Below, one piece after another: positions 1 to 32,000 of a stretch of DNA of 32,000 nt; within the stretch, counting starts at the first letter, position 1, and every line of letters begins with the position of its first letter. The stretch is from assembly GCA_001029695.1 (NCBI GenBank), contig CP011211.1:180001-212000 (forward strand). Reading direction: 5' to 3'. Source of the stretch: Candidatus Saccharimonadota bacterium (GTDB taxonomy: Bacteria; Patescibacteriota; Saccharimonadia; Saccharimonadales; Saccharimonadaceae). The notes beneath the pieces were generated by a model. It searched no databases, was not told where the DNA came from, and saw nothing but the letters and a program-made list of their open reading frames with translations. The position numbers were made by a program, and so were the translations under genes.

Positions 1-192
1 CTTACGGAGCGCCGAGTTTGGCTTCTTTGGTGTTTTTGTTGTTACCTTGATACAAACACCACGCTTAAGTGGACTTGTCTGCTCGTAGTAACGAACCTTT
101 AGTGCGTTATGGATACGACCAAGCGCAGGTGACTTCGACTTTTTCGCCGCAGTCTTGCGTGGCTTACGCACCAATTGATTGATTGTTGGCAT
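1..192 (-). CDS. rpsL: 30S ribosomal protein S12, first 64 codons (gene continues past the left edge)
   Basis: Not in the ORF track because it is truncated. The reverse complement of 1..192 translates to [64 protein letters not shown], the canonical S12 N-terminus. An AAGGGAG Shine-Dalgarno lies about 10 nt upstream of the ATG at 192..190. Confidence 0.93.
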
Positions 193-357
193 TGTTATGC
201 AACTCCCTTGGTAATTTAACATTCTTTATAGAGACAAGAAATCGTCTCTGGTACGAGTTGGATTCAGCAGCTCCGCCTCGTGTCATACTACAAAACTTTA
301 GTTCACGCGTACACATTCAATGCGTTTACTAATTTTCGTAGAGGAAACTCATCTGAC

Positions 358-386
358 AGTATAGCAAATTATTTGCTTTTTAACAA
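358..386 (-). promoter_or_regulatory. Putative sigma70-type promoter of rpsL (TTGTTA-17 nt-TATACT), implying a 5' UTR of about 160 nt
   Basis: On the minus strand, -35 TTGTTA is at 386..381, the spacer is exactly 17 nt, and -10 TATACT is at 363..358. The leader contains the hairpin AGAGAC-N8-GTCTCT. Confidence 0.5.
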
Positions 387-417
387 TAAGACTACGGCGA
401 TTATGCCGTAGTCTTAT
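386..417 (-). terminator. Perfect 13-bp stem-loop (ATAAGACTACGGC / GCCGTAGTCTTAT, 6-nt loop) ending the upstream cassette; abuts the rpsL -35
   Basis: The inverted repeat was read directly. The trailing T-tract on the minus strand is weak (ATTGTT), so termination efficiency is uncertain. Confidence 0.5.
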
Positions 418-424
418 AATCATT

Positions 425-497
425 CGAAAGTGAGCCTGCCAAAAGGAGCTCATGCTACGAATATCTCCATTCGTGAGCAGGCTCAACTTTCGGCAGG
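425..497 (-). repeat. Long imperfect inverted repeat / extended stem-loop just after the stop of the 112-aa ORF
   Basis: CGAAAGTGAGCCTGC (425..439) pairs with GCAGGCTCAACTTTCG (477..492), with a 1-nt bulge and a 37-nt loop. CCTGCC (435..440) can alternatively pair with GGCAGG (492..497). Confidence 0.45.
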
Positions 498-504
498 GTT
501 GTAC

Positions 505-843
505 TCATGCAGCAGGGTTTTTCAATCGATCACCAATTTGAGCGCTGATCTCCTCTATCTCTTGGCGCGCTGGTGAGTTTTCGGCGAGAATCTCATTGAA
601 ACTCCCAATAAGTGTCCTCGCGATGAACCTGTACTTTGCACATGTTGGCTGCTTTTCCGAATCACTACGGATCCTGTACAGCTCGTCATATACACCTCTT
701 GCGTCGTAAGCCATGAGTAATTCATGCAGCTTCTCGCCATGATGGCGATTGAAATCCTCGTGACGATCTAGTGCTTTACGTATTACATCGAACCAAGGTC
801 GATAAACACTACTCACCAGGTCCTGAGAAAATACTTTACTCAT
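505..843 (-). CDS. Hypothetical protein, 112 aa from ATG 843 (115 aa if GTG 852 is used); predicted all-helical; downstream gene of the two-gene cassette
   Basis: ORF-track entry 505..852. The GTG at 852 overlaps the upstream TGA (GTGA). An ATG at 843 lies 5 nt after that stop and is preceded by AGGGTGA. No family motif was recognised. Confidence 0.6.
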   Translation of the reverse strand: MSKVFSQDLVSSVYRPWFDVIRKALDRHEDFNRHHGEKLHELLMAYDARGVYDELYRIRSDSEKQPTCAKYRFIARTLIGSFNEILAENSPARQEIEEISAQIGDRLKNPAA

Positions 844-848
844 AAAGA

Positions 849-1043
849 TCACCCTGTTTCGATTGCACTCGTGTTCAAAGTTGGCTCGTCCGACTTTTCA
901 TTGTCGAGCAAGGCAAGAACACCAGTTGGTTGTATCACGGCAGCGTCGTAGCTATTGTTCGCCAAAGCCGCGCGAGTGAAGTGTCCTACAGTTACTTCGG
1001 TATCCGTCCTACTAAAAGGAGGGACCACTCTTCTGCATGACAT
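849..1043 (-). CDS. Hypothetical 64-aa protein with an acidic C-terminal tail; upstream gene of the cassette (antitoxin-like position)
   Basis: AAGGAG lies 5 nt upstream of ATG 1043. The stop overlaps or abuts the start of the next ORF. The sequence TEVTVGHFTRAALANNSYDAAVIQPTGVLALLDNEKSDEP weakly resembles the Phd/YefM pattern. Confidence 0.6.
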   Translation of the reverse strand: MSCRRVVPPFSRTDTEVTVGHFTRAALANNSYDAAVIQPTGVLALLDNEKSDEPTLNTSAIETG

Positions 1044-1094
1044 TACGTCTCCTTATGCTGAGTAGACATGTACTTACCTGTATGGTACCTTCTT

Positions 1095-1123
1095 ATAATA
1101 ACCCCTTGTACTTGCGGTTTCAA
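1095..1123 (-). promoter_or_regulatory. Near-consensus promoter of the cassette (TTGAAA-17 nt-TATTAT)
   Basis: On the minus strand, -35 is at 1123..1118, the spacer is 17 nt, and -10 is at 1100..1095, about 50 nt upstream of ATG 1043. Confidence 0.55.
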
Positions 1124-1221
1124 CCACTTTCATGGTTTTTGTAAGATTTCTTACTGCGAGACTCGTCGATATGATCGCCGAGCGGCTAACAATAAACCAG
1201 TCCGAGTAAACGACTACATCT

Positions 1222-1252
1222 AAAAAACACCCGCATCGAGCGGGTGTTTTTT
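1222..1252 (-). terminator. Rho-independent (bidirectional-type) terminator after rpoC
   Basis: AAAAAA-CACCCGC-ATCGA-GCGGGTG-TTTTTT, 16 nt after the rpoC stop (1268). Confidence 0.85.
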
Positions 1253-1267
1253 AGAAGAGTAAAAACT

Positions 1268-4200
1268 CTACTCTGCGATGTCGAGGATCTCTTCGACTTC
1301 AACTTCCGTAATAACTTCCTCAGGAGTATTAACAATCGCACCAGTTCCCACAGGGATCTTACGTCCGATGATAACATTCTCCTTGAGTCCGTGAAGACGG
1401 TCAGCGCGTCCACTTGTTGCTGCGCTAATCAAGACACGAGTCGTATCTTGGAATGACGCTGCAGAAAGCCAACTATCGCTCCAGATCGATACCTTCGTGA
1501 TACCGAGGAGTAGCTGCGTATACTGCACAAGTTCTTGGCCGCGTGCCGCGAGTTCTGCGTTTGCATCGACGACTGCAGCTTTTGATACGATATCGCCAGT
1601 TACAAACGTGCTCTCGCCTGGATCTTCCACCTGAACACGACTGAACATCTGTCGCACAATGATCTCAAGGTGCTTGTCAGCAACATCTTGACCCTGTGCC
1701 GCATAGATGCGCAGTACTTCGTTAATGATGTAACGTTGAGTCGCCTCAGTACCCTTAAGTCGCATGAGATCATGCAAGTTCAGTGATCCGATAGTGAGAC
1801 GATCACCCGCCTCAACCTGATCATTCGCTCGAACAACAAGTTGCGTGTTGCCTGGAATCTCGTAACGTACTGGTGCGCCTGCGTTTGCAGCAAGTACCAA
1901 TGTGTCTTCAGCAACCTCTACGACACCATCAAATGGCGCAACGAGCGGTCGAGCTTCACCTTCGCTTGATGCAAGAACGTCACCAACCTTTACATTACTT
2001 CCTGACTTCACGTTGATCGTACGGCCTTCAAGAGCAATTCGCTCAACATGGCCAGCTTCAGGTGTTACCTGGACGATGTACTTCTTGCCATCTTCCCAAA
2101 TATCAACCGTACCAGTTACTTCAGTGACAAACGCCTGACCCTTTGGTGAACGGGCTTCAAAGAGCTCTTCAACACGAGGGAGACCCTGTGTGATGTCTCC
2201 ACCAGCAACACCACCGGCGTGGAAGGTTCGAAGCGTTAGCTGTGTACCAGGCTCACCGACAGACTGTGCGGCGATAACACCAACCGGCTGTGCATTTGCA
2301 ACAAGACTACCAGTTGACATATCGATACCGTAGCTCTTCTTTGGAATACCACGAAGGTTCTTTGTAGAGAGTACAGATTGGATCTTTACTTCATCAATTG
2401 AGCTATCAGCTTCAATTGCTTCAGCTACACTCATCGTAATGAGCTCATCCTTCTTGATATGTGATCCCACATCTTCAGCTGTGAATCGTCCGTAAAGACG
2501 GTTCTTGAAGTCGATCATTGTCTCTTCAGTTTCAGCACGGCGAATAGCGAATCCTTCATCATCACCTTCTTCGTCTTCAACCGTAAAGACATCCTGAGAT
2601 ACATCGACAAGACGACGAGTCAGGTAGCCTGAGTCGGCAGTCTTAAGAGCGGTATCGATCAGACCCTTACGTGCACCACGTGTCGCCACGAATGATTCGA
2701 GTGATGAAAGCCCTGCTTTATAGCTTGAACGAATAGGAAGCTCAATCTCACGGTTTGCTGCATCCACCATGATTCCTACCATCGCAGAAGCAAGCTTCAC
2801 GTTTGAGATATCACCACGGGCACCTGAGTTCACCATGACACTAATGCTTGTATCCATGTTCTTGAGTTGATCTTGCAAGAACTCTGTTACCTTACGGTCA
2901 ACGCCACGCCATGACTGGACGGTCAAGTTGTACCGTTCGTCTTCTGTGATGAGACCTTGGTCGAATTGATCAGAGATCAACGCTGTCTTCTCGTCACCTT
3001 CAGAGACAAATTCACCAATTTCGTCAAAGTTAAGGTAGTCGTCTTTACCTGTCGATACAGCGGCGATTGTCGCAAATCGGAAGGCAAGACCCTTCATGCG
3101 GTCAGCGATCTTTGCTGTTTCCTCTGCATCATACTGGTTGAAAATCTTCGCAAGAACTTTCTTAAGCTGCTTCTTGTTCTGTACGCTATTGTCGTACGGA
3201 TAGTCTGCAGGAAGAATCTCGTTGAAGAAGACGCGTCCAAGTGTTGTATCGCGGATTTCACCCTTCGCAAATACACGAATTGGTGTCTGAAGCTGCAGTA
3301 CACCCTGGTCATATGCCATCTCAGCTTCGTAGACTGAGCTATATGCTTTCGTCTCTTTAGTCTGAGCACTTGGCTTTTCGTAGGTAAGGTAGTAATTACC
3401 AAGGACAACGTCCTGGCCGATATTGAGTACCGGAGCACCATCGGCAGGTTTAAGAAGGTTGTTTGTTGCACTCATGAGTTCGCGAGCTTCACGCTGCGCG
3501 TCGTCAGAAAGTGGCAAGTGAACAGCCATCTGGTCACCATCGTAGTCGGCGTTAAATCCGTTTGCTACGAGTGGGTGAAGTTGGATCGCCTTACCTTCAA
3601 CAAGTACCGGCTGGAATGCCTGAATTGAAAGACGGTGAAGTGACGGCGCACGGTTAAGAAGAACGTACTTACCTTCAATCACTGCGTCGAGTGCGTCCCA
3701 TACCAGTGTGTCGCCCGACTCGATAAGTCGAGTTGCAGAACGGATGTTGTGAGCATGCTCACCACGGATAAGCCAGCTAATGACGAATGGCTTGAATAGC
3801 TCAAGTGCCATTTGCTTTGGTAGACCACATTCAGAAATCTTTAGCTTTGGACCGACAACAATCACTGAACGTCCTGAGTAGTCGACACGTTTACCGAGAA
3901 GGTTCTGACGGAAACGTCCCTGCTTACCCTTGAGCATATCAGAGATTGACTTCAGGCGACGGCGGCCACCAGTTGCGTTAACTGCACGACCACCACGGGC
4001 TGCAGAGTTGTCAACAAGTGCATCAACAGCTTCTTGAAGCATACGCATCTCATTGCGACGGATTACTTCAGGGGCATTGAGGTCGATAAGCTTCTTAAGG
4101 CGATTATTACGGTTGATCACACGACGATAAAGGTCGTTAAGATCAGATGTCGCAAAACGGCCACCTGTAAGCTGTACCATTGGACGAAGATCCGGTGGAA

Positions 4201-5101
4201 TCACAGGAAGAACAGTAAGACATAGGCTGTTTGGACGGATGCCCGCTGCTTGCATACCCTCAAGTACCTTAAGGCGTTTGAGCAGCTTCTTCTCGCGCTG
4301 ACCCTTAGCACCTTCGACTTCTTCACCAAGCTGCTTGATGAGTGTTGGAAGGTCGATTGCATCAAGCATAGCTTTGATTGCCGTACCACCCATACCAACA
4401 GTTGCGAGCTCTTCGTACTCTTCAGGAAGATTGCGGTAGTCAGTTTCGTTAAGAAGTGCACCCTTTACGAGACTATCAAGCTGCGCTTTCTTTGTGTTGA
4501 AACTCTCATTGAGCTCTTCAACTTCTCGTGATTGAGCTGCAGCAAGTGCTTTTACGTCAGCACCTTCAGCTTCAGCTTCTTTTTCGTAGCGGATCTTGAT
4601 CGCCATGCGACCAGCTTCAGTCTCTGCTTCTAGATCAGCGAGGAATTGATCGCGCTTTTCAGTCTCTACATCAAGGATGATATAGCTTGCAAAGTATGCT
4701 ACGCGCTCGATATTTCGAACCGTAATACCAAGAAGCAAGCTCATCGCACTTGGCGTACCGCGCATAAACCAGATGTGTGCAACTGGAGCAGCGAGGTTGA
4801 TGTGTCCCATTCGCTCACGACGGACGATAGACTTAGTGACAAGCTCACCGTTCTTATCGATCGCTGCTTCACGAGAGCGGACGCCCTTAAGCTTACTGTC
4901 GTGTGGATTAATATCTTTCACTGGTCCGAAGATTCGTTCACAGAAAAGTCCATCACGCTCAGGCTTTTGAGTACGATAGTTGATTGTTTCTGGCTTAGTG
5001 ACTTCACCGTGACTCCACTTAAGCATGTCCTCTGGACTTGCTACGGCGAGACGTACAGCGTCAAAGTCAGCAATACCGGTGCCTGCAACAACTCGTGACA
5101 T
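1268..5101 (-). CDS. rpoC: DNA-directed RNA polymerase subunit beta-prime (1277 aa)
   Basis: Catalytic NADYDGDQMAVH is present, along with RRERMGHI, GYLTRRLVDV and AAQSVGEPGTQLTLRTFH blocks. The start is 1 nt after the rpoB stop, with GGAGGAGG upstream. Confidence 0.98.
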   Translation of the reverse strand: MSRVVAGTGIADFDAVRLAVASPEDMLKWSHGEVTKPETINYRTQKPERDGLFCERIFGPVKDINPHDSKLKGVRSREAAIDKNGELVTKSIVRRERMGHINLAAPVAHIWFMRGTPSAMSLLLGITVRNIERVAYFASYIILDVETEKRDQFLADLEAETEAGRMAIKIRYEKEAEAEGADVKALAAAQSREVEELNESFNTKKAQLDSLVKGALLNETDYRNLPEEYEELATVGMGGTAIKAMLDAIDLPTLIKQLGEEVEGAKGQREKKLLKRLKVLEGMQAAGIRPNSLCLTVLPVIPPDLRPMVQLTGGRFATSDLNDLYRRVINRNNRLKKLIDLNAPEVIRRNEMRMLQEAVDALVDNSAARGGRAVNATGGRRRLKSISDMLKGKQGRFRQNLLGKRVDYSGRSVIVVGPKLKISECGLPKQMALELFKPFVISWLIRGEHAHNIRSATRLIESGDTLVWDALDAVIEGKYVLLNRAPSLHRLSIQAFQPVLVEGKAIQLHPLVANGFNADYDGDQMAVHLPLSDDAQREARELMSATNNLLKPADGAPVLNIGQDVVLGNYYLTYEKPSAQTKETKAYSSVYEAEMAYDQGVLQLQTPIRVFAKGEIRDTTLGRVFFNEILPADYPYDNSVQNKKQLKKVLAKIFNQYDAEETAKIADRMKGLAFRFATIAAVSTGKDDYLNFDEIGEFVSEGDEKTALISDQFDQGLITEDERYNLTVQSWRGVDRKVTEFLQDQLKNMDTSISVMVNSGARGDISNVKLASAMVGIMVDAANREIELPIRSSYKAGLSSLESFVATRGARKGLIDTALKTADSGYLTRRLVDVSQDVFTVEDEEGDDEGFAIRRAETEETMIDFKNRLYGRFTAEDVGSHIKKDELITMSVAEAIEADSSIDEVKIQSVLSTKNLRGIPKKSYGIDMSTGSLVANAQPVGVIAAQSVGEPGTQLTLRTFHAGGVAGGDITQGLPRVEELFEARSPKGQAFVTEVTGTVDIWEDGKKYIVQVTPEAGHVERIALEGRTINVKSGSNVKVGDVLASSEGEARPLVAPFDGVVEVAEDTLVLAANAGAPVRYEIPGNTQLVVRANDQVEAGDRLTIGSLNLHDLMRLKGTEATQRYIINEVLRIYAAQGQDVADKHLEIIVRQMFSRVQVEDPGESTFVTGDIVSKAAVVDANAELAARGQELVQYTQLLLGITKVSIWSDSWLSAASFQDTTRVLISAATSGRADRLHGLKENVIIGRKIPVGTGAIVNTPEEVITEVEVEEILDIAE

Positions 5102-5102
5102 A

Positions 5103-8100
5103 TTACACCTCCTCCTTAATTTCTTCTACTTCATCAATATCTTGAATACTCATTCCATCTTCAATGTCACCGAACTCGTCAGCTTCATCGAGAACTGTCT
5201 CTTCGTCGTCTGAACTTGGTACCATTGGCACTGACTTATCAGCTGGACCACTTTCGGCGATGATTTCTTCAGCATCAATCACAGCATCTTCTGACTCATC
5301 AAGAAGATCAACACGAAGACCAAGCCCCTGAAGCTCCTTCACGAGTACGTTGAATGATTCTGGAAGTTTCGGTCCAACAATCGCTTCGTTCTTAATGATT
5401 GATTCGTACGCCTTTGCACGACCATATACATCATCAGACTTGATAGTAAGCATTTCTTGAAGTGTCGTGGCAGCGCCATAAGCTTCAAGTGCCCATACTT
5501 CCATTTCTCCGAATCGCTGTCCACCATTTTGCGCTTTACCGCCAAGTGGCTGCTGAGTCACCATCGTGTATGGACCAGTCGAGCGAGCGTGAATCTTATC
5601 GCTCACCATGTGGTGAAGCTTAATAATATGCATCACACCAACAGTCGTACGTTCTTCAAATGGCTCACCAGTTCGTCCGTCAAAGAGCTGGCTCTTTCCG
5701 TCACGTGCATAACCGGCTTTTTCAAGCTCAGAGCTAATCGTCTCATCAGTCACACCGTTAAATGGTGGGGTTGCAACCTTGTAGCCAAGTGCTCGCGCCG
5801 CCATACCGAGGTGTGTTTCAAAGAGCTGACCAATATTCATACGGCTTGGAACACCAAGTGGGTTCAAGACAACATCTACTGGAGTACCGTCTTCCATAAA
5901 TGGCATATCCTCGATTGGGAGAATACGGGCCACAACACCCTTGTTACCGTGACGACCCGCAAGCTTGTCTCCAACAGAGATTTTACGAAGCTGTGCAACG
6001 AAAATCTGGATCTGCATAAGTACGCCAGCTTTTAGTTCATGACCATTCTCACGTGAGAAGATCTTTACGCCGACAACTTTACCACCACCAGCGTTATTCA
6101 TACGCTGAGAGGTATCGCGAACGTCTTTAGCCTTCTCGCCGAAGATCGCGCGAAGGAGTCGCTCCTCAGAACTGAGCTCTTGCTCACCCTTTGGTGTAAT
6201 TTTACCGACAAGCACATCGCCAGCTTTTACTTCAGAACCAATTTGAACGATACCGTTCTCATCAAGGTGACGAAGTGATTCTTCACTAACGTTTGGAATG
6301 TCACGTGTGACAATCTCTGGACCTAGCTTCGTCTCACGAACTTCTACATTGTAGTCCTTGATGTTGATGCTTGTGAGGGCATCCTCTTTGACGATACGAT
6401 CAGAAAGAACGATCGCGTCATCCATGTTGTAACCACCCCAAGGCATAAATGCCACAGTAAGGTCACGACCAAGTGCAAGTTCACCGTCAGCAACAGATGC
6501 ACCTTCGATAAGAATATCGCCAGCTTTCACCTTCTGACCACGTGTAACACATACTTTTTGGTTGATTGAGCGATCATCGTTACTCTTCGTAAAGTGGATC
6601 GGCTCGTAAATCTTTACACCATCAGAGTACTTTACATGTACTTCGTCAGCATCAGCACGAACAACTTCACCGTCACCTTCGGCAACAACAAGCTGACTTG
6701 TGTTGCGAGCAACTTCTGCTTCAATACCCGTTCCAACAGTTGGAGACTCAGGGGTAATAAGCGGCACTGCCTGTCGTTGCATGTTTGAACCCGTAAGTGA
6801 ACGGTCAACACGGTTTTTCTCAATAAATGGCACGAGAGATGCAGTAGAACCAAGAATTTGCTTATGAGCAGCATCAAGGTACGTTACTTCGCTAGCATCA
6901 ACCTGCTCAGGGAGCAGACCGTTACGAGCACTGACGCGCTCAGCAGCAAATGAACCATCATCGTTCAAAGCAGCACCGGCATCAGCGATCACTTCAACGA
7001 TCTCTTGACTTGCGTCAAGATAGACAATCTCATCAGTCACTTTACTGTCTTTTACCTTGAGGTAAGGAGTTTCAATAAAGCCGTATTCATTGACACGAGC
7101 ATAGGTTGCAAGGTTGAGTACAAGTCCAATGTTCGCACCTTCAGGTGTCTCAACAGAACAAAGACGACCGTAGTGAGTTGGGTGCGCATCACGCACGTCA
7201 AATCCAGCGCGCTCACGTGAAAGTCCTCCAGGACCCATTGAGCTAAGGCGTCGTTTGTGTGAAAGTTCAGCAAGTGGGTTTGTCCCATCCATAAGCTGTG
7301 AAAGCTGTGAACTTGCAAAGAATTCGCGAACCGCTGCAACAACTGGACGAGCATTGATAAGCTGTCCCGGCGTTACATTCTCGAGGTCGCTCATGCTCAT
7401 ACGATCCATAGCATTTCGTTGCATACGAAGCATACCAACACGGAACTGACGAGCAACAAGCTCACCAACAAGCTTCACACGACGATTCGAAAGTGCATCG
7501 ATATCATCTGGAAGTTCCTGTGTGTTGTTGAGACGGATAATCTCTTTGATGATTGCGATAAGGTCGCTCATCTGGAAGACACGGTTTTCAGTCGTGTTGG
7601 CAACTTCCAGGTTGAGGCGCTGGTTGAGCTTATAGCGACCGACGCGACTATAGTCAAATCGCTTGAAATCAAAGAACATCTTCTCGATCATGCCACGAGC
7701 ATTCTCTACTGTCGCAAGATCGCCTGGACGAAGACGACGGTACACTTCGATAAGTGCTTCGTTTGAACCGCGTGCTGGATCTTTTTCAAGTGTTGCGTCG
7801 ATGTACTTCACATCACCCGTGTCAACGTCTTCAAAAATACTTTTGATTTCGCTCGTCTTGTTGTGGCCAAGAGCGCGAAGAAGCGTTGTGACAGGAAGTT
7901 TGCGTCGACGATCGATCTTGACGAAGATCGCACCGTTGCTTGCAGTCTCAAACTCAAGCCATGCACCACGGCCAGGGATAAGTTTCGCGCCGTAGTTATT
8001 ACGACCAGCAGCGCTATCAGCTGTAAAGAATACACCCGAGCTACGAATAAGTTGAGATACAACAACACGCTCTGTACCGTTAATGATAAATGTACCGCGG

Positions 8101-8456
8101 TCAGTCATCCATGGATAATCACCAAGGTAAATCTCTTGCTCTTTTACTTCACCAGTTACTTTGTTTGTTAGCTCAACGTTTACGTGAAGCGGCGCATCAA
8201 AAGTAAGGTTATTTTCCTTTGTGTCGACTTCTGTAACTTTTGGATCCTGGAACGCATATTCCTTGAATCGAAGTTCAAGCTTTTGGCCTGTGTAATCCTC
8301 GATAGGATTTAGTTCTGAAAAGATCTCGCTCAAGCCAGTCTCGACGAATTCACGCCAGCTGTCTTTTTGGTGAGCGATGAGATTTGGTAGTGGTAATGCA
8401 GTGTCGTCCTTTGTGAAAAAGACACGCTTACCAGCATTAGGCTTGGTATTTGCCAT
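5103..8456 (-). CDS. rpoB: DNA-directed RNA polymerase subunit beta (1117 aa from ATG 8456)
   Basis: Conserved blocks NMQRQAVPL, GRHGNKGVV and PSRMNIGQ are present. GAGGAG lies 5 nt upstream of ATG 8456, so the track start at 8471 is probably a 5-codon over-extension. Confidence 0.97.
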   Translation of the reverse strand: MANTKPNAGKRVFFTKDDTALPLPNLIAHQKDSWREFVETGLSEIFSELNPIEDYTGQKLELRFKEYAFQDPKVTEVDTKENNLTFDAPLHVNVELTNKVTGEVKEQEIYLGDYPWMTDRGTFIINGTERVVVSQLIRSSGVFFTADSAAGRNNYGAKLIPGRGAWLEFETASNGAIFVKIDRRRKLPVTTLLRALGHNKTSEIKSIFEDVDTGDVKYIDATLEKDPARGSNEALIEVYRRLRPGDLATVENARGMIEKMFFDFKRFDYSRVGRYKLNQRLNLEVANTTENRVFQMSDLIAIIKEIIRLNNTQELPDDIDALSNRRVKLVGELVARQFRVGMLRMQRNAMDRMSMSDLENVTPGQLINARPVVAAVREFFASSQLSQLMDGTNPLAELSHKRRLSSMGPGGLSRERAGFDVRDAHPTHYGRLCSVETPEGANIGLVLNLATYARVNEYGFIETPYLKVKDSKVTDEIVYLDASQEIVEVIADAGAALNDDGSFAAERVSARNGLLPEQVDASEVTYLDAAHKQILGSTASLVPFIEKNRVDRSLTGSNMQRQAVPLITPESPTVGTGIEAEVARNTSQLVVAEGDGEVVRADADEVHVKYSDGVKIYEPIHFTKSNDDRSINQKVCVTRGQKVKAGDILIEGASVADGELALGRDLTVAFMPWGGYNMDDAIVLSDRIVKEDALTSINIKDYNVEVRETKLGPEIVTRDIPNVSEESLRHLDENGIVQIGSEVKAGDVLVGKITPKGEQELSSEERLLRAIFGEKAKDVRDTSQRMNNAGGGKVVGVKIFSRENGHELKAGVLMQIQIFVAQLRKISVGDKLAGRHGNKGVVARILPIEDMPFMEDGTPVDVVLNPLGVPSRMNIGQLFETHLGMAARALGYKVATPPFNGVTDETISSELEKAGYARDGKSQLFDGRTGEPFEERTTVGVMHIIKLHHMVSDKIHARSTGPYTMVTQQPLGGKAQNGGQRFGEMEVWALEAYGAATTLQEMLTIKSDDVYGRAKAYESIIKNEAIVGPKLPESFNVLVKELQGLGLRVDLLDESEDAVIDAEEIIAESGPADKSVPMVPSSDDEETVLDEADEFGDIEDGMSIQDIDEVEEIKEEV

Positions 8457-8482
8457 CTGTACTCCTCGCATGAGTTAAATAT

Positions 8483-8511
8483 TTAGTGAATTGGCCACGA
8501 AGATTCACTAA
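8483..8511 (-). promoter_or_regulatory. 9-bp stem-loop in the rpoB leader (TTAGTGAAT-N11-ATTCACTAA)
   Basis: Perfect inverted repeat about 27 nt upstream of the rpoB start. Function unknown. Confidence 0.3.
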
Positions 8512-8644
8512 GCTTGGCACGTCCCACCCCTGTTGCCGACAGAAAAGAGACACACTGTACCAAACTACACTACTTCTTAGTATCAACTATGCATCAAAGA
8601 GGAAAAATAATCAAGAGATTAAAAGAGGGATTTATAATGAAAAC

Positions 8645-9457
8645 CTATGACTTCGTTACTATTCCCCACAAAAGTGCGGCAATCACCGCAAAAATGCCAA
8701 AAACGATAGTATAGATTCGGTTCCTTGAACGTAACGACATGATAATCGTAAAGATACTGCTTACGATAATTAGTCCATAGAACGGCACAATTACAGGCAA
8801 CAATACTAGCGATCCACCCCCAAACCAAAACTGAGGGTCAGAAAGCGCAGCTATCGCTGGAGGAACAAGCAGCGCGACAGTAACGCTCCCAAGGAGTATT
8901 TGAGCTGACAAATGATGGTCAAGCTCATCAGCCGCATCGTCCCAAAAATAATATGATACAAGCATACTCATAGCTAACGCTATGGCACCAGTACTGGCTA
9001 TCACAAACGTTGAATAAAAGATCACCGTCACCCATGCCATCGAGTCCCCGCCTAGTAGCATGCAAACATACAATACAAGGGACACAATACCAAATGGCAA
9101 TATACATTTCCTGACAGTAGCATGCATCCTCTCGGCGATGGTTATATCGCCGTAGTGCATCAAAGGAGGTGCTTCAGCCTTTACCACAGGGTTTAACACT
9201 TTTTTAAAGTCCGCGCTCGCTCTGAGGACGAGAGCGCAAAATGTAAACGGTAACACAAATAGGCCTATAGTCATGATTCCGAATGCAAGCTCGGGCAATT
9301 GCCTGCCACCTAAATGCTCCATGTATAGAGACACGCCAGGAATAATCAAGAAAAAAACCAGTAAGATAATATTCAGCCAACAATAGAACTTGAACATCTT
9401 CGAGTATACTCTGACAGCCGGCTTTATATCTGTTTCATTTTTTAGTGTTGTCTGCAT
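8645..9457 (-). CDS. Hypothetical polytopic membrane protein (about 270 aa)
   Basis: ORF 8645..9496 contains many hydrophobic segments. The annotated TTG start is actually the -35 box of a strong promoter, so ATG 9457 (or 9466) is the likelier start. Confidence 0.7.
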   Translation of the reverse strand: MQTTLKNETDIKPAVRVYSKMFKFYCWLNIILLVFFLIIPGVSLYMEHLGGRQLPELAFGIMTIGLFVLPFTFCALVLRASADFKKVLNPVVKAEAPPLMHYGDITIAERMHATVRKCILPFGIVSLVLYVCMLLGGDSMAWVTVIFYSTFVIASTGAIALAMSMLVSYYFWDDAADELDHHLSAQILLGSVTVALLVPPAIAALSDPQFWFGGGSLVLLPVIVPFYGLIIVSSIFTIIMSLRSRNRIYTIVFGIFAVIAALLWGIVTKS

Positions 9458-9467
9458 TACTAACATG

Positions 9468-9496
9468 ATTATAGTATGAGGCTCTGTGGTCGTCAA
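9468..9496 (-). promoter_or_regulatory. Strong promoter TTGACG-17 nt-TATAAT for the 270-aa membrane protein gene; very short or no leader
   Basis: -35 is at 9496..9491, the spacer is 17 nt, and -10 is at 9473..9468. ATGs lie at 9466 and 9457, i.e. 2 and 11 nt after the -10. Confidence 0.55.
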
Positions 9497-9500
9497 AGAA

Positions 9501-9519
9501 AAGGTAGCAGCTCCACCTT
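9501..9519 (-). terminator. Small stem-loop plus U-rich tract after the 200-aa membrane protein gene
   Basis: On the minus strand, AAGGUGG-AGCUG-CUACCUU is followed by UUCUUUG; it overlaps the TAA stop. Confidence 0.35.
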
Positions 9520-10120
9520 ATATAAGATAAAGCATCAGAGCAAATATACATACATAGATAATAATTATAGCAAGCGTAATACGCCAAACTTTACGAAACC
9601 ACTTATCGTTCAGCCTCGCTGCCCAAATAAACAGTACAAAAAACAATAAGACATACAGCGGCGTTGTAAATAAAAATACTGGATACAGTAAAGCAGCAAG
9701 ACCAATCCCGCTAGGAATAAATGTAGCACCTACTACGAGGAGTTGGGTCCACATCGTTACGCCTATAACGAGGGGTGGCAATATAAGCACAAGCCAAAGA
9801 ATAAACCACTTACGTTGCTCGGTAAATGGCAACGTCAGTCCTCGTTGTATGCCGAATTTTGCAGCCGTAGCCAGTAACATAGCTCCGCTAAAAACAGCTA
9901 CACATATGGAAACTAGCAGTAGTACTCCTATCGTTTTTTTTACGAGCGAGGCATCGATATCGCTTGGCTCAGGCACAAGAATCACCAGCACAACAAAGGC
10001 TATCAATGAAATGAAAAATAACCGTCGCCACTTACGTGCCGTAACGTCGTGCTCTTTTGCCTCTATATCCCCGGAGCCCTCTAGTTGCTTATGTAAATCA
10101 TCATTCATTCCATAGATCAT
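9518..10120 (-). CDS. Hypothetical membrane protein (200 aa, about 5-6 TM segments)
   Basis: Long ORF with a charged N-terminus followed by repeated hydrophobic stretches. No family recognised. Confidence 0.7.
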   Translation of the reverse strand: MIYGMNDDLHKQLEGSGDIEAKEHDVTARKWRRLFFISLIAFVVLVILVPEPSDIDASLVKKTIGVLLLVSICVAVFSGAMLLATAAKFGIQRGLTLPFTEQRKWFILWLVLILPPLVIGVTMWTQLLVVGATFIPSGIGLAALLYPVFLFTTPLYVLLFFVLFIWAARLNDKWFRKVWRITLAIIIIYVCIFALMLYLI

Positions 10121-10156
10121 AGCATATTACTATGGCCTGTAAGAGCGTACTGTATG

Positions 10157-10750
10157 CTACGCTTTCGTAATCACCTCATCAACGAGTCCATACTTCACCG
10201 CTTCTTCTGCACTCATCCAGAAATCACGGTCAGCATCTTTTTCGATCTTTGAGATTTTTTGACCAGTATTTTTAGCGAGAATTTCGTTGAGCTTTTGCTT
10301 CAAGAATAGTCCTTCACGAAGTGTAATCTCTTGATCAGTAATCTTACCTTGCGTACCACTGCTAGGCTGATGGATCATGATTCGACTATTTGGTAATGCG
10401 AATCTCTTACCCTTCGTGCCACTCGAGAGCAAGAACGCACCCATACTTGCCTGAAGTCCAATGCCGATCGTTTGAACATCAGGACCGATATACTGGATTG
10501 TATCGTAAATCGCAAGGCCATCATATACACTTCCACCCGGGCTATTGATATACAGTTTAATATCTTTCTTGTTGTCAGCATATGCCAGGTGAAGCAGCTG
10601 CGCCACGACAACATTTGCAGTATGCTCGTTGACATCTTCTCCTAGAAAAATGATTCGTTCGTTGAGTAATCGCGAGTAAATATCAAAAGCACGCTCACCA
10701 TCGTGGGTTTTCTCGATAACCGTTGGAACAAGATAACTTTTTGGACTCAT
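10157..10750 (-). CDS. clpP: ATP-dependent Clp protease proteolytic subunit
   Basis: The Ser-His-Asp context is present ([22 protein letters not shown]). AAGGAGAATAGT precedes ATG 10750, so the track start at 10786 is likely over-extended. Confidence 0.95.
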
Positions 10751-10797
10751 ACTATTCTCCTTTGTCTGGCTGTGATATATCACCAATTATTATATCT

Positions 10798-10826
10798 AGT
10801 ATAGCGCGGATTAGCACTCGTTACAA
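10798..10826 (-). promoter_or_regulatory. clpP promoter TTGTAA-17 nt-TATACT
   Basis: -35 at 10826..10821 lies in the CIRCE spacer, and -10 is at 10803..10798. The 5' UTR of about 40 nt contains the perfect palindrome GTGATATATCAC (10772..10783). Confidence 0.55.
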
Positions 10827-10837
10827 GTGAGTGCTAA
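10811..10837. promoter_or_regulatory. CIRCE element (HrcA operator): TTAGCACTC-N9-GAGTGCTAA
   Basis: Exact match to the CIRCE consensus inverted repeat with a 9-nt spacer. It overlaps the -35 and spacer of the clpP promoter. Confidence 0.85.
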
Positions 10838-10848
10838 TTATCATTTAT

Positions 10849-10877
10849 TTGCGCCTGTTCGATTACCATATTATAAT
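10849..10877 (+). promoter_or_regulatory. Promoter TTGCGC-17 nt-TATAAT for the 94-aa ORF
   Basis: -35 is at 10849..10854 and -10 at 10872..10877. GAGG lies 5 nt before ATG 10916. Confidence 0.5.
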
Positions 10878-10915
10878 AATAGTATGCTCATTCACATCTA
10901 CCGAAAGAGGTTACG

Positions 10916-11200
10916 ATGGAACATAACAACCCTAACCCCGACGATCTTTCTCTTGCGGCCTCCCGACTACTGATACTGAGTGCTGGTATCATAGTAGCTT
11001 TACTGTACTGCAAAGCTCTGGACGCAATCAGTCGGTTTGCTCCTGGACTCTCCGCGGCTATAACCGGTAGCCTGGTAGTGATTGTACTTGTTGGCATTTT
11101 GTATCGACTCCTTCGACGCCCTGCTCGAAGTGAAGACAGTCACGACCCTGCACTTCAGGCTAAATTCCTATCAATAGTAGAGAGGACCGAAGAACCGTAG
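10916..11200 (+). CDS. Hypothetical small membrane protein (94 aa, 2 TM segments)
   Basis: Has its own promoter, Shine-Dalgarno and terminator. Two hydrophobic helices are followed by a charged tail. Confidence 0.55.
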   Translation: MEHNNPNPDDLSLAASRLLILSAGIIVALLYCKALDAISRFAPGLSAAITGSLVVIVLVGILYRLLRRPARSEDSHDPALQAKFLSIVERTEEP

Positions 11201-11243
11201 AATGAGCAATTGTCCGTCTGACTACCTCAGATAATAGGACTAC

Positions 11244-11277
11244 TGGCCGCTACCCTTAAAAAGGAGCGGCCATTTTC
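11244..11277 (+). terminator. Terminator of the 94-aa ORF
   Basis: TGGCCGCT-N13-AGCGGCCA followed by TTTTCA. Confidence 0.6.
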
Positions 11278-11304
11278 ATATTCACCAAAAACGTATATCA
11301 ATAA

Positions 11305-11334
11305 AATACCCACCCAATAACCCGGGTGGGTATT
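11305..11334 (-). terminator. Terminator of the 97-aa ORF
   Basis: AATACCCACCC-N8-GGGTGGGTATT; on the minus strand it is followed by TTATTG. Confidence 0.6.
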
Positions 11335-11347
11335 TGGGTGGGTGAGG

Positions 11348-11641
11348 TCATAAAAGCCCTGAATCATCATCTATCGGTAGATGATGAAACCGACGCGTAA
11401 CTGATCGAGCTAGCCAAGAGTCGTAGCAGCGTCGACAAAAAACCATTAAAAGAAAGACTCCAATCAGATACACAAACAGAGCAAATGGCAGCACTATGCC
11501 AGTCGTAGCCTGTCTACCGATCGACATGATTACAACCATAGCTCCAGCCCACCAAATCAATGCGATCGCCAACCAAATCGTCCCCTTGTCATGAGACTTG
11601 ATCTTCGCTTCACTCCAACGAGTACGTTCTTCAGCTTTCAT
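11348..11641 (-). CDS. Hypothetical small membrane protein (97 aa, 2 TM segments)
   Basis: ORF with two Trp-rich and Leu-rich hydrophobic segments. A terminator lies downstream. The Shine-Dalgarno is weak. Confidence 0.5.
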   Translation of the reverse strand: MKAEERTRWSEAKIKSHDKGTIWLAIALIWWAGAMVVIMSIGRQATTGIVLPFALFVYLIGVFLLMVFCRRCYDSWLARSVTRRFHHLPIDDDSGLL

Positions 11642-11695
11642 AGTAATGTGCTCACTTCCTCATGGAAAGTCTTGAATGACACTACTACATTACAA

Positions 11696-11732
11696 TAAAA
11701 TCTACCTCAATGCAATGCATCGAGGTAGATTA
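11696..11732 (-). terminator. Rho-independent terminator of tig
   Basis: AATCTACCTC-loop-GAGGTAGATT followed by TTTATTG on the minus strand. Confidence 0.75.
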
Positions 11733-11753
11733 GCTCTGTTCATCAACTAGCGT

Positions 11754-13034
11754 CTATTTAACGTTTAGTTCGAGAAGCAGGTCAATTGTTTTATCAGTGA
11801 GTAGTCGGTTTGCGATATCGCGCTGAACTTCTGGAGCAGTAAAATCTTGCCCAGACTTTTGGCCGAATTGCGCTTGATACTCATTGATCTTTTCAGCGAG
11901 CTCTTCGTCAGTTGCTGTCACCTTCTCCACCTTTGAAAGTTCCGCTAGTACTAGACCAGCTTTGACACGGTTTTCCGCCGCTGGCTTTACTTCTTTAGCA
12001 ATCCAGTCTTCGCGATCCTTGAAGTCTTTACTTTCAAGATACATATCGAGAGTCATACCCTGGTAGCCAAGATTTTGAATCATGTCTTGTTCGATCGACT
12101 TAATTTGATCTTCAACCAAAATCTCCGGAACCGGCACCGTACTTGCCTCGACAAGCTTTGTCACGAGTTCATCTTTTAGGGTGCTCTCTGCTTCACGTTC
12201 TTTTTGAGTAGTAATTTCGCGCTTAATATCTGCTTTTAGCTCATCGGCTGAGGTAAATGGACCAGCTTTTGCTGCAAGCTCGTCGTTCAATTCCGGAAGA
12301 ACAACTTCTTTTACTTCCTTGAGCGTCGTCGTAAACACAACTGGCGCGCCAGCAAGATCTTTTACGTGGTACTCTTTTGGAAATTTCAGATCGATATCAA
12401 ATGTCTCACCTGCTTTTTTACCGACAATAGCTTCTTCGAAGCCAGGAATAAACTGCTTTGAACCAAGTTTCAGTGTGTAGTCATTTCCTGTGCCACCATC
12501 AAATGCAACGTCATCTTTCTTACCTACAAAGTCGAGGATAGTCTCATCACCATCTTTTGCCGCACGCTCTACCGTCTTTCGTTCGGCAAAGCCTTGCTGA
12601 ATCCGCTCGATGATTTCGTCAACGTCTTTAGCAGCTACAGTAACTTTCGGTTTTTTGACTGATAACTTCTTATAATCGCCAAGTGTCACCTTTGGAAGAA
12701 TCTCCGACTCAGCGGTAAACTCTAGTTCTTTACCAGGAACAAACTTCTTCACTTCAACAGCTGGTCGGTCAAGTGCCTGAATCTTTTCAGATACAAATGC
12801 CTCAGAAACAGCTTTAGAAAGCGCGTCATCAAGAGTCTGCTGACCAAGTGCGCTAGGGTCAACATGTTTCATAGCAACACTTACAGGGACTTTTCCAGCA
12901 CGGAAGCCAGGTACTTTCATGTTTTTTGCAAGTTTAGTGAGCGCCACTTGCTCGGCGTCTTGAAGTTCTTTTGCTCCCAATGTGATTGTGAGCTCAACTT
13001 TTGTGTCGGATAGGTTTTTTACAGTCGTCTTCAT
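11754..13034 (-). CDS. tig: Trigger factor (426 aa)
   Basis: The N-terminal ribosome-binding signature VPGFRAGKVP is present, and the length and domain order are typical of trigger factor. Confidence 0.93.
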   Translation of the reverse strand: MKTTVKNLSDTKVELTITLGAKELQDAEQVALTKLAKNMKVPGFRAGKVPVSVAMKHVDPSALGQQTLDDALSKAVSEAFVSEKIQALDRPAVEVKKFVPGKELEFTAESEILPKVTLGDYKKLSVKKPKVTVAAKDVDEIIERIQQGFAERKTVERAAKDGDETILDFVGKKDDVAFDGGTGNDYTLKLGSKQFIPGFEEAIVGKKAGETFDIDLKFPKEYHVKDLAGAPVVFTTTLKEVKEVVLPELNDELAAKAGPFTSADELKADIKREITTQKEREAESTLKDELVTKLVEASTVPVPEILVEDQIKSIEQDMIQNLGYQGMTLDMYLESKDFKDREDWIAKEVKPAAENRVKAGLVLAELSKVEKVTATDEELAEKINEYQAQFGQKSGQDFTAPEVQRDIANRLLTDKTIDLLLELNVK

Positions 13035-13089
13035 ACTCGACCTATAATAACAGATACGAGTAGAAAGTTCGACCCTTTAGGAGTGCCTG

Positions 13090-14439
13090 TTAGTCAAAAA
13101 AGACAGCAAATTCATCGTCATCAGAAATATGTCGGCGATCTTTTACTTTACTGACAATTCTTTCGAAGCTCAGTTTTTCTTCTTGTGCAGTCATAGTGTC
13201 TTTAAACATATAAATACCGCTAGACACCTCGTCCTCACCGACAAATATCATGAATGGAATATTTTTCTTTATAACGGCTTTGATCTGCTTTTCAAGCTTG
13301 CGGCCAGTAATGTCGACTTCGACATTCACGCCCTCTTCACGGAGATTCTGTGCAAGCTTTAGCGCAGCAGAGTATGTGTTATTCAGTACGACAATACCCA
13401 CTTCTGTTGTGGATACTAGTTTAGGTAAGAGGTTGTGCGACTGAAGAAACAGCTCAGTCGTCGTAAGACCAGGTGCCATACCCACGGTACCGATCGGCTC
13501 TGCGCCAAACAATCCGACAAGCCCATCATAACGCCCACCACCAAAAAGAGAGCGGTTGTTTTGTGGATCAGTATCAAACACCTCAAAAACAGTGCCTGTA
13601 TAGTAGTCAAGGCCGCGCATAAGCGTACTGTCAAACACAGCATTCTTGACTCCCGCCTGCTCAAGAAGTTGGAATAATTCTTGCACCTCTCGTGCAGCGG
13701 CGCTCGTACGTAGCTCTTCGGGCAAGTCATTCATCGACTTAGCTGCGATAAGTACTGCAATCTGCTGAAGACCACGTGGTGAGTTTTCAGCACCAAATAT
13801 CTCAGCAGCGTGGTCTCGAAAGTCCTCTGGACTGATCTTATTTTTGCGATCAAAAAGTTTGATCATCATCTGCGCCTGTACGGCATCAAGACCAAGGTAT
13901 TGGCCCATCGTAAAGTCAATCAATTTACGGTTGTTGATGCGAATCGTAAACATATCATTCGTTGCGCCAAATGCTTTCATAATCTCGGCTGCTAGGCCGA
14001 TAATTTCAGCTTCCGGCATCGGCCCATCAACGCCAAAAATGTCAGTATTCAGTTGCCAAAACTCACGCTCACGACCTCGCTGTGGCCGTTCATAACGCAT
14101 GAAATTCGCAATAGAAAAGAGACGAGCTGGATACCCAAGCTCCTGTCGACGGCCAGCAACCATACGGCTGATCGATGGGGTCATCTCCGGACGAATCGCC
14201 ACTACACGATCCCCTCTATCAGTAAACGCATATGTCTGTTCGCCAGCCAACTCTTGGCCGGATTTTGCCGTATAGACTTCAAGCGGTTCGAGCATTGGAG
14301 CGCCATACTCTTCATAGCCATGTAGTTGAACAACTTTTCTCCATGTATTGAAGATATAATTCTGCACTCGTTTATCTTCTGGATAATAATCTCTCGTGCC
14401 TTTATAGGGTTGTGGGGACAGTGTACTCATTGGGGTCAT
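13090..14439 (-). CDS. hisS: Histidine--tRNA ligase
   Basis: KGTRDYYPED, RYERPQRGREREFWQ (motif 2) and GGGRYDGL (motif 3) are present. The start is ambiguous between ATG 14439 (AAGGAG 12 nt upstream) and ATG 14466. Confidence 0.93.
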   Translation of the reverse strand: MTPMSTLSPQPYKGTRDYYPEDKRVQNYIFNTWRKVVQLHGYEEYGAPMLEPLEVYTAKSGQELAGEQTYAFTDRGDRVVAIRPEMTPSISRMVAGRRQELGYPARLFSIANFMRYERPQRGREREFWQLNTDIFGVDGPMPEAEIIGLAAEIMKAFGATNDMFTIRINNRKLIDFTMGQYLGLDAVQAQMMIKLFDRKNKISPEDFRDHAAEIFGAENSPRGLQQIAVLIAAKSMNDLPEELRTSAAAREVQELFQLLEQAGVKNAVFDSTLMRGLDYYTGTVFEVFDTDPQNNRSLFGGGRYDGLVGLFGAEPIGTVGMAPGLTTTELFLQSHNLLPKLVSTTEVGIVVLNNTYSAALKLAQNLREEGVNVEVDITGRKLEKQIKAVIKKNIPFMIFVGEDEVSSGIYMFKDTMTAQEEKLSFERIVSKVKDRRHISDDDEFAVFFD

Positions 14440-14483
14440 AGTAGCATTTTTCTCCTTATTCCGCAAGGGTAAGCGGTATGCAT

Positions 14484-14518
14484 AAAAAATAACCAGCCGC
14501 TGAATGCGACTGGTTATT
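14484..14518 (-). terminator. Rho-independent terminator of the surface-protein gene
   Basis: AATAACCAG...CTGGTTATT stem followed by a run of six T on the minus strand. Confidence 0.8.
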
Positions 14519-14535
14519 AATATTAGTAAAGATAT

Positions 14536-15885
14536 TTACTTACCGAGCAATGTTGCGAGAAGATCGCGTCGTGAAGCTAAATAGTATGATGATGCAGTAA
14601 TGATACTTGCAAGACCAAATCCGCCCATTAGGAGCTCACCTGGACCAGTTTGTGGAAGCGCAGCTGGAGTAACTGGCGCCTTACAGTCAGGACTATTCTT
14701 TGGAAGTGAGCTGTCGTATGGACACTCTGCGCAATCAGGGCTATCTTTTGGAAGTGCAGGATTTGTTGGGCAAGGTGTTGCAGTAATCTTTGCCTGGCAC
14801 TTTGTGTCTTTCACTTCACCATTTACGTCAAACTTGAGTGTTGCCACAATCGTATAGTCACGAACTTCTGTGTACGTATGACTGACGGTTGTACCAGTGA
14901 TTGTCTCGCTCGTGCCATCACCAAAGTCAACGGTCGCACCTTTGTATGCGGCATTTTTTTCAGTCTTACGGATAGTAAAATCGTATGTTTTGCCGCTACG
15001 CTTAACGACATCGAGCGCAGTACACGCATAGTCTGCAGCAGGCTGTTCAATCACGACCTGAGCTTGACACTTGTCGCCAGGAACTTCAACAACTTTTCCG
15101 TCAACCTTCACCTTAACAATCGATTTAACAGTGTAATTTCCTGCTTTTGCATAGGTATAGTCAATCGTACTTGAAGTGCTATCCTTAGGGGCTGTACCAT
15201 CACCAAAATCAATTCGGTATCCCACGATTTCCGCACCGCCTGAAGCACGTGCATCAATCTTGAATCGACGACTGAATGTACCTGTCTGCTGAGCAGAAAG
15301 AAGATCGCATGTATATGCAGGAGTTGGCTTCGGTGGGGTTGGAGGAGTTGGTGTTGCGTAGATGGGATTACCACAGCCACTAATCACTGCATACTTGAAG
15401 TTACCTTGTGCATCCAGTGCGACCATGGTTGGAAGTCCATCAGTAACAAATGCAGCGCTGTTTGGAGTTTCATAGTATGTCTTACCGGCAATGCTAATTG
15501 GACGGCTACCAGGGATTGGTTGGCGACCAATACTCTTAGCATTTGTCGCAACAACTTTTCCATTGACGCGAACCGTGCCGTCCTTAAACGATTGACCCTG
15601 AACAACCTGTAGATCTTTCGGGATCCAGTAATGACCGTAGATAGCAGGAAGGTCACCAGGAGCATTTGCTTCGAACTTTTGTTTAAACTCACCAGCATTC
15701 TCAGCACCACAATACATAATCGCATTGTTATCACAATCACGAACGATCGCGGCTTGCGCTTCAACTTGGTTAAGAATACCAAGTACACCAAAAATCCCCA
15801 TGCCAAGTGCAAAAATGCCGCCGACAATAAGGTGGTTAGATTTCATATACCTGAACTGGTTTAAAACGCTTCGTAAGCCTCGCAT
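14536..15885 (-). CDS. Sortase-anchored (LPXTG) surface protein with two PKD-like repeats
   Basis: An N-terminal signal/TM segment is present (HLIVGGIFALGMGIFGVLGIL...AQA). Two roughly 90-aa repeats each contain DFGDGT. A TPTPPTPPKPTP linker is present. LPQTG (14644..14658) is followed by a hydrophobic stretch and RRD. AAGGAG precedes ATG 15885. Confidence 0.85.
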   Translation of the reverse strand: MRGLRSVLNQFRYMKSNHLIVGGIFALGMGIFGVLGILNQVEAQAAIVRDCDNNAIMYCGAENAGEFKQKFEANAPGDLPAIYGHYWIPKDLQVVQGQSFKDGTVRVNGKVVATNAKSIGRQPIPGSRPISIAGKTYYETPNSAAFVTDGLPTMVALDAQGNFKYAVISGCGNPIYATPTPPTPPKPTPAYTCDLLSAQQTGTFSRRFKIDARASGGAEIVGYRIDFGDGTAPKDSTSSTIDYTYAKAGNYTVKSIVKVKVDGKVVEVPGDKCQAQVVIEQPAADYACTALDVVKRSGKTYDFTIRKTEKNAAYKGATVDFGDGTSETITGTTVSHTYTEVRDYTIVATLKFDVNGEVKDTKCQAKITATPCPTNPALPKDSPDCAECPYDSSLPKNSPDCKAPVTPAALPQTGPGELLMGGFGLASIITASSYYLASRRDLLATLLGK

Positions 15886-16012
15886 GCTTCACTCCTTCTC
15901 CGTTAGTTTTGATCTATCGTCGCTCCACCAACGATAATATACAACTTTTCTTAGCTCAATTTTCCCACATATTTGATAAAGCGTCAATATCTATCTTATA
16001 AAATGCTGTATA

Positions 16013-16660
16013 TTACAACATATACTGCCGAGCCCAGGTATACATAATAATTCCAGAGGCAACACCGACATTCACCGACCTTGTACTGCCGAACTGCTCA
16101 ATCGCTATCATCTTCTCACTCATAGCGATCATTTCCTGCGATAATCCAGGTCCCTCACCTCCAAAAACAAAGACGACGTTCTTTGGTAGCTGAGTACTTG
16201 CGAGCGGCACACTTCCCACAATATTATCGATAGCAATGACACTACGTCCATGGACCGCCTCTATAAAATCGTTTATCGTTTCGTGATGGTAGACAGATAG
16301 GTACTTCTCCGTCGCCATAGCACCACGCCGATTCCAGTGGCGTTTACCTATGATATGAACAGCCTCCGCGTTAAACGCGTTTGCATTTCGAACGATTGTC
16401 CCGATATTCATATCATGCTGCCAGTTTTCGATCGCAATATGCATAGACCCACTGCGAGACGCAAGCTCTTCCTTAATTGCTTCGACAGACCAATACCTAT
16501 ACTGATCGAGAACATTCCTACGGTCACCCTCAGCTAAGAGAGCTTTGTCGTACTTGTCATCTTCAGGCCACGGCAACGGGTGTGGACCAACACCTACTTT
16601 ATCTTTTTGTATGTTCATACTACTGCTTTCAAGTATAACAGGCTCCTTAGAGCTAGCCAT
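16013..16660 (-). CDS. SpoU/TrmH-family RNA 2'-O-methyltransferase
   Basis: SPOUT motifs NIGTIVRNANAF, FGGEGPGLS and RSVNVGVASGIIMY are present. The start is ATG 16660 or GTG 16666. Confidence 0.85.
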   Translation of the reverse strand: MASSKEPVILESSSMNIQKDKVGVGPHPLPWPEDDKYDKALLAEGDRRNVLDQYRYWSVEAIKEELASRSGSMHIAIENWQHDMNIGTIVRNANAFNAEAVHIIGKRHWNRRGAMATEKYLSVYHHETINDFIEAVHGRSVIAIDNIVGSVPLASTQLPKNVVFVFGGEGPGLSQEMIAMSEKMIAIEQFGSTRSVNVGVASGIIMYTWARQYML

Positions 16661-16723
16661 CGACACACCAGCACCACCAGTGGTATACTTTGCTTATTAA
16701 CGCGTATATAAAGGAGTTGTCGT

Positions 16724-17611
16724 ATGACCTCGAAACAACCAGTTCCTCCAAAGAAATCTACAAAAATAGCGTACGAAAATAATCCGTTCACTATTGCAAC
16801 AAATGGCATATCGGCACTATTTAATCTCGCAAAAGGCGTCGCCATCTTTTTGATTGTCATCTCAATCCTAGGAGCATTTTCTGGCACCTCGTCACAATCG
16901 AACACCGCCGTTGCTCCATCATCAGATAGTTCACAAACGAATTCTAAAGAAGAGCTTCAAAAGGCAGCAGACAAAGTAATCAGCGACATCAATGCAGAGC
17001 TTGCGAAGATTTCAACTGAAGAGTGGATCCTCTTTGGCGCAATGGCTTTTGTTATCGTACTTGCTGCGATTCTATTTGGATCACTCCTACAGGGAGTAGG
17101 CGCATACACTGCCGCTCGAGTCAGCCGAGGCCATAAAGTAGCACTCAAAGAAGCGTTCCGTGAGACCCTCAACCACATATGGCCATTTGTCTGGCTCAAT
17201 ATCATCATTGGTGTCAAAACGTTACTATGGACTCTTCTGTTTATCATCCCAGGATTTATCATGTCAGTTCGATACTCACTCGCTAAGGTTGCATTCTTTG
17301 ACGAGAAAAAGCCACTTCGTGGAAATGCCGCAGTAAAAGAAAGTCTTGCACTCACCAAGGGCGCGTGGCTCACAACTTTTGCCTCACAAGTGCTATTTAG
17401 TATCATCACGCTCGGTATGCTTAGTCGACTTGTCGAGACTGCCGCTCAGTCAGTTCTATACCGTCAACTCGGCGAGCTCACACGCAACAACGAGCCAAAG
17501 CCAGCAGCTCATCCACTCTCATGGTTTACATTATTCTTGCCTTTTCTTCTATTCGTACTCCTTATCGGCTTCGTTATTATCGTCGCACTCGCAGCGATCG
17601 CCCTGTCGTAA
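16724..17611 (+). CDS. Hypothetical polytopic membrane protein (295 aa)
   Basis: AAGGAG lies 7 nt before the ATG. There are multiple hydrophobic segments. Family not recognised with confidence. Confidence 0.75.
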   Translation: MTSKQPVPPKKSTKIAYENNPFTIATNGISALFNLAKGVAIFLIVISILGAFSGTSSQSNTAVAPSSDSSQTNSKEELQKAADKVISDINAELAKISTEEWILFGAMAFVIVLAAILFGSLLQGVGAYTAARVSRGHKVALKEAFRETLNHIWPFVWLNIIIGVKTLLWTLLFIIPGFIMSVRYSLAKVAFFDEKKPLRGNAAVKESLALTKGAWLTTFASQVLFSIITLGMLSRLVETAAQSVLYRQLGELTRNNEPKPAAHPLSWFTLFLPFLLFVLLIGFVIIVALAAIALS

Positions 17612-17676
17612 TATCACCACCGAAAAAATAGCGCAGTTGTCGAATCATAGATACCGAGTCATGGTATCATGAAAGC

Positions 17677-18420
17677 ATGAGCGCTATTTTTGATTCAAGA
17701 AAAAAAGGTTTTACAATCGTCGAATTGCTAATTGTCATTGCTGTCATCGGCATACTCGCTGCCATCACTATGGTTGCGTACAGCTCCGTTCAAAACAATG
17801 CAAAATCAAAGGATATACTATCGACTGCCGCACAATGGGAAGCCCTCATACGGCTACAGTACTCGGAGACAGGCAAAATTCCTCTCTCAGACAGAGAGAC
17901 TACAGGCACCGATCTAATTCCAACATGCCTCGGGAGGCCAACAGACTTCCCAGCTACAAGTGACTTCCAAGAGAAACAGTGCATTACCGCCTATACAGAC
18001 GGCCATGTAGGCGTAGAATATTCCCAAAGTATTATGGATCAATTTTCCACAATCAATAATTCTAATATGCCAAAGACACCGCCCTACTCTACCGTGACTG
18101 GCCGTGGGAATGGCCGAGGGATCGGTTATTCAGCACAAAAAGGCTGGGAAGCCGGAGTTGGTGAGACCGATGAAGTTCATGTACGACTCTACTGGTTAAA
18201 CCCGTCCAAAGGCAGCTGCGGCACGGGTGACGGAGAGGATCGAAGCGTGAGCGAAGAAGAGAAAACTATGATGCGAGATGCTATTGTCGAGATGCAAGCC
18301 GCGCTCGATGACCCATCGATGCCCGAGGAAGATCGCGCAAGCTACCAAGCGAGCATTAGTTACCTTAACTGGATCCTGAACGGAAAAGATGAACTCTGTA
18401 CGCTAAAATTTACCCTCTAA
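17677..18420 (+). CDS. Type IV pilin-like protein (prepilin-type N-terminal cleavage/methylation domain)
   Basis: N-terminus MSAIFDSRKKG|FTIVELLIVIAVIGILAAI has the class III signal, with Gly at -1, Phe at +1 and Glu at +5. The C-terminal globular part contains 4 Cys. Confidence 0.85.
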   Translation: MSAIFDSRKKGFTIVELLIVIAVIGILAAITMVAYSSVQNNAKSKDILSTAAQWEALIRLQYSETGKIPLSDRETTGTDLIPTCLGRPTDFPATSDFQEKQCITAYTDGHVGVEYSQSIMDQFSTINNSNMPKTPPYSTVTGRGNGRGIGYSAQKGWEAGVGETDEVHVRLYWLNPSKGSCGTGDGEDRSVSEEEKTMMRDAIVEMQAALDDPSMPEEDRASYQASISYLNWILNGKDELCTLKFTL

Positions 18421-18451
18421 GGCTACAGGACTACTTAGCGAATACGCAGTA

Positions 18452-18480
18452 TTGCACAGCGTGAAGCGCTCAATTATACT
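18452..18480 (+). promoter_or_regulatory. Promoter TTGCAC-17 nt-TATACT of tRNA-Leu(CAG)
   Basis: -35 is at 18452..18457 and -10 at 18475..18480, 10 nt upstream of the mature tRNA 5' end. Confidence 0.6.
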
Positions 18481-18490
18481 AATATCGTAT

Positions 18491-18577
18491 GCGCGAGTGG
18501 CGGAATTGGTAGACGCGCTAGCTTCAGGTGCTAGTGCCCCTCGGGGCGTGGAGGTTCAAGTCCTCTCTCGCGTACCA
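18491..18577 (+). tRNA. tRNA-Leu (anticodon CAG), CCA encoded
   Basis: Folds as a cloverleaf by eye: acceptor GCGCGAG, D-arm GGAATTGGTAGA, anticodon stem CTAGC/GCTAG with loop TTCAGGT, long variable arm, T-arm GGAGGTTCAAGTCCTCT, and 3' ACCA. Confidence 0.95.
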
Positions 18578-18617
18578 AAATAAATAGCAGGCTGTATGGT
18601 CTGCTATTTATTTTGGT
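18574..18617 (+). terminator. Perfect 17-bp terminator stem that includes the tRNA ACCA end
   Basis: ACCAAAATAAATAGCAG (18574..18590), a 10-nt loop, then CTGCTATTTATTTTGGT (18601..18617). Confidence 0.8.
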
Positions 18618-18664
18618 CTTTTGCGGTGCAGTTTATTGGTTGATCCGCTATACTAGCTTCTACT

Positions 18665-19351
18665 ATGAAGCTTACAACACTCAATCTACAAGGATTTACC
18701 AACTGGAAACAGCGGCAATCAAAGATCCTTGATTATCTACGTGATACAAAACCAGATATCATACTATTTCAAGAGGTTGTTTTTCTTCCAGAGATATCTC
18801 CATACAGCCAAGTTCAGCTGCTTAACCAGGAACTAGAATACCCTTACGAGCATAGCTCGATCACTCGACTGCAAGTTGGAGTTGACTATGCTACCTTTCG
18901 AGAAGGGCTTTCAGCGCTTAGTACTTTTCCCGTTGTATCCTCAGATACAATCATTCTCAAAAAAGCACCTGGGGATGAGCACAATAGAATTATTCAACTC
19001 ATCGATGTACGCAAAAATAATCAAATTATAAAAATTGCGAACGTGCATTTTTCACTATCAGACACTACCGACTACGCCACTACTCATCTCGTAGAAACAC
19101 TTGAAATCCTCAATGCACGCAAAGAGGTTCGTATCATTGCCGGTGATTTTAACTTAGAAAACCTAGAGAAGACATCAGCGCTCTGGCGCGATACATACAT
19201 CGCATCGACCCACATTCCGTACCTATCTCAGCCGAGCTTAGGTAAATGTATCGACTATGTGCTGATTCCGAAAGCATATAGGCTCGAAACTCTCGAAGTA
19301 TCGAACGACGAGCTTTCAGACCACCGAGCAGTAACCGTTACGGTACTTTGA
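18665..19351 (+). CDS. Endonuclease/exonuclease/phosphatase (EEP) family protein
   Basis: EEP motifs are present: TLNLQG, DIILFQEV, GDFN, and SDHRAV near the C-terminus. Confidence 0.85.
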   Translation: MKLTTLNLQGFTNWKQRQSKILDYLRDTKPDIILFQEVVFLPEISPYSQVQLLNQELEYPYEHSSITRLQVGVDYATFREGLSALSTFPVVSSDTIILKKAPGDEHNRIIQLIDVRKNNQIIKIANVHFSLSDTTDYATTHLVETLEILNARKEVRIIAGDFNLENLEKTSALWRDTYIASTHIPYLSQPSLGKCIDYVLIPKAYRLETLEVSNDELSDHRAVTVTVL

Positions 19352-19355
19352 TCAA

Positions 19356-20996
19356 TTAATTGAAGTAAGCTTTGCCGGCAAAGTCAGCGGTATCAAAATC
19401 AGTCCGCAGCTGCGAGACAAGCTGCTTTAGGTCGGCAGACTGCTTGACTCCTGGATTAAGCGTACCGAGTGGATCAAAGATTGTCCGTATAGCAGAAAAT
19501 AGCTCAGCAACATCTGCATCATATTGCTTTGCTGCAAATGAAGCCTTGAGACGCCCCTCTCCAGCCTCACCGATAATATGTCCACCGTGCGCAGAAACAA
19601 GCGTCGTGTACTCATCAAGGAGTTTGAAGATTTTCTGCTTATCACCAACTTTGCGAAGATGCAGTATGGGTCGTGCATAAAAAATACTCTCAAGCCCATG
19701 ACCATACAGCGGCATCTCAATCCCATGCTTTTTAGCTAAGGCATCTACAGCGGACGCAAAATCCTCAAAACGCTGGAAAGGAATATACGCACCATCAATA
19801 ATAGCGGGCGCAGAAGCCTCCTTTTCGTCAGGGAGCAGTGCAAGCGCGCTCACTTCACGAAGCGCAAGAAGCGTCTGCGCTTCATCGTGATCCTCTTCTA
19901 TTTCTAGAGCTACGACCTTATCTTTGAATAGTTTTGTCACCTTTTTTGCTTTTTTACGACGAGCACGTTCACTAAATTCGTCAAACGCGAAAATAACAAC
20001 CGCACCGACATCACCCTGCTCTAGGGCCTGGTCATAAAAAGCATATTTTTTCCCACGCTCAAGTGCCGAAGCAAATAGTCGCGCATCAATCACTTCGAGT
20101 ATACTTGGCTCAAGATCAAAGAGTGTATCCACTGCATCCCGCGCGCCATCATAGCTATGGAATGCCGCAGCTCCAACCATAACCTGTGAGTTACAAAACT
20201 CGCTCTTCATAATTACCTCAGAGATGACACCTAATGTCCCCTGACTACCAACAAAGAGTGGCGTAAGATCCATAGAGCCATCTTTTCTCTTCACATCAGC
20301 GATTCCGCCATATCCACTATTGTCACGCACGTCACTAGCAATCGTACCCTCAATAAGCTCTTGGCTGTCAGTAACTAAACTGTCAATACCTCTGTATATC
20401 TCACCTTCAAACGTCTGAAGACCTTTTTTGCGATTAAGCTCTCGCTTGCTGATGCGACCTGTCTGAAGCACATCTCCACTTGCAAGCACTACCTCAAGCT
20501 GGCTCACCCAAGCTTTTGTGTCGCCATACTTACCCGAAAGAATGCCGCTTGCATTGTTTGCAATTGCACCGCCGACGGTACTGTAGTTGCCTGAAGCTGG
20601 ATATGAAGGGATATGAAGCCCGTGGAGGAGCAATGCGCTATTTAGCGCACCAAATGTCACGCCTGGCTGTAGCCGAATAAGTTTTTGCTTAGTGTCGAGC
20701 TCAAAGATAGAAGTAAGATGCGCTGTCGTGTTTACGATTACGCCAGATCCGATAGCTGCACCAGTTTGATCAGTGCCACCCCCTCGCGGAGTTATAGCTA
20801 ACACATGACCTTTTTCGGCAAGCTGCCATGAAAAACGTGCGATCTTACGAATATCATTGGTTGAACGCGGGTACACCACCATTTCAGGTGTCATCGAAAG
20901 TACACTCGCATCGTGCGAAAATGCTTTTAGCACAGCACTATTCGTTATCACCTCACCAGCGATATGTTCGTTTAGATAATTAGCAACCTTGCTCAT
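19356..20996 (-). CDS. FAD-binding oxidoreductase (GlcD / D-lactate dehydrogenase-like, PCMH-type FAD domain)
   Basis: The N-terminal FAD_binding_4-like region is present (VVYPRSTNDIRKI..., PRGGGTDQTG). At 546 aa it is compatible with the FAD-linked oxidase family. Confidence 0.85.
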   Translation of the reverse strand: MSKVANYLNEHIAGEVITNSAVLKAFSHDASVLSMTPEMVVYPRSTNDIRKIARFSWQLAEKGHVLAITPRGGGTDQTGAAIGSGVIVNTTAHLTSIFELDTKQKLIRLQPGVTFGALNSALLLHGLHIPSYPASGNYSTVGGAIANNASGILSGKYGDTKAWVSQLEVVLASGDVLQTGRISKRELNRKKGLQTFEGEIYRGIDSLVTDSQELIEGTIASDVRDNSGYGGIADVKRKDGSMDLTPLFVGSQGTLGVISEVIMKSEFCNSQVMVGAAAFHSYDGARDAVDTLFDLEPSILEVIDARLFASALERGKKYAFYDQALEQGDVGAVVIFAFDEFSERARRKKAKKVTKLFKDKVVALEIEEDHDEAQTLLALREVSALALLPDEKEASAPAIIDGAYIPFQRFEDFASAVDALAKKHGIEMPLYGHGLESIFYARPILHLRKVGDKQKIFKLLDEYTTLVSAHGGHIIGEAGEGRLKASFAAKQYDADVAELFSAIRTIFDPLGTLNPGVKQSADLKQLVSQLRTDFDTADFAGKAYFN

Positions 20997-21109
20997 TTAT
21001 ACCCTCGTCTAACCCTATAGTTTGCAAATTTATTTACTCTTATGATACCACAAGCACCTTGATTTGTGTGCATGGCATATTGGGCCATGTATGCGGTATA
21101 CTACTACGC

Positions 21110-21682
21110 ATGAACACTCCTCGTCGATTCGTAGAAAATATACATACCACAACACTTGAAGATCATGGCTTTAGGGTATATTCAGGCTGGGATGAGGAAG
21201 TTGAGCGCCAACTCCCCGCTCTCTCTCGCCAAAAACATATCGTGCAGTCAACCGAACGAGACAGCCTGGAGCGATTCACTTCTCCGGAGGCAGCTCACCG
21301 CTGGTACGACGATCATGAGCGTCACGTATACACACTCGATACAGCTCCGAAGCTAGGAAGGAGTGCTGTCGCAGGTATAATCTGGTTTGGACGAAGTGAA
21401 CTTGCAGACTCGAGTGCTGAATATACTTTTGCCATACGACTCTACGAAGCATCGCAAGGCAAAAGACTTTCAACTAGTTTTGTCAAAGCAGCACATACCG
21501 ATTTTTATCAACAGGCACAGTACGAAGGCGACATATGGCTCCAGACAGATACCACCAATACACCCGCTCTCTCACTCTACGCAAAGACAGGCTATGAAGT
21601 AATCGATGAAACAGACGGACGGATTACTATGATAAAACCCGGCGCAGCCTCTTCTCAGAACGACAATGGTTTGATACAATAA
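21110..21682 (+). CDS. GNAT-like acetyltransferase (about 190 aa), weak call
   Basis: The C-terminal half resembles a GNAT core (RLYEASQGKRLS..., ALSLYAKTGYEV). The track start TTG 21059 is unlikely. ATG 21110 sits 7 nt after TATACT (21097..21102) with no Shine-Dalgarno. Confidence 0.6.
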   Translation: MNTPRRFVENIHTTTLEDHGFRVYSGWDEEVERQLPALSRQKHIVQSTERDSLERFTSPEAAHRWYDDHERHVYTLDTAPKLGRSAVAGIIWFGRSELADSSAEYTFAIRLYEASQGKRLSTSFVKAAHTDFYQQAQYEGDIWLQTDTTNTPALSLYAKTGYEVIDETDGRITMIKPGAASSQNDNGLIQ

Positions 21683-21717
21683 TAAAGCTGTAGTCCTAGA
21701 CTATAGGTACATTGTAA

Positions 21718-21802
21718 GCGCGAGTGGTGGAATTGGTAGACACGCTAGCCTTAGGAGCTAGTGCCTTCGGGCGTGAAGGTTCAAGTCCTTTCTCGCGTAC
21801 CA
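21718..21802 (+). tRNA. tRNA-Leu (anticodon UAG), CCA encoded
   Basis: Acceptor GCGCGAG, anticodon stem CTAGC/GCTAG with loop CTTAGGA, long variable arm, T-arm GAAGGTTCAAGTCCTTT, and 3' ACCA. Confidence 0.95.
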
Positions 21803-21841
21803 TAGAAAAAACCTGGTGTTATGCCAGGTTTTTTCTATGGT
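21799..21841 (+). terminator. Perfect 18-bp terminator stem that includes the tRNA ACCA end
   Basis: ACCATAGAAAAAACCTGG (21799..21816), a 7-nt loop, then CCAGGTTTTTTCTATGGT (21824..21841). Confidence 0.8.
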
Positions 21842-21850
21842 GAAATTATT

Positions 21851-21878
21851 TATAAAAAAGTAACTATAAAAAAGTAAC
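21851..21878. repeat. Tandem direct repeat, 2 x 14 nt (TATAAAAAAGTAAC)
   Basis: Two exact adjacent copies, read directly from the sequence. Confidence 0.9.
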
Positions 21879-21888
21879 TAATTGAAAA

Positions 21889-21961
21889 GAGCCCACCGAA
21901 AGAACTCAAGCTGCTAGTGACTCATATTGAGTACTAACGGCGAATTCTTTTCAGTGGGCTC
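21889..21961 (-). terminator. Extended stem-loop of about 73 nt after the RHH gene (probable terminator; small RNA not excluded)
   Basis: The outer arms GAGCCCACCGAAAGAA and TTCTTTTCAGTGGGCTC are imperfect. The apical near-palindrome TAGTGACTCATATTGAGTACTA lies at 21915..21936. TTTTCAAT follows on the minus strand. The right arm overlaps the stop codon. Confidence 0.5.
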
Positions 21962-22187
21962 AGCGACTAATATCTCCATCAGGAAAGTATGGGATATTGA
22001 AAACTTCACCCGTCTCGGTATCGACAAGCAAGATCTCTCGTTGAGCTTCTTGCATATTATCGAAAAACTTCAGCCAGGCAATCGGTCGCGTTATCACTTG
22101 TGCTGTGTCTATGTTTCGCTTTCGCGCGATCTCATTCACAGCTTCATCTACCTCTTCATGTAAATTGACACTCAATATCACACTCAT
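21960..22187 (-). CDS. Small ribbon-helix-helix (CopG/Arc-like) DNA-binding protein, 75 aa
   Basis: AAGGAGGGTGTT precedes ATG 22187. The N-terminus MSVILSVNLHEEVDEAVNEIARKRNIDTAQVITRPIAWL fits a strand-helix-helix pattern. The track start at 22223 is probably over-extended. Confidence 0.6.
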   Translation of the reverse strand: MSVILSVNLHEEVDEAVNEIARKRNIDTAQVITRPIAWLKFFDNMQEAQREILLVDTETGEVFNIPYFPDGDISR

Positions 22188-22239
22188 AACACCCTCCTTG
22201 TTAGTAGATGCTAGATTTGTCAAACAGCAAGCTGAGAAG

Positions 22240-22268
22240 ATAATACCCCGTATCTAACTCCTTGTCAA
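22240..22268 (-). promoter_or_regulatory. Promoter TTGACA-17 nt-TATTAT of the RHH gene
   Basis: A perfect -35 is at 22268..22263, the spacer is 17 nt, and -10 is at 22245..22240. Confidence 0.6.
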
Positions 22269-22290
22269 AAAAAGACGCCTCTTAGGCGCC
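22267..22290 (-). terminator. Terminator of the tyrS-to-rsmD operon
   Basis: On the minus strand, GGCGCC-UAAGA-GGCGUC is followed by seven U. The rsmD TAA stop lies in the loop. Confidence 0.7.
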
Positions 22291-22836
22291 ATAATCATCT
22301 CGGCGGTAGAAAATGAGAGTCGCATCTCCATAACTACGATTGTCCACCACAACAACTCCGGGTACGGTCAGACTCTCACTTCTACCTGGTTGTGATAATA
22401 CCATAAGCGCACTGGGTTTTAAAAGCCCAAAAAGTCGCTCAACTGTGGATAACTGCATATCTCCATAGGGTGGATCAGCGAAAATAATATCGTATTTTAC
22501 ATCGGTCGTCGTGTCGAGCCATGCGTTCAAATTCGTTCGAATCAATTTTGTTTTTTCTTCGAGTTTTAGCATGGTCAAATTCTTTGCAATCGTCTGCTGA
22601 GCCGCTCGATCACGCTCGATAAATGTCGCACTTCTTGCGCCCCGACTCATCGCTTCGATACCAAGCGCACCTGTTCCAGCAAAAGCATCAAGCACATCAG
22701 CACCGCCAAGCTCAGGAGCGATTTTGTTGAACAACGACGTACGGATACGATCACCCATAGGGTGCGTCTTGTCAGTATCTGGCGTTTCGATCTTGCGACT
22801 ACCAAATTCACCAGAAGTAATACGGATAGTACTCAC
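22282..22836 (-). CDS. rsmD: 16S rRNA (guanine966-N2)-methyltransferase RsmD-like
   Basis: IRITSGEFGSRKI, DAFAGTGALGIEAMSRGA and FADPPY motifs are present. The likely GTG start at 22836 overlaps the upstream TAG (TAGTG). The track start ATG 22893 would add an atypical 19-aa extension that overlaps the upstream gene. Confidence 0.82.
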   Translation of the reverse strand: MSTIRITSGEFGSRKIETPDTDKTHPMGDRIRTSLFNKIAPELGGADVLDAFAGTGALGIEAMSRGARSATFIERDRAAQQTIAKNLTMLKLEEKTKLIRTNLNAWLDTTTDVKYDIIFADPPYGDMQLSTVERLFGLLKPSALMVLSQPGRSESLTVPGVVVVDNRSYGDATLIFYRRDDYGA

Positions 22837-23660
22837 TATCGCTTTCGCCTTTTTTCGCTCGCAATTTCGTACGCAGCGTACCACGCCAGGCATACCGTCT
22901 TGGAGATTTCGGGGATGAGACTATTTTTTGTATCTCGTGCAAGCCGCCTCGTCCAACCATCTCGATAAAACTCTTCGTAGAACCGTAGGTCAGCTACCCG
23001 TCCAAGCGCCTCATCAAATAGTGGCAAAAAACCCTCATCTTTCACGCGTACAAGTTCATTTCCATCAGGCGTAGTACCTGGAAGGCGCTGACCTGCTATC
23101 GTTGTCGCAATACCCAGCTCAAATGCGAGGTGAGTCGTCATAACACCCTTTGCGCCCCAAAATTCCCAGTTATTCCGAAGGCGCTGACGGAGTGTCTTTC
23201 CGGGCAGTAAAAGCTTGTCCTTGGCTGATATGCGCGTTTCGATTCCTTCTCCATCTCGCAACTCTTCAAGTTTTTCTTCAAGCGGATAGTGATGAGCGGG
23301 CGTCAAGCCGTCTGTAATCGCATGAGCAAGCCATGCGGCTTCAAATGCCGCACGTTCTCGGTTGTCGTCAACGAGCGAGTCAACGAGATTATGAAGGTGA
23401 TCCTCCATCATGTCACGTAGTTCATGGTCACCTGGATTATGTGGATCTATGTAGTGCCACGGCTCGTCACGCGCGGGACTTTTTCGTTTTATGCCGTCGG
23501 GTCCATTAAGGCCTTCAAAGTGAAGAATTTGATACTCACTAGGAAATATTGACCGTTTCGGAATATGCTTTGCAAGGTCACGCCTCGCAATACGATCGAT
23601 CTTTTGATGGACGCCCATGAGACGTCCTGACTTTACGCGGAAAGTTGTACCAGAATACAT
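22836..23660 (-). CDS. Conserved-looking hypothetical protein (274 aa); possible zinc-dependent phospholipase C / S1-P1 nuclease-like metal-site pattern (weak)
   Basis: His/Asp-rich pattern: GVHQKIDRIA..., GPDG..., WHYID, AWLAHAITDGLTPAHH. The family assignment comes from memory of motif spacing only. Confidence 0.75.
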   Translation of the reverse strand: MYSGTTFRVKSGRLMGVHQKIDRIARRDLAKHIPKRSIFPSEYQILHFEGLNGPDGIKRKSPARDEPWHYIDPHNPGDHELRDMMEDHLHNLVDSLVDDNRERAAFEAAWLAHAITDGLTPAHHYPLEEKLEELRDGEGIETRISAKDKLLLPGKTLRQRLRNNWEFWGAKGVMTTHLAFELGIATTIAGQRLPGTTPDGNELVRVKDEGFLPLFDEALGRVADLRFYEEFYRDGWTRRLARDTKNSLIPEISKTVCLAWYAAYEIASEKRRKR

Positions 23661-23682
23661 TATCGATCTTTATATTTCGCTG

Positions 23683-25713
23683 TTAGTTGAGTGTCGTAAG
23701 ACGTTGATATTCTTTGACCTGAGTGGCCAGTTGTTTATATTGTAGCAAATCCTCGCCACTTTCGACGAATGACTTTGCCGCTTGCTGTGCACGAGCAATC
23801 ATTTTCGTATCAGCGAGCGTCGCAATCTGCAAATTAAGTGCACCATGCTGCGAACGTCCATATATCTCCCCAGGTCCACGAAGCTGAAGATCCACCTCTG
23901 CAAGATAAAAGCCATCATTGGATTTCTCAATCGCTTTTAAGCGCTGCGACGGCTTAGAACTATCACTCATAACGAGGTAGCAGTAGCTCTGATGAGATGA
24001 CCTACCGACACGACCGCGCAGCTGATGGAGCTGACTCAAACCAAATCGATCAGCATTTTCGATCATGATAATCGTCGCATTTGGCACATCTACACCAACT
24101 TCAACAACCGTTGTACTGACAAGTATATCTATACTCCCACTACTAAACTGCGCCATTACCGCTTCTTTTTCGTCACTTTTTAGTTTTCCATGAAGTAAGC
24201 CAATTCTCCTATGCTTAAACACCGAGTTTTGCAACTTTTTATATTCCTCTTGAACACTTTTAACGTCATTGTCCGGATTTTCGTCGATAAGACTACAGAT
24301 CACATACGCTTGTCGGCCCGTCTTTATTTCGATATCGATCTTTTCATAGAGCTGGGCTCGACTATTTGGCGACCATAGCCTTGTATCGATCGGCTTGCGA
24401 CCCTTTGGCAGCTCATTGATAATGGAAACGTCGAGCTCTCCATACACTGTCAATGCCAAGCTCCGTGGGATTGGCGTGGCTGTCATAGCGAGAAGATGAG
24501 GCAAATGCTCAGACTTAGCAAGAAGCTGCTGTCGTTGCTTCACCCCAAAGCGATGTTGCTCATCGATCGCCACGAAGCCTAACTTTTTAAACTGTACTTT
24601 TTCTTGGATGAGCGCGTGCGTCCCAACAACTACATCAACAGCGCCATTTGCAATCTGTTCATATAATGTTTTTCGGGCCTGCCCTTTGACGCCCCCCATT
24701 ATCAATCCCACTGAAACGCCGAATGGAGCAAGCAGAGAGCTGAGCGTCTCGGCGTGTTGTGATGCTAGGATTTCAGTAGGCGCCATAAGCGCCGTCTGAA
24801 AACCGTGATGAGCCGCTTGACGCGCAGCAAGTCCCGCAACAACTGTCTTGCCCGACCCTACATCCCCCTGTAAAAGACGATTCATAGGAACTTGTCGCTC
24901 GAAGTCCTGAATTATCTCCCAAGCTGCACGACGCTGCGCCCCCGTAAGCTCAAACGGTAATTTAGCAACAAAATCCGCAACAACGTCTTTATTGAACGGT
25001 ATATGCCAACCCTCTAGTTTAGCGTTGTCATGCTTATTTAATTGACTCGCGACGAGTAGCTGAAACAGCTCCTCAAATGCAATCCTCTCCTTCGCTCTCT
25101 GTATATCCTCAACAGTCTTTGGGAAATGAATACCAAGCAGCGCCTCGCTACGCGATAACAATCTCTCGCCTCGTACTATTGACTCCGGAAGCGTCTCGGG
25201 TGACATCGTCATAGGCGGACGTAGCTCGGACATGATCTTGCGCACTAACTGCGTCTTGAGTCCTTTTATCTGCCGATAAACCGGCAGCACCCGGTCAGTC
25301 TGCACGGGCATATCACTTACTTTTTCAACACTTGGGTTAGTCAGTTGGTATTTATTATAGTTAAATTCAAAATCACCAGAAAAAAAGAATTCCTCAGTTC
25401 CGGCGAGCTGCGTAGCGCGGTAGGGCTGATTAAACCACACTGCTTGTAGCTTACCGGAGTCGTCCACGAGCGTTGCCGTCGTGATTCGTAGTCCGCGCCG
25501 CACAGGGCGAGTGGCCACCTTCTCACAACGAGCACGAATTGTCTTTTTACCAGGCGATATGTCAGCAATCGCAACAGTATCCGAAAAGTCTTCGTGTCGT
25601 CTTGGCAAGAACTGAATTAAATCCCCAACTGTATGAAGTCCCGCATCTGCAAATTGTTCGGCCGACTTCGGACCGACACCTTTAATTTTACTTAGCGGAG
25701 TACTGAAGCTCAT
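23683..25713 (-). CDS. recG: ATP-dependent DNA helicase RecG
   Basis: An N-terminal wedge/HhH region is present, followed by helicase motifs GDVGSGKT, DEQHRFG, TATPIPR and QLRGRVGR. Confidence 0.95.
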   Translation of the reverse strand: MSFSTPLSKIKGVGPKSAEQFADAGLHTVGDLIQFLPRRHEDFSDTVAIADISPGKKTIRARCEKVATRPVRRGLRITTATLVDDSGKLQAVWFNQPYRATQLAGTEEFFFSGDFEFNYNKYQLTNPSVEKVSDMPVQTDRVLPVYRQIKGLKTQLVRKIMSELRPPMTMSPETLPESIVRGERLLSRSEALLGIHFPKTVEDIQRAKERIAFEELFQLLVASQLNKHDNAKLEGWHIPFNKDVVADFVAKLPFELTGAQRRAAWEIIQDFERQVPMNRLLQGDVGSGKTVVAGLAARQAAHHGFQTALMAPTEILASQHAETLSSLLAPFGVSVGLIMGGVKGQARKTLYEQIANGAVDVVVGTHALIQEKVQFKKLGFVAIDEQHRFGVKQRQQLLAKSEHLPHLLAMTATPIPRSLALTVYGELDVSIINELPKGRKPIDTRLWSPNSRAQLYEKIDIEIKTGRQAYVICSLIDENPDNDVKSVQEEYKKLQNSVFKHRRIGLLHGKLKSDEKEAVMAQFSSGSIDILVSTTVVEVGVDVPNATIIMIENADRFGLSQLHQLRGRVGRSSHQSYCYLVMSDSSKPSQRLKAIEKSNDGFYLAEVDLQLRGPGEIYGRSQHGALNLQIATLADTKMIARAQQAAKSFVESGEDLLQYKQLATQVKEYQRLTTLN

Positions 25714-25727
25714 TATAGACTCGCTAC

Positions 25728-27512
25728 TTACGCAGCAAAAAGTACGCCTTCTAGCTCACGTGACAACCCTTCAATCTCACGCTTTGTGATCGTCGATAGA
25801 GCATCTATTGCCGCTGGCTCACTAACGTCAATTTCTTCGAACCATTGCACGTAAAACTTAATCTTAGCTTCCGTGCCGGAAGGACGAACAGTGATCCGTC
25901 GACGATGATCTCCAAATTCAAGCACAACAACATTACCCGCTAAACAATCGATTGCAGACGTAGCTCCTGTAGTAAGTTCTGTTTTCTCAAGCGAAGCATA
26001 ATCAAGAATTGCCGTCACCGCATGTCCGCCAACTTCGCGCGGAGCATCCGTTCGTAGTTTTTGCATGACTTGCTGCATACGAGCGAACCCATCTGCTCCT
26101 GGACTTACTACGTTATCAAGACGCTCAAGATACAGACCGTGAATGCCATATAGCTCGACGAGCCGATCATAGAGCGTCCGCCCTTCAGCCTTAAGCTCGG
26201 CAGCGTATTCAGCGAGAAGCAGCGCACCAGCTGCACCGTCTTTGTCTCGAGCGTATGTACCTTTTAGTAATCCATAGCTTTCTTCACCGCCCACGACAAA
26301 CGTTTCATCGGTGTTTTCCTTATTGAGGAGGAGCTCGCCTATATACTTAAACCCAACAAGCATATTGTCGTAGATCGTGATTCCATAATGCTGCGCAAGT
26401 GCATTGAGCATATCAGTCGTCACGATTGTCTTAGCAATATAATGCTTTGCGGTGAGTTCACCTCGTGCCTGTAGTTGCTTCAACGCATAGTCAGCAGCTA
26501 GCACAGCAGATTGATTGCCGTTAAGATAGACCGGATCATCGCCAACCCGCACAACAACACCAATCCTGTCAGCATCGGGATCATTTGTGATAGCAATGTC
26601 CGCACGTTCAGCAAGAAGCTGCGCTACGGCACGATTATTTGCCGCCTTTTCTTCCGGATTTGGCTTGCCATTTTCAACAGTTGGAAAGTTTCCATCTGGC
26701 GTCATCTGGTCTTCTACGAGAGAAATATTCGTAAAGCCGGCCTTCTTTAATACTGGCAAGACATTCGTCTGCCCAGCCCCATGAAGTGGTGAGTAGACAA
26801 TAGCTACGTCGCGATGCGTGCCGACAGCTTCCGACGCTACCGCATCGACGTATGCGTTATCGACAGCTTCGCCGATAACCGTTATGAATCCTGTCGACAC
26901 CGCTTGCTCATAATCTGTGTAAAGAATTTCTGAAATCTCTGTAGCTTGCTTGAGCACTCCCTTATCATGCGGAGCGACCAATTGTGCGCCATCATTCCAG
27001 TAGGCCTTGAATCCATTGTCAGCGGGCGGGTTATGGCTCGCACTAATGACAATACCTATCGCGGCACCAAGGTGTCGTACTGCGAAACTCAATTCTGGCG
27101 TCGCTCGGAAATTATCAAAAATATAGACTTTAAATCCATTTGCCACGCAGACCCCTGCGACGTATTGACTCAACTCGGGAGAGCTCAATCGAGTGTCGCA
27201 AGCTATAACCACGCCTTTCTGTGCCGCCATAGAGTCTTGCTCAGCTGCATAGAGGCAAAAAGCTTGAGCAGATTCACCCATTGTGACGCGGTTAATGCGG
27301 TTCGAACCAACACCCGTGGTCCCTCTTCGCCCACCAGTACCAAATTCAACAACCTTGAAGAAAGAATCCTCGAGAGTTCGCCAGTCCTCCTCATTAATGA
27401 GCGCTTCGATCTCGCTTTTGTATTGAGCATACTTTGGCTGTGACAGCCATTCAGTAATATTTTTTAGTGCATCACTCGATACGTGCTTCGCAAGCGTCGT
27501 CAAATCGGCCAT
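25728..27512 (-). CDS. Alpha-D-phosphohexomutase (phosphoglucomutase/phosphomannomutase family)
   Basis: The active-site loop SASHNPPADNGFK, the metal loop DPDADR and the sugar loop GGEESYG are present. GGGAGAG Shine-Dalgarno. Confidence 0.92.
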   Translation of the reverse strand: MADLTTLAKHVSSDALKNITEWLSQPKYAQYKSEIEALINEEDWRTLEDSFFKVVEFGTGGRRGTTGVGSNRINRVTMGESAQAFCLYAAEQDSMAAQKGVVIACDTRLSSPELSQYVAGVCVANGFKVYIFDNFRATPELSFAVRHLGAAIGIVISASHNPPADNGFKAYWNDGAQLVAPHDKGVLKQATEISEILYTDYEQAVSTGFITVIGEAVDNAYVDAVASEAVGTHRDVAIVYSPLHGAGQTNVLPVLKKAGFTNISLVEDQMTPDGNFPTVENGKPNPEEKAANNRAVAQLLAERADIAITNDPDADRIGVVVRVGDDPVYLNGNQSAVLAADYALKQLQARGELTAKHYIAKTIVTTDMLNALAQHYGITIYDNMLVGFKYIGELLLNKENTDETFVVGGEESYGLLKGTYARDKDGAAGALLLAEYAAELKAEGRTLYDRLVELYGIHGLYLERLDNVVSPGADGFARMQQVMQKLRTDAPREVGGHAVTAILDYASLEKTELTTGATSAIDCLAGNVVVLEFGDHRRRITVRPSGTEAKIKFYVQWFEEIDVSEPAAIDALSTITKREIEGLSRELEGVLFAA

Positions 27513-27526
27513 TCTACTCTCCCTAT

Positions 27527-28690
27527 CTAATTACGTAAAGTTCTTTTGCTATTATACCATTTTTTATAGAGCTTAGTGTAAGCAACAACGGCAATTAGTG
27601 TACTAAGCGGCACCGCCAAGATCAATCCAATGCTTGAAACAAGCGTCCTCACTACCTCCTGCGATACAAACTCACTATTAAGCAGTAGCAAGGGAGATTG
27701 CTGAGCGTAGCCACTAAAGCTTGTATACGCCAAGATCAATGAGAGTGACACGCCTACGTATGCCAACGCTAGCGTGTTGACCACCGCCGCGATATGATCA
27801 CGTCCGACTGCAAGCGCTCGACCGTATAGCTTACGTCGTGAATAGCTAGGATTTGCGCGAGCAAGTTCCTTGACGATCGAAACCTGCGTCATGACAATAT
27901 CATCAAGCACACCGAGAGTGGCGATAATAATTCCACCTACAAGCACCCCACGAAAGTCAACTGCTGGGTGCTGATATGCCATCAAAGCAGTTGTCTCGTC
28001 ATATACTCCAGTCAACTTCGCCATCCATGCGCCGATCACCGCCAAAAACACAACAAGAGTGAGCGAACAAAGAGTAGCAATGATCGCAATAAGAGAGTGT
28101 CTATTTAACCCGTGCGCGACCCCTACAGACACCAGGCCAATCACATACGCACCAATGACGGAGACCCAGAAAGCGTCATAGCCGGCGGCAATGTTCGGCA
28201 AAATAAACAACGCGACAACGAGCAAACTGACAGCCAGGCCTCCAATTCCAAAAAGCCCCTGCCGACGTCCGACTACCCACACCACTACAAGGAAGAGAAG
28301 CAAAAGCAGGGCAACGCCAGGCAAACGCCACAATCCTTGCATCGTAAAACCGTCATTATCATCCGTCAATACGACAACATCACCCGTACGAATCGACTGA
28401 GCGGTCTGGAGGTGAATTTTTGCAGTAACCTGCCGCCCAAGATTCGGCCCCTCAAGTAACTCAAATAGAGCAGTATCTTTTTGCAAAACAACGAGTGTAG
28501 CGCGGACGAAGCTATTCTTAGCGGAGGAAGTTTCATCAGCCTCGGAATACATTACTGTCTTTGTCGATTGTGGCGCATACGGGGTAAGCTGTAGTGCAAG
28601 CCAAGCGCCAATACTCACAAACAATATAACTGCCGCCGATTCGATAAGTGAGCGTCGTGATACTTGTCGTAAGTTAAGCGACACCCCCAT
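27527..28690 (-). CDS. YibE/F-like integral membrane protein
   Basis: One N-terminal TM segment, an extracytoplasmic domain of about 100 aa, then about 7 TM segments. This topology and length are typical of YibE/F. The assignment is not motif-verified. Confidence 0.6.
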   Translation of the reverse strand: MGVSLNLRQVSRRSLIESAAVILFVSIGAWLALQLTPYAPQSTKTVMYSEADETSSAKNSFVRATLVVLQKDTALFELLEGPNLGRQVTAKIHLQTAQSIRTGDVVVLTDDNDGFTMQGLWRLPGVALLLLLFLVVVWVVGRRQGLFGIGGLAVSLLVVALFILPNIAAGYDAFWVSVIGAYVIGLVSVGVAHGLNRHSLIAIIATLCSLTLVVFLAVIGAWMAKLTGVYDETTALMAYQHPAVDFRGVLVGGIIIATLGVLDDIVMTQVSIVKELARANPSYSRRKLYGRALAVGRDHIAAVVNTLALAYVGVSLSLILAYTSFSGYAQQSPLLLLNSEFVSQEVVRTLVSSIGLILAVPLSTLIAVVAYTKLYKKWYNSKRTLRN

Positions 28691-28693
28691 AAA

Positions 28694-29908
28694 CTATTTC
28701 GCTACAATAAAGCTATTCTTACCTTTTTTAATCAATGACGGAGCGTTGATCTGCTGATCTTCAGCAATCTTAAGACCATTCACCGAGATTGCCCCGTTTC
28801 CAATCAATCGACGCGCCTCACCCTTGCTTGATGCGACTTTCTTATCAACAAGCGCATCAATCACCCATACTCCAACCTCCACTGAAGGTATTTCCTGGGC
28901 GAGCACCGTAAGATCATCACTCGTAAGACTCGAGAAATCAGCCTTTCCAAACAATACTTCTGTTACACGAATAACCTCATTTGCGCGTGCCTCACCATGG
29001 ACCAGAGTAGTTACCTCTCTTGCGAGCGTACGTTGAGCTAAACGTTGCCCGAGGTCAATAGCATGCGCTCGCTCAAGCTCTTCAAGCGCTTCTTTATCCA
29101 GTAGCGTATACAGCTTAGCGTAATCAATGACGCCAGCATCGTCGACATTTAGCCAAAATTGGTAAAATTGATACACACTCGTCTTTTTAGGATCGAGCCA
29201 CACTGCACCACCTTCTGACTTACCGAACTTCACTCCCGTCGTCTTATTGATAACAAGTGGCGTACTGTACACGTGCGCCTCACCACCTTCGATTCTTCGG
29301 ATCATGTCGACTCCAGCGATTGAATTTCCCCACTGATCAGCGCCACAGAGTTGCAATGTCACGCCATACTCTTTATATAAGTGCACGAAGTCATATCCCT
29401 GAATCAAAGAATAGCTAAACTCTGCATAGCTTATGCCGCTGCCGCCTTCGCCTAGACGAGCTTGAACAAAATCACGACCAAGCATCTGGCTCAGTGGCAC
29501 GTGCTTACCGACAGTACGCAGAAAATCAAGATAATTAATATCCTTAAACCAGTCATAGTTATCGACAAGCGTAAAATCTTTCCCGTTAAACACGCGCTGG
29601 TACTGAGCTGCGATGGCGTTTTTATTTTTAGTTATTTCGTCGAGTGTTTTCAAATTACGTTCATCTTTTTTACCGTCTGGATCGCCAATCATACCTGTAG
29701 CACCGCCGACAAGCAAGTAAGCCTTGTGGCCGTGATCAATAAAATGTCGTACCATCATCGCCGCAGCCAAGTTACCAATCTGCATACTATCTGCACTCGG
29801 ATCAACGCCAAAATAAAAAGAAACAGCATCACCGTCTATTGCTGATAGGTCATCGTAGGTAGTCTGGTTTACAAAACCTCGCCACTTCAGTTCTTCGGAA
29901 AGAGTCAT
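28694..29908 (-). CDS. tyrS: Tyrosine--tRNA ligase (with an atypical HIGH motif)
   Basis: GVDPSADS-MQIGN-L, GGATGMIGDP, DQWGN, KFGKS (KMSKS equivalent) and a C-terminal S4-like domain are present. AAGGAG Shine-Dalgarno. Confidence 0.95.
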   Translation of the reverse strand: MTLSEELKWRGFVNQTTYDDLSAIDGDAVSFYFGVDPSADSMQIGNLAAAMMVRHFIDHGHKAYLLVGGATGMIGDPDGKKDERNLKTLDEITKNKNAIAAQYQRVFNGKDFTLVDNYDWFKDINYLDFLRTVGKHVPLSQMLGRDFVQARLGEGGSGISYAEFSYSLIQGYDFVHLYKEYGVTLQLCGADQWGNSIAGVDMIRRIEGGEAHVYSTPLVINKTTGVKFGKSEGGAVWLDPKKTSVYQFYQFWLNVDDAGVIDYAKLYTLLDKEALEELERAHAIDLGQRLAQRTLAREVTTLVHGEARANEVIRVTEVLFGKADFSSLTSDDLTVLAQEIPSVEVGVWVIDALVDKKVASSKGEARRLIGNGAISVNGLKIAEDQQINAPSLIKKGKNSFIVAK

Positions 29909-30018
29909 CTGTTCTCCTTGGTCGTTTAAAATAGTTTCTAGTAGCTACTATAGAGGAGTTATCCGCATTTCGCTAGTCAGCTAGTCTCACTTAAATGCTA
30001 CTTGCCACGTTAAAAAAG

Positions 30019-30027
30019 TGCTATAAT
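30019..30027 (+). promoter_or_regulatory. Extended -10 promoter (TGcTATAAT) for the PBP gene
   Basis: TGCTATAAT lies at 30019..30027. TTGCCA at 30002..30007 is only 14 nt away, so this is probably an extended -10 type promoter. Confidence 0.45.
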
Positions 30028-30060
30028 GAGAAGCAATACTGCTTATGGGAAAAATATAAC

Positions 30061-32000
30061 GTGGCCAAAAAACCTTCATCTCCGCGTAAAATGAACGTGT
30101 ACGCAAATCTTGCGCATAAACGCAAAACCAAGAAAGATGCTGTAGCTCGGAAAAAAGCCGAGTATCTTGCAACACTTCCAAAACATCCAGTTAAACGTTT
30201 CTTCGCTCGCCTTCATCCAAAGCGCGTCGCAGGCTACTGGTTTAGTAAAAAAGGTGGCATGATGGCCCTGAAGATTGCTGGTGTCAGCATACTCGTTGTC
30301 GTCTTGTTCGTCGGTGGCCTCTTCGCTTACTACCGAAAAGATCTCGACCAAATCCGCCCAGGAGAACTTGCTAAGCGCGTTCAGACTACCGTCACTCGCT
30401 ACTATGATCGGAACGACCAACTCTTATGGGAAGACAAGGGTGATAGCAACTATAAGCTCGTCGTTGATAGTAAAGAAATCAACAAGTACATGAAGGATGC
30501 AACAATTGCCATCGAAGACCGTGACTTCTATAAGCACCACGGTGTTAGCCCTACAGGCCTTGCTCGTGCATTCGTAAATAACGCCCAAGGTGGTAGCACT
30601 CAGGGTGGCTCTACGCTCACTCAACAGCTCGTCAAGCAAGTGTTCTTTGCAGACGAAGCTCAAAAACGTGGCCTCAATGGTATTCCTCGCAAGATTAAAG
30701 AACTCATCCTTGCCGTCGAAGTTGAGCGTATGTACGACAAAGACCAGATTCTCACCCTATACTTAAATGAATCACCATATGGTGGTCGTCGAAATGGCGT
30801 TCAATCTGCAGCACAAACATACTTTGGTAAAGATGCAAAAGATCTCACTCTCTCTGAAGCGGCGCTCATGGCAGCGATACCGCAGAACCCTGCAGTCTAT
30901 AACCCATATAATGTCGCCGGTCGTGAAGGACTGATCGTCAGGCAGCATCGTGTCCTCGACAATATGGTAGAGCTCGGCAACATCACACAGGCGCAAGCTG
31001 ACGAAGCGAAAAAGGACCCGGTCCTAGAAGATGGCAGCAGACTCAAGCTGGAGGTAAATCAATACGATGGCATCAAAGCACCACACTTCGTTCAGATGGT
31101 TCGTAAACAACTAGAGACAGAGCTCGGTAAAGCGACTGTTGGGCGTGGCGGACTCACAGTCAAAACAACTCTCGACTTAGGGGTCCAAACGAAGCTTGAA
31201 GAAGCTATGACAGAAATGTTTAATGGCCCCGTACCAAATAATGCAGGCTTCACCAATGGAGCAGGAACAGTCGAAGACAATCAAACAGGTCAGATAATTG
31301 CCATGCTCGGAAGCAAAGACTGGAATGCCGAAGGGTTCGGACAAGACAACTCAGCTACTGCCTTCATCCAGCCAGGTTCAAGTATTAAGCCCCTTGTATT
31401 CGCTGAACTATTCAAGCCAAAAGCGGACAATAAAAACTATGGTAGTGGAACAATTCTCTCAGATGACAATTCTGCAGACGTAAGAAAAGCGTATGGTGTT
31501 CAACTCAATAACGCAGATAAAAAATACAAAGGTGCTATATCAATCCGCCAAGGTCTCGCTCAGTCTAGAAACGTACCGGCGGTAAAAGCGATGATGGCAT
31601 CGGGTATTCCCGAGACGCTTCAGACAATTCGCGATATGGGCGATAGCGAATACTGTACACAAGGAAACGAAGTGCAGACAGGACTCTCTTCAGCGATTGG
31701 TGGCTGTGGAACACGCCAAGTTGATCATGTGAACGCATTTGCCACACTTGCTCGTATGGGTACGTACAAACCTCACACAAGCATCATAGAGGTTAAGAAT
31801 AGCCAAGGTGACACCGTAAAGAAATGGAAAGACGAGAGTAAGCAAGTACTTGACCCACAGATCGCGTACATCCTTAGTGACATCCTCACCGATGAAAATG
31901 CACGTCGACCACTATTTGGCTCAATCACCCAAGGTCTCAGCTATGGCAATACAGGTATAAAAACCGCAACAAAAACCGGTACGTCCGACCTGAATGGTCA
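30061..32000 (+). CDS. Class A penicillin-binding protein (glycosyltransferase GT51 + transpeptidase), 3' end beyond the window
   Basis: Not in the ORF track because it is truncated. Frame 1 is open from 29995 to 32000. GT51 motifs EDRDFYKHHG, GGSTLTQQLVK and RKIKELILAVEVE are present. Transpeptidase motifs SSIKP (SxxK), SRN and KTGT are present. A Lys-rich cytoplasmic tail precedes one TM segment. The start is GTG 30061 or ATG 30091. Confidence 0.9.
   Translation, partial: MAKKPSSPRKMNVYANLAHKRKTKKDAVARKKAEYLATLPKHPVKRFFARLHPKRVAGYWFSKKGGMMALKIAGVSILVVVLFVGGLFAYYRKDLDQIRPGELAKRVQTTVTRYYDRNDQLLWEDKGDSNYKLVVDSKEINKYMKDATIAIEDRDFYKHHGVSPTGLARAFVNNAQGGSTQGGSTLTQQLVKQVFFADEAQKRGLNGIPRKIKELILAVEVERMYDKDQILTLYLNESPYGGRRNGVQSAAQTYFGKDAKDLTLSEAALMAAIPQNPAVYNPYNVAGREGLIVRQHRVLDNMVELGNITQAQADEAKKDPVLEDGSRLKLEVNQYDGIKAPHFVQMVRKQLETELGKATVGRGGLTVKTTLDLGVQTKLEEAMTEMFNGPVPNNAGFTNGAGTVEDNQTGQIIAMLGSKDWNAEGFGQDNSATAFIQPGSSIKPLVFAELFKPKADNKNYGSGTILSDDNSADVRKAYGVQLNNADKKYKGAISIRQGLAQSRNVPAVKAMMASGIPETLQTIRDMGDSEYCTQGNEVQTGLSSAIGGCGTRQVDHVNAFATLARMGTYKPHTSIIEVKNSQGDTVKKWKDESKQVLDPQIAYILSDILTDENARRPLFGSITQGLSYGNTGIKTATKTGTSDLNG

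Follow-up and report, generated by a model that had tools for sequence, protein, structure and literature searches.

A two-gene block between rpoC and rpsL is probably one allele of a strain-variable slot in a Saccharimonadia species

Introduction

Why does a Saccharimonadia genome keep two small genes between rpoC and the rpsL operon? CPR genomes, for instance those of Saccharibacteria, are tiny and streamlined, and members of this group live attached to host bacteria. The gene pair is located in a 32,000-nucleotide stretch of DNA, which is called "the window" here and provides all coordinates. A preliminary description had interpreted the pair as a self-contained cassette with an architecture similar to that of toxin-antitoxin (TA) systems, encoding either a new TA or defense-type pair or an accessory factor. 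This interpretation needs to consider the surroundings of the cassette, its fate in strains of the same species, and the relatives of its products.

Results

Layout of the two-gene unit

The two-gene unit on the minus strand between rpoC and rpsL was present with every feature that had been listed for it. The rpoC open reading frame (ORF; 1268 to 5101, minus strand) is positioned upstream of the cassette. Its intrinsic terminator (1219 to 1255, minus strand) lies outside the cassette; its two perfectly inverted 16-nt repeat arms (1219-1234/1240-1255) are preceded by an A run and followed by a T run, which could allow termination in both directions. A sigma-70-like promoter, TTGAAA-17-TATTAT (1123 to 1095), and roughly the first 15 nt of the predicted transcript form the left flank of the cassette (1073 to 1123, minus strand). 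This promoter-like site agrees with the consensus at 10 of 12 positions, and a score of at least 10/12 was reached in 19% of the dinucleotide shuffles of the 1,075-nt spacer.

The first gene, orfA (849 to 1043, minus strand; 64 aa), has the Shine-Dalgarno sequence AAGGAG (1054 to 1049) 5 nt before its ATG at 1043. The second gene, orfB (505 to 843, minus strand; 112 aa, or 115 aa from the GTG at 852), has the Shine-Dalgarno-like site GGGTGA. The tight coupling described for both genes was found again: the TGA of orfA is at positions 851 to 849, and orfB begins either with GTG 852, giving a GTGA overlap at 849 to 852, or with ATG 843, 5 nt past the orfA stop. Both genes may be transcribed from the shared sigma-70-like promoter, and orfB may be translationally coupled to orfA.

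The two stem-loops reported downstream of orfB also exist. The long hairpin at 435 to 497 (minus strand) is located where the right flank starts and has two alternative pairing registers. It is common to both alleles of the cassette discussed below and to the related species L001, L002, L007, and L006. The hairpin at 386 to 417 (minus strand) is a perfect 13-bp hairpin directly adjoining the −35 element of the rpsL promoter. Within the species it is conserved, and related genomes show another hairpin or no hairpin here. Both hairpins are stable (z = −8.2). The rpsL promoter, TTGTTA-17-TATACT with a TG extension (386 to 358), and a conserved, structured 5' leader follow as context of the cassette (193 to 386, minus strand). 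This promoter is conserved across species, and the promoter/leader segment is the right homology arm. No canonical terminator was found between the cassette and rpsL.

The rpoC-rpsL junction in related species and in conspecific strains

The preliminary description assumed that rpoBC and the rpsL cluster are normally directly adjacent, which does not apply to this clade. In 72 related genomes, the rpoC-rpsL spacer ranged from 196 to more than 3,400 bp and was shorter than 300 bp in only 11 of them. Content and length of the junction differ in almost every related genome, and close relatives contain unrelated small ORFs at this position. Rather than a fixed adjacency, the clade has a gene-turnover hotspot here. 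Inspection of the junction in relatives, which had been proposed as a check, revealed that the cassette is not universally conserved, with a homologue in 0 of 80 Saccharimonadia loci. A conserved housekeeping factor at the junction was rejected on the basis of this result and of the different block that conspecific strains carry.

In eight conspecific contigs, L097 to L099 and L101 to L105, exactly window positions 1072 to 505 are replaced by a non-homologous block of about 520 bp, designated "allele 2." L097 and the window share 96.5% DNA identity over rpoB-rpoC. In L097, L098, L099, and L101, the flanks (window 1195 to 1073 and 504 to 1) are 95 to 99% identical to the window and no homology exists between them; L102 to L105 contain the same replacement block as L097. 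The left flank at 1073 to 1123 has 95 to 98% identity in strains with the other allele. "Allele 1" of the window is thereby delimited as an exchangeable block of 568 bp (505 to 1072, minus strand) that comprises the 5' untranslated region, orfA, and orfB, and its boundary coincides with the orfB stop codon. Allele 2 encodes altA (31 aa) and altB (93/94 aa).

An interpretation of the two alleles as divergent homologues obtained no support. BLASTP of the larger proteins gave a short, non-collinear match (E = 0.028) and that of the small proteins no alignment, the shuffle z-scores were 2.0 and −1.5, and the hhalign probability was 5.8%. With a GC content of 0.47 and 0.49, both blocks have a native-like composition compared to 0.46 to 0.47 for the genome.

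The block lies between two highly conserved non-coding arms, the left one with the promoter and the right one with the hairpin and the rpsL leader. Around the cassette, intergenic segments reach about 99% identity in comparisons of strains whose other intergenic regions are 89 to 96% identical. Allele 1 was found both with and without a neighboring surface-protein cluster, and allele 2 was found with variants of the surface-protein gene g118 that were 97% and 82% identical to the allele-1-linked variant. The cassette allele is unlinked to the variant of the neighboring gene, which implies exchange by homologous recombination; the conserved arms may be the sites through which the alleles are exchanged.

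In conspecific strains, an unrelated block takes the place of this one behind the same promoter, which indicates an accessory slot that varies between strains; a TA system is not demonstrable. Positions 505 to 1072 are, with moderate confidence, one allele of such a promoter-sharing two-gene slot, which one Saccharimonadia species has just upstream of its rpsL operon. The earlier idea of an accessory function agrees with this behavior as an exchangeable unit. The term "self-contained" holds insofar as the two genes form a distinct unit that has a promoter-like site of its own, but a non-homologous allele shares this promoter together with the initial ~15 nt of the predicted transcript, the first stem-loop is part of a flank kept in other species that do not have orfA and orfB, and neither stem-loop has a U tract.

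Searches for homologues, families, and folds

The earlier statement that both proteins belong to no recognizable family was confirmed: neither matched Pfam, NCBIfam, PADLOC, PHROGs, or the PDB sequences. The proteins of allele 1 were compared with the family profiles of Pfam, NCBIfam, PADLOC, and PHROGs and those of allele 2 with Pfam and PADLOC, which yielded nothing for allele 2. For Pfam, NCBIfam, and PADLOC at E ≤ 10, one sub-threshold chance match was the only output; Arc_C (E = 0.16) and phrog_5585 (E = 0.26) were at chance level. The defense profiles of PADLOC-DB v2 had no match at E ≤ 10 for either allele, and profiles of the toxin superfamilies RelE/ParE, MazF, VapC/PIN, Doc/Fic, HipA, HEPN, and GNAT did not match the pair. 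An R-x5-H motif near the N terminus of the orfB product (RKALDRH) was treated as a chance occurrence, as no HEPN profile or fold matched.

In 5.8 billion clustered proteins, orfA and orfB retrieved their own clusters of more than 96% identity alone, that of orfA being more than 97% identical. For orfB only, 1.84 billion representatives were searched exhaustively with HMMER; phmmer returned orfB itself, P0013, and P0014. The latter two are tandem-repeat proteins in which weak repeated matches sum up, and they were dismissed as artifacts. The cassette proteins had no matches in phages, plasmids, or IMG/VR. The JGI metagenomes were scanned with protein and with flank DNA, both times with an empty result, and full-text literature searches yielded nothing on the locus or its proteins. 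An origin from a mobile element was discarded in view of the missing matches in phages, plasmids, and IMG/VR and the genome-like GC content. Judged by these searches, the cassette proteins are lineage-restricted orphans.

AlphaFold models were calculated from single sequences and are of low confidence. That of the orfA product (pLDDT 54, pTM 0.11) contains one 5-residue helix and is essentially unstructured, so that the protein is apparently largely disordered as predicted by this model. The beta-rich core that had been suggested for it does not appear in the model at this low confidence. A DNA-binding domain of the RHH, HTH, AbrB, or Phd/YefM type was indicated neither by a family match nor by this model. 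The orfB model (pLDDT 63) is all-helical with five helices, and Foldseek found no match for it below E = 1 in PDB and BFVD; the low confidence of the model leaves some room for a fold kinship to toxins. The families, defense profiles, and structures searched gave nothing in favor of the placement of the pair among TA or defense families that had been contemplated.

No transmembrane segment or signal peptide was found in the products of orfA and orfB or in those of allele 2. The maximum 19-residue Kyte-Doolittle hydropathy of all four proteins was at most 0.67, compared to 2.61 for the membrane control g118.

Coding capacity and selection

Both ORFs are probably protein-coding. They were intact in 15 of the 16 conspecific allele-1 contigs fetched, and the remaining one, a low-coverage contig, had a 1-nt deletion at the orfB C terminus. 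The annotated frame was the best of six by codon usage for orfA and orfB alike, with a borderline score of orfA that was matched by 12% of the off-frame chunks of real genes. The GC content of orfB by codon position (0.56/0.37/0.45) follows the pattern of the window genes (0.59/0.39/0.42). Among conspecific strains, the orfA polymorphism was 5 synonymous to 5 non-synonymous changes compared to 1:9 and 2:8 in the other frames, which is a synonymous enrichment. The orfB ratio of 3:8 was uninformative and could not be distinguished from neutral change because allele-1 strains differ by 1 to 2% only.

The allele 2 ORFs are under clear purifying selection, as visible from the third-position bias and an in-frame indel. 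Across the 8 contigs, the synonymous to non-synonymous changes were 8:5 in altA and 19:17 in altB, the latter plus one in-frame codon indel. Pairwise pN/pS values were about 0.05 to 0.27 with a pS of 0.16 to 0.25, similar to neighboring genes.

The cassette could be a pseudogene remnant (a single gene split by a frameshift, or decayed cargo), or it could specify a non-coding RNA. The adjoining stretch from 1151 to 1195 is a proven gene remnant, and orfA and orfB are read in different frames and overlap by their stop and start codons, as might be the case for such a remnant. This explanation is nevertheless highly improbable: tblastx of window 498 to 1222 against the 80 related loci found no gene remnant, neither half has homologues that would define a parent gene, allele 2 likewise contains two ORFs, and no other frame of the six scored better than the annotated ones. 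Nothing pointed to orfA and orfB as one split gene, a finding that the preliminary description had named as one that would overturn its interpretation. Rfam gave sub-threshold matches alone, which were driven by the terminator and the hairpins.

Alternatively, both ORFs may be young orphans or passengers in a fast-turnover spacer, tolerated as proto-genes that are perhaps translated but have little or no function, with the promoter and the flanks serving the rpsL operon. The hypervariable spacer with unrelated small ORFs in close relatives is compatible with this possibility, and so are the missing homologues of both ORFs, the weak or unmeasurable constraint on orfB, the predicted disorder of the orfA product, and the missing canonical terminator before rpsL. 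The clear purifying selection on the allele 2 ORFs, a block boundary at the orfB stop codon, well-placed Shine-Dalgarno sites of both ORFs, and the intact state in 15 of 16 contigs speak against it, as does the rpsL operon's own promoter, which is conserved across species. Passenger ORFs are a rather improbable explanation.

Promoter, palindromes, and the remnant of a surface-protein gene

Three short palindromes exist upstream of the −35 box, as had been described. They overlap or lie within the remnant 3' end of the 118-aa surface-protein gene g118 (1151 to 1195, minus strand), which consists of 14 codons plus the stop codon and ends with AARRSYRRVSQ. Conspecific strains have the intact gene, whose product contains an APDTG motif similar to a cell-wall sorting signal. 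Window position 1195/1196 is the junction of a deletion of about 4 kb that removed a four-gene surface-protein cluster.

With its 6-bp arms, the palindrome GTAAGAAATCTTAC (1141 to 1154) spans the remnant gene's stop codon. It is kept in strains with either allele and is therefore not specific to the allele-1 cassette. The palindromes at 1157 to 1165 and 1177 to 1186, which had been taken for operators, are inside the remnant coding sequence of the deleted gene. They differ among strains at codon-like positions, and the palindrome at 1177 to 1186 is broken by a single-nucleotide polymorphism in 7 of 9 strains. Three palindromes were seen compared to 0.88 expected, a number reached by 6.7% of the shuffles, so that palindromes and promoter match alike have modest statistical weight. 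Palindromes and promoter are common to two unrelated alleles, which fits poorly with an allele-specific autoregulation.

Such autoregulation would be part of a type II TA system of a new family, in which orfA would be a labile, acidic antitoxin that neutralizes the toxin orfB and acts as a repressor of its own promoter. A small gene in front of a larger one with a 5-nt gap or a 4-nt overlap, an acidic (pI 4.75) and apparently disordered upstream protein, and a strain-variable locus exchanged as a unit would agree with this assumption. The same is true for allele 2 with its basic altB (pI 8.9 to 9.5) behind the acidic 31-aa altA. On the other side, orfB is not basic (pI 6.4), orfA has no detectable DNA-binding domain, and no toxin, antitoxin, or defense profile and no solved structure, toxin folds included, matched, the latter with a low-confidence orfB model. 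Moreover, the promoter and the palindromes, two of them in remnant coding sequence, are shared by unrelated alleles, and the pair is found at one locus of one species, while phages, plasmids, and viral contigs contained nothing related to it. A TA system of a new family is unlikely on balance, although not to the same degree as passenger ORFs.

Expression of the rpsL operon might be the main task of the shared promoter, which would make the ORFs passengers.

Discussion

If the cassette is a strain-variable slot, its products may be soluble cytoplasmic proteins, an acidic disordered one of 64 aa and a helical one of 112 aa, that act together. The most likely role would be that of a strain-specific accessory partner-pair module of the conflict or compatibility type, toxin-antidote-like in its logic. 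A further-reaching possibility is that the slot is a balanced polymorphism of unrelated, undescribed two-protein toxin-antidote or compatibility modules, driven by one conserved promoter beside the ribosomal-protein operon and used by these episymbiotic Saccharibacteria for strain discrimination, phage exclusion, or host-interaction specificity, which we regard as doubtful. A streamlined genome here keeps a dedicated, highly conserved expression platform with a strain-swapped cargo, and searches of billions of sequences revealed no relatives of the cargo proteins. If this cargo is functional, it provides a compact and tractable entry to strain-level accessory functions, which could include conflict, immunity, or host specificity. 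The locus also calls for caution, as architecture alone is not sufficient to infer a TA system.

The cassette resembles type II TA systems such as Phd/Doc and RelBE in possessing two small co-directional genes, the acidic small one first, with overlapping or adjacent stop and start codons, its own promoter-like site, and strain variability. It differs in having no sequence or fold link to toxin or antitoxin families, no detectable DNA-binding domain, and a promoter shared with an unrelated allele. TA families typically show a patchy, multi-copy spread, but the pair occupies a single chromosomal locus of one species that is unlinked to mobile elements; the pair was absent from the 80 related loci, phages, plasmids, IMG/VR, and the JGI metagenomes.

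Idiomorph-like dimorphisms with conserved flanks are known, for example, from pherotype or bacteriocin-immunity cassettes in streptococci. The slot is similar to these loci in that non-homologous gene blocks alternate at one position, framed by nearly identical flanks in strains of one species, and in that the blocks are unlinked to the flanking variants. In contrast, it contains no secreted peptide, leader, transporter, kinase, or membrane immunity protein, and its four products are small soluble proteins of no recognized family. A bacteriocin/immunity or polymorphic toxin/immunity cassette was rejected: the hydropathy was low, the small ORFs had, on reading their sequences, no double-glycine leader, and no family matched.

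A conserved upstream promoter, a promoterless exchangeable ORF block, and an imperfect palindrome of about 63 nt directly after it are reminiscent of an integron cassette, but the slot is single and not an array. The hairpin at 435 to 497 is in the conserved flank and identical for both alleles, so that it does not travel with the cassette. No integrase or recombinase family was present among the genes in 20 kb of L097 according to the precomputed Pfam annotation. An integron-like reading was dropped on these two grounds.

Finally, the cassette shares with orphan genes in hypervariable intergenic hotspots the confinement of its homologues to one species and the variability of the site. The slot is, however, not a simple case of presence or absence, as the species contains two alternative blocks whose sharp boundaries coincide, one of them with measurable purifying selection.

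A two-gene slot with two alternative contents

The locus between rpoC and rpsL is a dimorphic two-gene slot in which a single common promoter precedes orphan genes. All features of this region that were listed in the preliminary description were found at the positions indicated there, on the minus strand. The rpoC ORF (1268-5101) is followed by a perfect 16-nt inverted repeat with A and T runs on either side (1219-1255), by its sequence a canonical intrinsic terminator. A consensus-like promoter site TTGAAA-17-TATTAT (1123..1095) and an AAGGAG (1054-1049) located 5 nt ahead of ATG 1043 precede orfA (849-1043, 64 aa). The second ORF, orfB (112 aa), runs from ATG 843 to the stop at 505, with an alternative GTG start at 852 that overlaps the orfA stop. 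The two genes are probably co-transcribed, with translation of orfB coupled to that of orfA. Between orfB and the rpsL start (ATG at 192) lie two hairpins of very high stability (435-497 and 386-417; joint z-score -8.2). Statistically, the small motifs carry modest weight: 19 % of dinucleotide-shuffled spacers contain a promoter match of 10/12 or better, and three short palindromes, against 0.88 expected, appear in 6.7 % of shuffles.

Over 6.3 kb of rpoB-rpoC, the contig L097 shares 96.5 % identity with the window and hence comes from the same species, or nearly so. In L097, L098, L099, and L101, the left flank (window 1195..1073), which includes the complete promoter plus about 15 nt past the predicted start, is 95-98 % identical, and the right flank (504..1), which begins directly behind the orfB stop codon, is ~99 % identical. 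Between these flanks, window 1072..505 (allele 1) is exchanged for ~520 bp without DNA similarity (allele 2), and the same block is present in L102-L105. Both blocks have a genome-like GC content. Allele 2 encodes an ORF pair of its own, altA (31 aa, MPLATHTSTLAQIVEALKEQIIPVEDKDPRK) and altB (93/94 aa, or 121 aa if started at an ATG that lies 4 nt past the altA stop and has AAGGAAG in front of it). No relationship between the two alleles could be detected: the larger proteins gave only a short, non-collinear BLASTP match (E = 0.028), the small ones no BLASTP alignment, the shuffle z-scores were 2.0 and -1.5, and the hhalign probability was 5.8 %. Allele 2 had no match in Pfam or PADLOC, and no relatives were found in 80 Saccharimonadia loci. 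A dimorphic cassette downstream of a single conserved promoter was not expected and lends itself to testing.

The linkage between the cassette allele and its neighboring genes is broken. Strains with allele 1 either possess or lack an upstream surface-protein cluster, and allele 2 co-occurs with variants of g118, the 118-aa gene of this cluster, that are 97 % and 82 % identical to the variant beside allele 1.

Selection on allele 2 and probable exchange of the cassettes

Polymorphism among eight allele-2 contigs identified altA and altB as real genes with moderately relaxed constraint. Synonymous and non-synonymous changes numbered 8 and 5 in altA (8/13 at third codon positions) and 19 and 17 in altB (21/36 at third positions), with an additional in-frame one-codon indel in altB. 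Pairwise pS of these ORFs was 0.16-0.25, similar to that of neighboring genes (0.16-0.35), and pN/pS was about 0.05-0.27. Between these strains, the adjoining non-coding DNA (96 bp of promoter and 5'UTR, the 84-nt inter-ORF spacer, and 349 bp down to rpsL) was about 99 % identical, compared with 89-96 % for the remaining intergenic regions. The conserved arms supply homology for cassette exchange, and the alleles would be exchanged through homologous recombination.

The 84-nt spacer (L097:10550-10633) has one variable site in 8 strains, against about 14 % variable sites in the ORFs flanking it. One explanation would be an RNA element, with a predicted hairpin of -25 kcal/mol at a z-score of only -1.5; another would be an N-terminal extension under unusual constraint.

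Coding status and possible role of orfA and orfB

The ORFs orfA and orfB are probably coding. With a codon-usage model trained on 21 long ORFs from the window, the annotated frame ranked first of six for both. Only 1.5 % of off-frame chunks taken from real genes attain the score of orfB (0.11), whose GC content by codon position (0.56/0.37/0.45) follows a pattern similar to that of the window genes (0.59/0.39/0.42). The orfA score (0.009) is borderline, with 12 % of off-frame chunks scoring as high. Among 16 conspecific contigs that carry the pair and are 1-2 % divergent, rpoC showed 71 synonymous versus 4 non-synonymous changes, and orfA showed 5:5, versus 1:9 and 2:8 in its other two frames. 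The ratio of orfB (3:8) equals that of its off-frames, at a divergence too low to gauge constraint; a single low-coverage contig contributes four of the non-synonymous changes, and one contig of single-read depth has a 1-nt deletion close to the C-terminus. Since this polymorphism provides no measure of the constraint on orfB, allele 1 may alternatively be a passenger or contain proto-genes, and this reading is a live one.

No credible match for orfA or orfB was found in Pfam, NCBIfam, PADLOC, PHROGs, or PDB sequences, and no relatives of the pair were found in phage, plasmid, IMG/VR, and JGI metagenome collections. In a word-indexed search of 5.8 billion clusters, each protein retrieved only its own cluster (members at least 96 % identical), with source records from Candidatus Saccharibacteria GW2011_GWC2_44_17 (AKM80091/AKM80092). 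With orfB as query, exhaustive phmmer against 1.84 billion representatives returned orfB itself and two tandem-repeat artefacts, which were discarded. In single-sequence AlphaFold models, orfB has five helices (pLDDT 63) and orfA is essentially without structure (pLDDT 54, pTM 0.11), which contradicts the beta-rich core that had been proposed for orfA. Foldseek searches against PDB and BFVD yielded no match below E = 1, and full-text literature searches yielded nothing on this locus.

A classical type II toxin-antitoxin system, as suggested by the preliminary description, is conceivable but not supported because neither protein matched a toxin or antitoxin family or fold, no DNA-binding domain was detectable in orfA, the promoter and palindromes are identical in front of two unrelated alleles, and the pair is confined to one locus in one species. 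What stands of that description is a discrete accessory pair without a family. The products are probably soluble and cytoplasmic, and the two proteins of a pair probably act together. The architecture, together with the coexistence of deep alternative alleles, leads to the guess of an accessory "conflict or compatibility" role for the dimorphic slot.

The rpoC-rpsL junction and the loss of a surface-protein cluster

The rpoC C-terminus retrieved 80 Saccharimonadia loci (76-89 % amino-acid identity), 72 of which, including four conspecific contigs, reached rpsL. The spacer in these 72 loci ranged from 196 to 3,478 bp and was below 300 bp in just 11, which does not agree with the former premise that rpoBC and rpsL are directly adjacent; in several further loci, rpsL was farther away than the fetched 4-kb flank. 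Judged from these loci, the junction is a hotspot with no fixed adjacency. Relatives of orfA or orfB were absent from them (tblastn, phmmer --max, tblastx). The cargo comprised pilin-like, LysM/WxL-interacting, and cyclopropane-synthase genes and many hypothetical proteins, with unrelated small ORFs at the junction in the closest species. Two related species have small ORFs in the corresponding place (L002:5605-5910 and L007:5300-5551) with one short motif in common, at the same residue positions (QARGVLRQNHKLVAAVNNGD and QAEGVFRGKTELLAAVTSGD; z = 6.4). This indicates that some slot occupants may be homologues that evolve very fast, as opposed to independent insertions.

In L087, L088, L091, and L094, orfA-orfB is present, homology to the window stops upstream of ~1192, and a large Ser/Thr-rich protein and the 118-aa protein are encoded beyond this position. 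The latter has a hydrophobic segment at its N-terminus; its APDTG motif, together with the hydrophobic stretch and Arg-rich tail that come after it, resembles a cell-wall sorting signal. The full order in L097, L102, L103, and L104 is rpoB, rpoC, the 209-aa, 381-aa (WxLIP_PGBD and LysM domains), 579-aa, and 118-aa genes, the cassette, and rpsL. In L104, the 579-aa gene was called as 548 aa, and the 118-aa gene was missed by the gene caller though its sequence is present. This four-gene surface-protein cluster (L097:6308-10312), which we take to resemble the cell-surface complex (Csc/WxL) clusters of Firmicutes, is missing from the window. Homologues also follow rpoC in other species (L013, L015, L055, L062, L065), indicating that the long form is ancestral. 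The window genome has lost the cluster by a clean deletion of ~4 kb with its junction at 1195/1196; window 1195-1154 retains the last 14 codons of the 118-aa gene (93 % identity, ...AARRSYRRVSQ*).

This deletion accounts for the three palindromes that had been regarded as operators. Those at 1157-1165 and 1177-1186 fall within the remnant coding sequence and are strain-variable (1184 C>T, inside the latter, in 7/9 strains), and that at 1141-1154 spans the stop codon of the remnant.

Downstream hairpins and the rpsL leader

DNA conservation beyond the species is limited to window ~197-497, a segment with the rpsL promoter and leader and a long hairpin. This hairpin, the first stem-loop downstream of orfB, is therefore part of an older flank common to genomes without the cassette. 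Both stem-loops lack a U tract, unlike the rpoC terminator, and their assignment as cassette terminators could not be upheld. Besides the window species, L001, L002, L007, and L006 also conserve the 63-nt hairpin at 435-497 (minus strand), which lies exactly at the right edge of the swapped block. It can pair in two alternative registers (CCTGCCGAAAG/CTTTTGGCAGG or CGAAAGTTGAGCCTGC/GCAGGCTCACTTTCG), shows one compensatory pair, and lacks a U tract.

On several short contigs, gene callers placed a small gene antisense to the rpsL leader (window 232-411, plus strand), and 30 such ORFs from relatives form one cluster. These predictions most likely stem from the conservation of the leader DNA, without a real gene being present. 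The leader itself (193-350, minus strand; promoter 358-386) is conserved in about 40 Saccharimonadia species, with the boxes GAGTTTCC and GAATGTGTACA and a nested helix pair GACA-CGAGG-CGGAG-ATGCTGA-aTCC-AA-CTCGTA (~236-283). Compensatory changes occur in all 7 RNAalifold-predicted pairs. The leader had no Rfam match at E <= 10 and is possibly a ribosomal-protein leader that has not been described before.

Follow-up and report, generated by a model that had tools for sequence, protein, structure and literature searches.

The rpoC gene in the window, i.e. the whole stretch of 32,000 nucleotides that was analysed, encodes an RNA polymerase β' subunit that lacks all eight cysteine ligands of the two structural zinc sites. 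This is probably the functional rpoC of a member of the Saccharibacteria (TM7, Patescibacteria) in which ordinary side chains that pack without a metal have taken the place of both Zn(Cys)4 sites, and it is reasonable to infer from the sequence that the RNA polymerase of this organism is zinc-independent. In bacterial RNA polymerase, the two zinc sites of β' are usually taken to be invariable, and the N-terminal one is, to our knowledge, shared by bacteria, archaea, and eukaryotes. RpoC counts as an important protein that depends on zinc, its Zn(II) being tightly bound by four cysteines, and impaired zinc import results in the accumulation of RpoC in inclusion bodies (PMC12632275). The zinc-binding domain, which lines the RNA exit channel, makes contact with antiterminators, e.g. 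the phage Q protein (PMC6606751).

An intact rpoC gene with three cysteines

The gene is located directly downstream of rpoB on the same strand, with the stop codon of rpoB one base from the start codon of rpoC (Table 1). The protein reaches 1415.4 bits with the TIGR02386 equivalog model and is thus above the curated cutoff of 963.5, the Rpb1 domains 1-5 are present in canonical order (PF04997, PF00623, PF04983, PF05000, and PF04998), all of them above their own cutoffs, and the top matches in a PDB search are bacterial β' subunits (E = 0). The original prediction had stated that rpoC is not a pseudogene and that its catalytic motif is intact: The family score, the five domains, and the position after rpoB are those of an intact, functional-looking gene, and the motif was indeed found as NADYDGDQMAVH. 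In its family, domain order, catalytic motif, and place after rpoB, the protein resembles the canonical β' subunits of E. coli, Thermus, Mycobacterium, and Bacillus.

Table 1. Positions of rpoC, its former zinc sites, and neighbouring features in the window
Feature	Position	Strand	Remarks
Terminator-like hairpin	1218..1242	minus	6-bp stem (stem 1242..1228), then TTTTTT; consensus scan, pattern match only
rpoC, RNA polymerase β' subunit	1268..5101	minus	1277 aa, uninterrupted ORF
Zn2 equivalent (VEDEEGD ... SVLSTKNLRGIPKKSYG)	2327..2581	minus	aa 841-925, no Cys; from alignments
S923 codon (E. coli C898 position)	2333..2335	minus	mostly Ser in relatives, sometimes Ala
P920 codon (E. coli C895 position)	2342..2344	minus	Pro in nearly all relatives
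T913 codon (E. coli C888 position)	2363..2365	minus	from alignment
E845 codon (E. coli C814 position)	2567..2569	minus	varies freely in relatives (A, E, V, I, D, S, P, T, others)
Catalytic Mg-binding motif NADYDGDQMAVH	3518..3553	minus	aa 517-528; NADFDGD-type, intact
Lineage-specific helical insertion in clamp	4472..4666	minus	about aa 146-210
Zn1 (zinc-binding domain) equivalent, INPHDSKLKGVRSREAAIDKNGELVTKSIV	4823..4912	minus	aa 64-93, 30 aa as in E. coli, no Cys
N84 codon (E. coli C88 position)	4850..4852	minus	variable: Asn 62, Glu 17, Ser 1, Lys 1 (81 species)
I81 codon (E. coli C85 position)	4859..4861	minus	Val in 71/81, Ile in 10/81 species
D68 codon (E. coli C72 position)	4898..4900	minus	Asp in 80/81 species
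P66 codon (E. coli C70 position)	4904..4906	minus	Pro in 79/81 species
rpoB, RNA polymerase β subunit	5103..8471	minus	1122 aa; NF001616 1491 bits, cutoff 896

As claimed previously, RpoC contains exactly three cysteines: C54 (LFCERIF), C294 (NSLCLTV), and C425 (ISECGLP). The Zn1 segment could be aligned without gaps to three solved β' sequences using HMMER, and their four cysteines fall on P66, D68, I81, and N84; the same positions were obtained in a MAFFT alignment with E. coli RpoC. This matches exactly the predicted replacement of C70, C72, C85, and C88 by P, D, I, and N in a segment of 30 residues at nt 4823..4912. For Zn2, the MAFFT alignments gave the same exchanges as proposed, i.e. 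Glu at the position of C814, with the codon 2567..2569 as predicted, and T, P, and S at those of C888, C895, and C898; the region given for the latter three (about 2318..2392) was correct in its location and slightly wide in its extent, the motif SVLSTKNLRGIPKKSYG occupying nt 2327..2377. Shifted ligands were not found: MAFFT and pairwise local alignment place no cysteine at any of the eight positions, nor does HMMER at those of Zn1. In place of the two Zn(Cys)4 sites of canonical β', this protein thus carries P, D, I, and N (Zn1) and E, T, P, and S (Zn2).

The loss was aimed at the ligands and was not a blanket purge of cysteines, since two non-ligand cysteines that are conserved across bacteria have been kept, C54 (C58 in E. 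coli) and C425 (C366 in E. coli). With these two retained and all eight ligands gone, general avoidance of cysteine was rejected as the sole cause. A further near-universal cysteine beside the active-site loop, C454 of E. coli, is Ala here. As a separate observation, the proteins encoded in the window are low in cysteine (0.53%); this is the one figure related to the adaptation to metal limitation that the original prediction considered.

Phylogenetic distribution of the cysteine loss

All eight cysteines are absent in 200 of 200 close relatives, including 80 species-level Saccharibacteria genomes (under the names Saccharibacteria, Saccharimonadales, Nanosynbacter, and Nanosyncoccus) with identities down to 68%. 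The same holds for 118 N-terminal and 70 C-terminal fragments, each at whichever site it covers. When 1.84 billion proteins grouped at 50% identity were surveyed, both sites were lost only in the four nearest of the 150 best clusters (P0121-P0124, 67-51% identity), and these include three deeper lineages (P0122-P0124, 51-56% identity) that also lack all eight cysteines. The latter share the derived motifs DINP[HF]...REAAVD and SVLS..GIP.KSYG, and the gene order of P0124 is that of the window (recG-rsmD-hisS-tig-clpP-rpoB-rpoC). The cysteine-bearing top matches to P0124, P0296 and P0385, turned out to be misassembled proteobacterial fragments with internal duplications and were disregarded. From P0125 (50% identity) outward, almost all of the about 140 other clusters are CCCC/CCCC, and the double loss is therefore confined to one clade in this survey rather than being common in many phyla. 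When the zinc-site columns were masked, a neighbour-joining tree (1007 columns) placed the Cys-less sequences in a single exclusive clade. Both sites are intact (CCCC/CCCC) in the sister cluster of this clade, P0174 (Parcubacteria/Paceibacterota), and in the CPR clusters that follow, Peribacteria among them. To judge from these sequences, the loss of the eight cysteines is ancestral to all Saccharibacteria and to the three deeper lineages. Of the original reading, the absence of the eight ligands and the placement in the Patescibacteria stand, but the loss is not special to one genome: it is common to the clade.

The two sites differ in their history outside this clade. Loss of Zn1 was not observed in any other of the 150 best clusters; more distant lineages beyond these could also lack it. 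An apparent partial loss in Mycoplasma phocoenae ("CCCE") was an alignment effect, as this protein keeps four cysteines with an altered spacing (CxxC...Cx5C). Zn2 alone is lost in at least four unrelated clusters of the 150 (P0170, P0183, P0184, and P0213), in which, as here, all four Zn2 cysteines are replaced and β' is otherwise intact; unlike the protein studied here, they keep a CCCC Zn1 and hence show no double loss. By their best PDB matches, P0170 is proteobacteria-like and P0213 actinobacteria-like, and the two thus belong to unrelated parts of the family. Zn2 has therefore been dispensable more than once in evolution. Taken together, the loss of Zn1 and the double loss look clade-specific, whereas the loss of Zn2 alone looks recurrent.

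Conservation and predicted folding of the former zinc sites

Conservation of the Zn1 segment exceeds that of the remaining protein: In 81 species, its mean column entropy is 0.30 bits versus 0.75 bits for the whole protein, and no indels occur in more than 300 sequences. Eight residues are identical to the equally long E. coli segment, including K74, K76, R81, K87, and G89. Five basic residues (K70, K72, R75, R77, and K83) are kept and align with K74, K76, K79, R81, and K87 of E. coli, and R75, R77, D82, K83, G85, and T89 are invariant in the 81 species and again in an alignment of 119 sequences. We propose that both sites were replaced on the stem of the clade that contains the Saccharibacteria, and that the new state was inherited by all sampled descendants. 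The Zn1 domain at the RNA exit channel would have been kept rather than deleted: Since its length of 30 residues, the knuckle glycine G85, the five basic residues, and strong purifying selection have been retained, it is most likely still the same small module lining this channel, and probably with its function preserved. The role of the metal would be taken over by side-chain packing and by hydrogen bonds or salt bridges that involve P66, D68, V/I81, N/E84, and their neighbours. The Zn2 subdomain, in which T913, P920, and S923 are conserved and the first position is free, would likewise fold without a metal. For this region, AlphaFold2 gave a pLDDT of 80-94 over aa 840-939 with an alignment of Cys-less sequences only, and Foldseek matches the model to solved β' subunits (E = 1e-20).

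A different view, which we regard as improbable, is that Zn1 is a degenerate and largely unfolded remnant. Its roles in termination, antitermination, and factor docking would then be gone or be carried out by other parts, and the enzyme would behave differently at terminators. In agreement with this view, the AlphaFold2 model of aa 1-420 reached a pLDDT of only 38-55 over aa 40-100 when Zn1 was modelled without the β/β' context. Moreover, King et al. reportedly found in 2004 that zinc-binding-domain mutants of E. coli alter intrinsic termination and antitermination. However, the model was equally poor in the flanks (aa 1-17 and 42-63), which are universally conserved and are ordered in every solved RNA polymerase; the low pLDDT therefore points to the missing β/β' context rather than to the loss of the cysteines. 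The constraint on the segment, i.e. its conservation above the protein average, the lack of indels, and the five basic residues, is unlike that of a decaying remnant. Finally, terminator-like sites are abundant: 24 hairpin-plus-U sites were observed in positions 1-16000 of the window versus 13.0 ± 3.2 expected, whereas the enrichment is weak in the second half (20 versus 15.5 ± 3.4). Several of the sites in positions 1-16000 are found just past gene ends, including those of tig, of a gene encoding a PKD-domain protein, and of rpoC, where the hairpin begins 26 nt past the stop codon. This over-representation in one half of the window together with the site after rpoC suggests that ordinary intrinsic termination is still at work; the altered termination or antitermination behaviour considered in the original prediction found no support.

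It also seems rather unlikely that Zn1 was remodelled and still binds a metal via ligands other than cysteine, such as H67, D68, E78, D82, and possibly N/E84. These residues are at or beside the former ligand positions, His and Asp are found at positions 67 and 68 in 78 and 80 of the 81 species, respectively, E78 and D82 are invariant, and the four could in principle bind a different metal. Yet the Cys-less clade shares no set of four ligands: three species have Tyr instead of H67, P0124 has Phe at this position and Ser instead of D68, and position 84 can be N, E, S, K, or Q. D82 corresponds to E86 in E. coli and is thus acidic by ancestry rather than a newly acquired ligand, and at Zn2 the replacements T, P, and S as well as the freely varying residue are no metal ligands. 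An artefact, be it due to misaligned sequences, to an error in sequencing or assembly, or to a pseudogene, has no point in its favour and can be dismissed as refuted: the Zn1 alignment is gap-free and the MAFFT and pairwise local alignments agree, the ORF is uninterrupted and scores above the family cutoff, the public collection contains the identical protein in 28 blocks, among them NCBI GCA_015999845.1, and the pattern is kept in hundreds of independent assemblies.

The metal-free packing of both sites thus remains our preferred explanation. The global rmsd values of 17-21 Å obtained with Foldseek for both models versus β' arise because isolated fragments pack wrongly. A further structural feature is an insertion in the clamp, where the HMMER alignments are interrupted (aa 145-211) for β' of Firmicutes and E. 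coli but continuous for mycobacterial β'. AlphaFold2 predicts two long helices in this insertion (147-176 and 183-209, pLDDT about 83-92), and the best fold matches in Foldseek are mycobacterial β' subunits, with which RpoC shares the helical clamp insertion. Such insertions are known in Actinobacteria, Chloroflexi, and CPR (PMC11515920).

Implications and relation to zinc-free zinc-ribbon proteins

Our search of the literature on Saccharibacteria, Patescibacteria, or CPR in combination with RNA polymerase and zinc or cysteine retrieved no published report of a zinc-ligand-free β'. It is conceivable, although we consider it somewhat doubtful, that the Saccharibacteria and their closest deep relatives have the only known cellular multisubunit RNA polymerase without structural zinc in its largest subunit, and that the loss was adaptive and changed the docking of regulators. 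If so, an ultra-small epibiont might gain by economizing on zinc or cysteine, or by resisting oxidants that would otherwise expel zinc from Cys4 sites, and regulators would dock differently at the RNA exit channel. A clade without both sites provides a natural experiment that separates the functions of the modules that depend on the metal from those for which the fold suffices, and the Cys-less β' offers a metal-free scaffold for structural work. As a clean sequence marker, the motifs DINPHD...REAAVDK and GIP.KSYG would identify rpoC of the Saccharibacteria type in metagenomes as well as in mis-binned genomes. Cultivation together with the host is now possible for some Saccharibacteria, and biochemical tests are therefore feasible.

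The proposed replacement may have followed the same route as in the zinc-free ("C-minus") zinc-ribbon ribosomal proteins. In the proteins L31, L33, L36, S14, and S18 as well as in DksA2, a Cys4 module has lost its cysteines and kept its length, as is the case here (for background see PMC5912738 and PMC6094098 for the zinc-independent ribosomal protein paralogs and PMC11672702 for DksA2). Zn1 shows this C-minus pattern: the cysteines are lost, the length is kept, and selection is retained. By analogy, the Cys-less Zn1 module presumably keeps its place in a large machine. There is also a difference: The zinc-free ribosomal proteins and DksA2 are usually second, Zur-regulated copies that exist beside the zinc form and are induced by zinc starvation, whereas in the 32 kb of the window and about 9 kb of flank the Cys-less RpoC appears to be the sole, constitutive copy, and it is fixed in the clade.

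Zinc-ligand positions in the β' subunit

As had been predicted, the RpoC protein lacks all eight cysteines that serve as zinc ligands in β'; this was borne out by alignments with both HMMER and MAFFT. The ligands were verified on the E. coli sequence (C70, C72, C85 and C88 for the N-terminal site, Zn1; C814, C888, C895 and C898 for the second site, Zn2), and in the MAFFT alignment they are matched by P, D, I, N, E, T, P and S, respectively. In the Zn1 region, HMMER aligned the protein with three solved β' sequences without any gap, and their four cysteines fall on P66, D68, I81 and N84. Thus, no shift in the manual alignment behind the original prediction had hidden a cysteine at any of the eight positions, and the Zn1 segment (4823..4912) and the codon for the C814 position (2567..2569) had been located correctly. 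The gene is not a pseudogene: the protein contains five of five Rpb1 domains (Pfam), it reaches 1415 bits with the NCBIfam equivalog model for bacterial β' (cutoff 963.5), its top PDB matches are bacterial β' subunits (E = 0), and aa 517-528 bear an intact catalytic motif, NADYDGDQMAVH.

Only three cysteines are present in RpoC (C54, C294 and C425). Since two of them, C54 and C425 (C58 and C366 in E. coli), are conserved across bacteria and have been kept here, the loss is aimed at the metal ligands and does not reflect a blanket removal of cysteine. E. coli C454, located beside the active-site loop, is Ala in Saccharibacteria. In the window, this near-universal Cys before the catalytic loop is replaced by A513 (HPLVA for HPLVC); the Ala is also found in the nearest 50%-identity cluster of matches, P0121, and the Cys in the three deep Cys-less lineages P0122-P0124 as well as in all compared sequences that bear zinc sites. 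The proteins of the window are poor in cysteine overall (0.53%); of the 22 that were listed, five contain no cysteine at all. Two of the larger ones stand out against this (14536..15885 (-) and 17677..18420 (+)): a PKD-domain protein has 11 Cys, and 4 Cys occur in a pilin-like protein that bears a methylation motif at its N terminus. Both are probably extracellular.

Coordinates of rpoC, its neighbour and associated features in the window
Feature	Position	Strand	Remarks
rpoC, β' subunit, 1277 aa	1268..5101	-	ORF
rpoB	5103..8471	-	directly upstream of rpoC
Clamp helical-hairpin insertion, ~65 aa, RpoC aa 146-210	4472..4666	-	two long helices (AlphaFold2)
Codon of RpoC A513	3563..3565	-	HPLVA
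Inverted repeat	21798..21842	+	20-bp stem (scan permits G-T pairs), internal A6/T6 runs

The remaining genes have housekeeping functions (clpP, tig, hisS, recG, tyrS, phosphoglucomutase, rsmD and two tRNA-Leu genes). The inverted repeat starts at the 3' end of tRNA-Leu(tag), between this gene and the convergent rsmD, and may act as a bidirectional terminator. The interval between rpoC and rpsL differs between two assemblies with identical RpoC: one (locus L083, 13835..14909) has two small hypothetical ORFs as in positions 1..1267 of the window, the other (locus L084, 13835..18864) has about 4 kb extra, in which a LysM protein and another of 579 aa, among others, are encoded. This interval looks like a variable island beside the core operon.

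Distribution and boundary of the loss

The nearest database proteins and genome loci carry the names Saccharibacteria, Saccharimonadales, Nanosynbacter and Nanosyncoccus, and an identical RpoC is present in many assemblies (e. g. NCBI GCA_015999845.1). All eight cysteines were missing in each of 200 relatives, i. e. 120 proteins with at least 88% identity and 80 species-representative genomes with 68-89% identity. The consensus over these relatives is P-D-V/I-N at Zn1 and x-T-P-S at Zn2. Moreover, the Zn1 cysteines are missing in 118 further N-terminal and the Zn2 cysteines in 70 further C-terminal fragments. Some RpoC proteins of this Cys-less type have been filed under other names ("Chloroflexi bacterium", "Dongiaceae bacterium", "Candidatus Binatia", "Microbacteriaceae bacterium" and "Candidatus Kaiserbacteria"; entries P0005, L018, P0370, P0461 and P0487). 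These probably stem from mis-binned contigs, and the motifs of the Cys-less RpoC could be used as a flag for contamination.

For the boundary of the loss, RpoC aa 1-1000 were searched against the representatives of 1.84 billion clusters formed at 50% identity, and the eight positions were read in the best 150 of 6,559 strong matches. Among these 150, both sites are lost only in the four nearest clusters (P0121, 67% identity; P0122, 56%; P0123, 54%; P0124, 51%), and from P0125 (50%) onwards nearly all retain four cysteines at each site. Among the sequences with both sites intact are ones named Peribacteria, "Patescibacteria group", Parcubacteria/Paceibacterota and Dehalococcoidia. P0122-P0124 have derived motifs in common with Saccharibacteria, DINP[HF]...REAAVD at Zn1 and SVLS..GIP.KSYG at Zn2, and the P0124 contig has the gene order of the window (recG-rsmD-hisS-tig-clpP-rpoB-rpoC). 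For the deep relative P0124 (locus L082, 6525..9981), the rpoB call consists of two ORFs (447 and 717 aa) that overlap, owing either to a frameshift or assembly error or to a real split of the gene. In a neighbour-joining tree built from 1007 columns after masking of the zinc sites, the window protein and P0121-P0124 group together to the exclusion of all others; a Paceibacterota cluster is the sister of this clade, followed by other CPR clusters, every one with both Cys4 sites. The simplest reading of the tree is that each site was lost once, on the stem of the Cys-less clade. The original prediction had called for a map of the losses and for a survey of other phyla: among the best 150 of 6,559 strong matches, the double loss is found within the clade of Saccharibacteria and P0122-P0124, and nowhere outside it.

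Loss of Zn1 outside the clade was likewise not observed in the best 150 of 6,559 strong matches. In four outside clusters (P0170, P0183, P0184 and P0213), inspection of the alignments by eye revealed an intact Zn1 site and the absence of all four Zn2 cysteines. The lineages of these clusters appear to be unrelated and to have lost Zn2 independently; the best PDB matches are proteobacteria-like for P0170 and actinobacteria-like for P0213. Thus, loss of Zn2 is sporadic and recurrent. In P0234, the RpoC of Mycoplasma phocoenae, the four Zn1 cysteines are spaced CPIC ... CIRTELC as compared to the usual CxC ... CxxC. Two further entries, P0296 and P0385, are proteobacterial β' fragments with internal tandem duplications of conserved segments, which are probably misassemblies; they rank among the matches because the duplications inflated their scores.

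Conservation, predicted structure and termination

The Zn1 segment has kept its exact length with zero indels. Over 81 species, its mean column entropy is 0.30 bits as compared to 0.75 bits for the whole protein; R75, R77, D82, K83, G85 and T89 are invariant, and the basic residues K70, K72, R75, R77 and K83 occupy the positions of E. coli K74, K76, K79, R81 and K87. Based on this conservation, the segment is best regarded as a module in use and not as a decaying remnant. The Zn2 region is more variable (1.0 bits): residues at the C814 position vary freely, and the remaining three positions hold conserved T, P and S. An AlphaFold2 model of Zn2 (aa 840-939), computed from an alignment of Cys-less sequences only, has pLDDT values of 80-94 and matches solved β' subunits in Foldseek (E = 1e-20). 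In the N-terminal model (aa 1-420), the clamp and its helical insertion are good, and aa 40-100 are poor (pLDDT 38-55). Since this stretch takes in flanks that are conserved universally, are ordered in all solved structures and are equally poor here, the low values probably result from the missing β/β' context. The clamp insertion is absent from β' of Firmicutes and E. coli and present in mycobacterial β', and it fits the type described for Actinobacteria, Chloroflexi and CPR (PMC11515920).

Terminator-like sites, i. e. a hairpin followed by a U run, number 24 between positions 1 and 16000 (expected 13.0 ± 3.2), and are weakly enriched in the second half of the window (20 vs 15.5 ± 3.4). Several of those in the first half immediately follow genes; in the case of rpoC, the distance from the stop codon is 26 nt. 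These sites are weak evidence that ordinary intrinsic termination is still in use, and they do not support a large shift in termination behaviour.

Probable metal-free packing and known zinc-free proteins

The most likely scenario is that metal-free packing replaced both zinc sites in an ancestor of the Saccharibacteria, and that the Zn1 and Zn2 modules would have kept their roles after the loss of the metal. A remodelled metal site might be built from H67, D68, E78 and D82, but this is unlikely, as the members of the Cys-less clade have no complete set of ligands in common. The loss may have become fixed because it saves zinc or cysteine in a reduced epibiont, because it confers resistance to oxidants, or by drift.

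The loss of the zinc ligands is real and clade-wide. Apparently, it is also undescribed: in the literature on RNA polymerase of Saccharibacteria, Patescibacteria or CPR and zinc or cysteine, we found no zinc-ligand-free β'. The CPR insertions are covered in a survey of β/β' domain architecture from 2024, which leaves zinc unmentioned (PMC11515920), and in current reviews RpoC is regarded as firmly dependent on zinc (PMC12632275). The loss is a change inside a very well-known enzyme and does not define a new system. Its closest analogy is provided by the zinc-free forms of zinc-ribbon ribosomal proteins (PMC5912738, PMC6094098) and by DksA2 (PMC11672702). However, those proteins are usually second, zinc-regulated copies, whereas the Cys-less β' is apparently the sole form.
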